Positions 1 to 58,807 of a DNA stretch of 58,807 nucleotides are shown one piece after another. The first letter of the stretch is position 1. Each line of letters starts with the position of its first letter. The stretch spans positions 1 through 58,807 of the IMG/VR virus record IMGVR_UViG_3300005332_000001. One strand, given 5' to 3'. The position numbers and the translations under genes were made by a program. Under the pieces are notes generated by a model. It was not told where the DNA came from and searched no databases. It saw only the letters and a list, made by a program, of their open reading frames with translations. Source of the DNA: a virus (lineage: Duplodnaviria > Caudoviricetes).

Positions 1-39
1 TGTACGGATTTCCTGCCTCTGCTCAATGGTTAAGCGCAT
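1..39 (-). CDS. 5' fragment of HTH/Zn-finger protein running off the left end (MRLTIEQRQEIRT...)
   Basis: ATG at 39 overlaps the end of the extended ASCH frame; probably continues into 58521-58807. Confidence 0.55.
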   Translation of the reverse strand, partial: MRLTIEQRQEIRT

Positions 40-149
40 TGGTTGCTCGCCTTTCTCTTCTCTTGCCACTCTTGACGAATGGCCGCCAACACTGCGGGAT
101 GTGGCTCAAACAGGCCCAGTTCGCCTTTGAGCGGGTAGAATTCCAGTGG

Positions 150-467
150 CTACGCCCAATTGAAGCACCAGCCATACTTGCCCTGCTGAAACCACCTGCT
201 CTCACTGCTCGTCACCACGTCCACCAAACGAACCACGCCAACGATGCCACCGCGCTGGTACTCATCCTTACGCGGCAATCTTCGCTTCTCGTCGGCGCTC
301 AGGTGCTGCTCTAGCCAGTCGAACGCATGCGGATCGAAAGTCTTGCCCGCATGGATGAGTAGCGGGCCGCGATAGTCAGTGTACCAATCACGATTTTCAA
401 TATTTTTGGTACCCTGGACGATGAGGGCTGCCCAGGGCTGTTTTACAGATAAACACAACATTATCAT
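150..467 (-). CDS. ASCH domain protein, interrupted by in-frame TAG at 150-152 (frame continues to TAA at 30-32)
   Basis: LSVKQPWAALIVQGTKNIENRDW..YRGPLLIHAGK and GGIVGVVRLVDV are ASCH motifs; PLEFYPLKGELGLF follows the TAG. Confidence 0.88.
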   Translation of the reverse strand: MIMLCLSVKQPWAALIVQGTKNIENRDWYTDYRGPLLIHAGKTFDPHAFDWLEQHLSADEKRRLPRKDEYQRGGIVGVVRLVDVVTSSESRWFQQGKYGWCFNWA

Positions 468-1033
468 GCGCCTTTCTGCTCGTGCTCGCAGTGGCGCAGC
501 TTGATTATTGCCGCCACGTGCTCAGTCGCATCTTCGTCTTTTTCGCTCAGTTCCGGCTCGCAGTCTTTGGGCTGAACGCCGAGCAGTGTCGCGCGATCCT
601 CATTGCCATGCAGGGTAAGCTGCTGGCTAACATCTGGCATATCCGCAGTCACCCATTCGGGCAACAAGACCGGCTCTGGCAATGCTGGCGCAGGCGGACA
701 GTCGTTGAGCCCTAAGTCATCTGGTGCGTCCTCTGGTATCGGCTGCTCAGGGGCAGGCACCTGTGCATGACGGGCCAGGGGCACAGCATGGGTGTGCATG
801 TACGCATGAAAGGGTGGAAGTGTGATGCGTGGCGTGCGCATTTCTCTCGCCATAGCCTTGATGCGAGTGGGGTTGTATGCATGTACGACGGTGTGTTGTA
901 CAGACGCGGGCTGTTGACTGGCATCGTGTGCCACTTCGCCCTGGTTCTTGAGTGTCAATGTGGCGCCTGCGCGAAACCCGGCCTGCCAAATTTTCCACGG
1001 GTGGAAAAGATCTCGGAGATGGAGAGCGCTCAT
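464..1033 (-). CDS. Hypothetical Pro-rich protein
   Basis: GAAAGGA RBS before ATG 1033; ATGA overlap with ASCH gene. Confidence 0.7.
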   Translation of the reverse strand: MSALHLRDLFHPWKIWQAGFRAGATLTLKNQGEVAHDASQQPASVQHTVVHAYNPTRIKAMAREMRTPRITLPPFHAYMHTHAVPLARHAQVPAPEQPIPEDAPDDLGLNDCPPAPALPEPVLLPEWVTADMPDVSQQLTLHGNEDRATLLGVQPKDCEPELSEKDEDATEHVAAIIKLRHCEHEQKGA

Positions 1034-1085
1034 AGTATTATCCTTTCGAGAATGCTGGCCAGCGTGGTGACTGGCCAGCCACGAA

Positions 1086-1175
1086 CTAATGAAACGCCGC
1101 TGCGAGAATGCAGAGCGTAAAGACGAACAGTAAAAAGCCAATCAGTCTGGCCCAGCTAATGGTGTGAATCTTCAC
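1086..1175 (-). CDS. 29-aa single-TM peptide (MKIHTISWARLIGFLLFVFTLCILAAAFH)
   Basis: GGAGG RBS, GTG start, hydrophobic; below ORF-track cutoff. Confidence 0.6.
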   Translation of the reverse strand: MKIHTISWARLIGFLLFVFTLCILAAAFH

Positions 1176-1190
1176 GGTTCTCTCTCCTCC

Positions 1191-1394
1191 CTACGCTGCG
1201 CCGTTTGGCAACTGGTTCCGCTCCGCGCGGAGTGACGAGATCTTTTTGATCTTCCGAATGTGCATTTTCGTGCAGCGATATTTCGCGTTTTGTGTGTCGC
1301 CGGGATCAGCGGGAACCCGGTTCATAAGAGTCCCGTCGCTGCATTCAATACAGCGGATTTGACCCGGCATAGATGATAGAGGTCGTTGGTACAT
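1191..1394 (-). CDS. Small Zn-ribbon protein
   Basis: CIEC...CTKMH; AAAGGA RBS. Confidence 0.65.
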   Translation of the reverse strand: MYQRPLSSMPGQIRCIECSDGTLMNRVPADPGDTQNAKYRCTKMHIRKIKKISSLRAERNQLPNGAA

Positions 1395-1435
1395 AGGTGA
1401 GTCCTTTCTCTTGTGAATACCTCTGTTATGCGGCT

Positions 1436-2572
1436 TTATAGAGCTGCATTTACAGGAGGTTTTGCTGTCGTCTTAACCTCGTTTATGAGCCACTCAATAA
1501 CGCCGGTTAAGAACACCTTATCGGGGGCGCGGTTGGGCTTGATTAGGGTGCCTCTTTGGATCAAGGCATAAACGGTTTTATGGTGAACGCCTGAAATTTC
1601 AATAACCTGTTTAATAGGGACGCTCTTGCCGCGAACATCGCGCCACGCGACGATTTTAGGGTAGTAGGTTGCCAGCATTTCGATGGCTGCAATAACGTCC
1701 ATTTGGCCAGGTTGAAAGTCAGGGAGATACAGGATGTTCGAGGCGTCCGATACCTGCTCGGATACGGGCAGTTTGCCGACCTGGATAGCTTCGATTTCTT
1801 CTGTTTGAGACTCACCAGATACGACAGGCAAAGGGCGGGTAATACACTCCTCTTCCGCGTCTGTTTGAAGCTCTTCTTGGGTATTTATCGAGGGCGTTGA
1901 TTGCTCGCTTTTGCCAAAGGTATCGGCCACTTCTTTCAGGCCTTTTGCAGCTTCTTTCGCGCGCTCCATAAGCCCCGGCTTTTTGTTCTTTGCCTGGAGA
2001 TCAGCGATATCTTTGAGGAGGCCTGCCGTCTCTTCCAGATACTGTTTCTTGGCGGCCAGCTCGCTGGCGGTGGGCGGTTTTGTGCCAAAGAATTCCGCCA
2101 CGACTGAGTACACCAGCGAAAAGATCGTGAACCCGCTGGCCAGGATCGGGTTCACCCAGATCAGGCCTGTATCCACCTGCATCGCAGCAACGTAGTGCAG
2201 CACACCATGCGAGTCGTACACGGGTGTAGTTGCGCCCGTGGGCTGCATGAGCATGCTCATGTCCTCATAGTGACTAGCATATTCCCAGTTGATGAAGAAG
2301 CTATATGCCGCGATCGAGAGGATAAATGCCCACACGATGACCAGCACCCAGGTTGGCATGCTCTTGCGAAAGAACATCACGCCGATGGTGGTCACCAGCG
2401 CGGTGATATCGAACGCCCCGGCCAGGGCATACGAACCGATAACGTTGTCGTGATCGGGCTCAAATCCATTGAAAAAGGTCGCCACGTGCCTGATTGATGC
2501 TGCCATAAAGGCGATGTAGCACAGGATGAAGACGGTCTTCACGGTGCCGCGCATCCATTGTTCTCCAGTCAT
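1436..2572 (-). CDS. Multi-TM + coiled-coil + C-terminal HTH protein (SpdB2/DUF2637-like)
   Basis: About 4 hydrophobic segments, coiled coil, C-terminal IKQVIEISGVHHKTVYALIQRG HTH; AAGGAAGG RBS before ATG 2572. Confidence 0.7.
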   Translation of the reverse strand: MTGEQWMRGTVKTVFILCYIAFMAASIRHVATFFNGFEPDHDNVIGSYALAGAFDITALVTTIGVMFFRKSMPTWVLVIVWAFILSIAAYSFFINWEYASHYEDMSMLMQPTGATTPVYDSHGVLHYVAAMQVDTGLIWVNPILASGFTIFSLVYSVVAEFFGTKPPTASELAAKKQYLEETAGLLKDIADLQAKNKKPGLMERAKEAAKGLKEVADTFGKSEQSTPSINTQEELQTDAEEECITRPLPVVSGESQTEEIEAIQVGKLPVSEQVSDASNILYLPDFQPGQMDVIAAIEMLATYYPKIVAWRDVRGKSVPIKQVIEISGVHHKTVYALIQRGTLIKPNRAPDKVFLTGVIEWLINEVKTTAKPPVNAAL

Positions 2573-2688
2573 TGTTTTGGTCCTTCCTTGTATTTTTTGT
2601 GTGTATTTCGTGTATTTTTCGGCGGTTTCGTGGTTCTTTGAGCACAAAATGATGATTTTCTGCTCGCGAAACACACGAAACACACCGC

Positions 2689-4173
2689 CTATGCTTTTCG
2701 TGGTTGCCAGTCGATCAGTCCCATCCGGGACAGCTTGTTGAGAATTTGATTGACGCGCGTTGATGACAGTCCTGTCTCTGGCGCGATCGCGTTGCCCGTC
2801 TTTAGTCCAGCGCGGTAGGCTTCAAGCACACTGCGCTCATCGCCGTGCAGCCGATCCTCTGGCGCCACGGGCTCTTCTACCTGCGGAGCTGGTGATACAG
2901 GCGCGGACTGGACGGGCACACTGCGCAGACGTTGCTCGCGAGCCATGCGGCGATCATATGCAGTGGCAGGAGCGCGCGGTGTTGGGTATGCGCGCCCCTG
3001 CCCCTCTTGCTGGCCTGAAACCATGTAGGCTAGTAGCTCGTCCTCTGCTTGCGCCTGTGTCCCTGGAACGCGGGCTGGCTGATACGTTGAGGGGCCCAGG
3101 AGTTGGTAGAGCGCCTGGTTGTCCACGTAGGGCACGCGGGCGAGGCTGGCCTGCTTCACTTGCCCTCCACGCAGCATCACCGTCCCCTTGCCCAGCTCGT
3201 TCTCTGGTACAAGCTTTGCCGGCATATCCAGAAGCACACGAGCCGTGGTAGGATCTCCGCCGACGTAGAACGCCGTGCGGAAGCAGTCACGCACCGCGCC
3301 ACCACCGCCAGGCGCGATCGTGCTCACCAGGAAATCCTGAGAGGCGGTGATCAGGAAGATCCCGACTTTGCGCCCCTCGCGCAAGATGGACGCGATGTAT
3401 TCGGGCGCCTCTTTGATTTTCGCCACAATCGCCGGCAGCTCGTCGATCACTAGAAAGTATGGCTTGCCGAGTGGCTGGGAGCGCGCGTATTTCTCCAGGC
3501 GTTTGGGAAGCAATTCTGTGGCTACTTGCTTCAGGTAGTGCTCGATAACCTCATAGCGTCGGCACTCCATTGGATCTGCCACCAGGTACTGTTCAAAGGG
3601 TGTCCAGTCCTCCGGTGGGTCCGCCTGAATGTCGTAGCAGGTATAGTGCGGATTGAGCAAGAGCACCTGCGCGCCAGCATGACACAATTGGACCATGAGC
3701 AGGCGCATAAGCACCGACTTGCCTCCGCCAGTGCTCCCGGCCAGCGCCACATGGCACAGACCCTTTGCTTGTGCGTAGACGAGCAGGCCATCGGGTAGGA
3801 ATGCCAGAAAGATCTTCTCAAGCGATGGTTTGAATCCAGTTGCCAGAATATCCGAGAGTGTGAAAAACTCTGGGAGCGACCCCGACGGCTCACCATCTAA
3901 TGGCTCAGGAGCTATCTCTTGCTCGCGTATACTCTTCCCGGTGAACATGCGGCGCATCACTGATGGCCAGCGGGGATCTCTGGCACGTGTGGGTAAGGGG
4001 GAATCCTCCTCCTTGCCCGTCGCCACAGCAATATCGCCGGCCGCTTGATATGCAACAGCCCCAAGCGCCAGGCCTGCAATTACACCAAGTCCGCCCTGAT
4101 GCATCAGGGCTAAGGCGGGTTCAGAGACGGCGATAGCAGTCCCTGCCGCCAAGAGCTTATGCCTGTTTGCCAT
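2689..4173 (-). CDS. FtsK/SpoIIIE-family DNA translocase, TraB-like
   Basis: N-terminal hydrophobic segments; HVALAGSTGGGKS Walker A; LVIDELP Walker B; REGRKVGIFLITASQ; ELGKGTV; C-terminal winged HTH. Confidence 0.88.
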   Translation of the reverse strand: MANRHKLLAAGTAIAVSEPALALMHQGGLGVIAGLALGAVAYQAAGDIAVATGKEEDSPLPTRARDPRWPSVMRRMFTGKSIREQEIAPEPLDGEPSGSLPEFFTLSDILATGFKPSLEKIFLAFLPDGLLVYAQAKGLCHVALAGSTGGGKSVLMRLLMVQLCHAGAQVLLLNPHYTCYDIQADPPEDWTPFEQYLVADPMECRRYEVIEHYLKQVATELLPKRLEKYARSQPLGKPYFLVIDELPAIVAKIKEAPEYIASILREGRKVGIFLITASQDFLVSTIAPGGGGAVRDCFRTAFYVGGDPTTARVLLDMPAKLVPENELGKGTVMLRGGQVKQASLARVPYVDNQALYQLLGPSTYQPARVPGTQAQAEDELLAYMVSGQQEGQGRAYPTPRAPATAYDRRMAREQRLRSVPVQSAPVSPAPQVEEPVAPEDRLHGDERSVLEAYRAGLKTGNAIAPETGLSSTRVNQILNKLSRMGLIDWQPRKA

Positions 4174-4174
4174 C

Positions 4175-4708
4175 TTAGAACTCCTCAAACCCGTGCTCGA
4201 TCAATCCGACGCCTAAAGGCAGCCCAACAACCACGATGCCACCGATGGCCAGCGCGATGAGAAACTGAACCAGCGAGCTTGCGCCTGGGGACGCTGAATA
4301 ATCCGCATACCCGTTCAATGCAACGAGTGAGATAGACCCGATCACATACCACTTAGCCAGGTGCGGGTTAACGGTCGAAATCTTCGCAACGGCAATGGTC
4401 AGAGCCAGGCCAAACACCAGAGTAACAAGTTCCACCACCCAGGCGTACTCCCAAGCAGTAGCGAACTGAATGGGCGCGCTCCCCGTTATTAGTAACCACG
4501 GCTGAACGAGAATGCCCCAGTCGATGCCAGCGACGCGATCAACGCGGCCAATCGCCAAGTATTCGCTGGTTTGAATCTGCACGACGGTACCAGAGAGCCA
4601 CAGCATCAGCGCTAGCGCCCCCAACAGCCACATGATGAGCGGCGACGAGCCGAGTTTGTGGTGCATTCGCTGCTGTAGCTTTTTGAGTTCTTTGAGTTTT
4701 GTGCCCAT
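4175..4708 (-). CDS. Integral membrane protein (about 4 TM), Spd-like by context
   Basis: Hydrophobic segments; abuts FtsK gene. Confidence 0.75.
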   Translation of the reverse strand: MGTKLKELKKLQQRMHHKLGSSPLIMWLLGALALMLWLSGTVVQIQTSEYLAIGRVDRVAGIDWGILVQPWLLITGSAPIQFATAWEYAWVVELVTLVFGLALTIAVAKISTVNPHLAKWYVIGSISLVALNGYADYSASPGASSLVQFLIALAIGGIVVVGLPLGVGLIEHGFEEF

Positions 4709-4809
4709 AATTGGAGCCTTTCTTTTTGCCTCGCTCGTTACATGAGTGAGGGTTAATGCCGTCTTTCGGGTACAGAGGTTTTGGAGGACGGCTGACTCCT
4801 ATTTACGCG

Positions 4810-5052
4810 CTACGAGTGTTTCTGCTCAGAGGTCGAATCCTGCAGATGTTCTGCCAGGGCCTGATCGACGATCCACATTTCCAGTTCGTCGTCCTCAGAG
4901 CGCGGTGGCTGGCCATCAGACTCATGTTGCTTGGCGAGATGGCGGAAGTGATCCATGAGTGCGCTGGGGAGAACCAGCGTGCGCGTCTCCGTCTTCTCAA
5001 GCAAACCGATCTGCACTCGTTGGCGCAGATCTGCCAATACGCGCCTGCTCAT
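4810..5052 (-). CDS. Small protein, possible ribbon-helix-helix
   Basis: RTLVLPSALMDHFRHLA pattern; ATGA coupling to upstream gene. Confidence 0.55.
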   Translation of the reverse strand: MSRRVLADLRQRVQIGLLEKTETRTLVLPSALMDHFRHLAKQHESDGQPPRSEDDELEMWIVDQALAEHLQDSTSEQKHS

Positions 5053-5276
5053 ACACTCACCTCGCGTTTCACACAGGCGCGGACGTCGGCGCGATAGAAA
5101 CGCCACGTCGAGCCAACCTTCTGCGATGGCAGATCTCCGCTCCACATCAGGCGGTAGAGTGTCGAGCGGCTCACCTTGAGGTAGGTCTGCGCCTCTTTGA
5201 ACGTGAGAAGTACATCATCCTGCGCCGGGGCCTGGGCCACACTGGCCGAGACGGGTTTGATTATCGTTTGTGTCAT
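5049..5276 (-). CDS. Excisionase-family HTH (HTH_17)
   Basis: LLTFKEAQTYLKVSRSTLYRLMWSGDLPSQKVGSTWRF. Confidence 0.88.
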   Translation of the reverse strand: MTQTIIKPVSASVAQAPAQDDVLLTFKEAQTYLKVSRSTLYRLMWSGDLPSQKVGSTWRFYRADVRACVKREVSV

Positions 5277-5569
5277 GCTTCACCTCGCTCTTTCCATGGT
5301 TTGCGCACTTCCTCTTTGTGCAGCCAGCCATCTGTTACCTCTGGGATCAGTGCCGGCAACTCTGCACTGATATCGTTGTGAGACATCACTACCAGCGCGT
5401 GCCTGTACACCTTGCCGTCACGCCCGCGAATGCCAGTGCCAACTGGCTCAATGCCCATCGTGAAGATACGGCGCAGGATCAGCGCATCGTCGAGCCCGCC
5501 CCATTTCGCGTATGCGTTTGGACTGCACACCGAAAAATAGGTGTGGTATGTTTCTTCGTTTGCATTCAT
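5273..5569 (-). CDS. Hypothetical protein
   Basis: ATGA overlaps at both ends. Confidence 0.7.
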   Translation of the reverse strand: MNANEETYHTYFSVCSPNAYAKWGGLDDALILRRIFTMGIEPVGTGIRGRDGKVYRHALVVMSHNDISAELPALIPEVTDGWLHKEEVRKPWKERGEA

Positions 5570-5922
5570 GCCTGTTCTTCCTCCTCGCTCAGCACTTTAT
5601 CCAGTGCGAGCCGTATATCTTCCAGCACATCATGATCCTGGCACCACTTGGCCAGCAGCGCCTTTACATCCTCGCCCAGCGGTGCCGCCAGTTCTTCTGC
5701 CGTGAATGGCACGCTCGGATCAAGCGGCGCCTTTACATCCTCGCCCAGCGGCGCCGCCAATTCTTCTGCCGTGAATGGCACGCTCGGATCAAGCGGCGCG
5801 GACCTCCACTCGCTGCATACCATCCAGGCGGCGAGGATCATGATGGCCAGCAGCGCCAGCGGAACCCACCAGTCGAGCAAGAACACGCCGATCGACAGCA
5901 GCGCGTTGAAAAGAAATTCCAT
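5566..5922 (-). CDS. Membrane protein with internal 23-aa duplication
   Basis: Hydrophobic N-terminus; APLDPSVPFTAEELAAPLGEDVK x2. Confidence 0.75.
   Translation of the reverse strand: MEFLFNALLSIGVFLLDWWVPLALLAIMILAAWMVCSEWRSAPLDPSVPFTAEELAAPLGEDVKAPLDPSVPFTAEELAAPLGEDVKALLAKWCQDHDVLEDIRLALDKVLSEEEEQA
5658..5799. repeat. 69-bp in-frame tandem duplication (2 copies)
   Basis: Copies start at 5658 and 5727 and differ at 2 positions. Confidence 0.95.
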
Positions 5923-5943
5923 TGGCTCAGTTTCCTTTCTTGT

Positions 5944-6276
5944 TCAGCTAAACAGTTCTAATTGCCCCGCTGCCTGCGCCAACTCCCTTGCCTTGCGCTG
6001 GCGTGTCTCGCGTGCGTGCCGGACATGCATTGCTACGTCGTCCCGTAGGTGGCAGGTCTGGCACAGTGCGACAATTCGCGCATTCGGGTTCTCCGTGTCG
6101 CCGTCGGGATGGTGCACCGTCAGAAACACCTTGTAGGGATTGCCTTTCAGGCTGGTGCGCTCGGTACCGTGCGCAACTCCGCACCACTCGCAGCACCAGT
6201 TGGCTTTCTCTTTCGCCGCCAGGGCCATCGCTTCCCAGTTGGGTGGGTAGCAAAGTTTGCGCGTCCTGCTGGCCAT
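5944..6276 (-). CDS. HNH endonuclease-like protein
   Basis: CEWCG...LTVHHPDGDTENPNARIVALCQTCHL. Confidence 0.85.
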   Translation of the reverse strand: MASRTRKLCYPPNWEAMALAAKEKANWCCEWCGVAHGTERTSLKGNPYKVFLTVHHPDGDTENPNARIVALCQTCHLRDDVAMHVRHARETRQRKARELAQAAGQLELFS

Positions 6277-6285
6277 GAAAACCTC

Positions 6286-7140
6286 CTATGCTGCCTTTCC
6301 GCGGCGCCGCAGGTTGGCATTTTTCGGCGTGACACCCGTGCAATACTCACCAATGCGCTCAACCACGCGCCGGCCTGCATGGAACGCGCCAGATGGGACA
6401 TCAGCAGGTCGCCATTGCGCTTCAAGCTGGCTCAGGTTGAAGTTGCAGGTAAACACGGTGTACAGGCCAGCAGAGCGCCGGGCCTCGACCAGCGCGTACA
6501 ATTGCTCAAGCACGAAGGGCGTCGGGCGCTCAGTGGCCAGGTCGTCCAGGGCCAACCAGCGTACAGACTTGGCCAGTTCAAGCAGCTCGTCGCCATCCGC
6601 CGGCTCATGGCGCATGGACTTGGCAACGGCCTCGCGCAATCGGTTCATGAGATCGATCGAACGCAGAAATGCGGCTGATTCGCCTCGCTCGATGGCTGCC
6701 TGGATGATGCTGATCGCCATGCCAGTCTTGCCGATGCCCAGCTCGCCATGGACGAATAGGCCTCGCTGGGGCAGATCCCCGCTGGCGAACGCTTTACACT
6801 TTGCCATTGCCTGCGCGTCAAGATCTGCAGGAGCACTGGCAAAAGACCAGTTCGCCATGTAGTGAGGGATATGCGAGTCCCCCAGCAGGCGCGCCACTAT
6901 TTCCGCCTTGTAGCGGGCCTGGGCCTGCTCGGTACATTCCGGGCAGGGCACCTCGCAATAGCCAAACTTGCGATGGTGACCAGTGTGCTCAGCGTGCTCG
7001 CTGTAGTCCTTGAGCCAGCCATGCATACTTGGACTGGTGAGAGTGAGTTTGCAGCGCGGGCAGGTGAACGGGACAAATACCGTACCTGTCACCTCTGGGA
7101 TGTTTTCCTCATCCGGGAAAGTCATTTCTTCTTCGCTCAT
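6286..7140 (-). CDS. DnaC/IstB-like AAA+ helicase loader
   Basis: Zn motifs CPRC/CPEC; GLFVHGELGIGKT; LALDDLATE; TVFTCN; RVVERI; coupled to initiator. Confidence 0.9.
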   Translation of the reverse strand: MSEEEMTFPDEENIPEVTGTVFVPFTCPRCKLTLTSPSMHGWLKDYSEHAEHTGHHRKFGYCEVPCPECTEQAQARYKAEIVARLLGDSHIPHYMANWSFASAPADLDAQAMAKCKAFASGDLPQRGLFVHGELGIGKTGMAISIIQAAIERGESAAFLRSIDLMNRLREAVAKSMRHEPADGDELLELAKSVRWLALDDLATERPTPFVLEQLYALVEARRSAGLYTVFTCNFNLSQLEAQWRPADVPSGAFHAGRRVVERIGEYCTGVTPKNANLRRRGKAA

Positions 7141-8945
7141 CGGGTACCTACCTTTCCGTAGTTGGTATGCTGGATAAATTCTCCGAAGCCGCCCTCCCAT
7201 CCGTGTTCGTCGGCCTCGGCATAGGTCATCATTCGTTGTTCGCCCGTCTTGCTGTCGTACCAAAGCACCTGGCCGGGGTCTTTGGGTTGACTACCGGCAC
7301 CTTGCCGGCGCTGCCCTGACGCTTCCTTGGGCTTCTTTGCGCGGACCATCTCCGCCAGTTTCTCGTGGATGTGCTCGGCCACGCTGCAGACGTCCACTTT
7401 CTCCGGGTGCTGTGACCACCAGGGGTCATCCTCCACCATGTACTTGCGCACCTGCTCGACCTGCTCGCGGGTATAGTTCTGCGCCAGGGCCTTCGCACAC
7501 TGAGAAGCGCGCATATTCTGGTATCTGGACAAGAGCGGATGGCCGCGCCAATAGGTAAAAAGCTGCAAGCACGTGGTCGTTTTCCACTCAGCATCCGCCG
7601 GCGGCATCGCCGTGATAGTCGATGGCGAGTCTGGCCCTGTTGGCTCGCTCTTTTTTTGAGAGCGCTTGCCAGTTGCGACTTTTGCACTCGCCCGTGGATA
7701 ACTGACCGCCGCGGTGGATAACTGCTGAGATGGCGCATGCAGCTCGTCGCCAGCACTGTACACGCTGCCATCCTCGCGCTGTGAGTTGGTGTACACGTTC
7801 TCCTGTGAGGGTTCCTCTTCCCATGGCTGTCTTAGCCCTTGATCCAGGGTATAGTAAACAGGTTCACGAGTGTGCGTGTCGCGATCTGTGGGAGCATACG
7901 CGGCCAGAACCTGTTCGCATTCTGCTTCGAGTGAGGGAGGCAGTACAGCAAAGTCCTCCGTATGCTCAGGGGGCTGCGTAACTAACTCGACCAAGGGCGT
8001 GAATCCCTTTGCCTGGAACATTTGTTGATAGTGCTCCAGGATCTGAAGTCTCCGCTGCTGCTCTCCTGCATGGAGCGTACCAGCAAACTGAACAAGAAGC
8101 TTGGAGGGCGTCTCTTTGCTGTCTACCCACAACCAGGGCAAAAGAGCAAAAAAGATAGGCGCGCGCGTCGGCGAAGCGATAGCGGAGCCGGAATCGCCGG
8201 CGTCTTGCGAATGCGGAGGATATGTATCCTCTTCTTCGTTATCTATCTCAATATCTTCAGGGGAATCTATCCTACTATCTATATCGACTCGAAAATTTTG
8301 AGACTCCCCACTCGAAATTTTTTCAGGTGGGACTGAAAAAATTTGAGACTCCCCACTGTCAGAATTTTGAGGTGGGACATTAAAATTTTTCGAGTCCCCC
8401 CCACTCTCAATATTTTCGACTCCCCCCAGATGATGGAAAATGGTAAAGGGGTTCGCAGGGAGCTTTTTGATTGCTTCCTGAACACTGTCTTTGTTCAATG
8501 TGTAAATCGGCGCTCCGAACTCGTCGCCCGGTTTGCTTTTCTCGATCAGAAATCCCAGTGCTTTGAGAAGCTCAATAGCCTTTTTAAGAGTGGCCTTGCT
8601 GATAGACAGCGCTCGTTTAAATCGGTACTCAATCCATTCCCGACTATTCAGGTTTTCACCCTCAGGCTTTTTGAGTTTCGCCGAGTCGAACATGTACAGG
8701 CGCGCGATAATTTGTGCCTGAGAGAGACGTACCCACCAGGCCTTTGGCTCTTTGGGAAGTGGCTTTTTCTCCTCAAGGGCTTTCTCAACTCGGACTTGCC
8801 ATGCTTCCTTGCGCTTAATCATCTCTGCTTCGATGACGCGCATCACATTGGCTGCCAGGTGGTCCCCGCAAGCCACAACAAACTCCATGCGCTGCATAAG
8901 AAAGAGGTTGTAGGGAAGCTCAAAAATCGTTGCTTGTTCACTCAT
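7137..8945 (-). CDS. Phage replication initiator
   Basis: N-terminal wHTH (SISKATLKKAIELLKALGFL), internal iteron-like repeats, directly upstream of loader. Confidence 0.8.
   Translation of the reverse strand: MSEQATIFELPYNLFLMQRMEFVVACGDHLAANVMRVIEAEMIKRKEAWQVRVEKALEEKKPLPKEPKAWWVRLSQAQIIARLYMFDSAKLKKPEGENLNSREWIEYRFKRALSISKATLKKAIELLKALGFLIEKSKPGDEFGAPIYTLNKDSVQEAIKKLPANPFTIFHHLGGVENIESGGDSKNFNVPPQNSDSGESQIFSVPPEKISSGESQNFRVDIDSRIDSPEDIEIDNEEEDTYPPHSQDAGDSGSAIASPTRAPIFFALLPWLWVDSKETPSKLLVQFAGTLHAGEQQRRLQILEHYQQMFQAKGFTPLVELVTQPPEHTEDFAVLPPSLEAECEQVLAAYAPTDRDTHTREPVYYTLDQGLRQPWEEEPSQENVYTNSQREDGSVYSAGDELHAPSQQLSTAAVSYPRASAKVATGKRSQKKSEPTGPDSPSTITAMPPADAEWKTTTCLQLFTYWRGHPLLSRYQNMRASQCAKALAQNYTREQVEQVRKYMVEDDPWWSQHPEKVDVCSVAEHIHEKLAEMVRAKKPKEASGQRRQGAGSQPKDPGQVLWYDSKTGEQRMMTYAEADEHGWEGGFGEFIQHTNYGKVGTR
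8290..8430. repeat. Iteron-like repeats, candidate origin inside initiator gene
   Basis: TTTGAGACTCCCCACT at 8297 and 8342; AGGTGGGAC at 8325 and 8370 (45-bp period); degenerate copies to 8430; A/T tracts. Confidence 0.7.
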
Positions 8946-8988
8946 AACTCAACTCGCTTTATAACAGCCAGATACCTGGCGGGATAAT

Positions 8989-10362
8989 TCATTGAAGTGA
9001 TGTGATACACCGACGCATTAATAGTTCCATGACCGGCGGGGTCACCGCGTTGCCGAGCTGCTTCACTTTCTCCCGCCGGGAGCCAGTGACGACGTATTCA
9101 CGCGGAAAGGCCATCGCCGCCTGGATCTCGTGTGGCTCCAGCATCCTGAAACCGCAATCCTCGACACGGACGTTCTGGGTCTGGTTTGCCGCGGTGGTCA
9201 CCAGGGCATACCGCGGCAGTGTGGTTACAGTCGGCGCAGCCTCGTCCACCGGGACGAGCCGACCGTTGTTGTAGTAGGTCATGAGCCACGCTGGCGGAAC
9301 CACCAGGCTCTGGTGGTTGCCTCCACCGACGATCGTACTCATGGGCTGGTTAATCGCGCGCGGGCGATACTCCGCCACGTGATCGAGCAAGAATGGCGAT
9401 GTCACCAGGGCCAAGTCGTCACGGATCGTTTGCGTAGGAAACGCGCGCTGCCCAGCAGGATAAATGCGTCCCTCATGGCCACCGTCGTGACTCAGAGTGA
9501 AAACCAGAGGTTCACGGGCGAACTTTTCCAGCCCATAGGCAATCCGCTCCATGGTTTTCTCTTTGAGCGGTCGGGCGCGATCGCCAATGCGCTGAATGGG
9601 GAGAGCCCAGTCAATGGCGCTGGCTGCCGGGTAGAAGTAGGGATTTACTTCTCTGGTTACACAGGTCGGGCAGCAGTACACATACTGCTGACGATACTTG
9701 CCTGCCTGTTTCATGGGGCTCTTCCAGCACTGGACAGACTCAACACCACACGCGCACTTGGGGCAATAGGCCAACGGGCGAATTGCCAGATCTGGCTTAC
9801 GATTGCCCCGCTTCCAGGCCACGAAGTACATGCGGTCCCGGCTTTGCGGCGTGGGATGGGCAAACATCGAGTTGAGATAGACGATCTCATGATCGTAGCC
9901 CAGGTTCTCCCACGCGTGCAGCCAGGCGTCCCACATGACCCAATAGCGGGCGTCTACCACGTTCTCAAGGATGACCAGCTCGTAGCCGTGACACTCTGTC
10001 CACCTGAGCGGGTCGAACATGGTGCAGCGGCTGCGCTCCTCTGCCGGGTCATAGCCAGTTTCACCGATGCCGGGCAGCGGCGCCCAGCCCACGCCCTTGC
10101 GCTGCTTGCCTTTCGAAAGGCTGTGGTTAGTGCACTCCGGCGACGCCACCAATATGGTTGTCGAGGGATAGCGCCAGGGGTCCGCGCGCGTGATGTCCGT
10201 CAGTACATGCGTCGTATTCGGGTGATTGGTGTTGTGTGTCTCAATGGCGCGCTGCCAGTGGTTGATGGCCAGGCGCACATCCGCGCCGGCCTGCACCGCA
10301 CCCGTCGAGCTGCCGCCTGCGCCACAGAACATATCCGTGATGGTGATGGTAGATGATTTCAT
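8989..10362 (-). CDS. DNA (cytosine-5) methyltransferase
   Basis: DMFCGAGG, SPEC, ENV, QSRDR, QLGNAV motifs; Zn-ribbon insert. Confidence 0.93.
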   Translation of the reverse strand: MKSSTITITDMFCGAGGSSTGAVQAGADVRLAINHWQRAIETHNTNHPNTTHVLTDITRADPWRYPSTTILVASPECTNHSLSKGKQRKGVGWAPLPGIGETGYDPAEERSRCTMFDPLRWTECHGYELVILENVVDARYWVMWDAWLHAWENLGYDHEIVYLNSMFAHPTPQSRDRMYFVAWKRGNRKPDLAIRPLAYCPKCACGVESVQCWKSPMKQAGKYRQQYVYCCPTCVTREVNPYFYPAASAIDWALPIQRIGDRARPLKEKTMERIAYGLEKFAREPLVFTLSHDGGHEGRIYPAGQRAFPTQTIRDDLALVTSPFLLDHVAEYRPRAINQPMSTIVGGGNHQSLVVPPAWLMTYYNNGRLVPVDEAAPTVTTLPRYALVTTAANQTQNVRVEDCGFRMLEPHEIQAAMAFPREYVVTGSRREKVKQLGNAVTPPVMELLMRRCITSLQ

Positions 10363-11567
10363 GACTGCTCCTCGCTTTCCAGGGCAGCCCAGAGCGAATG
10401 CCTTTCCTGCGCTGCGCGCACACGCTCAATCAGTTCATTGCCCGTTTCTTCGGTCCCATCCCAGCGACAGGGCCAGGTGTTGGCTTCAATGAGCTCCAGA
10501 ATGCGGGCGTGCTCTTCAATGTTGATCAGATCGACTATTGGTCGCCCTTGCTCGCGCGCATCAATGTTGATCTCGGCCTGGATGGCGAGTACCTGGCCCA
10601 GCCCGTATCGGCGAGCGTTCATTGTGTACGGGCCCATCCGATTCGGGTTGGCCGATGGCGTCCCGTCCTTTTTGCGCTCGTCGATCTTGCGCAGGCGAAA
10701 CTGCGGTTGTACCAGCTCCTGGTAGAGTGGTTTGAGCCGCTTGAACGGGGCGAGATATGCCCACTGCGGCAGCTTGAGAATGGCGTCGAGCGCCACATCC
10801 TTGCTGGCCAGATTGCAGCCAACGCATCCGGTCCGCGCGTTGATCTCTTCGGCCTCATCGCCGCCGTACGCCTCGGCCACCATTTGTGTGGAGAAGCCAT
10901 AGCTAGGCGCGTGGAACGTGAGCCAGTCCCAAATATGGCAGACGCGCCAGTGCAAGAGAGGCGCCAGGACGTCGGCAACGCTGGCCGGCGTTTGCATCTG
11001 GAACCAACCCTGCCCGCACTCGCCGCCGTCTTTGGAGCACGAGAGCGCAATACGCTGGTCGCGGGCCGCACTCTCGCCCAGGCGCACGCCAGTCAGCATC
11101 AGGAACTTCTCCTGATACTGCTCACGCAGGCCCTGGAGCGCCAACTCCATTGGCTCAACCTTTAATTGCGGCGTGCACCAGCGGAAACGATTTTTCGGAG
11201 CCGGGACCCCGCGGCCAAACAAGTACACGAAGAACCTGTCGTCCAGCGCGGGCAGCACCACCTGGGTTTTTACCCCACGCTGCTGTAGCTCGCCCAGGAT
11301 CGTCATGGCGCAGGCGTGCAGTGGAGGCAGCTCCATGCGAGTGTCAGCATAAAGCACCGTGAGGCTCTCAGGTGCTGGAATCTGGCCTGTGGCGATGAGG
11401 TGGCATACCAGCGTGACCGTGGCCGTAGAATCCTTGCCGCCACTGTAGGCAATAGCCCAATGTTTGTAGAGCGGCCCGTATGCTTGCAGGCTCTCAACGG
11501 TGAGAGCGATAGATCGCTCCATAGTGAGCCGCTCCTCTTCCCAGAGGCTGGGTGTTGCTTTGCTCAT
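10359..11567 (-). CDS. PAPS-reductase family, DndC-like PP-loop protein
   Basis: AYSGGKDS, DTRMELP, RWCTPQLK, GVRLGESAARD, RTGCVGC. Confidence 0.85.
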   Translation of the reverse strand: MSKATPSLWEEERLTMERSIALTVESLQAYGPLYKHWAIAYSGGKDSTATVTLVCHLIATGQIPAPESLTVLYADTRMELPPLHACAMTILGELQQRGVKTQVVLPALDDRFFVYLFGRGVPAPKNRFRWCTPQLKVEPMELALQGLREQYQEKFLMLTGVRLGESAARDQRIALSCSKDGGECGQGWFQMQTPASVADVLAPLLHWRVCHIWDWLTFHAPSYGFSTQMVAEAYGGDEAEEINARTGCVGCNLASKDVALDAILKLPQWAYLAPFKRLKPLYQELVQPQFRLRKIDERKKDGTPSANPNRMGPYTMNARRYGLGQVLAIQAEINIDAREQGRPIVDLINIEEHARILELIEANTWPCRWDGTEETGNELIERVRAAQERHSLWAALESEEQS

Positions 11568-11767
11568 CGCACTACCTCTTTCTCTGGCTTCGTGGCGTCG
11601 ATCATGGCCAGCAATCGCACTCGCTTAGTGTCATCCCTGTCCAGGTGGATGGCATCATGCAGCGGGCAATTCAGGCATTCCCACTGGCCTGTTTCGTCCT
11701 CGTTCTGGATGTAGCGCCAGATAGGCGTGCGGCAGTCGCACTTGGCGGGATGTGGAGGTATTCTCAT
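11564..11767 (-). CDS. Small Zn-finger protein
   Basis: CDC...WECLNC; coupled overlaps. Confidence 0.65.
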   Translation of the reverse strand: MRIPPHPAKCDCRTPIWRYIQNEDETGQWECLNCPLHDAIHLDRDDTKRVRLLAMIDATKPEKEVVR

Positions 11768-12030
11768 TGCGCCACCTCACTCTTTGCCACAACCGAATTG
11801 GGCACTGCTATCCCGAATCGCCCTGGATCGTGCAGCACCTCAATAAAGTTGCGACATACACGGTTCTTTGGCCAGCCAAATGCTTCAGGGGTGACATAAC
11901 GGGTCTTACACTGGCCAGTCTTGGGATCGTATCCCGTAACTCTCATAAGCATCTCAGGCGCTTTGCGGTCGGCGTCGTGCAAGACAAGATCGCCTGGCAT
12001 CCAGTGGATAGTGTTGGGTTCGTAGTTCAT
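11764..12030 (-). CDS. Hypothetical protein
   Basis: GAGGTG RBS, ATGA overlap at 12027-12030. Confidence 0.65.
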   Translation of the reverse strand: MNYEPNTIHWMPGDLVLHDADRKAPEMLMRVTGYDPKTGQCKTRYVTPEAFGWPKNRVCRNFIEVLHDPGRFGIAVPNSVVAKSEVAQ

Positions 12031-12260
12031 TTCACACCTCTCACTCGATGGCAGGGGCATGTACACATGCCTGGATTCTTATCGATATCGCCCTCGCCGA
12101 ATGTCACCATGGCATTGAAGCGAGACATGCCCTTTTCCATCGCTAGGCAGGTGAGGGCGTCGTCATGCTTGCAATCGGTGCAATGGAAGCGGTGCCCTGG
12201 CTGAATCAGTGTGGGATCGATGACGATGGTTCCCGCGGGCAGTGGTGGTTTGTTCTTCAT
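12027..12260 (-). CDS. Small Cys-rich protein
   Basis: CTDC, CTCPCH; coupled overlaps. Confidence 0.6.
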   Translation of the reverse strand: MKNKPPLPAGTIVIDPTLIQPGHRFHCTDCKHDDALTCLAMEKGMSRFNAMVTFGEGDIDKNPGMCTCPCHRVRGVK

Positions 12261-12949
12261 ATGGCCATCTCGCAATCTGCTTTACGCCCACGCTGTTCTG
12301 GGCCGCCCAATCGCTCTTTGTCGCCTACCAGAATATCAAGTAACCATATCCAGTCGGCGCGGCGATGGTCGATTTCTGCTGGATAGGTGATGATGAAGCG
12401 TCGAATTTCTGCTGGCTTAATGGTGTGCTGGCCATTCTCACGGCTTTTGTCTACAGGCGCGTCGAGCCAGCCATTGCGAATCCATCGCTCTACCTTGTGA
12501 AAATCGCAGCCGAGAGCATCGGCCAAGGCGCGGATGGTGTAGGTATCTCCCTGCGCGCGGCGAAATTTCATCCGTTTTGCTTTGAGTCTCACGGCGGCTT
12601 CGGTGCGGCCCAGGTGTTTGGCGATGCTCTTGATCGAGGCGCGCTTGCCTGATGGCCTTTGGTAGTTCTCTTGCAAATAGGCCAGATCCTCTGGCGTCCA
12701 GAAGTCGTCGCGTGTGCGTGCAAGGCCCATTTTGCGCCCCCACGCCTTGACGGTTGTGCGCGACGCCCCTGTTTTCTCAACCAGGTAGTTGATGCTCTTG
12801 CTCACACTTCCGTATTCAGGATTGCCATAGACGGCGCGAATCAAGTTGCGATCAGCCTCGCTGAGCACGTACTTTTGTCGAATGCCGCCTTTGTTGCTCC
12901 CTGCGCGCTTCTCGCCAACCTGTGCCAGCGACATAAGTGGTTGTGTCAT
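12257..12949 (-). CDS. Multi-HTH DNA-binding protein
   Basis: WTPEDLAYL..IAKHLGRTEAAVRLKA; YTIRALADALGCDFHKVERWIRNG. Confidence 0.8.
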   Translation of the reverse strand: MTQPLMSLAQVGEKRAGSNKGGIRQKYVLSEADRNLIRAVYGNPEYGSVSKSINYLVEKTGASRTTVKAWGRKMGLARTRDDFWTPEDLAYLQENYQRPSGKRASIKSIAKHLGRTEAAVRLKAKRMKFRRAQGDTYTIRALADALGCDFHKVERWIRNGWLDAPVDKSRENGQHTIKPAEIRRFIITYPAEIDHRRADWIWLLDILVGDKERLGGPEQRGRKADCEMAI

Positions 12950-13791
12950 GCTAGGGCCTCACTTTCAAACAAGTGCATCTGTTGGGCGCCCGCCGCTTTC
13001 TGATTGAGCCAGAGCACCTCCTGGCGAACATTGCCGTGCTCAGTCACCGCCGGAGTAGTCACACGATGCCAGTGGGCCAGGCGGGTGTCGTAGATTGGAT
13101 GGGCGTATCCTGAGAGCACCACAGGGCCTCGGTGAACATCCAGGGCATTCAACAGAGCCACGTGCTCGTCGTCGCTCATTTCGTAGCGATAGTATTTCCG
13201 CGACCTGGTAGAGAGGGGATACGGGGGATCGGCGTAAATCAGACACCCAGGATTGTTATAGTAGGTGATCATTTCCATCGCCGGTCTGTTGCGGATCTCA
13301 GCATCTTTTAAGCGATCAACGGTGGCGAGCAGGCGCTCAGGAAGTTTGCGCCAGAGCCTAACTGGATGGACGCTGCCATGCAGCCCGTTGTGTTTCCATC
13401 CGCTCACCTGGTTGATAGTTCCGCCGTGGGCCTGCCAGCTCCTGATCAGGAACCGGCGAGCGTTCTCTACAGGATCATCTGACCCCTCATAGTTCCGCTC
13501 GTAGAGTTCATATTCGCTTTCGGACCAGGGGGTAAACTCGATCTGCTCTGCCAGCTGGCGTGCTGCCTCTGGATCGCGTAGGACCGCAAAGAGATTCACT
13601 ACCGCTCCGTTCAAGTCATTCAGTACTTCGTGGGGAACCTGCGCCTTGTTGAAGAACACGGCCGCGCTCCCACAGTATGGCTCAAGATAGTGCTTGTGCT
13701 CAGGGAAGAATGAGGTAATCCATGCCGCTTTGCCCCATTTTGCCCCAGGATATTTGAGTATGGGCTTGATGGTAGGGGTTGATCGCATCAT
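12946..13791 (-). CDS. DNA adenine methyltransferase (Dam/D12 class)
   Basis: KYPGAK, YLEPYCGSAAV, LNDLN, YADPPY; start at ATG 13791 coupled to upstream stop. Confidence 0.93.
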   Translation of the reverse strand: MMRSTPTIKPILKYPGAKWGKAAWITSFFPEHKHYLEPYCGSAAVFFNKAQVPHEVLNDLNGAVVNLFAVLRDPEAARQLAEQIEFTPWSESEYELYERNYEGSDDPVENARRFLIRSWQAHGGTINQVSGWKHNGLHGSVHPVRLWRKLPERLLATVDRLKDAEIRNRPAMEMITYYNNPGCLIYADPPYPLSTRSRKYYRYEMSDDEHVALLNALDVHRGPVVLSGYAHPIYDTRLAHWHRVTTPAVTEHGNVRQEVLWLNQKAAGAQQMHLFESEALA

Positions 13792-14225
13792 GCCGCCACC
13801 ATTTCTTTCTCGGGTGCGCTCGGCACATCCATCGCCGCCAGGAGCAGCTCGATAAAGATGGCATTGGCGCGATTGTCTTTGCGTACCTCGCGTATGCCGT
13901 TGCTGGCATACCAGTAAGAGGTTTCCAGCGTGCGACCCAGCTGGCGGCGGAGCCACTGCTGCGAATAGCGTCCGAACCACGAGAGCACGTATGGGGCGAT
14001 CGGGGTACTGGCGGCGATGGCCAATGAGACGGGGGCATTGAGGCTGGCCAGGGCGGACTGCATAGCTTCCAGGGCAACGATACGCGCCTCTATGCGTACA
14101 TGCAGTTCTGAGAATGAGCGCCGTCCGTTCAGTGCAAAGAGCGGATGCCAGTGGTATTCGCCGCGGCGAAATGTGCACTCTACGGCGTATTCGCGTGCTA
14201 TAATATCAGTGATGGAATTGGGCAA
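13788..14225 (-). CDS. Hypothetical protein
   Basis: AGGAGGT RBS before TTG 14225. Confidence 0.65.
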   Translation of the reverse strand: MPNSITDIIAREYAVECTFRRGEYHWHPLFALNGRRSFSELHVRIEARIVALEAMQSALASLNAPVSLAIAASTPIAPYVLSWFGRYSQQWLRRQLGRTLETSYWYASNGIREVRKDNRANAIFIELLLAAMDVPSAPEKEMVAA

Positions 14226-14717
14226 GACACACCTCCTCGTGTGGCTTACCAAGCGGCTTCGCTCAATTGTTGAGCTTGTTCTGTTTAATATTATCTACTG
14301 AACAGAAGCCGCTTGACAAGCCGGTTTACGACAACGACGATAAAGAGCGTTCAAAACGAAATGGTTCTGGTGTTTCCGCTCGCTTTGTGTTACACTCCAC
14401 GAGACACACCTCAGGCAGCTGGTCGCGTACGGAGCGACTGGCTGCTTTGCTTTTGCCAGGCTCGCCGCCCAGCAGGATCAGAATATTGTGTAAAATATGT
14501 ATCTGCATGTTTCAAACCATCTTTTCCTGTTCTGCCGCCAAAAAAGCCTTGAAATTGGCTGAATTTTTAGCTATACTTACTCATGACAAATGCATGTGCC
14601 CTTTGGGACATGATTGATGCTTACAGTGTTTGGCGACACAGGTGAATATTCAATTTTGTTTGTCACGGGGGCAGCTCCGCATGTGAACGCCCAACGATCA
14701 CAATTGGAGAGTTGCCC

Positions 14718-14972
14718 CTAAACTCCCACTAGCTCCGATTCATCAACATCTTCAACATCCTCAGACTCCGCTCCCTCTTCCGCTCCCTGTTGCTGCTCAC
14801 TCGTGGTATGGGTGAGTTGTTTGTATGCTTGCAGATCTTCAGGGGAGATGCGATATTCTCTGCCAAACCGATTCGCGTGCAGTCGCCCTCGCTTGATTTC
14901 TGCCTGAACATACCTTTCTGTCATATTCAGGTGGTGAGCAACCTGCTTCACGGTGTAATATTGTCCTTCCAT
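14718..14972 (-). CDS. Excisionase-like HTH_17 protein with acidic tail
   Basis: YYTVKQVAHHLNMTERYVQAEIKRGRLHANRFGREYRI. Confidence 0.85.
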   Translation of the reverse strand: MEGQYYTVKQVAHHLNMTERYVQAEIKRGRLHANRFGREYRISPEDLQAYKQLTHTTSEQQQGAEEGAESEDVEDVDESELVGV

Positions 14973-15033
14973 TCGTCTCCCCTATGATACGTTTGTCTAC
15001 GTCTTTTCAAGTATGCGCAATGCTATACAAACA

Positions 15034-15062
15034 AGCATACACCCTAAAAATACCGGCGTCAA
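15034..15062 (-). promoter_or_regulatory. Sigma70-type promoter for leftward operon
   Basis: TTGACG-17bp-TATGCT on minus strand. Confidence 0.65.
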
Positions 15063-15206
15063 GGGGTTTTCAAGGCAATTTTTGGCAGATTTTTGCAAGT
15101 TAAGAAATTGCAACCCAAATGAAGCGGTTTATGAATTTTTATTCATAGAGTTACAACTACTTCTCTATTGACATCGTGCGGTTGGTGGTAGCTTGAGACG
15201 CGCAAG

Positions 15207-15240
15207 GCCGCTCTCCTACCTGGCGAGGATGAGAGCGGCC
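15207..15240. terminator. Hairpin/terminator downstream of 15285-15563
   Basis: GGCCGCTCTC...GAGAGCGGCC. Confidence 0.5.
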
Positions 15241-15284
15241 CTGTGCGTGCTTGAGAAATTGCGCTTCTGTTGTTGTTGGCAACC

Positions 15285-15563
15285 TCACTGTGAGGCCACC
15301 GCAGTCAGTGTAGCATCCGGGATGGTCCACGTCAACGTCTCGCGCTCGTGTACGAGCAGCGTGTCTGGCACCCCTTGCTCATATAACCAATTGAGCGCCG
15401 CCGAATACGTTCTGTTCGCCGCATTCTTTGCGGCGAAGTGTTTCGCATTTGGCTTTCTCCCGCGCTTCAGCAACTCTTCCTCGCGTTTTTCCATTTTGTC
15501 GAAGCGTTGCCATCCTGCGTTCAGGGCGTCAATGTGCTGCTGGATCTCTTCACGTGTCGCCAT
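15285..15563 (-). CDS. Hypothetical protein
   Basis: AGAGAGG RBS; protein-like composition. Confidence 0.7.
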   Translation of the reverse strand: MATREEIQQHIDALNAGWQRFDKMEKREEELLKRGRKPNAKHFAAKNAANRTYSAALNWLYEQGVPDTLLVHERETLTWTIPDATLTAVASQ

Positions 15564-15720
15564 AGCCTCTCTCTTTTTCCGTGGGCGCCGATTAGATATA
15601 TCAGGGTAGGTATATCCCCCCTATACCAGAGAGTATAGCATATGCCAGCCGGGATATTTCATCTCTCGGCGATCTACCAGATTGTCTCTATACTTGCCTG
15701 CAAGGGGAGAAGAGACAATC

Positions 15721-15945
15721 ATGATACGACTACGGGTGAAAGAAATCGCACAACGCAAGGGCATCAGCCAAACACGACTGGGCCAGCTCGCACTAATCGA
15801 CGTGGAGCGGATGCGCAAGATCTGGCGCGATGGGACGTCTCAGAAAGTTAATCTCACGCTGCAAGTCCTGGACCGACTGGCCAAAGCTTTGGACGTCGAT
15901 GCCTCTGAGTTGATCGAATCCACCCCTGATGAATCCGACGAATAG
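15721..15945 (+). CDS. Cro/C1-type HTH regulator (HTH_26-like)
   Basis: MIRLRVKEIAQRKGISQTRLGQLA...TLQVLDRLAKALDV. Confidence 0.88.
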   Translation: MIRLRVKEIAQRKGISQTRLGQLALIDVERMRKIWRDGTSQKVNLTLQVLDRLAKALDVDASELIESTPDESDE

Positions 15946-16053
15946 GGAGTGGGGATTTATCCCACCGTGTCTATCCCCTGAAATATTCCCGGCTCCCTTA
16001 TCAGGCGGGATATCTGTACACTGACTTTTATCCAGGGATGAAAGAGGCTACAG

Positions 16054-16272
16054 ATGTTTCGCTTGAAGGTGCGTGAGGTTGCGGAGGCGCAGGGGCTAAG
16101 CCAGTCGCGTTTAAGTAGGTTAGCTGATGTCGATCCGAAGGTTGTACGCCAGGTCTATCAACAACCAAGCGCGTCTATCACGCTGTACGTTCTCGACAAA
16201 CTGGCGAAAGCATTGCACGTGGACATTTCTCAGCTCATCGAGAGCGTTCCCGATGATCTAGAAGAAACATAA
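16054..16272 (+). CDS. Cro/C1-type HTH regulator, paralog of 15721
   Basis: MFRLKVREVAEAQGLSQSRLSRLA...TLYVLDKLAKALHV. Confidence 0.88.
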   Translation: MFRLKVREVAEAQGLSQSRLSRLADVDPKVVRQVYQQPSASITLYVLDKLAKALHVDISQLIESVPDDLEET

Positions 16273-17259
16273 GGGCCTATTCGGTTGTTCAAGTGCAATG
16301 GGGTATCGGTAATTTGGATCATGCAATTTTAACTATTTTCGGGTATACTCTTTTGTGATATGGAACCCTGGCCAGGATCGCTCCATTTGTGTTGCGCCTG
16401 AGATAACTGTTACTTATCTCAGTCGCGTTTGTAGTGCCTCCCAGGCTCTCATAAAGCCCTGGCACGGTGGCGGCGCTGCACCTCCTTGTGCGTATTTATC
16501 GAAGCCAGCTATCGCGCTGGCAGAGGTTGTCGAGGTTAAGATGGGTGTATGCGCCGGGTGTCATGATTGTGCTCATGAGAAGCCCCGGTTTCGCCCTTGG
16601 GAGATAGCTGCCCACGTCACAGGCACAGAGCTGATAGCGAAAAGCGATATGATGGTTGGTTCAGGTTAACTAAACTGTACCATCCATTTTTTGAATCTGC
16701 TAGTGGTATAAATGTCTATGCCATTCACTTTTGGCATAGACGACATATCTATATCCCCTGTTTACAAGTATAACGTTTACCCTACTTCGCGCCGCGCTAC
16801 AAGCCGGCTCAGAAATATTTTTACGTTTATGGCATCTGCGTCACGTTGGTAGCGAGTGTACACCTGTTCGACAGTATTTCTACCGAGAATGCACCAAAAA
16901 TCTACACCATCATAATAGATCTATCTATCAGTGATAGGCTACATCTATCACCCTGGCAACCATTTTGCGCTTATCTGCTTTGTAGCAGGCTCCGCCCAGT
17001 GAACAGTGCGCGCAATGCGTGTGGTTTTGACGCAGAGGATATGGGTGTTCAATTGTTCAGGTACTAAAAAGGGGCAGCGATCTCAATGATGAAGACACAT
17101 TTACGCTGGCGACACAGGATGCAGAGATCGCTGCCAATAGTGAACGGCGTACAGAGGACCGTCGCTCACTGATATGCAACGCTGGCGGATCGATCGGCGC
17201 GGTCCATCTGCGCCGGACCAGCGTTGCTATGTGAGGAAGTGTACACGATGAGGATAAAA

Positions 17260-17289
17260 GAATACCCGCTTTTTCTATAGCGGGTATTC
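17260..17289 (-). terminator. Intrinsic terminator
   Basis: GAATACCCGCT/AGCGGGTATTC 11-bp stem with T-run on minus strand. Confidence 0.75.
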
Positions 17290-17297
17290 AAGATTTT

Positions 17298-17690
17298 CTA
17301 ATGAGTCTCTAATGACGAAAGTTCCTGCGTTACCGATGACTCAATTGCATGGAACATTCCAATATCCGTTTTTTGCTGCCATTCATCAAGCTCATGGAAG
17401 TGCTTGACATAGCTCGCTTTAGGATCGTGCAGTAGTTGGAACATCAAGACATTCCAGGTTGACGCAACCAGATGACCACCATGCTCAGCAGGAATGTGGA
17501 CTCCGGCTTGAAGCGATGGGGTGATAATGGCGCGCACATGGTTGAAAAGCTGTTTGACAGCCTCTTGCTCCCAAACATCCATCTCATCCCAGGGGGTAAC
17601 ATAACTTGCTTTGGGTGTGCCTGGATAGTGTTCGTTGACGCCATCGATCCATGCCTGGCGGGTGGCGCGATAACCTTGTTCAAAATCCAT
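17298..17690 (-). CDS. Conserved hypothetical with duplicated PKASYV..W/F.E motif
   Basis: PKASYVTPWDEMDVWEQE / PKASYVKHFHELDEWQQKTD; resembles actinobacterial XRE-TPR partner (from recall). Confidence 0.8.
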   Translation of the reverse strand: MDFEQGYRATRQAWIDGVNEHYPGTPKASYVTPWDEMDVWEQEAVKQLFNHVRAIITPSLQAGVHIPAEHGGHLVASTWNVLMFQLLHDPKASYVKHFHELDEWQQKTDIGMFHAIESSVTQELSSLETH

Positions 17691-17707
17691 GATAGGTTTC
17701 CTTTCCT

Positions 17708-18955
17708 CTATGAGAGTGTTGCAATGTGCTTTTCCAGCGATTTTACAGGTGTGCTGACAGAAAATGGAGTAAGCTGCTGTTGAATCTGCGCCAGATTGCT
17801 GCGGAGAAAACCTGATGAAAGCTGAGCAGATATATTGACTAGCTCATTAGCGTAAGTACAAGCGTTTTCTATCTGCCCTTGCTGAATTGAGGCAACCGCC
17901 AAATCTGAGAGAATCATCCCTCGTCTACGGCTTGAATTTGTCTGTTGTTGGAGTGCTTTTTCGAGGACAGGCATGGCTAGAGCTGGTTCTTTCAAACGAA
18001 CATAGCATGCCCCTTGTAACGCAGCCAGGCGCGACCCATCAAAGCGCGTCCATGCTGGTGGCCTGGTTCCGGCGATGTGATGAACTTCTCCTGCTCTCTC
18101 CAATGCTCTTTGGCAGGCCTTACTGTTCCCAACTCCTGATTCTGCCTCCGCATAGGTAGCAGCTGCCCAGTATCTCGTAGGGAACGCGGAATCCCCGCGC
18201 AAGGCAATTCGTTCAGCTAGCTTGAGCATAGGCAAAGCATTTTCATGCTGCCCATTGAAAATCGGGAGGTAAGAGTGACGGATCAGAGCACTTGCCCAGA
18301 GGTCATATGCTTTGGCTTCTTTTGCCGCCGTCGCTGCAAACAGGTAGCAGGACTGAGCGGCGTCATGGTCGTGCAGGTCAAAAAAGATTTCGCCTGCGAG
18401 CTGGCTCATGTTGCTCGTAACAGCACAAAGACCTTGGCGTACTTCTGGCGGGTGGGACTCATTCAAAAACTGTGTTTGCATGTTAAGCTGTCCCAGGACA
18501 CCATCGAGCACCGATGGCTTTGATACTGATGCAAGATAAAGATTCCAGCACCGATTGGTGATCGTTTCCAGGTCACTCACGACAGATGCATTTGTATAGA
18601 TTGGGTTGGCAAGTGATGCGTCTAAGCGTTCCATGTCAATATCTGAGACGAGGAGCGCCCCGCCAGCAATGCCAAGTAAGCGTAGCAATTCACGACGTTT
18701 GATAGTCATGTCCTTTCGTACATGTGGTGATTCTTCAACATCATGCATCGGCGCTAAATCCTGAGCATCGCATCCGATTACATGGGCTAGTTTGACACGT
18801 CTCTCTCTTGGGATAATGCCATGTCCAGCAGCGTACCAGTAGAGAGTTTGTTCAGGAATATCTGTTTCGGTGGCCAGTTCCCTCATTGGAATACCAGCCT
18901 CTTCGATCAGTGCTCGTAGCTTGTTGGGATGATTTTTCTTTTGCATCCTGCTCAC
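17708..18955 (-). CDS. XRE-HTH + TPR-like helical-repeat regulator
   Basis: LRALIEEAGIPMRELATETDIPEQTLYWY HTH; RRELLRLLG linker; Ala-rich helical repeats. Confidence 0.85.
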   Translation of the reverse strand: MSRMQKKNHPNKLRALIEEAGIPMRELATETDIPEQTLYWYAAGHGIIPRERRVKLAHVIGCDAQDLAPMHDVEESPHVRKDMTIKRRELLRLLGIAGGALLVSDIDMERLDASLANPIYTNASVVSDLETITNRCWNLYLASVSKPSVLDGVLGQLNMQTQFLNESHPPEVRQGLCAVTSNMSQLAGEIFFDLHDHDAAQSCYLFAATAAKEAKAYDLWASALIRHSYLPIFNGQHENALPMLKLAERIALRGDSAFPTRYWAAATYAEAESGVGNSKACQRALERAGEVHHIAGTRPPAWTRFDGSRLAALQGACYVRLKEPALAMPVLEKALQQQTNSSRRRGMILSDLAVASIQQGQIENACTYANELVNISAQLSSGFLRSNLAQIQQQLTPFSVSTPVKSLEKHIATLS

Positions 18956-18979
18956 CGCTCGTTGTTCAGGTGCGACGCG

Positions 18980-19255
18980 CTACTCTTCTGCTTTTCTGGG
19001 GGTAAGGAGTGCAATAATGTGATCCAGTTTTTCATCCATGCTGTTTTGGCGAATCACCAACGATGCGACACCTGTTTCAACCGTCGCCAGGCGCATCTTC
19101 ATTTCTCGGATGTCTCGGCCCTGTTCGCGCAGGAGCGCCCCGTGCTCGTAGAGGGTAGACTCCATCTCTATCAGGCTACGTGCCACCTGCTCCATGCTTT
19201 TGGTAAAGTCAGCTTCCAGGCGATTGATGCACTGTTCAATGCGTTCCTCTGCCAT
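18980..19255 (-). CDS. Coiled-coil protein
   Basis: AAAGGA RBS; heptad pattern. Confidence 0.7.
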   Translation of the reverse strand: MAEERIEQCINRLEADFTKSMEQVARSLIEMESTLYEHGALLREQGRDIREMKMRLATVETGVASLVIRQNSMDEKLDHIIALLTPRKAEE

Positions 19256-19389
19256 GTGTATATCCTTTCGCTGTAAGAGTGCCTATAATACATTGTACTC
19301 GACGAGCCGCCTTGCGTATAATAGAGATGTAGCTACCACTGCTCTGGCCGGACGAGGCGACCAACCAGTACTGCACCAGAGCAGTGGGC

Positions 19390-19656
19390 CTAAGCCGCTT
19401 CCTTGCTAATTTGTTGGTCCACACCCTGAGGTGTGGGTGTGCTTATCTCTGGCCTCCGTCGTTGCTTTACCCTAATACTCTCAACATCACTTTTGAGGTA
19501 AAGGTTCTGGCGTTCGTCTTTCGGCTTCATCTGGATGCGGCCCTTGTGCGCTATAAGCCGCACATAATCGGGGGAGATATCGCGTCCACTGTTTTCAGAG
19601 ATAATAGCAGCAGCTTCCCTGACTTCTATCCATTCCTCCTTTTTACGTGGTGACAT
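19390..19656 (-). CDS. Winged-HTH regulator, candidate repressor
   Basis: WIEVREAAAIIS..ISPDYVRLIAHKG..LYLKSDV; first gene from leftward switch promoter. Confidence 0.75.
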   Translation of the reverse strand: MSPRKKEEWIEVREAAAIISENSGRDISPDYVRLIAHKGRIQMKPKDERQNLYLKSDVESIRVKQRRRPEISTPTPQGVDQQISKEAA

Positions 19657-19681
19657 CTATTGAAACTCCTCTGTTTATTCA

Positions 19682-19829
19682 ATATCCGCCTAGCGAATAT
19701 CTGATGTTCTAATTATAATCGGCCACGCGTATATTTGTCAAATACGCTAGGCGAATATTGTTGAAAACCATAAATTCGCTGAAATTGGCGCTAAATAGGC
19801 TTGAAAAATATACGACAGCCGTATATAAT
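19682..19829. promoter_or_regulatory. Divergent promoters with palindromic operators (genetic switch)
   Basis: Minus: TTGACA(19741-19736)-18-TATAAT; plus: TTGAAA(19801)-17-TATAAT(19824); ATATNCG-N5-CGNATAT-like sites at 19682, 19740, 19808, N6 variant at 19715. Confidence 0.85.
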
Positions 19830-19880
19830 TAAGAGTAGAGAAACTAATCTATGTCGCCAAACACTGAAAGGACAAAGCAC

Positions 19881-20240
19881 ATGAATGCAAACACCGTAGC
19901 TCGCCGCTCGCTCAGCAAAGGAGCTGCTCAGGCCCGTCGCCTCCTCGCCGCATCTCAGGGCCCGGCACAGTTCATCTTGAACACCACCATCGAAGACCTC
20001 GACGCAAAACCAGTACAGCGCTGCCGCGCAGAGATCGGCTTCGTCTGCGGCTCCGTCGTCATCCTGCCCTGCGACGTCTTCTACCTGGTCGAGTCGCCCA
20101 AATTCGCTCATCGTTTTTATGTCGTCACAATGCGCAACAACCAGTGGCAGTGCAGCAGCCGCGAGGCCGCATGTGCCGCCATGTGCATTGCCCAGGTCGA
20201 GGATGCGCGCCAGTCTCGCCGTCTGGCGAAAGCTTGCTAG
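19881..20240 (+). CDS. Early hypothetical protein (SWIM-like)
   Basis: AAAGGA RBS; YLVES..FYVVT..WQCS. Confidence 0.7.
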   Translation: MNANTVARRSLSKGAAQARRLLAASQGPAQFILNTTIEDLDAKPVQRCRAEIGFVCGSVVILPCDVFYLVESPKFAHRFYVVTMRNNQWQCSSREAACAAMCIAQVEDARQSRRLAKAC

Positions 20241-20305
20241 TATGACGAGTCAGCCTGAGGAGCGGTTTACTGTTTCTCAGGCTGACTTCGCAGGAGGATG
20301 AATTG

Positions 20306-20719
20306 ATGAAAAGCAACGAGATCGCCCGCAAGTTCTACGAGCAAGGATTATCGGATAAACGGTTGAGTCGGAAACAAACAGATTGGCTATATCAGCAGTA
20401 TTGTCGGGAAGCTAATCGCCATGTTTCTCATCATGGGACGCCCGTTGCTGGTGGTCTATTCACCCTGGATGACGGCACATCTATTGGTTGGGATATTGCT
20501 GTCTCTCCACGCAATGGATGTTCAATTTTCCAAACCAGGAACATTACAGAACTCTCGCAAAGGCAAGATGCGGAACGGCAAGAACTTCTGGCACGTGGCA
20601 AGGAATTTGCTCAGACCGCCAAAAACAGCCCAATGGCTGATCACTATGACGCTCAACTTCTGGCGAGGATGTTCAAGGTTTCTGTAGAACTGGCTCAAGA
20701 ATGGCTTAACCAGAAGTAA
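20306..20719 (+). CDS. Hypothetical protein
   Basis: AGGAGG RBS. Confidence 0.75.
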   Translation: MKSNEIARKFYEQGLSDKRLSRKQTDWLYQQYCREANRHVSHHGTPVAGGLFTLDDGTSIGWDIAVSPRNGCSIFQTRNITELSQRQDAERQELLARGKEFAQTAKNSPMADHYDAQLLARMFKVSVELAQEWLNQK

Positions 20720-20770
20720 CCACCCGCGCAGGCCGGGGCGCGGTTTTCTTCCCGGCCAGGAGATGATGAG

Positions 20771-21082
20771 ATGTATCACACGACAGATTGCAATTGCCCG
20801 GAGTGTGCCGGCATATGCCAGGACGACTATGAGCAGCAGGTAGCATCCGCTCGCTCTGCGAACCTGCTGGACGCAGTTCGCGCCACAACCGCTACCGTCA
20901 ACCAATGCCCATACGAGGGTGCTGACGCTCGAAGCTATATTCTTGGCGCGCTGCGTGGCATGCTGGCGAGTATGGCTGGTGAGAGCGTGACATCCGCGCC
21001 CGCTCTCCATCCAAGCTGCTTCAATGCAGAGACCACGAAAGCTGTGCGGCAACTGGTTACTGCACTCAAAGAAAAAGCATAG
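20771..21082 (+). CDS. Hypothetical protein
   Basis: AGGAG RBS; CNCPEC. Confidence 0.7.
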   Translation: MYHTTDCNCPECAGICQDDYEQQVASARSANLLDAVRATTATVNQCPYEGADARSYILGALRGMLASMAGESVTSAPALHPSCFNAETTKAVRQLVTALKEKA

Positions 21083-21154
21083 TGCGTTTGTGCACGGTTG
21101 CGGGCCAGTTCGCTGACCCGTTTCCGCGCCCAAATGGGCGAGAAAGAGGTTTTG

Positions 21155-21505
21155 ATGATCCAGATTTATCCGTTCCACGGCACTGAGGTGCAGGATGTTT
21201 ACGACAAACTCAATTGTTTTCTGAACGAGCTGGCTGTTATCGGGGTGCTTGTCGATCTTGAGCATGTTCGCTCAAATACGAAGTATTATCCCGACTGGGA
21301 TCGAACGGCGACGACTATCGAGGTATGCGTGTATTCTGATTCGCTTGCACCAGATGATCTTGCTGGACAGGTTCGGGATCTGCATCGGGCGATTGTAGAC
21401 GACAAACCTGAGCCGACACCCGCGCCAGAGGCAGAAGCAAAGCCAGTAACGGTACCTGCTGGAGATGATTATGACCCGTTCCTGGACGAGTCGGAGTTGC
21501 TGTAA
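21155..21505 (+). CDS. Hypothetical protein with SSB-like acidic tail
   Basis: AGAGG RBS; ends DDYDPFLDESELL. Confidence 0.7.
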   Translation: MIQIYPFHGTEVQDVYDKLNCFLNELAVIGVLVDLEHVRSNTKYYPDWDRTATTIEVCVYSDSLAPDDLAGQVRDLHRAIVDDKPEPTPAPEAEAKPVTVPAGDDYDPFLDESELL

Positions 21506-21588
21506 CCCTGGTACGGCACGGTAGGTGCTCGCTCCGCCCACAGTGAGCACTCTCCGCGCCGTAGTAGGCGAGAAAGGAATCAATCCAT

Positions 21589-21882
21589 ATGCAACAATCT
21601 GTGTCGCCAACACCTATGTCATGTTTGCTCGCTGCGCAAAAAGAGGCGCGATACCCCGAAGAGCGCGAGATTTATTCGCGCGCGATCGCTGCCCTGCTGG
21701 ATGCGGATGCAGTAGCCGACCAGGACACCATTGAGACGCCGGCGGCGAACCCGTGCGCCTGGTGCTTGAAAGAACAGGGGCTGCCTATGGGCGAGACCTC
21801 GCACGGTATTTGCAGCAAGCATCGTGCCTGGATGAGCGAGCAGAGCCTGGCTCGTAAGGCTGCCCGCATGGCTGCTGCGTAG
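21589..21882 (+). CDS. Small Zn-binding protein
   Basis: CAWC...SHGICSKH; AAAGGA RBS. Confidence 0.7.
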   Translation: MQQSVSPTPMSCLLAAQKEARYPEEREIYSRAIAALLDADAVADQDTIETPAANPCAWCLKEQGLPMGETSHGICSKHRAWMSEQSLARKAARMAAA

Positions 21883-21939
21883 TGCGTTTGTCGGGCTGCT
21901 AGGAGACTGGCAGCCGTTCTTGTTGAGGTGTATATCACT

Positions 21940-22953
21940 ATGAAGATCAGAAAAGCTACAAAATATAACTCATACGTAAAACTGGCATTTGCTGGAATCG
22001 CAGGCGCAGGCAAGACGCTCACGGCGTTAGAAACCGCCACGTACCTGAGCGAGAAGGGTATCGCCTTGATCGAAGCTGACTATCCCTTTGCCGCTGATAA
22101 ATACGCCAAGGATAGCCCCGATGATCCAGCGTTTGGGTATACGTTCGATACCATCGAGATGGCTCTGGATGATAAAGACGTGGACATCGAAAAGCCCTAT
22201 AACCCCAAACGTTTCATTGAGGCCATTAAAACGATTTATGCCACTGGCAAGTACGACGTGCTTATCGTCGATGGCGGGAGCAGTGAATGGGATGGCGCTG
22301 GTGGTGTGCTGGAATGGGTAGATGGATTGACGAAGCAGTTCAAGAGCGACGGCGCAAAGGACGCTACACGCCAGGCGTGGGCCGTTGCTACACCTGAACA
22401 CCGCCGACTGTTCACCTATCTTTTGCGCATTCGCATGCACGTCATCGTGACGATGCGCGCCAAGAAAGAAACTGTTACTACTGATGATGAGGGCGGCAAG
22501 AGAGTCAAAAAGATGGTACTCGATCCCATCCAGCGTGAAGACGTACCGTACCTCTTTGATGTACTGGCGTTCCTGGAGGACAAGCAAATCAGGATCGATA
22601 CCAGCCATTGTCCGACGCTGGAGGAGGGCACTCTTATCAGCCGTTCTGGCCCATTGCTGGCGCACACTTTGCGCGACTGGCTGAAAGGCAATCCCATGCC
22701 TGATCGCCCTGAGTATGATCCTGATGCAGAAGAGCAGTCAGAGGCTGTTAAACAGATGGTGCGCAAGGCTCAGGGCCGCGCATTCAAATGCGGCGTGGCA
22801 ACTGATGGCCCTGCGTGGGAATCCTATGTGGCGGGTGTTCTCGGCTCCGCTCGCGCCACTATCCAAATCAATCTGGACGAGATCGCGAAAATTAATGGCG
22901 ACTTGACGAAGCGCGAACGCGAAAAGCAGCCCGCACAGGGGGCAATAGCATGA
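21940..22953 (+). CDS. AAA_24 / Sak4-like recombination ATPase
   Basis: GIAGAGKT; VLIVDG.S.EWDGAGG; HVIVTMRAK; PIQRE..PYLFD. Confidence 0.85.
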   Translation: MKIRKATKYNSYVKLAFAGIAGAGKTLTALETATYLSEKGIALIEADYPFAADKYAKDSPDDPAFGYTFDTIEMALDDKDVDIEKPYNPKRFIEAIKTIYATGKYDVLIVDGGSSEWDGAGGVLEWVDGLTKQFKSDGAKDATRQAWAVATPEHRRLFTYLLRIRMHVIVTMRAKKETVTTDDEGGKRVKKMVLDPIQREDVPYLFDVLAFLEDKQIRIDTSHCPTLEEGTLISRSGPLLAHTLRDWLKGNPMPDRPEYDPDAEEQSEAVKQMVRKAQGRAFKCGVATDGPAWESYVAGVLGSARATIQINLDEIAKINGDLTKREREKQPAQGAIA

Positions 22954-23141
22954 GCGAACTTGCACAGCGCCTGCTGACGGTTATCCAGCGCGGCCCTATC
23001 GAGTTCTCGGATCTGTGGGCAGCAATCCCCTACGAGGACACATTCGACGAGATGCAGACCGCGCTGGCCGAACTGATCGACGCTGGCGAAATTGAGCAGA
23101 TCGCCGATACGTTCGCGTTTCGCATTGTAGAGGCGGCATAG
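22950..23141 (+). CDS. Small wHTH-like protein
   Basis: ATGA coupling; ALAELIDAGEIE. Confidence 0.65.
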   Translation: MSELAQRLLTVIQRGPIEFSDLWAAIPYEDTFDEMQTALAELIDAGEIEQIADTFAFRIVEAA

Positions 23142-23189
23142 TAGTAGGGCTGGCCGGGAGACTGGCCAGCCCGGAAAGGAAACTAACAA

Positions 23190-24167
23190 TTGAAACCTAG
23201 GTTGAATGAGCAACAAGGTCACGAGGCAGCAGAGCTTTATACACAAGGTTTGGGAACCCCTGAAATAGCAAGGCGGTTTAATGTTTCGATCACGGCGGTT
23301 AATAATGCCCTAAAACGAGAGAACATTGTTAAGCGCATGCATGTAGAGGCTAGCAATCCGAGATTTGTAGGAGCCGAATCTGCGAAAATTGTGCAGGAAT
23401 ACGAGAGCGGCATAAGCATAAACCAACTTGCGCTAATACATGCAGCGTCACCTGAAACCATTCATAGAACACTAAGAAGAGAAAAAGTCTCAGTGCGACC
23501 TAGCGGCGGGATAAGGAAGCATATCATTAATGATGATATGTTTGATGTGATTGATACGGAAGAAAAAGCCTACTGGTTGGGATTTATAGCAAGTGATGGG
23601 AGTGTCGGGTCGGCAAAGGATTATGTCTCAATAGTTCTTGCAAGCAAAGATATTGAGCATTTAAGGAAGTTTTGCCGATGGATTGCCGATGACATGGAGC
23701 CATATTCTTATGCATATGGGTCGGAAAGGTCTATGGTGAATATCTTCTCCCAGCAGATTGTTAAAAGCCTCTCCACGTATGGTATCGTTCCTCGTAAAAC
23801 CTATACGTTCAACCACATACCCGACATTTCCAGCGATCTAAAGAAACACTTTATCCGGGGTTATGTAGATGGAGATGGTGGTTTGTATATAAATGCCGCT
23901 GGTCGGTTCTCTTTTCAAATCTCTGCGTATAACAGAGGGATCTTAGAGGAAATACAGGAACATTTCATAAAAGAGATTGGAATCTCAAGATCCTCAATAT
24001 ACAAAACAACCATTTGGATGTACCAAAAAGGCGGGCGCAAAGAGGTCCTGCAAATTGTTGAGTATCTTTATAAAGATTCAACAATTTCCCTGGATCGCAA
24101 ATATGCAGTTGCAATGGAGATGATCGAGCGTTCAAATCAGAAGCTGGCCTTGCAGCACAAAGTATAG
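23190..24167 (+). CDS. Free-standing LAGLIDADG homing endonuclease with N-terminal HTHs
   Basis: AYWLGFIASDGSV and HFIRGYVDGDGG; AT-richer than flanks. Confidence 0.9.
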   Translation: MKPRLNEQQGHEAAELYTQGLGTPEIARRFNVSITAVNNALKRENIVKRMHVEASNPRFVGAESAKIVQEYESGISINQLALIHAASPETIHRTLRREKVSVRPSGGIRKHIINDDMFDVIDTEEKAYWLGFIASDGSVGSAKDYVSIVLASKDIEHLRKFCRWIADDMEPYSYAYGSERSMVNIFSQQIVKSLSTYGIVPRKTYTFNHIPDISSDLKKHFIRGYVDGDGGLYINAAGRFSFQISAYNRGILEEIQEHFIKEIGISRSSIYKTTIWMYQKGGRKEVLQIVEYLYKDSTISLDRKYAVAMEMIERSNQKLALQHKV

Positions 24168-24220
24168 TAGCGCGAGCTGGCTGTGATGGCTGGCCCTGGC
24201 AAGAAATGGAGTAAAGAGCG

Positions 24221-24421
24221 ATGGACAACTACATTCACATTCTTAGAGAGGACAATCCAATCCGCTTCAATTCGCTCGTTGAAACTGCAGAAGAGAGCGG
24301 CTTAGAAACCACTGGAGACGGTGAAAACTTGATTTTTTACGGTCTCTCAGATAGCCAGCAAGAAACGTTAGCTAGCGGCCTAACATCTGAGGGCATAGCG
24401 TTTCACCGCATTAGCTTGTAA
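24221..24421 (+). CDS. Hypothetical protein
   Basis: GGAG RBS. Confidence 0.65.
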   Translation: MDNYIHILREDNPIRFNSLVETAEESGLETTGDGENLIFYGLSDSQQETLASGLTSEGIAFHRISL

Positions 24422-24475
24422 CCACAAAATACCAGGGCTGGCTGCTGCTGGCCAGCTCGTGAAAGGAGAAAACGA

Positions 24476-24859
24476 GTGAGTGAGAAAACCGGGCATCCAA
24501 TGTTTATCGAGTCATTGGGCGAGCAGCACCCATCTCGCGCGCTCTTGAGCATCTCCCTGGACTACACTGGGTTTCGCGTGCTCTTTGATCTCCCATGCAA
24601 ACGCAAACTTGAAATCGAGATCGTTGCATTCGCCAAAGAGAATAGCACCATTGAGGTTTATGAACATCTGAAAGGCTCTGAACCCGGGCGATATTGGCTT
24701 ATCAACAGCAACCATTATATCGTAAGCGGGACTGATCATCTGCCCTTGCTCAAAGCATATCTCAGGACGGCCATTGGCGGGATAGAGAACAGCTACGAGG
24801 GCAGTTTCGCAGAATTGATCTTAGCGCAATGGAGAAAGGAAAACGGCAAGGATGAATGA
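24476..24859 (+). CDS. Hypothetical protein
   Basis: AAAGGAG RBS, GTG start. Confidence 0.7.
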   Translation: MSEKTGHPMFIESLGEQHPSRALLSISLDYTGFRVLFDLPCKRKLEIEIVAFAKENSTIEVYEHLKGSEPGRYWLINSNHYIVSGTDHLPLLKAYLRTAIGGIENSYEGSFAELILAQWRKENGKDE

Positions 24860-25097
24860 ACAGTTCTCTTTACGAGAGGCTATGAAACGCATACGACAAG
24901 CCTCACTATGCCCACGCTGCGGCAAGAGCACCTTTGTAGCCGCTACAGGATGGCGCGGACGCGGCACTGGTCAGCGTGGGTCGTCGTACTACAACGCTAC
25001 ATCATTTGAAAAAGTGACCCCCGAGACACATTGCACCTGCACGCCAGAACAGAAAAAACAGTGGGAAGCACAGCAGAGCAAGGAGGTCCAGGGGTGA
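24852..25097 (+). CDS. Small Zn-ribbon protein
   Basis: CPRCGK...HCTC. Confidence 0.65.
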   Translation: MNEQFSLREAMKRIRQASLCPRCGKSTFVAATGWRGRGTGQRGSSYYNATSFEKVTPETHCTCTPEQKKQWEAQQSKEVQG

Positions 25098-25270
25098 ACA
25101 TTGAACATCTCTTCTGGCAATTGATCTCTGGTCGTGGGCAAGAGTGGTTGGAAGCAAGCCTTGCACTGCAAGCGGCGGGGTATGCATGGGAGTGGACGTT
25201 TCACAGGGATGGGAGCGAAGAGTTCGCGTTGAAGTACAAGGAGGAGGAGGATCTCACGACATGCTCTTAA
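25094..25270 (+). CDS. Hypothetical protein
   Basis: AGGAGG RBS, GTGA overlap. Confidence 0.6.
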   Translation: MNIEHLFWQLISGRGQEWLEASLALQAAGYAWEWTFHRDGSEEFALKYKEEEDLTTCS

Positions 25271-25542
25271 GTACGCGCGATGGGTATTGTGGGCAATGTG
25301 GGCGGCTCAGACACAAACAAGGAGAGCCAATCAACCTTGAGCATTGCCCATGTACAGAAGGCAAGCGTATCACTGGTGTGCCCTTCTGCGTGTTTTGCGG
25401 CTCTCTCTATCACTATCCAACACCTTGCGAATCACAGCCACATTTACGCGACTTCTGGAAACGCGGTGATGTAGTGATGGCGATACAGCCTATTAGGAAG
25501 CCTCGTAAGCGTACTCAGGAGAACCAGTTATTGCTGTTCTAA
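25261..25542 (+). CDS. Cys-rich hypothetical protein
   Basis: GGAGG RBS; CGQC, CPC, CVFC. Confidence 0.6.
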   Translation: MLLSTRDGYCGQCGRLRHKQGEPINLEHCPCTEGKRITGVPFCVFCGSLYHYPTPCESQPHLRDFWKRGDVVMAIQPIRKPRKRTQENQLLLF

Positions 25543-25559
25543 CTGAACAGCACGAGTGC

Positions 25560-25597
25560 AAGAAAACCCGGTCTCGCAGTGGGCCGGGTTTTCTTTT
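25560..25597. terminator. Bidirectional intrinsic terminator
   Basis: AAGAAAACCCGG...CCGGGTTTTCTT between convergent genes. Confidence 0.85.
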
Positions 25598-25602
25598 GCC
25601 AT

Positions 25603-26634
25603 TTAGAAGCGAGCAAATTTCCTGGCGAGTGCACTAGCAGTACTATCTCCTGCTAGTTTTCGTTTCCTGCGCTGAATATAATGAATTGCTTGCTCCGCCG
25701 ACTTCCAGCCAATGTCTTCCTGCACTTTCAATACGTCGTGCCCATTCTCCTGGTAGCGCTGCCAGGCGTTCTCATGGCGAAGAGAATGCAGCACAACGTT
25801 CTCCGCCAGTCCCGCCTTTTTAACATAGCGCTTGAAACGCGTGCTCACAAAGTTGAGATGGAGCGGCTCGTTTGTCATCGGCGATGCAAACACCGGGTCG
25901 GATGGCCGCATTTGCCCCCAGTCTCCTTTGGCCTCACGATAGTCCCGGATCGCGTCCATGATTTCTTGCGGCATCTCGGCTTCGAGCGGGGTGGTATTTG
26001 TCTTCCCAGTGTATCTATACAACCATCCCTGGTGCTCCTGTCCATGCTCGAAAAAGTTCTTTTGCTCGAAGTCGCCCCAACGTAGCTTGACGATCTCGGC
26101 CCGTCGCCGGCCTGTGACAAGCAGGGCCAGGAACAGGGCATAATCGCGCTTGCCGTGGACAGTGCTCCTATCAATGGCCGCTAAGAAGCGCGGGATATCG
26201 CCCTCCTCCATGTCCCGGTCGCTCGCGTCCACTTTGGTAAGCTGCATCCCGTCCGTTGGTTTATGCCCTCTCAAGATAGGTACAATTTTGCCGCGAAATT
26301 CGATCATATATTCTCCACACCAATCGAAGTAGCTTTTGAATGTGATGAGATAGCAATTGCGCGAGGTCGGCGCGATCGGCATACCCTTGCGCGATCCGCG
26401 CGGCACTGGCAGCAACAAGAAGGCCTCGATATCCTCACGCGTTATTTTGTCAGGGGTTTTCTTGCTGCCGGTGCGCTCCTCGACGAACGTGAAAAAGCGC
26501 CTGAGCAGGTAGTCATATTGATGGCGGGTATAAGATGACGGAATGTGCCCTAGAAATTGTTGGTAGCAGGATTCCCACGCCGTATTCCTGAACATTCGTC
26601 CGGTGCGATTGACCGTCTGCGGACGTGTCTTCAC
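25603..26634 (-). CDS. Tyrosine recombinase/integrase
   Basis: RDYALF..LLVTGRRRAEI; HSLRH; DIGWKS..QAIHY. Confidence 0.92.
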   Translation of the reverse strand: MKTRPQTVNRTGRMFRNTAWESCYQQFLGHIPSSYTRHQYDYLLRRFFTFVEERTGSKKTPDKITREDIEAFLLLPVPRGSRKGMPIAPTSRNCYLITFKSYFDWCGEYMIEFRGKIVPILRGHKPTDGMQLTKVDASDRDMEEGDIPRFLAAIDRSTVHGKRDYALFLALLVTGRRRAEIVKLRWGDFEQKNFFEHGQEHQGWLYRYTGKTNTTPLEAEMPQEIMDAIRDYREAKGDWGQMRPSDPVFASPMTNEPLHLNFVSTRFKRYVKKAGLAENVVLHSLRHENAWQRYQENGHDVLKVQEDIGWKSAEQAIHYIQRRKRKLAGDSTASALARKFARF

Positions 26635-26757
26635 AGGGGTGCTCCTTTCTCACTGCTGTCACACAAGACAGGGAGAATCATGTGTATCGTTCGTTTTTAT
26701 CCCAACGATCACAAACGGAGCACTAAAAGTATAGCTTATCTCTGGCACAAAATGCTA

Positions 26758-26771
26758 CGAACATGTGTACT
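26758..26771. promoter_or_regulatory. Possible LexA (SOS) box
   Basis: CGAAC-ATGT-GTAC resembles GAAC-N4-GTTC; upstream of integrase. Confidence 0.35.
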
Positions 26772-26889
26772 AATATGCAGTGTATCGAATATGTCCGGTA
26801 CATTGTGGTGCGAATGTGCTGAGAGGTGGTGTGTTAGAATAGGGCAGGAGATAAACTCTGGAACGTATACTAGAAGAAAAGAGGAACTT

Positions 26890-27114
26890 ATGGCCAATAA
26901 CTATCCCCCAATTCCGCCAGAATTTGAAAAGTTTGCTCGTTGGCTTGAGACGCCAGAACCGTGTAGCCGCCTTTATCCGAGCTCGTGCAATGGCGTGGCT
27001 ATCATGCGTATGGGGTTTTCACAAGGAGAGTATCCGCTGTGCAAAGGGTGCATGCGGGCCATGAGTGAACAAATAAACAATGTCCTTGATGGGCTGCCAC
27101 CGGGCGAGGGATGA
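26890..27114 (+). CDS. Small Cys-containing protein
   Basis: GAGGA RBS; LCKGC. Confidence 0.65.
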   Translation: MANNYPPIPPEFEKFARWLETPEPCSRLYPSSCNGVAIMRMGFSQGEYPLCKGCMRAMSEQINNVLDGLPPGEG

Positions 27115-27117
27115 GCG

Positions 27118-27396
27118 ATGCTGTTCTATGTATGCCCAACCTGCGGGCGCTGGCAGGATGTGAGTTTCGTCAAGGCCATATCGGATGTGTTTGCCAGCGT
27201 GGGCAAGGCGCTCAACCAGCCGCCACAGGAACAACTTGGCTATCCCTGCCCTGCTGGCCACGGACTCATGGTGGCAGTTCAGCCAACGGACCGGGTGTAT
27301 GTGCGAGCTGGCGTGATCGAATCGACGCCGGATGAGCAGGAGCGCGCACTCGACGAGATCGCGCAGTTGAGCCAGGATTTGGGATTGTATGACTAA
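27118..27396 (+). CDS. Small Zn-ribbon protein
   Basis: CPTCG...CPAGH. Confidence 0.65.
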   Translation: MLFYVCPTCGRWQDVSFVKAISDVFASVGKALNQPPQEQLGYPCPAGHGLMVAVQPTDRVYVRAGVIESTPDEQERALDEIAQLSQDLGLYD

Positions 27397-27404
27397 ATAC
27401 ACAG

Positions 27405-27413
27405 TGCTATACT
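27405..27413 (+). promoter_or_regulatory. Extended -10 promoter for ncRNA locus
   Basis: TG-C-TATACT ending 8 nt before the cloverleaf. Confidence 0.55.
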
Positions 27414-27421
27414 CGCAACTA

Positions 27422-27507
27422 CGGGGAGTAGCTTAGGCAGCAGAGCGCAGGGCGCGCGCGGATAACAATGAGTCCCTGAGAGCTGGGTGCAAGTCCTGGC
27501 TCCCCGA
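27422..27507 (+). tRNA. tRNA-like cloverleaf with 21-nt anticodon loop (pseudo-tRNA or mimic)
   Basis: Acceptor CGGGGAG/CTCCCCG, U8A9, D stem GCTT/GAGC, stem CAGGG/CCCTG, T arm CTGGG-TGCAAGT-CCTGG; no CCA. Confidence 0.7.
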
Positions 27508-27509
27508 TT

Positions 27510-27623
27510 GATACCGGGGCGGATCTCGCTCGGATAGCGAGAGGAAGAGGCCGCCGTGCCTTGAATAAATTATAGGATGGAGACGTTCTCAGTGATGAGG
27601 ATGGAGTAGAGCACCTGGCACGC
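27510..27623 (+). ncRNA. Candidate structured small RNA
   Basis: TCTCGCT/AGCGAGA, GGCGG/CCGCC, CGTGCC/GGCACG stems; 15-nt identity with 42187-42201. Confidence 0.5.
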
Positions 27624-27660
27624 AAAACCGCTGGGCTAGTTGTTCCCCAGCGGTTTCTTG
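27624..27660. terminator. Bidirectional terminator
   Basis: AAACCGCTGGG...CCCAGCGGTTT. Confidence 0.8.
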
Positions 27661-27687
27661 TTACCCATTGTGCTATCTGGATTGGCT

Positions 27688-28155
27688 CTATTGGTGCAGT
27701 TGATCCTCTTCTTTGCGGTTGCATCGATGCTCAACCATGTTTATTCCCCATTCTCCAACAGGCTGAAAACATGGTAATAGGATTATTTGTAAATCTTCAT
27801 CGTCAACTTTGTCCTCCAGCCATGTTTTGTCCTCTGCACTCAGACAATCGGCAACACGGAGAAAGGTATCTTTGATACCAGATACTTCTTCTCCGTAGTA
27901 TGCATGTAAAAACAAGTCATCCGCTGAGCAAATGTCTAAGTCATGATAGAACATTGTAGCGTATTCCAGAATTGTCTGAGAAGCTTTCTCGTTTGCCATG
28001 ATAGAGCGGTAAATTGAGTGGAAGCGACGTGAAAGCTCATTCATCCATTCAGGAGGTGAGTAACGTGTAGTTGTAAGTGCCTTGTCTATCGCTTGTTCAT
28101 TTGGTTTGACTGTGTAGTGGTGCTGAACAATAAATTCAGTTTCGATGAGTGTCAT
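27688..28155 (-). CDS. AT-rich hypothetical protein (moron-like)
   Basis: AAAGGAG RBS before ATG 28155. Confidence 0.7.
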   Translation of the reverse strand: MTLIETEFIVQHHYTVKPNEQAIDKALTTTRYSPPEWMNELSRRFHSIYRSIMANEKASQTILEYATMFYHDLDICSADDLFLHAYYGEEVSGIKDTFLRVADCLSAEDKTWLEDKVDDEDLQIILLPCFQPVGEWGINMVEHRCNRKEEDQLHQ

Positions 28156-28174
28156 ACTGACTCCTTTGTCCTTT

Positions 28175-29137
28175 TTATATGGCGAGAAACGTCCCGCTCG
28201 ACGCGTCAGGGCGCGCATGGCTGTATTTATTGGTGGTTGTCAGGCTCTTGTGACCCAGCGTATCGCGAACCAGGGTAACAGGTGCGCCGCGATCCAGGGA
28301 ATGGGAGCCGTGGGCATGCCTGAACCAGTGAGGCGAGACACGCGAGCGGATAACGACTTCGCCCTCCTTATTTGTTTCTCGGTACACCTCGACACCCGCC
28401 CTGATGGCCGCTTCCTCGACAATCCGATTGACCTGGCTGCGATCAAGGCGCCCGCCATTACTCTTTTTGCGTGACTGAAAAACGATCCCCATAGGGTCAT
28501 TGCCCCGGATTTCCAGGAGCGCCGCATAGGCCGCTGGCTTAATTAGCACCTCGCGGCTTTTTCTCCCTTTGCCAAAAAAGTGGACCTGTCCGTGTCCCTT
28601 TACCTTGCCGTCGCCAACATCCTGCCAGGTGAGCGCACACGCTTCAGAGACGCGCGCCCCAGCTGCGTACAGCAGATACAGCAGGGCGCGGTTCCTGGGG
28701 TCAGTTTCAAGCGCAATGATGCGCAGCACCTCAGCCTCGCTCATAATCCTGGCTGCCAGGTGATCCTCGACTTTGGGGGCACGCAAAGCCGCGCCCACAT
28801 TAAAGGTGGTGTAACCAGCTTTATGGCAAAAGGTGAGCAGGGATTTCACCGCACTAATCTTGCGCGCCTGGGTCGCTTCTGCCAGGGGCGTCAGGGATGC
28901 GGCGAACTGCTGAAGCTGGAGCAGATTCAGTTCCTGGAGCGGCGTATGCCCGGTGAACGCTGCCAGCGCGGCTATATCGCGTGTGTAGACCTCAGTAGTT
29001 GAGGCGGGCCGCTGTGCCAACCACATGGCTATCACTACCTCGTCAGTCGCACCAGGGGGCAGCGTGGTATTGACGCGATCATTCACCAAAGCGGGCAAGG
29101 TTTCCGGTTTTCTGCTTTTGCGAGAGCGAAACAGCAT
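28175..29137 (-). CDS. XerC/D-like tyrosine recombinase (resolvase type)
   Basis: RNRALLYLLYAAGARVSE; GKGRKSR; SPHWFRHAH; TLGHKSLTTTNKY. Confidence 0.93.
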   Translation of the reverse strand: MLFRSRKSRKPETLPALVNDRVNTTLPPGATDEVVIAMWLAQRPASTTEVYTRDIAALAAFTGHTPLQELNLLQLQQFAASLTPLAEATQARKISAVKSLLTFCHKAGYTTFNVGAALRAPKVEDHLAARIMSEAEVLRIIALETDPRNRALLYLLYAAGARVSEACALTWQDVGDGKVKGHGQVHFFGKGRKSREVLIKPAAYAALLEIRGNDPMGIVFQSRKKSNGGRLDRSQVNRIVEEAAIRAGVEVYRETNKEGEVVIRSRVSPHWFRHAHGSHSLDRGAPVTLVRDTLGHKSLTTTNKYSHARPDASSGTFLAI

Positions 29138-29153
29138 CAAACAACTTCCTTTC

Positions 29154-29183
29154 AATACAACAAAACGACACTTCTGTTGTATT
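29154..29183. other. dif/lox-like recombination site
   Basis: AATACAACAAAA-CGACAC-TTCTGTTGTATT: 12-bp arms (11/12), 6-bp spacer, next to recombinase start. Confidence 0.65.
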
Positions 29184-29218
29184 CATCCTAGCGTATCAAT
29201 AAGCAAACGTCAATCCCC

Positions 29219-29247
29219 TTGCATCCCATTCATGCGCATGTTACACT
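29219..29247 (+). promoter_or_regulatory. Late-operon promoter candidate
   Basis: TTGCAT-17bp-TACACT with TGn extension. Confidence 0.6.
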
Positions 29248-29275
29248 TTAACTAAATCTATCTGGGGGTGCACCC

Positions 29276-29494
29276 ATGCTCTGCCAGGACACCGATAAGC
29301 GCATGGAAGCGATACATATCCCCAGCGAAACCATTCTGCTTGCTCAGAAGATGCAGCGTATAGTCGGTGTGATCACTGATGAGAATAAAGACGGCAATGG
29401 TGAAATCATCTTTAAGCTAAAAGTTGCTGGTGGAAAAATTAGTCGGGTCCTAGATTTCGCTGGTAAATGGTTTCCTGGGAATAAGAAGAAGTAG
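29276..29494 (+). CDS. Small leader protein (DUF2292/YezD-like)
   Basis: GNGEIIFKLKVAGGKISRV pattern; first ORF of late transcript. Confidence 0.6.
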   Translation: MLCQDTDKRMEAIHIPSETILLAQKMQRIVGVITDENKDGNGEIIFKLKVAGGKISRVLDFAGKWFPGNKKK

Positions 29495-29496
29495 CC

Positions 29497-29573
29497 GACA
29501 AGCAGCCTTCTGGGCCAAGCGGGCGTAAACAAAACAAAGTCGTTGACGAGCAGCCTTCTGGGCCAAGCGGACG
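29497..29573 (+). repeat. Two 29-bp direct repeats (48-bp period)
   Basis: GACRAGCAGCCTTCTGGGCCAAGCGGRCG at 29497 and 29545. Confidence 0.95.
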
Positions 29574-29617
29574 CGAAAAGTTCCACTCTGGAGCTTTTCG
29601 CGTCCGTTTTGTTTTTG
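29567..29617 (+). terminator. Intrinsic terminator/attenuator before late genes
   Basis: GCGGACGCGAAAAG...CTTTTCGCGTCCGT then TTTGTTTTT. Confidence 0.85.
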
Positions 29618-29726
29618 TACAGATATTCTCTTCTCGGGTCCTTTCGTTTTCGTGTCGCCAGTCGTAGGAGTGCCAGGATACTGAAGTTGGGCAGTGATCC
29701 TGGCACTTGCGGGAAAGAGGTTGCGC

Positions 29727-30158
29727 ATGGCTATCCATCCTGCCGTGGTTACTCGCGCCAGACGGATCTGGAATGAAGAACAACTGCGTATCGCTGTGCA
29801 ACGCCTCATTGATGCCGTCTATGGCCGGAAGACGGACGCACCAGCAGCCTTGCACATTCCAGCTTGGCCGACTGATGCAGATCTCATCTTAAACGATGCC
29901 ATCGGCGAGCTGATGGAACGACGGGCAGAGCGCCAGGCTATGGAGACAACGGCGCATGTTCTTCGACGCATGGTTCGCTATTATGAGGGACGCGCCAGGG
30001 TTGCCCGCAATCTGATGAATGATAGCACGGATTCTCGCGTGGCCTGTGGACACGCCCTGGATGCGCTGAGATGGGATGCCAGAGCCGAGGCAGTACGCCA
30101 GGTTGCGGTAAACTTGGAAATCGCGCTGCCGGCGCAGGAGAAAACCAATGAGCACTGA
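29727..30158 (+). CDS. Hypothetical protein
   Basis: AAAGAGG RBS. Confidence 0.7.
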   Translation: MAIHPAVVTRARRIWNEEQLRIAVQRLIDAVYGRKTDAPAALHIPAWPTDADLILNDAIGELMERRAERQAMETTAHVLRRMVRYYEGRARVARNLMNDSTDSRVACGHALDALRWDARAEAVRQVAVNLEIALPAQEKTNEH

Positions 30159-30333
30159 TGTGAAAGCCTACCAACGCGCACTACACCCATTCGAGCACCT
30201 CAGCGACGAAGACATATCCGATCAGCTCGACAGGATCGCCAAACGCAGCAAGGCCGCTCGCAAGGCGCACGAGCGTGCACGGCAGAAGCAGGCTGAGCAA
30301 CAAGCACAACAGGACAAGCGAGGTGTGGCATGA
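30148..30333 (+). CDS. Hypothetical protein
   Basis: AGGAG RBS; overlaps neighbours. Confidence 0.65.
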   Translation: MSTDVKAYQRALHPFEHLSDEDISDQLDRIAKRSKAARKAHERARQKQAEQQAQQDKRGVA

Positions 30334-30710
30334 GCGAGCAAGAAAGCGATACATGCAAGACATGCGGAGGTGTAAAGCGTATTGACTGGACGATCAGTTT
30401 TGAACAATGCCGCCCAGTTGAAATGCGATTCGATCCTGCATCGCTTGCGAGCGGCAATTGGCGCTTGTGTCCTGGCCATTCTGAGTTAGCGCCGAATCAT
30501 GATGGCAAACTGGATGCGCAGGGAAAGCACGAGGTTTCCTACTGGAAAGACAAACTCGCGCGCCAGACTTGGGTGTGTATCGAAGAGACCGACGACCTGT
30601 TGGATGAGCCTGAGCATGTGCAGCTAACGCCTACACAAGCTCTCTCCCTGCTCGCATGGCTCAGGCAGGAAGAGGCAGAGTTACAGCGACTGGCTGAGGA
30701 GGCATCATGA
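30330..30710 (+). CDS. Hypothetical protein
   Basis: ATGA coupling; CKTCGG. Confidence 0.7.
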   Translation: MSEQESDTCKTCGGVKRIDWTISFEQCRPVEMRFDPASLASGNWRLCPGHSELAPNHDGKLDAQGKHEVSYWKDKLARQTWVCIEETDDLLDEPEHVQLTPTQALSLLAWLRQEEAELQRLAEEAS

Positions 30711-30814
30711 TGGGCTGGATTATCGGCATCGCCGCGTTCCTAGCGTTCGACGCGCTGGCCTATGCTGTGTGGCGCTGGTGGCTGCTGCCAAAAGCAGAGG
30801 AGGCGAGCGAGTAG
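30707..30814 (+). CDS. 35-aa single-TM peptide
   Basis: MMGWIIGIAAFLAFDALAYAVWRWWLLPKAEEASE; GAGGAGG RBS; fills the gap exactly. Confidence 0.65.
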   Translation: MMGWIIGIAAFLAFDALAYAVWRWWLLPKAEEASE

Positions 30815-31261
30815 ATGCCACAAAAGCCGGACAACCAAAGGGTACCAAATCGCGATGTGAACGCCGCGCAGCGTGCCACCCAGGCGCTGGATCTGCGCGC
30901 CAAGAAGCTCACCTATGACGCGATCGCGAAGCAGACCGGCTATGGCTCCGCGTCCGCCTGCCGCAAGGCCGTTCTGCGCGAGATGAACCGCGTCGTGGTG
31001 ACCAATGTTGATGAGCTGCGCCGCGAGCAGTTACACGAGCTGGACCTGCTCCAGCAGGAAGTCTGGGAACTGGCGACGGACAAGAAGAACAAAGGACGCC
31101 TCTTCGCAGTAGATCGGTTGCTTCAGATTATGGAGCGCCGCGCGAAGCTGATGGGACTCGATCAGTCAGCGGACAGCGCGATTGCCGCGGCCCAGGTCAT
31201 CATTCGCGAGGTGCCGGCGGGCTATCTCGGGCTGGAGCCATCCAGGGAGGTGCAGGCGTGA
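30815..31261 (+). CDS. Terminase small subunit
   Basis: HTH (LTYDAIAKQTGY); ERRAKLMGLD; upstream of TerL. Confidence 0.8.
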   Translation: MPQKPDNQRVPNRDVNAAQRATQALDLRAKKLTYDAIAKQTGYGSASACRKAVLREMNRVVVTNVDELRREQLHELDLLQQEVWELATDKKNKGRLFAVDRLLQIMERRAKLMGLDQSADSAIAAAQVIIREVPAGYLGLEPSREVQA

Positions 31262-31464
31262 CAGAGTATCGCCGGATCAAGATTGTCCCTGATGCCCAAG
31301 GGTTGCCTCATGTCTACGTACTTGGGACTGACATCGAATTGGCGTATGTTCATAGCGCTCGCGTAGACCTCCAGAGCGGCTCTGTCCCAGTTGCACGCTT
31401 GGAAATTCTTGAACCAGAGGTCGAGATCAAGCCAAGAGTAACTGGCGAGGAGGCTCGTTCATGA
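31258..31464 (+). CDS. Hypothetical protein
   Basis: Coupled overlaps on both sides. Confidence 0.65.
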   Translation: MTEYRRIKIVPDAQGLPHVYVLGTDIELAYVHSARVDLQSGSVPVARLEILEPEVEIKPRVTGEEARS

Positions 31465-32864
31465 CCACTTTCGCCCTTGCTCCCGCTCGCGAAGAGATCC
31501 ACATTCCCGCACCAGAACTGCGCGGTGCGAACCTGGCCCTGGGTGCGTGCCGTGATACCGAGGTGTGCATCGAGGGACCGGCAGGCACGGGCAAGACCAT
31601 CGCCGCGCTGTATAAGATCCATATGTTGCTCCTGAGCTATCCTGGCGCGAAAGCACTGGTGGCAAGGAAGCGCAACACAGACCTGGCCGGCTCCGCGATG
31701 GCCACGTATCGCGATCACATCCTGGATGAGCGGGAAGGCGTGCACTATTTCGGTGGCAACAAGGTCAGGCCGGCTGCCTACGAGTACCCCAATGGCAGCC
31801 AACTGGTCGTCAACGGCCTTGATAAGCCGGGCAAGGTCAAGAGTTGGGAGTTTGATATTGCCTACATCAACGAGGCGACCGAGTGCTCCGTCGAGGATAT
31901 CGAGTTCGTGCGCAGCCGCCTGCGCCACGGTAAGCTGCCGTACCACCAATTGCTCCTCGACTGCAACCCCGATGCACCTGGTCACTGGCTGAACCAACGC
32001 ATGAATGACGGACTGACGACCAGGCTCATCTCACGCCACGAAGATAACCCGGCGTACTGGGATGTCAACACACAGGACTGGACCGAGGCCGGGCGCAACT
32101 ACATCTTTGGCGTGCTGGCTGGACTGACTGGCGTGCGCCTAGCCAGGAACCGCTACGGTATCTGGGCTGCGGCGGAGGGCACGGTCTATGAGGATAGCTG
32201 GGACCGGGCGCGCAATGTCGTCGAGCGCGTCGAAATCAAGCGGGAATGGCCCAGGTACCTGGCCATCGATTTCGGCTTCACAAATCCATTCGTGTGTCTC
32301 TGGGCAGCCATCGACCCCGATGGGCGGATCTGGATCTACCGCCAAATCTACCGCACGAAGCGCCTGGTGGAAGAGCACGCCCGCGATATCGCCATCGCGT
32401 CGGGCTGGTTCCATCTCTTGCCGAAGGATCATGAGAAATACAAAGATCGCCCAGCCGATTGGGCTGATCCATTGCCGCGTGAGATCATCGCCGACCACGA
32501 CGCCGAGGATCGGGCGACGCTGGAAAAACACCTGCGCATGGTCACTACGCCGGCGAAAAAGACGATCTCCGATGGCATTCAGGCGGTGGCCTCGCGACTG
32601 CGTGCGGCTGGCGACGGAAAGCCGCGCGTACTCATCGTGGGTGGCAAACTGTGGGAGCGTGACGAGGAACTGGCCAAAGCCAAGCGTCCTTTGTGCTTGG
32701 AGGAGGAGCCAGAGGTATATGTATGGAAGAAAGGCGCTGATTTGAGCGCCAAAGAGGAGCCGGTTAAGGAAAATGACCACGCTCTCGACGCACTGCGCTA
32801 CCTGGTGGCGCGCTTTGATCTTGAACCGACTGGCGTGAGCTACTACAAGAATATCTGGAGATAG
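31461..32864 (+). CDS. terL: Terminase large subunit
   Basis: GPAGTGKT; YINEATE; DCNP; IDFGFTNP; NDHALDALRY. Confidence 0.95.
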   Translation: MTTFALAPAREEIHIPAPELRGANLALGACRDTEVCIEGPAGTGKTIAALYKIHMLLLSYPGAKALVARKRNTDLAGSAMATYRDHILDEREGVHYFGGNKVRPAAYEYPNGSQLVVNGLDKPGKVKSWEFDIAYINEATECSVEDIEFVRSRLRHGKLPYHQLLLDCNPDAPGHWLNQRMNDGLTTRLISRHEDNPAYWDVNTQDWTEAGRNYIFGVLAGLTGVRLARNRYGIWAAAEGTVYEDSWDRARNVVERVEIKREWPRYLAIDFGFTNPFVCLWAAIDPDGRIWIYRQIYRTKRLVEEHARDIAIASGWFHLLPKDHEKYKDRPADWADPLPREIIADHDAEDRATLEKHLRMVTTPAKKTISDGIQAVASRLRAAGDGKPRVLIVGGKLWERDEELAKAKRPLCLEEEPEVYVWKKGADLSAKEEPVKENDHALDALRYLVARFDLEPTGVSYYKNIWR

Positions 32865-32870
32865 ACGCCC

Positions 32871-34328
32871 ATGCAAGTACAACTCTCACAATTCAGCCCA
32901 CAACAGCAAGCCCAATCACTGGCCCAGGCTCCAGTCAGCCAGGCCGAGCAAAACCGCAAGCAGCAAATGGGCGACGCCTGGAAAGCGTATCAGGGTGAAT
33001 TTCAGAAGCCACTCAAAGTTGCGGCTAATCAGCCAGATGACAACGTGTTGAGCAACCGTTGCTCGCCGATTGTGGACAAGGGGGTCAGCTTCCTGTTTGG
33101 CCCAGTCCTCAAAATCGAATGTGACGACCAGGATTTTGTAGACGGCCTATGGGGCGACGACGACGAACGTATGACGCTGCTCTCAAAAATGGCGATCAAT
33201 GGCGGTGCGTTTGGGCAGGTGTTCGTGAAGCTTATTCCTGCTTCTGGCAACATGAAATATCCGCGCCTCGTCAACCTCGATCCGCGCGTTGTACGCATTG
33301 TCACTGATCCTGAGGACTGTGATCTGCATCTGGCATACGTGATCGAATACCCTGGCTTTAATGATGTCCAGAAACGCCAGGTGATCGCGCGCGTGGACCC
33401 CGACGATGATTTAGAGTTTGCGGGCAACGATCTGCGCGACACGTGGACCATCACCAATTATGTGCGCCGTGGGCAGTCAGGAACCTGGCAGCAGCAGGGC
33501 GAAGTGGAAGACTGGCCCTACCCGTTTGCTCCCGTCCTTACCTGGCAGAATCTGCCCAACCCCAACGAGCCAATAGGCAAGCCTGACCTGACACCTGATC
33601 TCGTTCAACTCAACAAAGTGCTGAACTTCGTGCAGTCGAACACATCCAGGATTATTAAATATCACGCGCATCCGAAGACGTGGGGCAAGGGCTTCCGCGC
33701 ATCACAGATGAGCGTCGCCGTAGATGATGTATTTGTCATCGAAGCACCAGATGGGAGCCTGCAAAACCTGGAGATGACAAGCAACCTGGAAAGCTCGCGT
33801 GCATTCGCTGGAGACATTCGATCTGATATGGATGAGCAGAGCCGCGTACCCGCTGTGGCACTCGGGCGACTGGAGTCGCTGCCGAAGGGCAATATCTCGG
33901 GCGTCGCGTTGCAGTTGTTATTCCAGCCGCTCACCGAAAAAACGGTACAAAAACAACGGCTCTATGGTTGTGGTGTTCGCGATGTCACCCGCGCATCCAT
34001 GGTGGTGGCTGGCAAAATCAGCATTGAAGAGTACGAGGACTACCAGGTGGATCTGCACTGGCAAAACCTCCTGCCGGTGGATGACCTGGCCGCCGCGCAA
34101 ACTGGACTCATTCTGAAGCAGATCGGAATTTCAGACTCAACAATTCAAAGTCAGTTGGGCTATGATCCCGACGACGAGGCCGATAAGAGTGCTGTAGAAG
34201 ACCAGAAGAAGATGGAGGCCTACAGCCGTGGGCAAGGCTTCCCACCGCCATCTCCACAGCAGCAACCGGGCCAGACTCCTGCACAGCCAGGGCAGCAACA
34301 GGCGACGCAACCAGGAGGTGAGCGGTAG
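32871..34328 (+). CDS. Portal protein (SPP1 gp6-like)
   Basis: IVDKGVSFLFG; GNISGVALQL; position after TerL. Confidence 0.9.
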   Translation: MQVQLSQFSPQQQAQSLAQAPVSQAEQNRKQQMGDAWKAYQGEFQKPLKVAANQPDDNVLSNRCSPIVDKGVSFLFGPVLKIECDDQDFVDGLWGDDDERMTLLSKMAINGGAFGQVFVKLIPASGNMKYPRLVNLDPRVVRIVTDPEDCDLHLAYVIEYPGFNDVQKRQVIARVDPDDDLEFAGNDLRDTWTITNYVRRGQSGTWQQQGEVEDWPYPFAPVLTWQNLPNPNEPIGKPDLTPDLVQLNKVLNFVQSNTSRIIKYHAHPKTWGKGFRASQMSVAVDDVFVIEAPDGSLQNLEMTSNLESSRAFAGDIRSDMDEQSRVPAVALGRLESLPKGNISGVALQLLFQPLTEKTVQKQRLYGCGVRDVTRASMVVAGKISIEEYEDYQVDLHWQNLLPVDDLAAAQTGLILKQIGISDSTIQSQLGYDPDDEADKSAVEDQKKMEAYSRGQGFPPPSPQQQPGQTPAQPGQQQATQPGGER

Positions 34329-34333
34329 TGCGT

Positions 34334-34507
34334 ATGTTCATCCCGAAACTATGGGTAGATGCGCTTAATAGGTCTATTCTCAATGAGCTTAGAGCCATGC
34401 GCAAACAGATCATCTGGGAAGCGCACAGACAACTCAGGAAAGATCACCAGCGCACACGTCGCCAACATCGGGCTGCGTTCAGGCGGAGAAAGCGAGGGCT
34501 GGCATGA
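34334..34507 (+). CDS. Small Arg-rich protein
   Basis: MFIPKLWVDALNRS...RRRKRGLA; ATGA coupling downstream. Confidence 0.55.
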   Translation: MFIPKLWVDALNRSILNELRAMRKQIIWEAHRQLRKDHQRTRRQHRAAFRRRKRGLA

Positions 34508-34722
34508 GCGGGCCATTGAAAGCAGTAAGCAATGTGATCGAACTCAAGCCAGGCCACAAGTACTTGCTGGTGTTCAAAGGCGCGCACCTCACCGCAAGAA
34601 GCTTGCATGAAATGTCAGAAGCGCTGAATGGGCTTGGTGTCAAAGGTATCTCGATTGCACTGGACATGGAAGATGATCTGCGTGTGATCGAAGTACCGAA
34701 TGAGCCAGAGGAGCAAGCATAG
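34504..34722 (+). CDS. Hypothetical protein
   Basis: Coupled overlaps. Confidence 0.65.
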   Translation: MSGPLKAVSNVIELKPGHKYLLVFKGAHLTARSLHEMSEALNGLGVKGISIALDMEDDLRVIEVPNEPEEQA

Positions 34723-35762
34723 TGACCAAAGGCCGCCTGCAGCATGTCACCCAGAACTATCTCTCCCGCCTGCAAGCGCGCGAAGCGAAAGCAGAGCAGG
34801 CGCTGGAGGCAGGGTACAAGCACACGCTGGCCAGCATTCAGCCGAAGCTCGACGCGCTCTATGACCAGATGGTCGAGGCGATGGCAGGCGGTGAGCAGAT
34901 ACCGCTGCACTGGTTGTATGAAGCGAATAGGCTACAATCGCTGACCAGGTTTATCGAGAACCAGATGAACCACTTCGGTGCGCTCACTGATATGCAGGTT
35001 CGGCAGCTCCAGCACTATGCGGTGGACCTCGGTTCTGACGCAGCCATGAACCAGCTGCAGGCAACGCTGCCACCTGGCTCGATCTACGCGTTCAATGAGC
35101 CGAATGTCAAAGCGATCGCCAACATCATCGGTGCGACCCAGTCGGGCAGCCCGTTGGCAGATCTGTTTGCGGGATTTGGCAGCGAGGCGGCACAAAAAGC
35201 CAGTGATGCGCTCATCCTGGGAATTACCACTGGCCAGCACCCGCGTACCGTTGCCAATGACATCCAACAAGCGCTGGGCGTATCGCGGGCCAGGGCGCTG
35301 ACGATCGCACAGAATGAAATGATGCGTGCATTTCGCTCAAGTAGTTTGGAAACATACCAAGCAAACAGCAATATAGTTAGTGGTTGGCAATGGTTGGCTT
35401 CGCTTGGAAGCGCATGTATCGCATGTACAGAGGAGAACGGATCGATCCATCCGCTCGACGAGGATATGGCAAGCCATGTGCGGTGCAGATGCACCATGGT
35501 TCCGGTGACAAAGTCGTATAGCAACATTCTCGGGATCGATGTGGGCGACAACGGCTCATCTGGGATGCTCATTCCTGATGGCTCTGAGTGGTTCGCCAGG
35601 CAGGATGAGAGCACCCAGCGGCAGATCCTGGGCAGTGATGCGCGGTACGAGGCCTACCAGAACGGCGTCTCGCTCAAGGACATGGTGGGCATAAAGCACG
35701 ACCCCGACTGGGGATCGTCAATTTATATCAAACCATTGAAAGATTTGGTGAAAGCGCGGTGA
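34722..35762 (+). CDS. Minor head protein, MuF/SPP1 gp7 family
   Basis: RALTIAQNE; WQWLA; CIAC; HVRCRCTMVP. Confidence 0.9.
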   Translation: MTKGRLQHVTQNYLSRLQAREAKAEQALEAGYKHTLASIQPKLDALYDQMVEAMAGGEQIPLHWLYEANRLQSLTRFIENQMNHFGALTDMQVRQLQHYAVDLGSDAAMNQLQATLPPGSIYAFNEPNVKAIANIIGATQSGSPLADLFAGFGSEAAQKASDALILGITTGQHPRTVANDIQQALGVSRARALTIAQNEMMRAFRSSSLETYQANSNIVSGWQWLASLGSACIACTEENGSIHPLDEDMASHVRCRCTMVPVTKSYSNILGIDVGDNGSSGMLIPDGSEWFARQDESTQRQILGSDARYEAYQNGVSLKDMVGIKHDPDWGSSIYIKPLKDLVKAR

Positions 35763-35765
35763 AAA

Positions 35766-36020
35766 ATGGCTGATCTCAAAATCATCGGACAACCAGAGGC
35801 AGAAGCACCGGCTCCACAGCCGACGTTTCCGAGTACCAATCTCCAAGTCACTCCAGATGGGCTGCTCATTACCATCATGCTCGCACCTGGGCTGATCATC
35901 CAGCAGGGAGTAGGCGAGGCGGCAATGAATGCCGTGTGCAAGCAGTGGCTGCAATCACGCAAGGACGTCAAGCAGCAGTTGGAGATGATCCAGCACGTCA
36001 AAAAGAGCAAGATCCAGTGA
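35766..36020 (+). CDS. Hypothetical protein
   Basis: In operon order. Confidence 0.7.
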   Translation: MADLKIIGQPEAEAPAPQPTFPSTNLQVTPDGLLITIMLAPGLIIQQGVGEAAMNAVCKQWLQSRKDVKQQLEMIQHVKKSKIQ

Positions 36021-36203
36021 GCGACCGAACTGATCGAGAAAATTGTCACGGTAGCAGAAAAAGCGCTCGATGACGCTGATACAACCTGGGAGAGTGACTG
36101 GCCTGGGATTTTGTCTCAAGGACTAGAAGACATTCTCAAACTCTGTCGAGAATACATTTCAGATCACATGAAAGGAGAGCAAGAACATGGGAGGCAAACC
36201 TAG
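36017..36203 (+). pseudogene. Small gene with apparent 1-bp insertion near 36026
   Basis: Removing one C gives MSDELIEKIVTVAEKALDDADTTWESDW... to TAG 36203. Confidence 0.5.
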
Positions 36204-36312
36204 CAAAAGCACGCCAGCGGACAAGCGCCTGGCTGCCAACAAGCCGAAACCACCAGCAGGCAGCGGCTCGTCAATGAGTTCACAAAAGCCGCCGAAGAAA
36301 GGCGGGAAGTAA
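36187..36312 (+). CDS. 41-aa basic Lys/Pro-rich peptide
   Basis: AAAGGAG RBS; MGGKPSKSTPADKRLAANKPK... Confidence 0.65.
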   Translation: MGGKPSKSTPADKRLAANKPKPPAGSGSSMSSQKPPKKGGK

Positions 36313-36558
36313 ATGGGCCGCGGCATTCTCTCGCTTCACCTGGACGTGATCGCCGGTGCCCTACAGATCCCAGAGGGCTACAAACTGCTGTCGATCCACT
36401 ATGATGCCGCTACCCAGATGACGCACCTGCTTATCGGCTCAGAACATCTGGAAGAGCCAACGGAGGGAGCGAGCTTGCCGCGGCTCAGCCTACTGGACTC
36501 GGTGGAATATGTGCCGCACGAGTATCGTAAGGTAACAACTCGAATAGAGAAAGGGTAA
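36313..36558 (+). CDS. Hypothetical protein
   Basis: TAAATG junction. Confidence 0.65.
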   Translation: MGRGILSLHLDVIAGALQIPEGYKLLSIHYDAATQMTHLLIGSEHLEEPTEGASLPRLSLLDSVEYVPHEYRKVTTRIEKG

Positions 36559-36568
36559 GGAGACAATT

Positions 36569-36994
36569 ATGCCAACATCACGAGCAGGACACAACGACGC
36601 GCAGCAGGCAGCCCGCCTGAACTGGTTCGGCGGGAGCGCCTACCCGGCAGCGCCAACGAATACCTACCTCGGCCTCTATGCAGGCAAAATGCCGCTTTCT
36701 GACGGCTCAGGTGGCACAGAGGTCTCGCCGGCCACTCGCCCTGCCATCACCTTTGGCGCGGTCGCCGTGGATGCCAATGGCCGGCACTACATGGCGAACA
36801 ACGCCGTAAACGGCATCACGTTGACCAACGCCAGTGCTGCCGAAATTATTGGCTTTGGGATCTTCTCGGCCAATTCAGGCGGCACGCCGATCTACTATGA
36901 TCGCCTGCCAGGCGCATTTCAGGCCGCCGCGGGCGGGACAGTCAGCATTCCAGCCGGCGCGATCCGCGTCTATGCAGAGCCGCCCACGATTTAA
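36569..36994 (+). CDS. Virion structural protein (fibre/decoration-like)
   Basis: TYLGLY..GTEVS..RPAITFG; Gly/Ala/Thr-rich. Confidence 0.7.
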   Translation: MPTSRAGHNDAQQAARLNWFGGSAYPAAPTNTYLGLYAGKMPLSDGSGGTEVSPATRPAITFGAVAVDANGRHYMANNAVNGITLTNASAAEIIGFGIFSANSGGTPIYYDRLPGAFQAAAGGTVSIPAGAIRVYAEPPTI

Positions 36995-37011
36995 GGAAGG
37001 AGGGCGAGAAC

Positions 37012-37377
37012 GTGAGTCAAGTAACAGTTTTATCGCTGCCATCATCCGCACGCGCGACTTACACCAGTGGTCAGTTGCCCACCACCACGGCCAATGGCCA
37101 GATCCAGGTGCTGGCAGTTGATATCAACGTCACTGCCCTCACCGGCGGCGTGTCGCCCACGGTGACCTTCAAGCTCTCGCGTGTGGGCGCGGACGGCGTG
37201 CTCTACCAGGTGTGGCTGCCTACCGCCTTGAGTGCGCCGGGCGTACTCAGTACGACCATTGGGCCTGGCTGCGTGGTGAACGCGGACCTGGGCGACCTGT
37301 TCCAATTGGATATGGTTGTGACCGGCGCGCCCACCTCGATCACCTTTAGCGCGTCCCTGAAGGCCAAAGTATGGTAG
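37012..37377 (+). CDS. Virion structural beta-rich protein
   Basis: GGAGG RBS; Thr/Val-rich. Confidence 0.7.
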   Translation: MSQVTVLSLPSSARATYTSGQLPTTTANGQIQVLAVDINVTALTGGVSPTVTFKLSRVGADGVLYQVWLPTALSAPGVLSTTIGPGCVVNADLGDLFQLDMVVTGAPTSITFSASLKAKVW

Positions 37378-37379
37378 GT

Positions 37380-37410
37380 ATACTCAATCATTGAGTATTC
37401 AATCATTGAC
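37380..37410. promoter_or_regulatory. Palindromic operator-like tandem overlapping TTGACA
   Basis: ATACTCAAT-C-ATTGAGTAT; second copy TATTCAATCATTGAC. Confidence 0.5.
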
Positions 37411-37436
37411 AACAAGCAGGAGAATACGGTACACTT

Positions 37437-38117
37437 ATGGGAGAAGAGAACAATCCACCAGCGCCCCAGGCGGGTGCTGGTGATCCGATAAATCCACCGG
37501 GCCAGGCGCCCACTACACCACCGACTGATCCCCAGGCGGGAGAAGGTCAAAAGCCACCAAAGAGCGCTGACGACTATGAGCGCATGATTGCCGAACTGCG
37601 TAAAGAGAGCGCTGCCCATCGTACCAAACTCAAAAAGTTTGAGGATGAAGAGGCCAAGCGGCTTGAAGCGCAACTGACCGAGCAGCAGAAAAAGGATAAG
37701 CAATTCGCTGATCTGCAAAAAGCCCACGATGATGCACTCCGCTCTCACCAGGAGTACAAGGTATCCACTGAGGTACGCTTGCAAGCGGCGCAAATGGGCT
37801 TCGCGGATCTGAGCGATGCTACCAGACTGCTTGACTGGTCACAGATCACCTACGACGATGATGGCACGCCCAACAACGTGGCCGCACTGCTCAAAGACCT
37901 GCTCAAGGCCAAGCCGTATCTTGCAGGTAAGCCAGCGGCAACACCACCAACGAGTGGAGGCGCGACCAATCCGCCGCGCTCGCAGACCAGCGGGCAGCAG
38001 GAGATCACCGACGCTTTCATTGCGCAGCTTACACCGGCTCAGTATAGTAGCCTTACTCCTGACATGAAACTCAGGGTCAGTCAGTATATGCAGAGCAGGG
38101 TCGACCAGCGCCGATAA
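37437..38117 (+). CDS. Capsid scaffolding protein
   Basis: Pro-rich N-terminus, ELRKESAAHR coiled coil, LLKAKPYL; precedes capsid. Confidence 0.85.
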   Translation: MGEENNPPAPQAGAGDPINPPGQAPTTPPTDPQAGEGQKPPKSADDYERMIAELRKESAAHRTKLKKFEDEEAKRLEAQLTEQQKKDKQFADLQKAHDDALRSHQEYKVSTEVRLQAAQMGFADLSDATRLLDWSQITYDDDGTPNNVAALLKDLLKAKPYLAGKPAATPPTSGGATNPPRSQTSGQQEITDAFIAQLTPAQYSSLTPDMKLRVSQYMQSRVDQRR

Positions 38118-38124
38118 AAATGAT

Positions 38125-38195
38125 GATCTTTTATACCTTGTCCTGAGCACCGGCCACGTGTCCGATGTTCTGGAGAGGGTGATGGGAGATAGAGC
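38125..38195 (+). promoter_or_regulatory. RBS-sequestering hairpin, copy 1 (capsid 5' UTR)
   Basis: 55/71 identical to 42167-42236 with four compensatory pairs. Confidence 0.8.
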
Positions 38196-39122
38196 ATGTC
38201 GCTCAACAATTTTATACCCCAGATTTGGGCCGATACCCTTCTGCCCGCTCTGCGCCTGAATCTGGTCTACGGCAATCTTTTCAACGACGATTACCAGGGC
38301 CAGATTGAGAAGATGGGAGACACGGTGAAGATCAACGCCATCGGCGATATCACCGTGAGCAACTACACAAAAGATACCGACCTGAACCCACCCCAGGCGC
38401 TCACAGACGCTCAATCGATGTTGGTCATTAACCAGGCCAAATATTACAACTTCGACGTTGATGACGTTGACGCGGCACAGAGCAGCGTGAATGTCATGAC
38501 CGAAGCCATGTCCTGGGCCGCGTACAAGATCGCGCTGGGCATGGATCAATTCTATGCCGGGTATTATACCGACGCGCTGGTCGCCAACCTCGTCGGTTCC
38601 TCTGGCTCTCCAGTCGTGCCGCAGGCCGCCACTCAGGCCAATATTGGCGGCGGCCAGACCGTGTATGACTACCTGGTCATCCTCGGCCAATTCCTCACGC
38701 AGGCCGGCGTCCCCAAGAAAGGCCGCTGGGCAGTGCTGCCACCGTGGGTCCGCGTCCTCCTGCTCCAGGATATCCGTTTTACCTCATTTAACACGCCTGA
38801 GGCGCGATTGACCATCACCAGCGGCAAGCTGGACGCTTCTGCCGGTATGGCGACCGATGCCTATCTCGGGCAGATCGACGGGATGGATTGCTACGAGAGC
38901 GTCAACGCCCCGCACCTCGGCGGCACGGTCGGCGCGACGGGCTCCCAGGATGTCGTGATGGCTGGCCACCGGATGGCGCTCACCAAGGCCGAGGGCATCA
39001 ACAAGGTCGAGGCTTATCGCCCGCCCTACCGCTTCTCGGATGCCGTGAAAGGTCTCGCATTGTACGGCGCGAAGACCGTGCGCCCGTATGCATTGGCCGT
39101 CGCGTACCTACAACACCCGTAA
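38196..39122 (+). CDS. Major capsid protein
   Basis: NNFIPQIWA; GDTVKI; FDVDDVDAAQS; FSDAVKGLALYGAKTVRP. Confidence 0.93.
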   Translation: MSLNNFIPQIWADTLLPALRLNLVYGNLFNDDYQGQIEKMGDTVKINAIGDITVSNYTKDTDLNPPQALTDAQSMLVINQAKYYNFDVDDVDAAQSSVNVMTEAMSWAAYKIALGMDQFYAGYYTDALVANLVGSSGSPVVPQAATQANIGGGQTVYDYLVILGQFLTQAGVPKKGRWAVLPPWVRVLLLQDIRFTSFNTPEARLTITSGKLDASAGMATDAYLGQIDGMDCYESVNAPHLGGTVGATGSQDVVMAGHRMALTKAEGINKVEAYRPPYRFSDAVKGLALYGAKTVRPYALAVAYLQHP

Positions 39123-39146
39123 GGCGGGAGAAAGGAGACACACGAG

Positions 39147-39602
39147 ATGGCGAGAACATCACTTCCCATCACGAACCTGGCCGCCAACAGCGCGGTCACG
39201 AACTTGACCAATGCGGGCGCGAACATGACTGCCGTAGACAACGTCAATGGCATGACCATCGCCATGCCCTCAAATGTTATCCCGGCTCAGGGCTCAGGCG
39301 AGCGCCTGGTGCTCCTGGTCTTGAACACCAACGGCGTCGGCCAGACGGTCACGGTACGCGCTGCGACAAAGGACGGCGGCGCTTCCAAAGCCGGCGCGGG
39401 CACGCAGGGTCCACCATTCACGCCTGGATTTGAAGGCGGCAAGGGGGATTTCACGAGTGCAGCCATGACCGCAACCACTGGCATCGGGGTCATCGGGCCG
39501 TTCGATCCGGCGCGCTTTGTGCAGCCTGACGGCACGATCAGCGTGGACTTTTCCGGGGCCACCGGCTTTGTCTCGGCGCTCCTGCTCCAGCGCGCATTCT
39601 AA
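39147..39602 (+). CDS. Capsid decoration/minor structural protein
   Basis: Follows capsid; IGPFDPARFVQPDG. Confidence 0.7.
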   Translation: MARTSLPITNLAANSAVTNLTNAGANMTAVDNVNGMTIAMPSNVIPAQGSGERLVLLVLNTNGVGQTVTVRAATKDGGASKAGAGTQGPPFTPGFEGGKGDFTSAAMTATTGIGVIGPFDPARFVQPDGTISVDFSGATGFVSALLLQRAF

Positions 39603-39625
39603 TACGAGAAAGCGAGACATTGTCC

Positions 39626-40015
39626 ATGAGCGAAACGGCAACCGCAACCGAAACGGCAACACTTGCTCCGATGACACCGGGAGGCGTCTGGATGGTTGCG
39701 CCCGGCGAAAACATGCCCCCTGTCTACGTCGTGGCGCGTGAGCACCAGCACAGGCTGATGACGCGTAGCCAGGAAGAGGGCGGCCCTTGGTACGTGGTGC
39801 CTGATCCGCGTGACCCCCACGCCGTGCGCGTGCAGTCAGAGGAGGCAGATCTGGCAAAGCGGCTGGCAGAGCTGCAAGCCATGCGCGCCCAGAAGATGCG
39901 CGAGCACGAACTGCGTGCCCAAATCGCGACATTGGAGGCGGAACTCTTGCCTGGTGAGTCGGCTCAACCAGCGGAAAAGCCCGAAGCTCGGCATACTGCT
40001 GGGAAGTCGAAATAA
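39626..40015 (+). CDS. Hypothetical protein
   Basis: Operon order; coiled-coil end. Confidence 0.65.
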   Translation: MSETATATETATLAPMTPGGVWMVAPGENMPPVYVVAREHQHRLMTRSQEEGGPWYVVPDPRDPHAVRVQSEEADLAKRLAELQAMRAQKMREHELRAQIATLEAELLPGESAQPAEKPEARHTAGKSK

Positions 40016-40027
40016 GGAGATGCAGCT

Positions 40028-40690
40028 ATGCCTGTGAGACCTACGATGGCGCAGTTGATCGCACGCGTCAGATTGCTCATAGCCGACCCAGTCGGACCAA
40101 ACAACCAGTTCCTGGATCAGGACATCCAGGACACGCTGGATGAGTCCGTGGACTTCTTGCGCTATGAGAGCCTGATGATCGCACCAACGATCATGAATGC
40201 GGCGTCAACGGGCAACCAGGCAAGCACGATCTTCATCAATTACTTCTCAAAATACCAGTGGTGGGAACAGGATGTGGTGCTCCAAGGCTACTCGAACGGC
40301 CAGGCCTGGGTTGTTATCGCGCCTGCGCAGAGCGATTACATCAACGGCCACTGGTGGTTTGAGACACCGAGCCTGGAATTTACCGCGCCCACGGTTCCAG
40401 GCCAGTTGCCGCCGATCTTCGCAACGGGCAAGGTCTATGACCCATATGGCGCGGCTGCGGATTTGCTGGAGTTTTGGTCAGCGACGCTGGCGGCGGCCTA
40501 CGACGTGACGGTCGATGGCCAGACGATGCGCCGCTCGCAACTAATGCAGGCAAAGCTCACGCTGGCCGCGCAATACCGGCGCAAAGCCAAACCGCGTGTC
40601 GCAAAGATGGACCGACGCGACGTGCTGCCACAGATCGACTCGATGAAAATGCGCCTGCTCGATAACAGCGACACGGTGAAGGGAGCATAA
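40028..40690 (+). CDS. Head-tail connector-like protein
   Basis: RVRLLIAD..FLDQDI; YGAAADLLE; position. Confidence 0.7.
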   Translation: MPVRPTMAQLIARVRLLIADPVGPNNQFLDQDIQDTLDESVDFLRYESLMIAPTIMNAASTGNQASTIFINYFSKYQWWEQDVVLQGYSNGQAWVVIAPAQSDYINGHWWFETPSLEFTAPTVPGQLPPIFATGKVYDPYGAAADLLEFWSATLAAAYDVTVDGQTMRRSQLMQAKLTLAAQYRRKAKPRVAKMDRRDVLPQIDSMKMRLLDNSDTVKGA

Positions 40691-40693
40691 GCT

Positions 40694-41080
40694 ATGCCAA
40701 TGCTGCCGATTTCCGCTGCCGAACTGGCCCTGATCCAGGCCGATGCTGCCGCAGCGGCGTGTGACCAAGCCTGCACGATCAAACGTGCGGCGCGCACGCC
40801 TGACGCGCAGGGCGGCGCCAGTGTGACGTGGAACGTTGTTCTGCAAAATGGTTCGAGCACGGTCAACGCAGGCATGGCTGAGCCGAGTTCCACGCAACTC
40901 GCGAACTATCAATATATGATTGGTTCCCTGGCGGCCTGGCAGATTCGCTTCCCGGTCGGAACTGACGTTCAGGAGCAGGATCAGCTCATCATCGGCGGGC
41001 AAACGCTCAACGTAGTGAAGATCCTGACGCCTCGCTCGTACCCGGCGCTCGTAACTGCCCTGGCCGCGGAGGTGAAGTAA
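40694..41080 (+). CDS. Head closure/adaptor protein
   Basis: CTIKR..PDAQGG..W; FPVGTDV..QDQLII. Confidence 0.75.
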   Translation: MPMLPISAAELALIQADAAAAACDQACTIKRAARTPDAQGGASVTWNVVLQNGSSTVNAGMAEPSSTQLANYQYMIGSLAAWQIRFPVGTDVQEQDQLIIGGQTLNVVKILTPRSYPALVTALAAEVK

Positions 41081-41529
41081 TGGCTGATGCATCGGGTGCG
41101 ACACAAGCGGCATTCATTGCCCGCCTGAGAGGGGATGCGACGCTGCAAGGACTCATGACCAGCGGCTCAAGCCCCGAGTGGAGCATTTACGACCAGGGCG
41201 GCGGCGGCATTATCACGCCAGTCTTTCCATATGTGTATGTGCATCCGATCGCCTCTCAAAAAGGGGCTGCTTGGGTGATGGGAACAGATGCCAGCGATGT
41301 GTTCATGCTGGTCAACGTCTACACGCGCTACGAGGGCTTTGCACAGGCGCGGGCGATTGCCGCGCGCTGTTATCAGTTGCTCGATGGACCATCAGGAGCG
41401 GCACCACTGGTTATCACTGGTTTCGCTACGGTCTCGGTGACCCATGCCAACCGCCAGGAGCTAGAGGAGACCCAGGACAGCCTGGTCCAGCATATCGCGG
41501 ATCGGTACACGATCATGACGCAAGGATAG
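41080..41529 (+). CDS. Tail terminator (DUF3168-like)
   Basis: ARLRGDATL; IYD; FPYVYV. Confidence 0.75.
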   Translation: MADASGATQAAFIARLRGDATLQGLMTSGSSPEWSIYDQGGGGIITPVFPYVYVHPIASQKGAAWVMGTDASDVFMLVNVYTRYEGFAQARAIAARCYQLLDGPSGAAPLVITGFATVSVTHANRQELEETQDSLVQHIADRYTIMTQG

Positions 41530-41539
41530 GAGCACCTGT

Positions 41540-41887
41540 ATGGCTGGAGTGGTACTCGGCACAGTCGGGATCGATAAGATCATAGGGCAAGTCGCGCAAG
41601 GCATTGCCAACATGGAGGAGCGGGTTGACCGGGCTGTGCAGAAAGCAGGACTCGACTGTGAGCGCTATGCCAAGCAGCGCTGCCCAGTGGACACAGGAAA
41701 CCTGCGCGCTTCCATTACTTATGAGAACACAGGGCGGTTCCAGTGCATGGTAGGGACCAACGTCGAGTACGCCCCCTACGTTGAGCTGGGTACGAGTCGC
41801 CAGGCGGCTCAACCCTATCTCTTCCCGGCCTATGCGCGGGCAAAGTCCAAACTCATGGACGCATTGAAAGCGATCAGGATGGGATAA
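41540..41887 (+). CDS. HK97 gp10-family tail component
   Basis: PVDTGNLRASI; YAPYVELGTSRQAAQPYLFPA. Confidence 0.92.
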   Translation: MAGVVLGTVGIDKIIGQVAQGIANMEERVDRAVQKAGLDCERYAKQRCPVDTGNLRASITYENTGRFQCMVGTNVEYAPYVELGTSRQAAQPYLFPAYARAKSKLMDALKAIRMG

Positions 41888-42157
41888 ATGAGCAAAGTAC
41901 GAATCGTCAACAACGGCCAGCCAGGCTGGATGACGCAGGTCACGGACGCCGAAACAGGTAAGCCGATCCCGATGGTCAGGCATATTGATATCTCGCTCGG
42001 CGTGCAGGGTGTGCCGACGGCCACAATCTTCACGCACGTCTTGCCAGAGATCGATGTGACCGTTGAAGGTGTCATCAAAAACACCTGTCCCTGTTGCGGG
42101 CAGGAAGTACCAATTCTCAACACGCCGGAAGCGCCGCCCGCGCCCACTGGCGAATAA
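41888..42157 (+). CDS. Hypothetical protein
   Basis: TAAATG junction; CPCCG. Confidence 0.65.
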   Translation: MSKVRIVNNGQPGWMTQVTDAETGKPIPMVRHIDISLGVQGVPTATIFTHVLPEIDVTVEGVIKNTCPCCGQEVPILNTPEAPPAPTGE

Positions 42158-42166
42158 CAACTTACC

Positions 42167-42236
42167 GATCTTTTGTATCTCGGCCTGAGCACCTGGCACG
42201 CTCAGATGTTCTGGCGGGGATGATGGAGGATACATC
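42167..42236 (+). promoter_or_regulatory. RBS-sequestering hairpin, copy 2 (tail tube 5' UTR)
   Basis: Paralog of 38125-38195; GGAGG lies in the paired 3' arm. Confidence 0.8.
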
Positions 42237-42638
42237 ATGGGTAACGCAGTTGCCGGTTATGGCGGAAGCGTCAAAATCGGAGCGAACACTGTTGCCAACG
42301 TCAAGCAGTGGGAGCTGCCACTTGGCGCCGACCTCTACGACGTGTCAGTCCTGGGTAACCAGTGGAAGCAATATGTACCTGGTTTGCTCGGCAGTGACGC
42401 CAAGATCGACGCATTCCTTGATCTGACCGATACCAACGGCCAGGTCGCGATGCAAACAGCTATCCTCAATGGCACATCCGTCTCGCTTACCCTGCTCACG
42501 TCAACGGCAGGTGGTGCCACGCAGCACACCTATGCAGGAACGGCGTTTGTGAAAGGCATTGACTATAAAGATCCTGTCAATGCCCCGGAAGAAGTCTCGC
42601 TCACGCTCGCGTTCAGCGGCGCGATCACCTACACCTAG
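42237..42638 (+). CDS. Major tail (tube) protein
   Basis: QWEL..DLYDVS..WKQYVPGL; YAGTAFV; position. Confidence 0.85.
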   Translation: MGNAVAGYGGSVKIGANTVANVKQWELPLGADLYDVSVLGNQWKQYVPGLLGSDAKIDAFLDLTDTNGQVAMQTAILNGTSVSLTLLTSTAGGATQHTYAGTAFVKGIDYKDPVNAPEEVSLTLAFSGAITYT

Positions 42639-42652
42639 AAACGAGGTGATCT

Positions 42653-43309
42653 ATGGGCACTCCTATCGCCGGATTCGGGGGCAGCGTGATTATCACTTCT
42701 ACTCCCAACGTGGCTTTGAGTAACTACAACCTAACGGACGCCGGGGACCACAAGACGTTCAACGTGCCATCTGCTGATTTCGGCACGAAACGCTACTGGG
42801 ATCGCACGGCCACGTTTGTCGTTCAGACCGCGCCTGATGGCGTAACCTGGACCACGGTAACGAGCGGTTTCACGATTCGCTACGTCACCGGCCAGGTGTT
42901 ATTCACAAACCCGGTCGCGGGCGCTACACCGTCATGCCGCATCCAGACTGGAGCCTATCTTCCTTTCAGCACCTTTGCCAACATGAAGCAGTGGGAGGCC
43001 GCCCCTGCTCTGGATCTCTATGACTCAAGCACCTTTGGCAGCGTATGGAAAACCTACGTGCCAGGTATGCTTGGCGCTGATATCAAGCTGACCCAGTTCT
43101 ATAGCGATCTCACTTTCTCCAACCAGATCACCGCCAACACGGCCTTTATCGTCTCCTGCCTGACTGGACGCAACGCGACAGAGCGATTTGAGGGCTTCGC
43201 GCGCCTCAAATCGGACGATATCAAGGTGCCAGTGAGCGGACTGGAAGAGGAAAACTTGAACTATACCGTCGATGGCCAATGGTATTACTTCGCCGGCCAA
43301 TACGCATAG
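42653..43309 (+). CDS. Second tail-tube paralog with inserted domain
   Basis: AGFGGSV N-terminus and KQWE..DLYDSS..WKTYVPGMLG match 42237 product. Confidence 0.8.
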   Translation: MGTPIAGFGGSVIITSTPNVALSNYNLTDAGDHKTFNVPSADFGTKRYWDRTATFVVQTAPDGVTWTTVTSGFTIRYVTGQVLFTNPVAGATPSCRIQTGAYLPFSTFANMKQWEAAPALDLYDSSTFGSVWKTYVPGMLGADIKLTQFYSDLTFSNQITANTAFIVSCLTGRNATERFEGFARLKSDDIKVPVSGLEEENLNYTVDGQWYYFAGQYA

Positions 43310-43320
43310 AAAGAACACGC

Positions 43321-43692
43321 ATGGATACACTGAAAATTCGCGAGGCGTTTCTCAACGCGCCTGAAAAGACTGCAGATGTTGAGATCCCTGATTGGTTAGC
43401 CCCATATTTGGAGCCAGGCACTGAACTCATCCTCAAAGATGTGCCGGGCAACGATATGGGTCGGCTCAAAAAGCAGTGGGACAAAGACCCGAACATGGAT
43501 GAGGTCACGCAGACGGCTGCAATCATCGTGCGTTGCCTGGCGAATAAGGCGACGGGCGAACTGATTTTTCAGCTTGCAGACAGAGACGCCATCGCAAGCC
43601 GGGGAGGAACGAAACTCACCTCACTCAGCCTGCAAATTGCTGAGTTCTTTGGTTTCGACAAAAACGCGATTGCCAACGCGAAAAAAAACTAG
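43321..43692 (+). CDS. Tail assembly chaperone (G)
   Basis: Precedes tape measure; ends AKKN at slippery site. Confidence 0.85.
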   Translation: MDTLKIREAFLNAPEKTADVEIPDWLAPYLEPGTELILKDVPGNDMGRLKKQWDKDPNMDEVTQTAAIIVRCLANKATGELIFQLADRDAIASRGGTKLTSLSLQIAEFFGFDKNAIANAKKN

Positions 43693-43865
43693 AGTCTGAC
43701 CCGAACGAAGTATTCTGGTTCACGCTCGCGCGCCGCGTGACGCATACGAGCGTGGCGATGACCAAGCAAATGATCGGCCAATCCGAGTATTGGGACTGGC
43801 GAGCCTACTTTGAAATGGTCGCGAAAGCCGAAAAGGACGCGTGGGAAGCACGCAATAGAGGATAG
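43681..43865 (+). CDS. Tail assembly chaperone -1 frameshift extension (GT)
   Basis: AAAAAAAAC at 43681-43689; -1 frame LESDPNEVFWFTLARR...EYWDWRAYF to TAG 43865. Confidence 0.85.
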
Positions 43866-43873
43866 AGACAAAG

Positions 43874-46072
43874 ATGGATCTGGAGACGCTTGTTGTCAGC
43901 TTCGGTGCTGACCTGACCGATCTGACGCGCGGTGTTGCTGGCGCGAAGATGCTGCTGACCGGCTTCGGTCTCGCAGCACTTGGCGTTGGTGCGGCGTCCG
44001 TCAAGATGGCAGGCGACTTCCAGGCATCCATGACATCTCTGGTGACAGGTGCTGGTGAAAGCCAGAAGAACATCGGACTGGTGAGCCAGGGCATCCTCAA
44101 GATGGCGACAGAGACGGGCACATCCACGAAGCAGCTCTCCGACGGCATGTATATGATCGAGTCCGCGGGCTATCACGGGCAAGCAGGCCTGGATGTGCTG
44201 CGCGCGGCTGCCGAGGGCGCGAAGGTCGGCAATGCTGACCTGGGCGTAGTCGCAGATGGCGTGACCACGATCATGACCGACTACGCCGATAAGAACGTGA
44301 GCGCAGCTGCGGCCACTAACTTCTTGGTGGCCACCGTCGCTTCTGGCAAGACCCATATGCAGGACCTCTCAGCCTCCCTGGCCTCCATTCTGCCCACAGC
44401 CAGCTCCGTGAAGGTGGGACTGGGCGACGTGATGGGTGCGATGGCGACGATGACCGGTGAAGGAGTGCCAGCAGCCGATGCGGCGACGTATCTGCGTCAG
44501 ACGCTCATGCAACTGGCCTCGCCCTCCAAATCTGGTGCCAAGGCGTTGGAAGACATTGGCCTGTCGGCACAGCAGGTCAGTGATTCCATGAAAGTCTCCC
44601 TGCCGGCGACGCTCGGGATGATCATGGACCATCTGAAAAATAAATTCCCCGAGGGGTCCATCGCCTTCCAGGATGCGCTTAAAAACATCGCCGGCGGCAG
44701 CAAGCAGATGCAGGGCATGCTGGATCTCACCGGCACGCACCTGCAAACCTTCAAGGATAACGTGGACAACATCTCTGGGGCGGTCAAGAAAGGTGGCAGC
44801 GGGATCTCGGGGTGGTCCGATGTGCAGAAGGACTTCAACTTCAAAATGGACCAGGCAAAGGCGGGCGTTGAAACGCTGGGCATCGACATCGGCAGTGTAC
44901 TGCTCCCGCCACTAAGCAATATCGTTGGGGCTATTGGTCCCATCCTCACCAATTTTGATAACTGGTTTGTGAAAAGCGGACTACTTCAGAATACTCTGAA
45001 CACGCTTGGTACATCGATCCAAAATGTCTCGCACTTTCTGAATGATCACCAGGGCATCATTTTGGGAGTGGCGGGTGCTCTCACGGCTTTCTATATCCCG
45101 GCGATCATTAAATCAGGCGTGGAGTCCGTGGTGGCCGGGGCCAAGATGGCCAGTCAGTTTATCACGAAGATCGTCATGGCTGGCGTCGAGGGCTACCAGG
45201 CGGCAGCCAAGCTGGTGCTCATGGTTGGTCAGTTTATTGCGTCCGGCGTGCAGGCGGTGATTGCTGGCGCCAAGATGACAGCCTCTTTTATCGCGTCCAT
45301 CGTCAAGGCGGGCGCATCCGCTGTAGTTACTGCTGGCCAATTCATCGCCTCGCTCATTCCGGCGATCATCTCGTTTATCGCCCAGTCTGTCGTGGCCGCT
45401 GCGACCGCCATACCGGGCATGATTGCAGGTTTTATCGCGTGGACAGCGGGGGCGTGGGCCGCTGCAGCTGCCACGATTGCCGCGACCTGGCCGATTTTGG
45501 CGATCATTGTCGCCATCGGGCTGCTGGTGGGTGCGATCATCTACCTCTGGACGCATTGGTCGCAAGTAACCGCCTGGGTCAAGGCGGCGTGGATTGTGAC
45601 CACTATCATTCTGCAAGAGGCACTCAAAAACGTAGCACATTTCTTCCAGAACGTCTGGGATGGCATCGTGGGCGGGATCAAGTCTGGGATAAATTGGATA
45701 ATCGGAGCCATTGATAACTTTATAGATGGTGTCAATAAGCTCGGCATTGACTTTGGCCCGATCCACATCCATCCGCCAAAGATCCCGGACATTCCAAAAC
45801 TCGCAATGGGCGGCGTGGTGCCTCCTGGTGGTATGGCGGTTGCTGGAGAGACCGGCAAGCCTGAGCTGGTCCTGGGCGGCACAAGCGGCGCGACGGTGCT
45901 GGGCGTCTCACAAACAGCATCCCTGATGCGCGGAGGCGGTGGTGGCAAACAAACACTGGTGATTCCGCTGATTGTCAACGGTCACGAGCTCGCACGCGCA
46001 GTGATCGACGACCTGGGCGAGGCGTTGCTTTCCGGTATGCGCAGCGCAGGCCATCCGGTGGGAGGGATCTAA
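43874..46072 (+). CDS. Tape measure protein
   Basis: Long Ala/Gly helical protein; IPKLAMGG..AGETGKPE C-terminus. Confidence 0.93.
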   Translation: MDLETLVVSFGADLTDLTRGVAGAKMLLTGFGLAALGVGAASVKMAGDFQASMTSLVTGAGESQKNIGLVSQGILKMATETGTSTKQLSDGMYMIESAGYHGQAGLDVLRAAAEGAKVGNADLGVVADGVTTIMTDYADKNVSAAAATNFLVATVASGKTHMQDLSASLASILPTASSVKVGLGDVMGAMATMTGEGVPAADAATYLRQTLMQLASPSKSGAKALEDIGLSAQQVSDSMKVSLPATLGMIMDHLKNKFPEGSIAFQDALKNIAGGSKQMQGMLDLTGTHLQTFKDNVDNISGAVKKGGSGISGWSDVQKDFNFKMDQAKAGVETLGIDIGSVLLPPLSNIVGAIGPILTNFDNWFVKSGLLQNTLNTLGTSIQNVSHFLNDHQGIILGVAGALTAFYIPAIIKSGVESVVAGAKMASQFITKIVMAGVEGYQAAAKLVLMVGQFIASGVQAVIAGAKMTASFIASIVKAGASAVVTAGQFIASLIPAIISFIAQSVVAAATAIPGMIAGFIAWTAGAWAAAAATIAATWPILAIIVAIGLLVGAIIYLWTHWSQVTAWVKAAWIVTTIILQEALKNVAHFFQNVWDGIVGGIKSGINWIIGAIDNFIDGVNKLGIDFGPIHIHPPKIPDIPKLAMGGVVPPGGMAVAGETGKPELVLGGTSGATVLGVSQTASLMRGGGGGKQTLVIPLIVNGHELARAVIDDLGEALLSGMRSAGHPVGGI

Positions 46073-49000
46073 TGAGCAGCACACTCACCGTGAAAGTTGG
46101 CGGCACTGCCTACACGCTCATCGAAAACACGCTCAAAATCACCAACAGAGTGGATGATAAGGACAAAGCGACATTCACCCTCAGAGACGACACCGGCACA
46201 GTGGTATTTTCCAAAGGCCAGATGGTGAGCATTGTGGATAGCTCGCTTGGCACACTCTTTGCTGGTTTCGTCAATAAGCCAACAATGAGCAACCTCTTCC
46301 CGAGCGCAACCAATCTCTGGTCAATGGATTGTGTCGATCAGTTCTATGTGCCTGCAAAGCGCACGCACAAGCGCATGCACAAAAATCAACACGCTGGCCC
46401 GATTGCCGCGCTCCAGGTCCAGCAGTATTTGGCGCCGGACGGCGTCAGCGGCAACTTTGGGCTGGACTGGACGGAGCTGCAGTCCGACTGGCAAAATGGC
46501 ACGCTCTCCGGGGCCGCGGCGGCAACGAATGCGAGCACAGGCAACACCGGTGGGGGTGATCTGGAGCTGGCTGTCGCCGGCAGCGTGGTGACCTTCTCGC
46601 AGACTTCGCAAGCCGATTTCAATGCTGGCATCACCGGAGGCGGCCTGACCTCTCCGGCCAGCGGGGGCGTCACTTTTACACCCACACAGGCAATCAAGTT
46701 CGCTGCCACTGAAAGCTTGCCTGGCATAACAAATCCCGCCCTAAAAATGAAGATCTGGTCCGGGTCGTATACGATTGCCGCCTCCGACTACCTCATTTTT
46801 GATGTGTGGACCGCGGATAGCTCGCCGCAACAAATGGCCACGGTGGATCTTGTGATGACTGATGGTACGACGTTAAGCCTCTCGCAAGCCGCGATTGGTG
46901 TTGACGTTCAAGGTGTTGGGCCTGGGATCTCCAATGACCTTTCAGGACTGGCAACCAATACCTGGTACAATCGCCGTTTCTTTCTGGATGCTGGCGGTCC
47001 GTGGGTGGGCAAGGTGGTCTCGTATGCGGCTGTGTGCTTTGGCGGGGCCAACCAGGGCAATTACACGGCTTACTTCCGCAACGTTCTTATCCAGAACGGA
47101 GGCATCACGAAACTCACCATCTTTGGACCCGCCGCGACGGCTACGCAGACAACGCCGCAGCCGGTGCAAAACAGCGGCTACACCAATATCAGTTGTAGCG
47201 TGGTGACCTCCTACGAGCGTCATGGGGCGCTGGCCAGTCCTTTGTACGATCTTTCGGGCGCGGCGATAGCCAATAGTTCGCAGCTCACCTGGTCGATCAT
47301 CCTGCCCAACAACAGCTTCACCTACTCCGTCACGGCGTCGATTGACAGCGGCGTAACCTTTTTGCCTTGTACCAATCAAGGCGCGATCCCTGGGCTCCTC
47401 CCCGGCATGAATTTGTCGGGCGTCAAGATCAGACTGACCTATGTTTTCGACAATGCTGGCAACGACCCAACGTTGACCCCGCTGCTCTCGACGATCACCG
47501 GCACGATCAATCCCTCGTATGCGAGTACGAAGAGCGACATCGTCAATGTGAATAATGGCGCCGCTGCCTGGAACGCGGGCACACTCACCAATCTCAATTT
47601 GAGCGGTAGCAACACGTTGCAACTCAACGGCTATGCGCGGAATTGGGATGATGCAAATTATGGCAGTCAAACGCTCTACGGCGCGACCAGTCCGGCTCAG
47701 GGCGTCCTGAAAAAACAATTCTTTTTAACCAGTGGAACGGGCACGGATGTCAAATCACGCATGGATTTTGCCGGGAGCAATTGGCAAAATTTCACGATGG
47801 AGTGTGATGTCACGCTCCTTTCCGGCAATTGTGGACCATCGCTCGTCTACCGCACGACGAATTGGGGGACGGCAAACGATTCTTATGCGTACATGGTGTA
47901 TTTGAACACCACACTTGTTCAACTGGGCCATGGAACAAATAGCACTGGGGCAGGAGCATTTACCAACATTTCCACGGTGGCTCTGACACTAACAGCAGGC
48001 ACCACATACCGGCTCAAAGTGATTGTAAACGGCAACAATCATCAAGTGTTCGTGAACGATGTCAACTACATCAATGTGAACGACAGCACGTACACTGCTG
48101 CTGGCTACGTCGGACTGCGTCTTTTTAATGGTTCCGGTTCTACACAAACCGCGACTTTTGACAATTTTGGGATTATGGCGACGCTTTCCGGCACCTGGGT
48201 GAGTCCCGCCATTGATATCCATAGCCTAACCACCATTAGCAATTCGCAGATCATCCTTCAGATTGATCCGTCGGTGAATACCAGCATCTCGACGTTCCTG
48301 GTCGAGATCTCGCTTAACAATGGCTCGACCTGGACTACATGCCCAAACGCGTTGACGACGCCGCTGGTCTTGACTCAAGGCTACTTCCAATCACTGCCCG
48401 TGCCGGGGCTGTCGCCAGGTACAAACGTGTCGAGCTACACGCAGGTGAAAATCCGGCTCACCATCAGCGCGTCCACCGCAGCCACCAACCTCTTTATGCC
48501 CGACATCCAGGCGGTGACCCTTTTTGTTGTGGGCGCGTATAGCTCAACTGGCACGCGCTCCAACGCACCTCTCGCCTGGGACAGCATGACGCGGCTTCCT
48601 GTTGGATCTGGCTGGGGCAACGCATCCAACGGGCAGGCCTATACGCAAGTTGGCACTGGTACAACAGCAGTCACGAGCAACGAGGCAACCATCACCAACA
48701 CCACTGGTGATGTGCACATGCGCCCAGGCAGTGCGACACAGCAGGATACAGACGGAACGGTACGCTTTTCACTCTCAGCCAGCGCAATGACCGCCGGCAT
48801 GGAGCTGCACTATAACGACTCTAGCCACTATTACCGCCTGGTCGCCTCCACGACCTCGCTTAACATTGTGCGCAACTCTGGAGCTGGGAATGTCACCGTT
48901 GCCACGTCGAGTGTCACGCTCACAACCGGCACATTCTACCGAATGCGATTCCGCGCTGTGGCAAGCGGATTGACCTCACTGACGCTGTATGGCCGCGTGT

Positions 49001-52000
49001 GGTTGGATGGCACAACGGAGCCAACGAATACTTGGAATGTGACCGTTGCTGATAGTCTGTACAAGCCTACGGTCCTGGCTGACGCGCCAATTCGCTACTA
49101 CAGGCTCAACGATACAAACACCACTGCTGTAGATATTGGCAGTGGAGCACAAAATGGCACGCTCCATGGCACGATCACCGAGAGTCAATCTGGACTGCTG
49201 ACCGGCGATAGCGACAATTGTATGCTCTTTGATGGCTCTACAGGTTATGTCTCGCTTCCGACGACCGGACTGCCAACTGGAGCAAGCGCCTGGTCAATCG
49301 AGGCGTGGTGTAAAATCTCAGCTATTCCGTCTGCAACGTACCACTCCATAGCGAGCTTTGGCACCTATGGTACCAATCAGAAGATGGCTGGCTTATCCAT
49401 CAAGAGCAGCGGCACAACGGCGCAATTCATGTGCACGACCTACAATGGAGACATTTTAAGCAGCAATATCAGTGCCAATACCGCTTATCACGTTGTTGGC
49501 ACGTACGACGGCACAAATACGAGATTATACGTCAATGGCGCTTTAGCAGCAGGCCCAACGCCATTTACGCTTACCATCGCGTTGGCTTTCGCCAGCATTG
49601 GAGCGGAAAATAGCACGGCGCAAGATTTCTTCTCCGGTCTTATCGATGAAGTTGCCATCTACTCCACGGCTTTGAGTGCTGCGCAGATAGCCAATCACTA
49701 CAACACAGGCATTGCTTCAGGCGGTTTTGCGCTCATGGCGAATGGCACCGGGGTCGCGAGCTTCGATTCGTTTCGAGTCACTGCTTACCCAGATCCGTCC
49801 GCGCCACTAACCAATGCAGGTCGCGCGAACAACTCTGTCGTGAATTGGAACGCCAACCTGCCTGCCAATACCGGGCTAACGGTTTACACCTCAACAGACA
49901 ATGGCGTAACATTCCAACAGGCCAGCGCCGCGGGCAACCAGATCCCAGGCATTTCGACACTGCTCTACAGCACGCTTGTTTTTCAGCGCAAACCATCGGG
50001 CTACTATCATCTCTCAGAGAGTAGCGGCACGACTGCCAATGATAGCTCTGGCAATGCTTATAGCGGAACGCTGCATGGCGGGGTAACACTTGGCGCGGCA
50101 GGTGCGCTGCAAGGGCCGGGCGAGCTGGGCAACACCTCTATGAGCTTCGATGGCTCAACGGGCTTTATCCAGCTTGCCAGCGCACTCAAAACGGATGGTT
50201 GGAGCAATCTGTCAGTCTCGTGCTGGTTCAATACGAGTGCCAGCGTGGGGAGCGTGACCAGGCTGCTCGCGAACGATAACCCGGCGGTCAGTCATAATGG
50301 GATCGATCTGGGGCTGAACGCTTCCCTCGCTGGCTGTTTCTGTACGATTGGCAATGGCGCAACGAGTGCCACCGCCACATTCAGTACGGCGCTTTTGACT
50401 GGCACATGGTATCACCTGCTCGCGACCTGGGACGGTACCACCATCAAGCTCTCCCTCAATGGCGCACAGCAAGCCAGCATCGCGCTCTCAGGGAGCGTAG
50501 GAACGGCGGCGCAAGCCCTGGCGATTGGTTACAATCCTGCTCTCGCCAGCAATTTCTTTAAAGGCAGCATCGCGGAGGTTGACCTGGCCAATCCGACCAC
50601 GGTCAACGCTGTTGCACCGCTCACCGCGGCTGATGTGCTGGCGCGCTACAACGCCGGACTCTCGCAGGTTGGTACCGTCGCCAATGACTCGTTCACGAGC
50701 GATACGCACACGAGCTATACCAGCACATTCGGGAGTGGTGGCGGTGTGGCCACCTGGACCTGGGATACTGCCAATAGCAGGCTAATTGCTGTTGGCGGTA
50801 CAAAGGCGATCCTGCTCTACAACAACCTGGGAGCCTACGATAACGACCTGTGGATCGACCTCTACCAGAGCGAGAATGCTGGCCTCGTGTGGGGCTGGCA
50901 GAACGCCAGCAACTATTATGAGCTGATCGTGAAAGATAGCGGCGCGTCCGTCTCGCCTAATACCGTGATCCTCAATAAGATCTCAGGCGGCGTAACTACG
51001 CAGCTCGCCACGGCGTCTATCACGTTTCAGGCACAAACCCACCATCGGTTCCATGTGACCATGCTTGCAGGCACCATAACCGTCTCGATGGACGAGAACC
51101 AGGTCCTGGCCTACACCGATAGCACACCGCTGCCGGCGGGATCGAGTGGCCTGCGCAACGACGTGGGAACGTCGTACATATACCTCCTACAAATCACGCC
51201 ACAGCCGGCGAATCTGGCGGCCACGGCGCTGTGTAGCAAGCACGTGCTGACAACCAGCTCACCAACCGCTACACCACAAGTGACGGACCACCAGGCGTTC
51301 GCTGCCGATTCTTCCTTTGGCGTTGGCGTGCTGGTACCGAGCGCAGACTATCGACAAGCGCATGTGAGCGACAATATCGACGACTTGAACACCAAGAGCA
51401 ATTATTGGTGGTCGATCAACGGGCAAAAAAACATCACGTTCCAGGCGCGCACTGCGACCAACTCGCCCTACATCTTGCAATCAACAGATATACTGCTCGG
51501 TACCATGCCAACGGTCGAGTACAGCGGCGATCTCTATAGGAATCGCCAGATCTTAAAAGGGGTCTACGACACGGCCACGTTTGGCGAGGTCAGGCATGGG
51601 GATGGCCAGACGCGCACCTGGGCACTCTCCAACCCGGTGGTGGCGCCACCAACCATTACCCTGAACGGTCTGGCGGTTTCCGTCGGTCTGCAGGGCAAGG
51701 ACAGCGGGCGGCAGTACTACTACACGCTGAATGGCAGCAGTATCGTGCAGGATAACAGCCAGGTGGTCTTGCAGGCTACGGACACGCTTGCTATCACCTA
51801 CACTGGCTCGTTTGGCATCGATTTCTCGATTGATAACACTGGCCAGTTTCCAAACACGGTCAGCCAGGCGCAGCTCGCGGCGGTCGATAACACGACTGGC
51901 ATCGTCGAACAGGTGGAGGATGTGAGCCAGCAGGCCATGAACAAGGCTGCGGCGACCGCATATGCCAACCAGTTGCTGCAGCGATATGGAACATCGGGCG

Positions 52001-52272
52001 CCAGGACGATCAAGTGCCAGACACTGCACGCTGGGCTGAAAGCGGGGCAGTCGCTGCCGATTTTCATTCCTCAGCTGAACATTTTTGACTCGGTGTTTTT
52101 GATCGTGGAGGTGGGTATTTCCGCGCGAACCATCAGCACGCCGACGGGTGGCGCGATCCAGTACGTTTTTGTGGTAACTGCATCCGAGGCGGCGGCTTTG
52201 GCCTCCTGGGCGAAGATGTTCAACAAGATCATGCGCTCAATAAGCGGCAGTAAGCCGAGCGCGAAAGCCTAG
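46072..52272 (+). CDS. Large tail tip/adhesin with LamG/ConA-like and DUF1080-like domains
   Basis: 2066 aa; two VLADAPIRYYRL..FDGSTG..YHVVGTYDG-type modules; C-terminal YRNRQ tail-hub-like segment. Confidence 0.88.
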   Translation: MSSTLTVKVGGTAYTLIENTLKITNRVDDKDKATFTLRDDTGTVVFSKGQMVSIVDSSLGTLFAGFVNKPTMSNLFPSATNLWSMDCVDQFYVPAKRTHKRMHKNQHAGPIAALQVQQYLAPDGVSGNFGLDWTELQSDWQNGTLSGAAAATNASTGNTGGGDLELAVAGSVVTFSQTSQADFNAGITGGGLTSPASGGVTFTPTQAIKFAATESLPGITNPALKMKIWSGSYTIAASDYLIFDVWTADSSPQQMATVDLVMTDGTTLSLSQAAIGVDVQGVGPGISNDLSGLATNTWYNRRFFLDAGGPWVGKVVSYAAVCFGGANQGNYTAYFRNVLIQNGGITKLTIFGPAATATQTTPQPVQNSGYTNISCSVVTSYERHGALASPLYDLSGAAIANSSQLTWSIILPNNSFTYSVTASIDSGVTFLPCTNQGAIPGLLPGMNLSGVKIRLTYVFDNAGNDPTLTPLLSTITGTINPSYASTKSDIVNVNNGAAAWNAGTLTNLNLSGSNTLQLNGYARNWDDANYGSQTLYGATSPAQGVLKKQFFLTSGTGTDVKSRMDFAGSNWQNFTMECDVTLLSGNCGPSLVYRTTNWGTANDSYAYMVYLNTTLVQLGHGTNSTGAGAFTNISTVALTLTAGTTYRLKVIVNGNNHQVFVNDVNYINVNDSTYTAAGYVGLRLFNGSGSTQTATFDNFGIMATLSGTWVSPAIDIHSLTTISNSQIILQIDPSVNTSISTFLVEISLNNGSTWTTCPNALTTPLVLTQGYFQSLPVPGLSPGTNVSSYTQVKIRLTISASTAATNLFMPDIQAVTLFVVGAYSSTGTRSNAPLAWDSMTRLPVGSGWGNASNGQAYTQVGTGTTAVTSNEATITNTTGDVHMRPGSATQQDTDGTVRFSLSASAMTAGMELHYNDSSHYYRLVASTTSLNIVRNSGAGNVTVATSSVTLTTGTFYRMRFRAVASGLTSLTLYGRVWLDGTTEPTNTWNVTVADSLYKPTVLADAPIRYYRLNDTNTTAVDIGSGAQNGTLHGTITESQSGLLTGDSDNCMLFDGSTGYVSLPTTGLPTGASAWSIEAWCKISAIPSATYHSIASFGTYGTNQKMAGLSIKSSGTTAQFMCTTYNGDILSSNISANTAYHVVGTYDGTNTRLYVNGALAAGPTPFTLTIALAFASIGAENSTAQDFFSGLIDEVAIYSTALSAAQIANHYNTGIASGGFALMANGTGVASFDSFRVTAYPDPSAPLTNAGRANNSVVNWNANLPANTGLTVYTSTDNGVTFQQASAAGNQIPGISTLLYSTLVFQRKPSGYYHLSESSGTTANDSSGNAYSGTLHGGVTLGAAGALQGPGELGNTSMSFDGSTGFIQLASALKTDGWSNLSVSCWFNTSASVGSVTRLLANDNPAVSHNGIDLGLNASLAGCFCTIGNGATSATATFSTALLTGTWYHLLATWDGTTIKLSLNGAQQASIALSGSVGTAAQALAIGYNPALASNFFKGSIAEVDLANPTTVNAVAPLTAADVLARYNAGLSQVGTVANDSFTSDTHTSYTSTFGSGGGVATWTWDTANSRLIAVGGTKAILLYNNLGAYDNDLWIDLYQSENAGLVWGWQNASNYYELIVKDSGASVSPNTVILNKISGGVTTQLATASITFQAQTHHRFHVTMLAGTITVSMDENQVLAYTDSTPLPAGSSGLRNDVGTSYIYLLQITPQPANLAATALCSKHVLTTSSPTATPQVTDHQAFAADSSFGVGVLVPSADYRQAHVSDNIDDLNTKSNYWWSINGQKNITFQARTATNSPYILQSTDILLGTMPTVEYSGDLYRNRQILKGVYDTATFGEVRHGDGQTRTWALSNPVVAPPTITLNGLAVSVGLQGKDSGRQYYYTLNGSSIVQDNSQVVLQATDTLAITYTGSFGIDFSIDNTGQFPNTVSQAQLAAVDNTTGIVEQVEDVSQQAMNKAAATAYANQLLQRYGTSGARTIKCQTLHAGLKAGQSLPIFIPQLNIFDSVFLIVEVGISARTISTPTGGAIQYVFVVTASEAAALASWAKMFNKIMRSISGSKPSAKA

Positions 52273-52302
52273 CGTTCAGCATAGAAGAATAGAGGATTTT
52301 GT

Positions 52303-52599
52303 ATGTCTCCAACACCACCAGCGAGAAAGAGAGAGCCACGTATGACCTACTCTCAGGACTTGCGCAACAAAATAGAAGAACTGGTCACAAGTCAAAATGA
52401 GATGAAAATCAGCATGGCCGAAATTAGAATCTCCGTTACGTCTCGCCTTGCTCTACTTGAAGAACAAGCAAAAGAGCAAAAGAAGCAAGCAGAGGAGCGA
52501 CCAGATCGTACATGGTCACGCATTGGCACCTATGCCGCCATTCTTGGCATTGTCATCTCGAATGTTATCTCTGTGCTGGCGTATGTCCATCCACATTGA
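52303..52599 (+). CDS. Coiled-coil + C-terminal TM protein (holin/XhlA-like)
   Basis: Heptads then IGTYAAILGIVISNVISVLAYV. Confidence 0.6.
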   Translation: MSPTPPARKREPRMTYSQDLRNKIEELVTSQNEMKISMAEIRISVTSRLALLEEQAKEQKKQAEERPDRTWSRIGTYAAILGIVISNVISVLAYVHPH

Positions 52600-52627
52600 T
52601 AACCATCAAGGCAGTTAGCAGGGAACT

Positions 52628-53566
52628 ATGAGCACGCTCGCAACAGATACCTTTAGCAGGGCTAATCAGGTCGGATTCGGCACCGCATCCGATGGTACGG
52701 ACACGTGGTCACAAGCACGTGGGGCCATGACCTGGGCGATCACATCCAACAAAGGGACCTGCAACTCTGCTTCAGGTGGCACGTTCAACGTCTTTCGCCT
52801 GGGCTCGCAAACGGCGGCGAGCGTTGAGATCCTGGTGCGCGTCAATCCAGCGGATACGAGCGATATAGGGTGTGTTGCTCGCTATCAGGATATCAACAAT
52901 TTCTATTATGGTGTGCTCAGCGGCGGCAATCTGGTTATTGGCGTAAATAATGCTGGCACCTTTACAACACTGAGAAGTGTAGGCTTCACGTATTCGGCTG
53001 GTAGTGCCTACTGGTTGCGATTCCGTTTGGTGAGCACTTCACTCTCATTGAAAGCATGGGCTGACGGATCTGGAGAACCAGGCAGTTTTCAGGCTACAAT
53101 TACCGATTCCGCGATTTCATCGGCTGGAGGCTTTGGCCTGGGTAGTGACTCAAGCTCTGCTACCAATACACAGTTCGATAGCTTAACGGTCACGAACGCG
53201 CCTGAACTGAGGACAATTCTAGATACAGCAGCCCTCAAAACAACCAATACACGCACGATCCCAGCAACAGCGGCATTGAAAACGACGCAGGCCAGATCCG
53301 TACCGACCAGCGCAGCTCTCCTGCAAACCAGCCAGCGGACGATTGGCACTACAACGGCACTCAAAACGACGAGCACACGCACAGTTGGAGCGAATGCAAG
53401 ACTTGCGAAAACGCGCACTGTTCCTTGCTCTGCGTGTCTCTCAAGCAGCTTTGTCTTTGCGCCAAACGCTATGTTGCTCGTTCCAAGCGGCGCGGCATCG
53501 TTGATCGTGACTGGTGGACAAACTACACTTATTGTTTCGAGCGGTCAGACGACGCTCATTGTTTAA
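52628..53566 (+). CDS. Minor tail/receptor-binding protein
   Basis: Beta-sandwich related to a tail-tip domain; RTI.ATAALKTT repeats. Confidence 0.75.
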   Translation: MSTLATDTFSRANQVGFGTASDGTDTWSQARGAMTWAITSNKGTCNSASGGTFNVFRLGSQTAASVEILVRVNPADTSDIGCVARYQDINNFYYGVLSGGNLVIGVNNAGTFTTLRSVGFTYSAGSAYWLRFRLVSTSLSLKAWADGSGEPGSFQATITDSAISSAGGFGLGSDSSSATNTQFDSLTVTNAPELRTILDTAALKTTNTRTIPATAALKTTQARSVPTSAALLQTSQRTIGTTTALKTTSTRTVGANARLAKTRTVPCSACLSSSFVFAPNAMLLVPSGAASLIVTGGQTTLIVSSGQTTLIV

Positions 53567-53583
53567 ACTGGAGGAATAAATAT

Positions 53584-54108
53584 ATGGGCGCGGCAACTTG
53601 TCAAGCACAAGCGGGAACAAGCGCATCTGTTTCGTGGGCCAATGCTGAAGGCGGTGTGACTTTTAATCTTGCCGATTCGATCACGGATACTACAACGCCT
53701 ATCTCAGTTCCAACAACAACAGGCACCGTGTTCTCTTGGATTAAGAACCTCGTGCTAGCCGTTACCGGGACCGGCACCACCAATATCAGCAATCGCAACA
53801 TTTACCAATCAGGCGCGGCCAGCACTGGGCTCGCTTTGTTCTGGCAAGCGGTTGCGGTTGCGTCGTACGCGCAAGCAGCAGCAGGCAACAGGCCAGCGTC
53901 AAGCGGCTCCAATGGCGCAACACCGGCAGGCTACACGGCTATGACGACCAGTGCGGCTGTGTACGACAATGCCACTGTAGCCACGTCCGGCGCCGGGCCT
54001 AACGGCAAGATGGCGGTTGTTGTGCTAGGGGTAGACCACACGTATGTAGGAGGCGCTGGTACGGCTATAGCACTTCCAAGCATACTTCTTCAGTATGATG
54101 AGGCATAA
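53584..54108 (+). CDS. Virion structural protein
   Basis: GGAGG RBS; ends LQYDEA. Confidence 0.7.
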   Translation: MGAATCQAQAGTSASVSWANAEGGVTFNLADSITDTTTPISVPTTTGTVFSWIKNLVLAVTGTGTTNISNRNIYQSGAASTGLALFWQAVAVASYAQAAAGNRPASSGSNGATPAGYTAMTTSAAVYDNATVATSGAGPNGKMAVVVLGVDHTYVGGAGTAIALPSILLQYDEA

Positions 54109-54111
54109 ACA

Positions 54112-54492
54112 ATGAATGAAGAACAAGGAACAATGGAAGTATCGGTAAACGTACAGGATATCTACTCGTGGCGAGCATCCTACTCTGATACTGAGCATTT
54201 AGATGAAACTCACGCAGTTGGCGGCTTTGCTAGCGTTGATCAGGAGCGATGCACAGCCTTGACGCTCTTCTATCAGGGAGCTGTCCCCGTTCACGCTGTA
54301 GCAATTCCTGAAGGCGCGAAACCAATCTTTTTCAGACGGCGGCGCATTGCTATCAACCTCGTGGACGAAACCAGCGCGCCACAGGAGACGGTACATTGCA
54401 TTGGCTGGAAGCGTAGCGAGAAGGACGCCGTATATCTGTTTGTGTTTGAGAATGGCAACACGCTTCTTTCAAGCGATCTGCAAGCCGGATAG
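54112..54492 (+). CDS. Hypothetical protein
   Basis: KPIFFRRR..HCIGW. Confidence 0.7.
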   Translation: MNEEQGTMEVSVNVQDIYSWRASYSDTEHLDETHAVGGFASVDQERCTALTLFYQGAVPVHAVAIPEGAKPIFFRRRRIAINLVDETSAPQETVHCIGWKRSEKDAVYLFVFENGNTLLSSDLQAG

Positions 54493-54500
54493 GAGACGCT

Positions 54501-54854
54501 ATGTCAATCACGCTTGTGGCCGATAATTTCTCCCCGATACTTCAGGGAGATACCTTAGTCAATTTTACCCCTCAGTTTGCTCAATACGTAAATGGAGTGT
54601 TACAGGCGTTTGACCTTACTGGCCTGACGATCAGCTTGAGAATGCAAGATCCAAGCAGTTTTAGCTCAGCAAAGAATGGCCTAGGCACATGGACAGTTGA
54701 TAATGCTGTCGCAGGCCAGGCGCACTATGCCTGGAATAGTGCCGATGTATCCGTGCCGGGGTCATGGATCTTGTTTATCAAGCTGACAAATAATAGTACA
54801 GGCGCATTTGTGCATTCATTCGTCAAAACGCTAGAAATAGTAGCCGTTCCATAG
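54501..54854 (+). CDS. BppU-N-like baseplate protein
   Basis: ILQGDT; FDLTGLTI; GQAHYAWNSADV. Confidence 0.7.
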   Translation: MSITLVADNFSPILQGDTLVNFTPQFAQYVNGVLQAFDLTGLTISLRMQDPSSFSSAKNGLGTWTVDNAVAGQAHYAWNSADVSVPGSWILFIKLTNNSTGAFVHSFVKTLEIVAVP

Positions 54855-54862
54855 GAGATACC

Positions 54863-55903
54863 ATGGCAGCACCACAATACGCAGATATATCCTCATGGCA
54901 AGGAACCATCGACTGGGCAACCTACAAAACATGGTCCTCAATGATCGCGATGAAGGCCACCGAAGGCACTGGATACGTTGACCCGCGGTATCGGGCGAAC
55001 CGATCCGGGGCTGAGTCCGCTGGGCTTCGTATCGTCCATTATCACTACGGACGGCCCGATCTCAACGCCGCCAGCGCAGAGGCAGCGTGGTTTTTCCAGA
55101 CAGTCGGGAATGTGGGCGACGGCCTGATTATGTTGGATTATGAGCAGGACACTCCGGCAGCCACAGCGGAATGGGCATATGAGTGGCTAGTCGCCGCAAG
55201 GCAACTCTTTGGGGTCACCCCAACAATCTATGCCAGCGATTCGTATGTGCGTGCCCACTTGCAAGACCCCCGCCTCGCCCAGTTCCCCTTGATTTTAGCG
55301 AACTGGACCTTTGACCCGGCAGCCCGGCCAGCGTGTCCACCGCCCTGGTCGACGTACCTGGCAATCCAGTGGACGGATAAAGCCCAAATTCCGGGGATAA
55401 GCACCCCGGTAGACGCCAATGTGTTTTTAGGAGGAAACATGCAACAGTATTCAACCAGCTCCGCCGACTTCGGCGCATGGTTCGCGGCGCTCGACGCCGA
55501 TCATTGGCAATGCAAACAGAATGGCCACATTGTCCAGTACGGCATCAAGGCGTTTTTCTCGCAGCTTTCGATGGATGGACAGAGCCTGCCTCTTGTTGGC
55601 CTGCCACTCACCAACGAGATCTATTTGCCAGCAGGAAACGGCAAGCAAGTAGTGTTGCAGATCTTTGAGCGAGCGGCAGTGCTCTACGATCCCGCCCACG
55701 CAAAGGACACGCAGCCAGGGACAGGTGCATTCTCGTTGTGCCATATCACTGATCCCGACTTTCTCAACTATGCGCCGGGGATGCCTACGCCACAACCCAT
55801 GCCCAATGTAAGCGATGCAGTGGCCCAGCTGCAGGCGGCTATCTCAGCGTCGAATACAGTTGGGTCGCTGCTGAGCAGGGTGCTGGTGGATCTCAAGCAG
55901 TAG
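54863..55903 (+). CDS. Endolysin, GH25 muramidase with C-terminal domain
   Basis: ADISSWQG; MKATEG; HYHY; MLDYE; QWTD; VDAN. Confidence 0.93.
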   Translation: MAAPQYADISSWQGTIDWATYKTWSSMIAMKATEGTGYVDPRYRANRSGAESAGLRIVHYHYGRPDLNAASAEAAWFFQTVGNVGDGLIMLDYEQDTPAATAEWAYEWLVAARQLFGVTPTIYASDSYVRAHLQDPRLAQFPLILANWTFDPAARPACPPPWSTYLAIQWTDKAQIPGISTPVDANVFLGGNMQQYSTSSADFGAWFAALDADHWQCKQNGHIVQYGIKAFFSQLSMDGQSLPLVGLPLTNEIYLPAGNGKQVVLQIFERAAVLYDPAHAKDTQPGTGAFSLCHITDPDFLNYAPGMPTPQPMPNVSDAVAQLQAAISASNTVGSLLSRVLVDLKQ

Positions 55904-55953
55904 TGTTTCTTTTGATAGGACGAAGTGTTATAACATTTGAAACGGAGGGAATC

Positions 55954-56340
55954 ATGCAACCCACACTTCCACAAGACATCGCCCTTGTGCTGCCCATTAT
56001 TGCAGCAGCTATCGCCCACTACCTCATGGCTGATCGGCTTGCTGCCTGGCAGAATGCGCTCATTGCTGCCCTCTTTGTCGTGGGGACTGCCGCGATCTCC
56101 GCCTGGCTCAGTGGAAATATCATCGCAGGCAACCCGCAAGCCTCGCTGTTGATGATCCTGGCCTATGTGGCATTTCTCATGCGCGGGCCGCTCAGCACGC
56201 TCATGCTGTTTTTCGCAGACGTGCCGTCGCCATTCGACAAACTGCCCGCGCCCACTGGTCCGAGCCCAGCGCCAGTGGCTATCCCGCTACCAGTGCCACC
56301 GAGGGCGAGCGCACCACCTCCAACAGCACCGAGCGCGTGA
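55954..56340 (+). CDS. Holin (about 3 TM, Pro-rich tail)
   Basis: Hydrophobic, follows lysin; GGAGG RBS. Confidence 0.7.
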   Translation: MQPTLPQDIALVLPIIAAAIAHYLMADRLAAWQNALIAALFVVGTAAISAWLSGNIIAGNPQASLLMILAYVAFLMRGPLSTLMLFFADVPSPFDKLPAPTGPSPAPVAIPLPVPPRASAPPPTAPSA

Positions 56341-56390
56341 TTGTGCTATACTGTACACGTTCGGGATCTGGGGTAACGAAGGGAACCCGC

Positions 56391-57749
56391 TCATCTGCGC
56401 GCAAGATGAGAAAGCCACGTTCGAGCCGTGGGGACCCGACTCGCCGCGTTCTCACCCGGCCAGCATACACACTCTGCCGCTGTTGGCTGGCCGGACTTGC
56501 GCGGTGCACAGAAAAGCCGCCTCGACTTGCGGAAGAAGACCACATCCCCGGCCAGCACGCTTCCACACAATAGCAGCAAGGGCACTATCTTGCTGACCAC
56601 CATCCAACGCCAGGCGACCAGTCCCGGATGGAACCCGAGATGATTATTAAAGCTCACGTCAACATGGAAGAGCCGCAAGAGTAGGAAGCAACTGGGCAAA
56701 CAGGTGAGCAGGATGCAAATGCGTGCTGTTCTCGTTTGAAACGCCGGACAGAAAACCACGCAGATCGCCAGGACGTAGGCAAGCGTGCTCCAATCATACT
56801 CATAGACCAAATTGTAAAAGAGCAAAAAATACGCGATGGAGAAGAAAATCGATGTAGCCAGCGGCGTTCGTTTGCTCGCGCTCAGCAGCAACACCAACGC
56901 CAGGGCTGCGTATTGGATGGCCTGGTAGGCCGTGTTTGGCCATCGGAAGGAATAGCGCAAGAGCGCATTGAGTGTCATGATTTGATCCGGCCCAGGAGAG
57001 TCTGGGTGAAAAAATTCTTTCACGAGGTTGTTGATATAGTACATGCCACTTTTATTGAGCAAGAATGGCCAGGTAGCAAGCACAACCAGCGCGAGGGCAA
57101 ACAGCGCGAGACGCCAGTGGCGTTTGAACACCAGCGCTGGCACAAAGAGCAAGCCAACTGGCTTCACCAGGATGCTTGCCGCATAGAAGAGGATAATTCC
57201 TAGTTGCGATCGCTTCTGCATCATCAGGAAGAGTAGCAGGCAGGCATTGAACACCAAATGATATTGGCCCGCCGCCAGCTCCGCGTACTCATCGAGACTC
57301 GCCAGCAGGATGAACGTGGCGAGCTGTCCATATTTGTATCCGCGCACCTGCTTCCAGAAGAAAGAAATCAGCAGGAGATCCAGCAACAGCTTGATGAGAA
57401 TCCAGGCCGCGTAGGAGTCCTGGGGAGCGAGCAGCATCAGAACCGTGCCTAACACAATTGTGAAGAGTGGACTGTACACGTTCTTATTCACGGCGTAGTG
57501 CAGGGCGGGCGCATAGACCTGCCCGCTTGGCAGCGCCACTCCCGTTAAGCTGCCGCCATGCCACCAGGACCAGGCACCACGCACCACCTGGAAGAAGTCG
57601 ATACCTGGGTCAGCATAGTGGGTAGAGGAACCAGAAAAAAACACATCTAGCCAGCCAGTCCAAAGTGCTGAGACATAAAACAGCACGTGAATGGCGATCC
57701 CTACATAGAGCAAAAGATACGTGTGTATATGTAAAACTACAGATTTCAT
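56391..57749 (-). CDS. GT-C fold membrane glycosyltransferase (GT87/DUF2029-like), moron
   Basis: Polytopic; IDFFQV; YSPLF; GQY; LVKP; YEYD. Confidence 0.8.
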   Translation of the reverse strand: MKSVVLHIHTYLLLYVGIAIHVLFYVSALWTGWLDVFFSGSSTHYADPGIDFFQVVRGAWSWWHGGSLTGVALPSGQVYAPALHYAVNKNVYSPLFTIVLGTVLMLLAPQDSYAAWILIKLLLDLLLISFFWKQVRGYKYGQLATFILLASLDEYAELAAGQYHLVFNACLLLFLMMQKRSQLGIILFYAASILVKPVGLLFVPALVFKRHWRLALFALALVVLATWPFLLNKSGMYYINNLVKEFFHPDSPGPDQIMTLNALLRYSFRWPNTAYQAIQYAALALVLLLSASKRTPLATSIFFSIAYFLLFYNLVYEYDWSTLAYVLAICVVFCPAFQTRTARICILLTCLPSCFLLLRLFHVDVSFNNHLGFHPGLVAWRWMVVSKIVPLLLLCGSVLAGDVVFFRKSRRLFCAPRKSGQPTAAECVCWPGENAASRVPTARTWLSHLARR

Positions 57750-57965
57750 CGAACCATCCCTCCATTCTCGTGTGCTATCGTATCACATGCATGAGGAACG
57801 TAGGAACGTTTCTGTTTTCTTGCGCCTGTGGTAGAATAGATACCTGTACCAGCAACGGTACCGTGGAAGAGAACTCCGCACCCTCTGGAACACGTAAAAC
57901 TTCGAGGAATGCCGTGCGTCCTGAGTGACCTCAAACCACGCTCGCACGAAAATAACCAGGCACAG

Positions 57966-58002
57966 AAAAGCCGCAGGGTTGTTGTTTGCCCCCTGCGGCT
58001 TT
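57966..58002. terminator. Terminator ending the leftward operon
   Basis: AAAGCCGCAGGG...CCCTGCGGCTTT. Confidence 0.8.
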
Positions 58003-58020
58003 GTGTCGCGTACGTGCTCC

Positions 58021-58131
58021 TCAATCAAAGTAGGCTATCAAGTGCCACTGTGGCTTCTCTTCGCCCAAGTCAATGCCCACTTCTTTTGCGTACCCTCTCA
58101 GTCGCTCATCCCAATCTGGCTGCGCTACCAT
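58021..58131 (-). pseudogene. Short ORF or C-terminal gene remnant
   Basis: MVAQPDWDERLRGYAKEVGIDLGEEKPQWHLIAYFD; frame open upstream of ATG, no clear RBS. Confidence 0.35.
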
Positions 58132-58187
58132 CTTTGCAGGATCAATTATCTCCCAATAACGATGTGTGGCTGATTGTTTTTACCTTT

Positions 58188-58517
58188 CTATACTTCAGCT
58201 AACATTGGTATCGTGGCGCACTGATCAATGGCCACCGTTTGTATCGTATCGCCGCTCCACCACTGGAAATGTGCCTCGGCCAGCGTCTCCTCCTGATCGA
58301 TGAGAATGCGCGTGATGTGCGCCGTCCACTTCGGCTTCACGTCCGGATCGCACATCTCAGGATGCGCGGCAACCTCATCGCGGATGCTCGTCCAAGTGGT
58401 GCTCTGCCAACCCTCTTGATAGCCCATGCGCTGCTGCATATGCGCCCACCAGCTCGGCATTTTTTGTATCTCAGGCTTGCTACGCTGAAACAGCCAGCGC
58501 AGCAGGAGTGTTCTCAT
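58188..58517 (-). CDS. Hypothetical protein
   Basis: AAAGGGG RBS; operon order. Confidence 0.7.
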   Translation of the reverse strand: MRTLLLRWLFQRSKPEIQKMPSWWAHMQQRMGYQEGWQSTTWTSIRDEVAAHPEMCDPDVKPKWTAHITRILIDQEETLAEAHFQWWSGDTIQTVAIDQCATIPMLAEV

Positions 58518-58520
58518 GAA

Positions 58521-58807
58521 TTACGCCCCTTTCTTTTTCGCTTGTTGTCGATGATATGACTCAAGAGCAGTTTTACGATGGCGCTTTCGGAATTGCTCGT
58601 CTGCGTACCAGCGAACAGATTGTTTCCGATTTACGCGCTCTTTGTTCTCGCGTGCCCATTGGAGTTGCTGAGCAGCATTATGGGACTTACGGCATTGCTG
58701 GCATCTGTCTCTCTTAACTACAGGCATGCCACAATCGATACAGGTACGCTGTGGATAGTTGATTGTTTTGCTAATAAACTGTTGACTCATCCCGTATCGT
58801 TCTGCAA
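58521..58807 (-). CDS. HTH + Zn-finger protein, 5' truncated at window end
   Basis: Frame open to the end: AERYGMSQQFISKTIN HTH, CIDC..CQQC. Confidence 0.7.
   Translation of the reverse strand, partial: AERYGMSQQFISKTINYPQRTCIDCGMPVVKRDRCQQCRKSHNAAQQLQWARENKERVNRKQSVRWYADEQFRKRHRKTALESYHRQQAKKKGA

Follow-up and report, generated by a model that had tools for sequence, protein, structure and literature searches.

A tRNA-Pro-derived candidate RNA gene with a short copy of a late-gene operator in the integrase region of a temperate siphovirus-like phage

The sequence analysed here, IMGVR_UViG_3300005332_000001 (58,807 bases, hereafter the window), is an entire IMG/VR virus record. Between about 31 and 52 kb its plus strand carries the genes for terminase, portal, scaffold, major head, tail-completion, major tail and tape-measure proteins, and further genes of the window encode a GH25 lysozyme, two DNA methyltransferases, a repressor-like HTH-TPR protein and two tyrosine recombinases. 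The window is a temperate, siphovirus-like phage; no DNA match to it was found among phage GenBank records. The locus described in the following is a gap of 291 nt without genes (27397-27687), which contains the segment 27510-27623 and is flanked on its left by a plus-strand gene for a zinc-ribbon-like 92-aa protein and on its right by a convergent integrase operon, with a second recombinase gene on the other side of the locus (Table 1). For the 92-aa protein, the Protein Atlas returned weak zinc-ribbon and nucleic-acid-binding leads only. A single open reading frame extends across the whole gap, an antisense frame rich in R/S/P that matched no PHROG or protein family. A small open reading frame of 10 codons (27577-27609) was dismissed, as it has no usable ribosome-binding site.

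Table 1 Features of the gap locus, its flanking recombinase genes and the two late-gene leaders, in window coordinates
Feature	Position	Strand	Details
Second tyrosine recombinase, 343 aa	25603..26634	-	Phage_integrase 1.7e-19; other side of the gap locus
Promoter-like site	27385..27413	+	-35 TTGTAT 27385-27390; 17-nt spacer; extended -10 TGcTATACT 27405-27413
tRNA-Pro-derived cloverleaf, 86 nt	27422..27507	+	Relaxed ARAGORN; covariance model R2
21-nt anticodon loop CGCGCGCGGAUAACAAUGAGU	27453..27473	+	Replaces the usual 7-nt loop
Trailer stem-loop domain	27514..27558	+	Predicted: G+C-rich outer stem around hairpin UCUCGCU-CGGAU-AGCGAGA
Two AGGAUGGAG copies around CGUUCUCA	27574..27606	+	Copies at 27574-27582 and 27598-27606; pair probabilities
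15-mer GAGCACCTGGCACGC	27609..27623	+	Equals 5' apical strand and loop start of the tail-tube UTR hairpin
Intrinsic terminator	27624..27665	both	Perfect 11-bp stem, 27625-27635 with 27646-27656
Convergent operon	27688..29155	-	Tyrosine recombinase gene and 176-aa gene, right of the gap
176-aa protein gene	27688-28218	-	No family match; no relatives in IMG/VR
Tyrosine recombinase (integrase), 326 aa	28175-29155	-	Phage_integrase 3.2e-26; phrog_1 9.7e-38
Capsid 5'UTR hairpin	38124..38196	+	-35.0 kcal/mol, z -3.68; R1 79.9 bits
Tail-tube 5'UTR hairpin	42166..42237	+	-30.6 kcal/mol, z -3.03, 0/200 shuffles; R1 85.6 bits

Read from its sequence, the gap resembles an independent transcription unit with a promoter, a tRNA-shaped 5' domain and a terminator, from which we infer that it is transcribed; this agrees with an earlier note on this DNA, which had placed the segment between a promoter plus tRNA-like leader and a terminator. 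The promoter-like site overlaps with the stop codon of the preceding 92-aa gene and would set the start of transcription at about 27420-27421, 1-2 nt ahead of the tRNA-like body. It is absent from the list returned by a consensus promoter scan because its -35 hexamer has only 3/6 matches. The terminator escaped the consensus scan because its loop comprises 10 nt; its stem is an inverted repeat with 100% complementarity, followed by the run UUUCUUGUU on the plus strand and by UUUUG on the minus strand, with fold energies of -18.8 and -26.8 kcal/mol, the latter value belonging to the minus-strand terminator. Since a U run lies beyond the stem on either strand, this element should end both the gap unit and the convergent integrase operon. 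When the gap was searched with Rfam at E <= 10, the sole matches were chance matches of miRNA hairpins to the terminator stem.

The 5' domain can be drawn as a cloverleaf with an acceptor stem of 7 bp, a D stem of 4 bp, an anticodon stem of 5 bp and a T stem of 5 bp (2 G.U), in which relaxed ARAGORN and manual numbering find 21/21 pairs intact as standard or G.U pairs. It also keeps C1:G72 and the discriminator A, which we take to be identity marks of bacterial tRNA-Pro. The anticodon loop, in contrast to the 7-nt loops of host tRNA-Pro, comprises 21 nt, has a G where U33 would be and shows no in-register proline anticodon, and the alignment places an insertion of 13-14 nt in the phage copy. 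At the elbow, G19 and C56 are retained; the D loop carries an A in place of G18 and the T loop (UGCAAGU) a G in place of U55, two positions that touch each other in tRNAs. CCA is not encoded, whereas it is encoded in 3/3 complete host tRNA-Pro genes shown, the fourth host locus stopping short of the 3' end, so that the comparison covers three genes. Given the 21-nt loop without U33, the replacement of G18 and U55 and the unencoded CCA, the phage cloverleaf would be unable to decode. For the 21-nt loop, an intron of the archaeal bulge-helix-bulge type was considered and rejected, as reading the sequence revealed no complementary 4-bp helix.

ARAGORN finds the cloverleaf only with relaxed thresholds and introns allowed, in which case it draws a 14-nt "intron", and with default settings it calls no tRNA at this position. 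The relaxed search produced 11 false matches in 40 shuffles, i.e. 0.275 per shuffled window, so that a chance match within the 291-nt gap is expected about 0.0014 times. Rfam RF00005 run alone at E <= 10 matched 14/14 control genomes and had no match in the window, and Rfam at gathering score (RF00005 cut-off 29 bits) reported no tRNA there. The covariance model R2, built from the single phage sequence and the cloverleaf structure, was run against 101 genomes of one bacterial family, namely that of the genome bin holding a related capsid gene. Matches were obtained in 4/101 genomes, all of them to tRNA-Pro(GGG) of 72-77 nt with 29.5-51.8 bits, a result that stands without the unpublished genome G020 included among the four. 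At the level of the same phylum, 21/151 genomes matched with up to 55.4 bits, and the best 8 loci checked comprised 6 tRNA-Pro (GGG, CGG, UGG) and 2 tRNA-Met(CAT). Identity of the cloverleaf to the four tRNA-Pro(GGG) genes is 62-66%, and the search of the 101 + 151 genomes turned up no host tRNA that is identical or nearly identical to it. Judged by these sequence and model comparisons, what the earlier note had called a tRNA-like leader is a diverged tRNA-Pro by descent. The cloverleaf has a fold energy of -25.7 kcal/mol (-28.4 with loop pairs) versus -35.4 kcal/mol for the minimum-energy fold of the same 86 nt and is thus 7-10 kcal/mol less stable, which is not decisive because many real tRNAs behave alike.

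Relatives of the locus itself were not found in the collections searched: a 22-mer of the T arm gave 0 exact matches in IMG/VR, a 24-mer of the D arm gave 0 exact matches in JGI metagenomes, and the 92-aa protein, like its 176-aa counterpart, has no relatives in IMG/VR. The integrase has relatives at 36-54% identity (10 in IMG/VR and 80 in metagenomes), with a tRNA within 3-4 kb at 0/10 IMG/VR loci and 0/80 metagenome loci and with no R2-like RNA beside any of the 90. A lead to the host is given by the related capsid gene, which lies on one 2.9-kb contig binned into a 1.2-Mb genome; the host assignment through this contig is weak. Genomes of the putative host family and phylum measure 0.5-2.1 Mb, and searches at the DNA level in 61 family and 201 phylum genomes gave short chance-level matches only; five identical 15-mers map to a conserved gene for a protein and not to a tRNA.

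The cloverleaf is followed by a trailer of 116 nt, which is structured by prediction and consists, in this order, of a stem-loop domain, an AU-rich linker, a GUGA-loop hairpin and a 15-mer. The predicted fold energy of 27512-27560, which spans the stem-loop domain, is -19.7 kcal/mol. An alternative drawing in which the trailer opens with a second tRNA fragment was unsupported. The repeat AGGATGGAG is present twice, as the earlier note had observed, and the two AGGAUGGAG copies are alternative pairing partners for CGUUCU: the favoured hairpin joins 27584-27591 to 27596-27603 by 8 bp across a GUGA loop (p 0.64-0.98, -7.8 kcal/mol), and a weaker alternative joins 27574-27579 to 27584-27589 across a GAGA loop (-4.1 kcal/mol). 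The stretch AGACGUUC is predicted to be tied up in the GUGA-loop hairpin. The full-length fold places the core of the 15-mer (27611-27619) in a helix with the T-arm strand 27482-27490 (p 0.79); when only the trailer is folded, the 15-mer is for the most part bound to another G-rich stretch, with a mean unpaired probability of 0.37. The whole RNA folds no better than its shuffles (z -0.65).

The sequence to which the 15-mer is related lies in the leaders of two late genes, and the analysis of these leaders provided the firmer result. Each leader is one long irregular hairpin of about 70 nt upstream of the capsid gene (start codon 38196) or the tail-tube gene (start codon 42237). In the basal stem of both, a CUUUUGUAUCUC-type strand, which in the tail-tube hairpin is AUCUUUUGUAUCUC, pairs with the Shine-Dalgarno strand, and the ribosome-binding site is hidden; the hairpin further contains an apical stem-loop and the helix AGCAC(C)/GAUGUU, which is conserved in sequence and includes a C.A mismatch. 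IMG/VR holds 16 contigs with a capsid protein 65-81% identical, to which one further contig in a genome bin is added, and most capsid-related contigs retain the hairpin ahead of the capsid gene. Members of the hairpin family are present in 16 sequences, counting the window and related contigs together. In an alignment of 13 members, compensatory changes were seen at 9 of the 22 consensus pairs, and the covariance model R1 built from these 13 members finds exactly two copies each in the window and in the related phage records G001 (59.5 kb, 85% complete) and G002 (48.5 kb, 69% complete). It also matches five contigs outside the training set. Rfam contains no family for the leader hairpins, and those parts of the literature on capsid or tail leader hairpins that were consulted held nothing on point. 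The hairpins are a genuine translational operator and constitute an uncatalogued RNA family with covariation; their conservation means that an operator exists which something could copy.

The 15-mer GAGCACCTGGCACGC of the trailer is identical to 42187-42201 within the tail-tube hairpin, both on the plus strand, which bears out the observation in the earlier note, and no other copy exists in the window at up to 2 mismatches. Likewise, AGACGTTC was found at 27581-27588, i.e. 5' of the 15-mer, and the segment does lie more than 10 kb from the UTRs, the nearest UTR hairpin (38124) being 10.5 kb away. The 15-mer contains an exact copy of the family-conserved 12-mer AGCACCUGGCAC (27610-27621). The core 12-mer AGCACCTGGCAC, common to five UTR hairpins of relatives, occurs 2 times in the window versus 0.03 expected per shuffled window. 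Since the window holds 13 dispersed exact repeats of at least 15 nt (mean 4.05 in 40 dinucleotide shuffles), a 15-mer repeat by itself is unremarkable; a repeat of at least 15 nt touching the UTR-hairpin cores was seen in 0/40 shuffles. The copy is probably real, with a chance of coincidence of about 1-5%. In IMG/VR the 15-mer occurs at 67 places, all of which are chance matches given that none has flanks similar to the window. A sigma-54 promoter based on TGGCAC was considered and rejected, as the GC element is missing at the correct spacing and several family members have no TGGCAC. A complementarity of 14/15 that links 27617-27631 to the integrase mRNA (28778-28792) is no more than chance would give (E 1.2).

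According to the earlier note, the 15-mer and its upstream partner could rebuild the operator helix, including its one C-A mismatch, in permuted order. This helix is absent from the predicted folds of the gap RNA. In the leaders, one C.A mismatch interrupts the pairing of GAGCACC and GAUGUUC, whereas GACGUUC (27582-27588) set against GAGCACC (27609-27615) leaves two adjacent mismatches (A.C and C.A), and the partition function of the 242-nt RNA assigns probability 0.0 to 7/7 proposed pairs. The changed base is a conserved one, the gap partner reading GACGUU versus GAUGUU in 12/13 family members. Nor did a resemblance to the hairpin family emerge: R1 at E <= 10 with filters off matches the two UTRs, their reverse strands and three weak sites elsewhere, and gave no match in 27397-27687. 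Outside the 15-mer the permuted resemblance is not significant, since shuffles aligned equally in 207/2000 cases for the 3' half of the tail UTR and in 387/2000 for the capsid UTR. Unlike the basal stem of the operator, the gap offers no CUUUUGUAUCUC-type strand and no downstream plus-strand gene. As the 15-mer comes without the operator fold, a late-gene link, if there is any, would run via sequence and not via a mimicked hairpin.

The suggestion of an RNA that pairs in trans with the leaders found no backing either, shuffled RNAs performing as well or better in 248/300 and 96/300 cases for the two UTRs. Co-folding with the leaders gains only 1.6-1.8 kcal/mol, and both UTR hairpins stay intact. 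Co-occurrence of the RNA with the UTR motif, which the earlier note had named as a check, was not observed, the RNA being found in 0/5 related phage records. G001 and G002 each carry both hairpins and no such RNA; these records are incomplete, so that its absence from them is not proof of absence. A search with the gap DNA returned nothing in G001 and three shorter records, and in G002 only the two leader hairpins. Within these genomes the 12-mer is confined to the leaders, and what G001 and G002 have in common with the window is limited to the structural module. Half of the condition under which the earlier note would have given up its proposal, namely hairpin-bearing relatives that lack this sequence, is thereby observed.

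The reading that we favour, at slightly less than an even chance, is that the locus, which lies in the integrase region, is an orphan gene for a non-coding RNA of tRNA-Pro descent, the trailer of which carries a real, structurally inert operator patch. In such a free-standing non-coding gene (27385-27665), the extended -10 promoter would give rise to an RNA starting 1-2 nt ahead of the 86-nt cloverleaf, and the unit would stop at the intrinsic terminator that it has in common with the convergent integrase operon. The RNA may fold into an L shape, and its tRNA body could confer stability and provide a handle for tRNA-processing or tRNA-binding proteins. It is unlikely, though well worth weighing, that the locus is instead a decaying relic, in which a tRNA-Pro gene, either the phage's own or captured from a host near the integration site, has drifted after the 14-nt insertion, with the trailer as a spacer, the 15-mer as a product of chance or a scar of illegitimate recombination with the tail-tube leader, and the whole without function. 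Such decay would fit the orphan status of the gap RNA in IMG/VR, metagenomes and relatives, the failure of the cloverleaf with the Rfam tRNA model and default ARAGORN, the CCA that is missing in comparison with the three complete host genes, a cloverleaf that is not the minimum-energy fold and the abundance of short repeats in the window (13 of at least 15 nt); in addition, tRNA-Pro(GGG) is an integration site in L205, where a repeat of the tRNA 3' end lies about 190 nt downstream. However, none of the 21 stem pairs is broken, promoter and terminator are likewise preserved, both elbow partners (18 and 55) are altered together, and only 0.03 copies of the 12-mer core are expected per shuffle. 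Moreover, phage genomes seldom retain some 290 nt of useless DNA.

The late-gene connection envisaged in the earlier note would make the gap RNA a decoy, and part of this proposal stood: a conserved stretch of the hairpin is truly copied in the gap, which reads as a unit of its own. The hairpin fold, on the other hand, is not rebuilt, and relatives are without the RNA. In the form of a sponge, the exposed AGCACCUGGCAC patch of an RNA made in the lysogen would capture a protein or RNA specific for this sequence in the leaders of the capsid and tail-tube genes and would thereby modulate the opening of the hairpins that hide the ribosome-binding sites. We consider this decidedly unlikely. In favour of the sponge, no sequence of the operator family is better conserved than the patch, its 12-mer is common to 5 UTR hairpins of relatives, and a chance recurrence is unlikely; the locus also has a candidate promoter of its own in the integrase region, and tRNA 3' trailers are known to serve as sponges, as in the case of 3'ETS-leuZ of E. 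coli. Against it speak the failure to restore the conserved helix (pair probability 0.0, two mismatches, GACGUU partner), the lack of a match to R1, a patch that is mostly paired by prediction, pairing to either leader that is not above random, a capsid leader in the same phage that departs from the 15-mer at several positions and the retention of both operators in G001 and G002 without a third copy. Less likely still is the specific version in which a tRNA-framed operator decoy in the lysogen titrates a hairpin-opening factor and so keeps the structural proteins off until induction; if true, this would be a kind of phage regulator not yet described, and the portions of the literature on phage tRNA-like decoys available to us contained nothing on point.

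Acting as DNA, the tRNA-like sequence and the repeats could form the attachment site, or a remnant of it, for a flanking recombinase, with the two AGGATGGAG copies as arm-type binding sites. The position of the locus between two recombinase genes points in this direction, as does the integration scar at tRNA-Pro(GGG) in L205, from the putative host family. At the left junction of prophages in tRNA genes, the tRNA is followed by a convergent integrase gene, an order that the locus mirrors. We nevertheless regard an attachment site as improbable: an entire cloverleaf with its own promoter is present and not the 3' part alone, G55 in the T loop would spoil the rebuilt host tRNA, an identical host tRNA did not turn up in the 101 + 151 genomes searched (best 62-66%), 0/90 integrase relatives have a tRNA within 3-4 kb, and Pfam shows an arm-binding domain in neither recombinase. 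Highly improbable, finally, is regulation of the tail-tube leader by a minus-strand RNA, i.e. a read-through product of the integrase operon whose 3' end would be antisense over 15 nt to the leader apex. The geometry is correct, with the antisense 15-mer directly after the minus-strand UUUUG; yet read-through would have to pass a strong minus-strand terminator (-26.8 kcal/mol, perfect 11-bp stem), the target is buried in a stable hairpin, the match to the capsid leader is poor, and the arrangement is not conserved in relatives.

Returning to the favoured reading of a tRNA-derived non-coding RNA, the closest comparison is with tRNA-Pro genes themselves. The gap RNA shares C1:G72 and the discriminator A with them, is 62-66% identical to the family genes, and leads R2 to tRNAs with GGG, CGG and UGG anticodons; unlike them, it has a 21-nt loop, A18, G55 and no encoded CCA, and Rfam RF00005 and default ARAGORN are blind to it. 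Look-alikes of tRNAs without an anticodon include the stable RNAs C and D of phage T4 and the YrlA/Y RNAs. As in these, the tRNA arms are kept and the decoding loop is not, in an RNA that is phage-encoded and without Rfam match; in contrast to them, the gap RNA adds a 116-nt trailer with an operator patch, and there is no sequence relationship. No YrlA/Y RNA match to the gap was obtained with Rfam at E <= 10, and the TROVE domain (Rsr/Ro) gave 0 matches among 39 window reading frames scanned against Pfam. If it is made and folds as a tRNA, the gap RNA would be a dated example of the poorly understood decoding-less phage tRNA look-alikes, one with a clear tRNA-Pro ancestry, and, if made, it would be among the few of them with their own promoter and a long trailer. 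Should it be a relic only, the finding would be ordinary and an example of a short repeat that hints at more than the evidence bears out.

The trailer invites a further comparison with 3'ETS-leuZ, the 3' trailer of an E. coli tRNA, which serves as a sponge for small RNAs and acts by titration, not by direct repression. In both cases a regulatory sequence, in the gap RNA a putative one, would be transcribed between a tRNA body and a terminator; however, 3'ETS-leuZ is complementary to its partners and is excised from a working tRNA operon, whereas the gap patch has the same sense as the mRNAs and its tRNA is disabled. The immunity RNAs C4 of P1/P7 and CI of P4 are excised from precursors by RNase P via a tRNA-like fold. 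Like them, the gap RNA would be a prophage small RNA with a tRNA-like handle and short repeats linking it to distant mRNA leaders; unlike them, it carries a direct repeat without significant complementarity to the leaders, where the immunity RNAs pair with complementary targets.

The interest of the locus lies in the disabled tRNA with its own candidate promoter and in the conserved leader hairpins more than in mimicry, and the 15-mer link raises the question of what opens the capsid and tail-tube hairpins in this phage group. Translational operators that conceal the ribosome-binding site and need an activator or a cut are exemplified by mom/Com of phage Mu and by the RNase III sites in the leaders of T7 and lambda. 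The gap RNA is not such a hairpin, and the analysis came upon no Com-like or RNase III partner. The two hairpins modelled here resemble these operators in being long and irregular, in pairing with the Shine-Dalgarno sequence and in containing a conserved internal helix.

The leaders of the capsid and tail-tube genes constitute one uncatalogued RNA family, whose members in the window and in related contigs are listed in the table. Each leader forms a hairpin of ~70 nt with the Shine-Dalgarno sequence paired within the predicted fold, and comparison across the family revealed compensatory changes at 9 of the 22 pairs, while the helix AGCAC(C)/GAUGUU, including its C.A mismatch, is invariant. Two copies of the hairpin are carried by the window as well as by each of two long related phage records, G001 and G002. 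Furthermore, one related contig (L084) contains an additional family member scoring 68.4 bits, which precedes a different gene, with the capsid copy following ~850 nt downstream; use of the operator therefore extends beyond the capsid and tail-tube genes.

Coordinates of the features discussed (window positions unless a contig is named)
Feature	Position	Remark
Leader-hairpin family members	38124-38196, 42166-42237	related contigs and loci: L101, L104, L083-L090, L095-L097, L107
Additional family member	L084 12-80	
Small Cys-rich (zinc-ribbon-like) proteins	27118-27396, 26890-27114	directly upstream of the RNA locus
Tyrosine recombinase genes	25603-26634, 28175-29155	same strand
Integrase-gene stretch with RNA-locus matches	28745-28792	48 nt
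Tandem repeat, 46-nt unit	29480-29573	between the integrase gene and the late genes
Tandem duplication, 69-nt period	5658-5785	early region
tRNA-Cys-like fold	56362-56440	4-nt insert

The RNA locus, a candidate non-coding gene with a tRNA-Pro-derived cloverleaf, sits together with three small genes in the 1.5 kb between the two tyrosine recombinase genes, and the stretch bracketed in this way may represent a separate mobile cassette within the phage. Neither of the two small Cys-rich proteins encoded there could be assigned to a family by Pfam or PHROG at the cut-offs used, and for the larger one (92 aa) the only leads from an Atlas look-up, pointing to nucleic-acid binding and zinc ribbons, were weak (score 0.92). 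A single stretch of the integrase gene contains several short matches to parts of the RNA locus, among them a 14/15 match to 27617-27631, each of these matches being at chance level when taken alone (E ~1). Beyond the integrase gene, the 46-nt unit occurs in two tandem copies that are 80% identical, spaced by 48 nt and share 22 identical bases; this repeat could serve as a regulatory or recombination site.

In one genome of the putative host family (~0.9 Mb), the last ~19 nt of a tRNA-Pro(GGG) gene, CCA included, recur as a direct repeat ~190 nt downstream of that gene (locus L205, G035:C27), a pattern characteristic of a small element integrated at tRNA-Pro(GGG), or of the scar of one. Within the window, a relaxed ARAGORN search, for which 0.275 false positives are expected per window, also reported the tRNA-Cys-like fold, probably a false positive; both strands carry long ORFs that overlap it. 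The tandem duplication in the early region contains blocks of 25 nt and 39 nt that are repeated exactly.

Follow-up and report, generated by a model that had tools for sequence, protein, structure and literature searches.

A group of uncultured soil phages carries a conserved RNA hairpin just ahead of the genes for the major capsid and tail-tube proteins. Its 3' arm holds the Shine-Dalgarno sequence (SD), and it appears to be a control element for virion protein production that has not been described before. I read it as a cis-acting translational operator that would occlude the SD and be recognised through a small module of invariant A-U and G.U pairs and a C.A mismatch, and I give this reading a probability of roughly one half; the alternatives are weighed below, each beside the evidence that bears on it.

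The window, by which I mean the whole 58,807-nt stretch of phage DNA that was analysed, carries two copies. A first-pass annotation had noticed that positions 38125-38195 (71 nt) and 42167-42236 (70 nt) resemble each other and end at a start codon; global alignment gives 55 identical positions with one gap, and an ATG stands directly 3' of each stretch, at 38196 and 42237. On the + strand RNAfold returns the one long hairpin per copy that had been proposed, at 38126..38190 before the capsid gene (-31.2 kcal/mol, z -3.8, a level reached by 1 of 200 shuffles) and at 42168..42231 before the tube gene (-28.9 kcal/mol, z -2.4, reached by 6 of 200). In both, the anti-SD strand AUCUUUU (38126..38132, and by RNAfold and alignment 42168..42174) pairs with the SD, which is GGGAG at 38184..38188 in the capsid copy, as part of GGGAGAU in the minimum free energy fold, and GGAGG at 42225..42229 in the tube copy. 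The conserved core of the capsid copy consists of AGCAC on the 5' side (38146..38150), where A and G contribute to the invariant A-U and G.U pairs and the last C lies opposite an A, and of AUGUU on the 3' side (38165..38169), which supplies the partners. Both-sided changes between the copies occur at exactly four of the 23 model pairs, all of them still paired, and they are the four compensatory differences that had been listed (C-G/U-A, U-A/C-G, U-A/G-C and G-C/U-A); three more pairs are changed on one side only with pairing kept, and one apical pair is C/U, and so unpaired, in the capsid copy. The pair is more than a chance likeness: run with filters off, a covariance model finds these as the sole two sites in the 58.8-kb genome (tube copy 42166-42230, 79.5 bits; capsid copy 38124-38189, 78.0 bits), the third-best match on the + strand reaching 11.6 bits (E 0.55).

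The gene identities were also guessed correctly. The capsid copy precedes a major head protein gene (38196..39122, +; phrog_267, E 6.9e-56) and begins 8 nt after the stop of a scaffolding protein gene (37437..38117, +; PF06810, phrog_2303). The tube copy precedes a tail tube protein gene (42237..42638, +; PF06199 Phage_tail_2, 31 bits against a cut-off of 23.8; phrog_10528 major tail protein) and begins 10 nt after the stop of an 89-aa entry in the ORF list (41888..42157, +) for which PHROG and Pfam profile searches gave no family match.

The hairpin is a real RNA family, conserved and covarying. The covariance model search found 85, of which 81 are distinct, in IMG/VR, metagenome and MAG contigs; they are 58-81 nt long and have about 23 base pairs, with three 1x1 mismatches and one bulge beside the 23 modelled pairs and an apical part of uneven length, the last pair enclosing 2-21 nt, a spread of 19 nt. 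Over the 81 distinct copies 95.8% of 1845 cells are paired, where shuffles reach 80.8% and slid controls 46-56%, and double changes occur at 16 of the 23 pairs (264 cells, 78 in shuffles), with 0 of 500 shuffles reaching the real alignment on any measure. Along the U-rich strand, whose CUUUU pairs with GGGAG or GGAGG through a helix that includes G.U pairs and a bulged G, the anti-SD pairs covary or stay G.U across the 81 copies: pair 9-95 is U-A in 42, C-G in 19 and U-G in 17, pair 6-98 is U-A in 58, U-G in 13 and C-G in 5, and pair 7-97 is U-G in 42, C-G in 22 and U-A in 17. The pairing tracks the shift of the SD between GGGAG and GGAGG; the SD belongs to the helix, and its pairing is under selection. 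Copies inside one genome are no closer to each other than copies overall (likeness 0.63 and 0.59), which fits a constraint that is shared and not specific to a genome.

Other positions hardly vary at all. A23-U80 and G24.U79 are each present in 81 of 81 copies, U15.G88 in 80, the bulged G in 76, U8.G96 in 75 and C28.A76 in 60, and C-G is nearly absent at the U.G positions. Because A-U or G-C would preserve pairing just as well, the invariance of G24.U79 and A23-U80 points to sequence-specific recognition, and the invariant G.U pairs, together with the poor folding and scoring of the reverse strand, argue that the hairpin acts as RNA on the + strand: reverse complements fold no better than shuffles (z -0.33 and -0.69) and score 21 and 14 bits against 78 and 79.5. 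This strand preference bears on the proposal that the element works as DNA or by choice of transcript, either as a late promoter or protein-binding site giving late transcripts whose 5' ends fall within the hairpin, so that the anti-SD arm is missing as it is from those of the T4 e and soc genes, or as a hot spot for homing or recombination. The sequence of both arms is indeed highly conserved, insertions of HNH genes and group I introns gather at the motif or just past it, and Pfam detects no phage RNA polymerase or sigma factor, so that the late promoters of these phages may be of any type. However, the stem shows compensatory changes from end to end, the two arms are not a fixed distance apart, and a search for promoters of the sigma-70-like type gave no site at either hairpin, the nearest lying at 37406-37435 before the scaffold gene; I therefore consider a DNA-level role very improbable.

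With regard to known families, the annotation's statement that this is not a recognised RNA holds against Rfam 15, which gives 0 matches at gathering thresholds over the whole window and, at E up to 10 over 37900-42500, three weak ones (MH_s36, HOTTIP_1 and sR42) that overlap neither hairpin. No copy was found among GenBank phages or in 168 other genomes of one MAG class. GP20-a and GP20-b (RF02991, RF03003) are, like the new hairpin, candidate cis-regulatory RNAs upstream of phage genes, but the new hairpin differs in having no Rfam match; GP20 is the Pfam family PF06810, the same as that of the scaffold gene in the window. Fremin, Bhatt and Kyrpides (2023; PMC10690425) reported 10,006 candidate csRNAs, found by comparative genomics within 25 nt of phage gene starts, five of them upstream of a major capsid protein (PHA00201). 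Four core strings of the motif and six contig numbers are absent from supplement files 3-6 of that article, the part compared; the hairpin may be identical with one of its unnamed candidates.

In each of the 77 copies whose start codon is mapped, that codon follows the end of the model match by 0-21 nt, and in 74 of them by 3-11 nt, the exceptions being an inserted HNH ORF (21 nt) and the copies L189 and L243. Of the 79 copies whose gene could be assessed, 49 lie before the gene of a major capsid protein and 23 before that of a tail tube; two stand before tape-measure genes, one before an inserted HNH gene and four before genes of no known function. The capsid genes belong to two unrelated families (phrog_267 and phrog_212/PF20911), and so do the tube genes to two (PF06199 and a protein of 335-343 aa, which Atlas places with PF18906 clusters at a score of 0.98, a lead only). 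Every near-complete motif-bearing genome searched has the motif at the capsid gene, often also at the tail tube and sometimes elsewhere, and three near-complete or complete relatives have it before the capsid gene only. The earlier suggestion of an element dedicated to the two highest-copy virion proteins thus stands in the main, extending across non-homologous families, but not strictly, given the tape-measure and unknown-gene copies; that two copies serve low-copy tape-measure genes counts against the operator reading. In one case an HNH gene inserted before a capsid gene is followed by a second motif copy directly before the capsid, and this, with the sharing of the motif by unrelated capsid and tube families, argues that it is portable and needed in cis.

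In 52 of the 57 copies with a usable frame choice the stop codon of the upstream gene lies 3-36 nt 5' of the stem, and in none does it fall inside. One could propose from this that a ribosome reaching the end of the upstream gene unwinds the foot of the hairpin and so exposes the SD, and the short distances in the window, as well as those of 13 nt or less in 23 of the 57 copies, would suit such translational coupling. Yet the stop never overlaps the 5' arm and may be as far as 36 nt away, so that most terminating ribosomes would miss the stem; the genes 5' of the tube gene are likely low-copy and would not deliver high tube output; and the conserved upper stem would go unexplained, all of which leaves coupling with a very small share of my confidence.

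How firmly the SD is closed can be estimated in silico. It would cost 11.0 kcal/mol to open the SD of the capsid gene (rank 2 of 32 genes, below the large terminase gene), 8.6 kcal/mol for the tube gene (rank 10 of 32, which is not extreme) and 1.7 kcal/mol for the scaffold gene. The predicted paired probability of the SD is 0.99 in the capsid copy and 0.93 in the tube copy at 37 C, and still 0.92 and 0.71 at 55 C. FourU and ROSE RNA thermometers, in which the SD would melt free with heat, share with these hairpins the U run paired with the SD, the G.U pairs, the 1x1 mismatches and the bulged G, all thermometer-like features, but the predicted closure up to 55 C, the absence of any thermometer family from the Rfam matches up to E 10, a conserved upper-stem sequence that would have no role, and the want of an obvious reason for heat control of virion genes make a thermometer the least probable explanation considered here. 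Among motif-less relatives, 5 of 9 capsid leaders have their own unrelated SD-occluding hairpins, which supports the occlusion reading.

The bottom helix on its own is weaker: as a two-strand duplex it is worth -11.0 (capsid) and -9.1 kcal/mol (tube), out of about -30 for the whole hairpin, and compares with SD:anti-SD values of -7.1 and -9.3 kcal/mol. A 30S subunit might therefore simply invade it, which would make the element a mild attenuator instead of the switch that had been imagined. That weakness would also suit a passive stabiliser, a stable stem adjoining high-output genes that would keep nucleases off the cistron and its ribosome-binding region and leave translation ungated; since neither the invariant wobble and mismatch positions nor the selected SD pairing would be accounted for, I rate this as improbable, if slightly less so than coupling or a DNA-level role. 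That the most abundant proteins should have a closed SD would be a paradox if nothing opened the stem.

One thing that could open it is cleavage, and this gives the main rival. RNase III cuts irregular double-stranded RNA of about two turns, or 20 pairs and more, and phage polycistronic mRNAs contain such processing sites at the intercistronic R sites of T7, in the lambda N leader and in the early mRNAs of SP82. Like these, the new element is a long irregular intercistronic hairpin just 5' of the point of translation initiation, with several similar copies per genome, and by analogy cleavage could activate translation: a host double-strand-specific endonuclease would cut the upper stem, the G.U-rich lower stem, worth so little by itself, would fall apart and free the SD, and the capsid or tube cistron would gain its own 5' end as the upstream mRNA retained a 3' hairpin. 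The length, the mismatches and the bulge match such a substrate, so that the helix fits RNase III equally well; the strictly intercistronic position and the association with high-copy genes suit a processing and stabilising cassette; and no phage-encoded regulator would be necessary. On the other hand, the SD lies inside the stem, unlike in the T7, lambda and SP82 sites, and wobbles and mismatches are strictly conserved in position; an enzyme that asks for little primary sequence, as RNase III does, leaves the invariant G.U, A-U and C.A and the near-absence of C-G at U.G positions unexplained, and the apical length varies widely. I hold this possible, though on the unlikely side.

The preferred reading, a translational operator, takes the conserved positions as its centre. 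Hairpins of this kind include the MS2 replicase operator bound by coat protein, the Mu mom leader opened by Com, and the T4 RegA and gp32 operators, and the new element resembles them in being a cis hairpin placed where the ribosome binds a phage mRNA, with conserved sequence-specific features in a paired stem that overlaps that site, so that by analogy a protein reader would be expected. It departs from them in being much longer, in being common to several non-homologous virion genes per genome, and in coming from dsDNA tailed phages of uncultured soil bacteria as a candidate operator with no known binding protein. In the mechanism I propose, the lower stem would hold the SD against the U-rich strand by its G.U-rich pairs, the closed hairpin would block the ribosome-binding site of the major virion genes, and the upper stem would serve as a sequence-specific module made up of the invariant A-U, the invariant G.U, two covarying pairs and the C.A mismatch; the hairpin has a bulged G as well. 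A trans-acting factor common to these phages, probably host-encoded, would read the module and open or remodel the stem, and co-ordinated, high-level late translation would follow.

A search for such a factor by tblastn (E 1e-5, a setting that small fast-evolving proteins would escape) turned up no candidate regulator conserved among the phages: the five genomes with the motif that were compared share only terminase subunits, portal, adaptor-like and tail proteins. No consistent antisense partner was found. Pfam scans covering 16 and 57 ORFs of the window gave no RNA-binding family except an ASCH domain (153-467, minus strand), whose protein is not conserved across the five genomes. A bolder and rather doubtful extension would make the hairpin the operator of a late regulon at the post-transcriptional level, in which one factor, either host-encoded or a small phage protein too divergent for detection, would read the A-U/G.U and C.A module and turn on all the major virion genes together. 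If true, this would be the translational equivalent of a late promoter, portable among unrelated capsid, tube and tape-measure genes, and it might silence capsid and tube proteins in lysogens or early in infection, for example to hide them from defence systems that sense them.

With 81 distinct sequences and strong covariation, the hairpin is a candidate for a new Rfam family. How much of each virion protein a tailed phage makes relative to the others is usually attributed to the strength of the gene's ribosome-binding site, and here the genes expected to be best translated have their SD in a conserved, sequence-specific stem that is common to unrelated capsid and tube genes. Should it prove to be a regulated operator or a site of processing, the stem would give these phages a simple, portable means of co-ordinating virion stoichiometry, and, as the motif-bearing phages probably infect Chloroflexota (the sole host hint being one MAG labelled Ktedonobacterales), it would offer a first view of gene expression in the phages of a group that has no laboratory model.

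The window is a complete virus record of 58.8 kb in IMG/VR, and two of its leader sequences, 38125-38195 and 42167-42236, align at 55 identical positions out of 71 with one gap, each with an ATG directly after it. Each forms one long hairpin when folded on the + strand, at -31.2 kcal/mol for the capsid copy (z -3.8 against shuffles) and -28.9 kcal/mol for the tube copy (z -2.4), and the reverse complements of the two show no advantage over shuffles (z -0.33 and -0.69). The first-pass annotation had counted four compensatory differences between these copies, and exactly these four, C-G/U-A, U-A/C-G, U-A/G-C and G-C/U-A, lie on pairs of the covariance model of the leader hairpin, named R1. It had also named the downstream genes correctly: the first, starting at 38196, encodes a major head protein (phrog_267, E 7e-56) and is preceded, ahead of its hairpin, by a scaffolding protein gene (PF06810), and the second, starting at 42237, encodes a tail tube protein (PF06199; phrog_10528). 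With filters off, R1 finds two sites only in the whole window (79.5 and 78.0 bits), the next + strand match scoring 11.6 bits at E 0.55.

The same element is present upstream of capsid relatives in IMG/VR with obvious compensatory changes, and RNAalifold, run on the alignment of 11 sequences from which R1 was built, found 23 consensus pairs and compensatory changes at 10 of them. Copies were then sought with R1 in loci gathered by three routes, namely capsid similarity, a fixed DNA pattern in IMG/VR (57 stretches, of which R1 confirmed 53 and not the other 4) and the same pattern in metagenome contigs (118 stretches; 80 loci fetched, with 49 matches in 46 loci), giving a pool of 85 matches, 81 of them distinct. 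In the alignment of these 81 copies, itself fitted to the model, 95.8% of 1845 cells are paired, compared with 80.8% in shuffles and 46-56% in slid controls, and 264 cells are changed on both sides, compared with 78 and 25-60, respectively; such double changes occur at 16 of the 23 pairs, and no measure was reached by any of 500 shuffles. The pattern fixes part of both arms, so rows found by it overstate how conserved TATCTC and GGGATGAT are; the capsid-based sample, which is free of that bias, gives the same picture as the pooled set (40 distinct copies, 96.8% paired, double changes at 15 of 23 pairs). The proposal of a conserved, covarying RNA is thereby borne out. Covariation, strand asymmetry and a variable spacing between the arms make it unlikely that the element works as DNA, and no sigma-70-like site lies at the hairpins. 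The best such site in the region (37406-37435; TTGACA, 18 nt, TACACT; 10/12) is directly before the scaffold gene.

The hairpin is 58-81 nt long, most commonly 62 or 65, and consists of a lower stem in which (C)UUUUGUAUCUC pairs with GGGAUGAU(G/A)G(G/A)AG and 76 of 81 copies carry a bulged G, and an upper stem whose apical part beyond the last pair spans 2-21 nt. The final five or six paired positions form the SD, and its shift between GGGAG and GGAGG is tracked by its partners (pairs 6-98, 7-97 and 9-95). Wobble pairs are held at U8.G96 (75/81), U15.G88 (80/81) and G24.U79 (81/81), each one transition away from a Watson-Crick pair; A23-U80 is invariant, C28 stands opposite A76 in 60 of the 81 copies, and position 17/86 is G.G in 40 and a standard pair in 39. 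Together with the invariant A-U and the C.A mismatch, the three conserved G.U positions suggest a candidate factor that would recognise shape and sequence, not pairing alone.

The placement of the element relative to its neighbouring genes is also constrained. Of the 77 copies with a mapped start, 74 have the start codon 3-11 nt after the end of the model match, the exceptions being an inserted HNH ORF (21 nt) and the loci L189 and L243, and the stop codon of the upstream gene precedes the stem and never falls inside it, at 8 and 10 nt in the window. This stop-to-stem gap is 3-36 nt in 52 of 57 copies (the other 5, including the window capsid copy, are listed at 43-61 nt through the script's choice of frame), and because it varies in this way, coupling to translation of the upstream gene is an improbable general mechanism. 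Behind the motif, capsid-A genes start with ATG in 14 cases, TTG in 11, GTG in 3, ATC in 3 and ATT in 2. Six relatives have AUC or AUU at the capsid start position (ATC in L013, L018 and L080; ATT in L083, L138 and L068), all with an extended GGAGGUG SD and without a nearby in-frame AUG, GUG or UUG.

In silico, the SD is paired at 37 C with a probability of 0.99 in the capsid leader and 0.93 in the tube leader, and opening it costs 11.0 kcal/mol (rank 2 of 32 genes) and 8.6 kcal/mol (rank 10 of 32), respectively, compared with 1.7 for the scaffold gene. Since the selected helix is strand-specific, includes the SD and directly precedes the start codon, it follows that the hairpin exerts its effect on the mRNA, at translation initiation or close to it. 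An SD closed in the very genes expected to be translated most argues that the stem would be opened or removed in late infection. Heat is an unlikely agent, because the predicted SD pairing persists to 55 C and the upper stem, which an RNA thermometer leaves unexplained, is conserved. The main rival, which I consider less likely than a translational operator, is removal by RNase III-type cleavage in the upper stem. It accounts for the length of the helix, its intercistronic position and its weak bottom helix, and the lower stem, reduced to two strands at -11.0 and -9.1 kcal/mol, would cease to compete with SD:anti-SD pairing at -7.1 and -9.3, but it leaves the strict wobble positions without explanation.

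The element had been proposed as dedicated to the capsid and tail-tube genes, and this is mostly so, but it also precedes tape-measure, HNH and unknown genes. By downstream gene, the distinct copies comprise 36 before capsids of the window's family (phrog_267), 13 before capsids of an unrelated family (phrog_212 / PF20911 GP7), 8 before PF06199 tail tubes, 15 before a 335-343 aa protein in the tube position, 2 before tape measures, 1 before the inserted HNH endonuclease ORF, 4 before proteins of no known family and 2 before truncated genes for which assignment is impossible. The 335-343 aa protein has no match in Pfam, only one weak tail-sheath match in PHROGs (phrog_205, E 0.0017) and a best E of 0.72 in a PDB profile search, and its AlphaFold2 model, made from a 5-sequence alignment, has a mean pLDDT of 35.6, too low for a fold search; it is named a candidate second tail-tube family because of its gene position and an Atlas lead, and no more than a lead, that it adjoins PF18906 Phage_tube_2 clusters (0.98). 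The HNH ORF (PF01844; phrog_1035; L013:164-1146) separates the scaffold gene from the capsid gene and is flanked by two motif copies, the second of them directly before the capsid gene. The hairpin is thus portable between non-homologous genes and was retained at the capsid start despite an insertion. The two L013 copies are 55% alike, as if of different lineages. The complete genome G178 has two extra copies (L313:409-476 and 3703-3768), 14-17 kb downstream of its capsid gene and before paralogous 244-248 aa proteins of no known family, and its tube homologue has no copy. Group I introns (RF00028) lie within the major capsid gene of two relatives, between a few and 36 codons past the motif, at L079:7096-7311 (73 bits) and L016:3495-3694 (52.4 bits); interruptions of similar size in the L068 capsid gene (after 2393) and the L222 tube gene (after about 1670) have no Rfam match at gathering score.

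Among records estimated to be at least 85% complete, the number of copies is one, before the capsid gene only (G173, G174 and G175), two (the window, G171 and G177, and also G172, estimated 69% complete) or three (G176 and G178). Where the capsid is at least 60% identical to that of the window, the motif precedes it in 29 of 38 assessable records and is absent from 9, and it precedes none of the capsids in 70 loci at 56% identity or less. Five of the nine motif-less leaders have an unrelated SD-pairing hairpin of their own (L073:4186-4248, L076:3629-3691, L078:421-483 at -28.5 kcal/mol with z -3.7, L082:6941-7003 at -26.8 with z -3.5, and L065:2843-2905), L033 is ambiguous and three have none; a short CCUUUUGACC...GGGGAAGG element is common to L033, L073 and L076.

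Searches beyond these records found no copy in isolated phages: the tube leader has no blastn match at E <=1 in 50,697 GenBank phage records, 37400-42700 has no megablast match among isolated phages, and the closest isolated-phage capsid is 45% identical. The sole host hint is a MAG titled uncultured Ktedonobacterales bacterium, with copies before phage capsid and tube genes. A scan of its class by the model (1 of 151 genomes, with only 34 candidates scored per genome) and by the pattern (1 of 169) matched that MAG alone and none of the 150 or 168 others; a host chromosomal origin was therefore rejected and the element looks phage-borne, not a host motif copied by phages. The window phage looks temperate, since it carries HTH proteins of the Cro/CI type and two tyrosine recombinases, and Pfam detects no RNA polymerase, sigma factor or RNase III among the 57 window ORFs scanned. 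Also present are an ASCH-domain protein (153-467, minus strand), C5 and N6 DNA methyltransferases flanking a PAPS-reductase-like protein (8992-14178, minus), a 2066-aa tail protein with Laminin_G_3 domains (46072-52269, plus) and tandem direct repeats at 5654-5791 (69 nt, 96% alike), 8286-8375 (45 nt, 78%) and 29480-29573 (about 48 nt, 80%), the last adjoining a tyrosine recombinase gene (28178-29155, minus).

The motif belongs to no curated family in Rfam 15, in agreement with the first-pass annotation, and full-text literature searches turned up no account of it. A survey of structured viral RNAs from 2023, which drew on IMG/VR, lists five unnamed candidates in front of a major capsid protein domain (PMC10690425), and the motif may coincide with one of these; four core strings and six contig numbers were looked for in its supplement files 3-6, and none is present there.

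As for what reads the element, copies within a genome resemble each other no more than copies at large do (0.63 vs 0.59), with no sign of concerted evolution, and a shared-presence search for a phage regulator among five motif-bearing genomes (tblastn, E 1e-5) returned packaging and structural genes only. For these two reasons a host factor or a small divergent protein is the likelier reader. A shared 220-aa protein is adaptor-like, by weak Atlas leads only. An antisense opener was considered at 58459-58472, where the minus strand is complementary at 13 of 14 positions to the anti-SD arm (the 5' strand of the hairpin, which includes AUCUUUU at 38126-38132 and 42168-42174), and was rejected as probably a chance match, because similar isolated 12-mers occur in G176 and G178 on either strand; the + strand copy of the 5' arm at this site, ATTTTTTGTATCTC, lies within a minus-strand ORF.

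The original observation is confirmed and its interpretation partly supported: the element is real, it operates at the RNA level and covers the SD, and most but not all of its copies stand before capsid or tube genes; that it is a switch, and what would open it, are inferences. On the best reading, to which I give a probability of about one half, the hairpin is a translational operator: it would block the SD until the conserved module has been recognised and the stem opened. In mode it would resemble elements of classical phages, both operators that occlude the RBS and processing hairpins, such as the MS2 operator, Mu mom/Com, the T4 translational operators and the RNase III sites of T7 and lambda. 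While intact, the stem would occlude the SD of the virion genes, a factor would recognise the conserved module, and the opening of the stem upon that recognition would free the SD.
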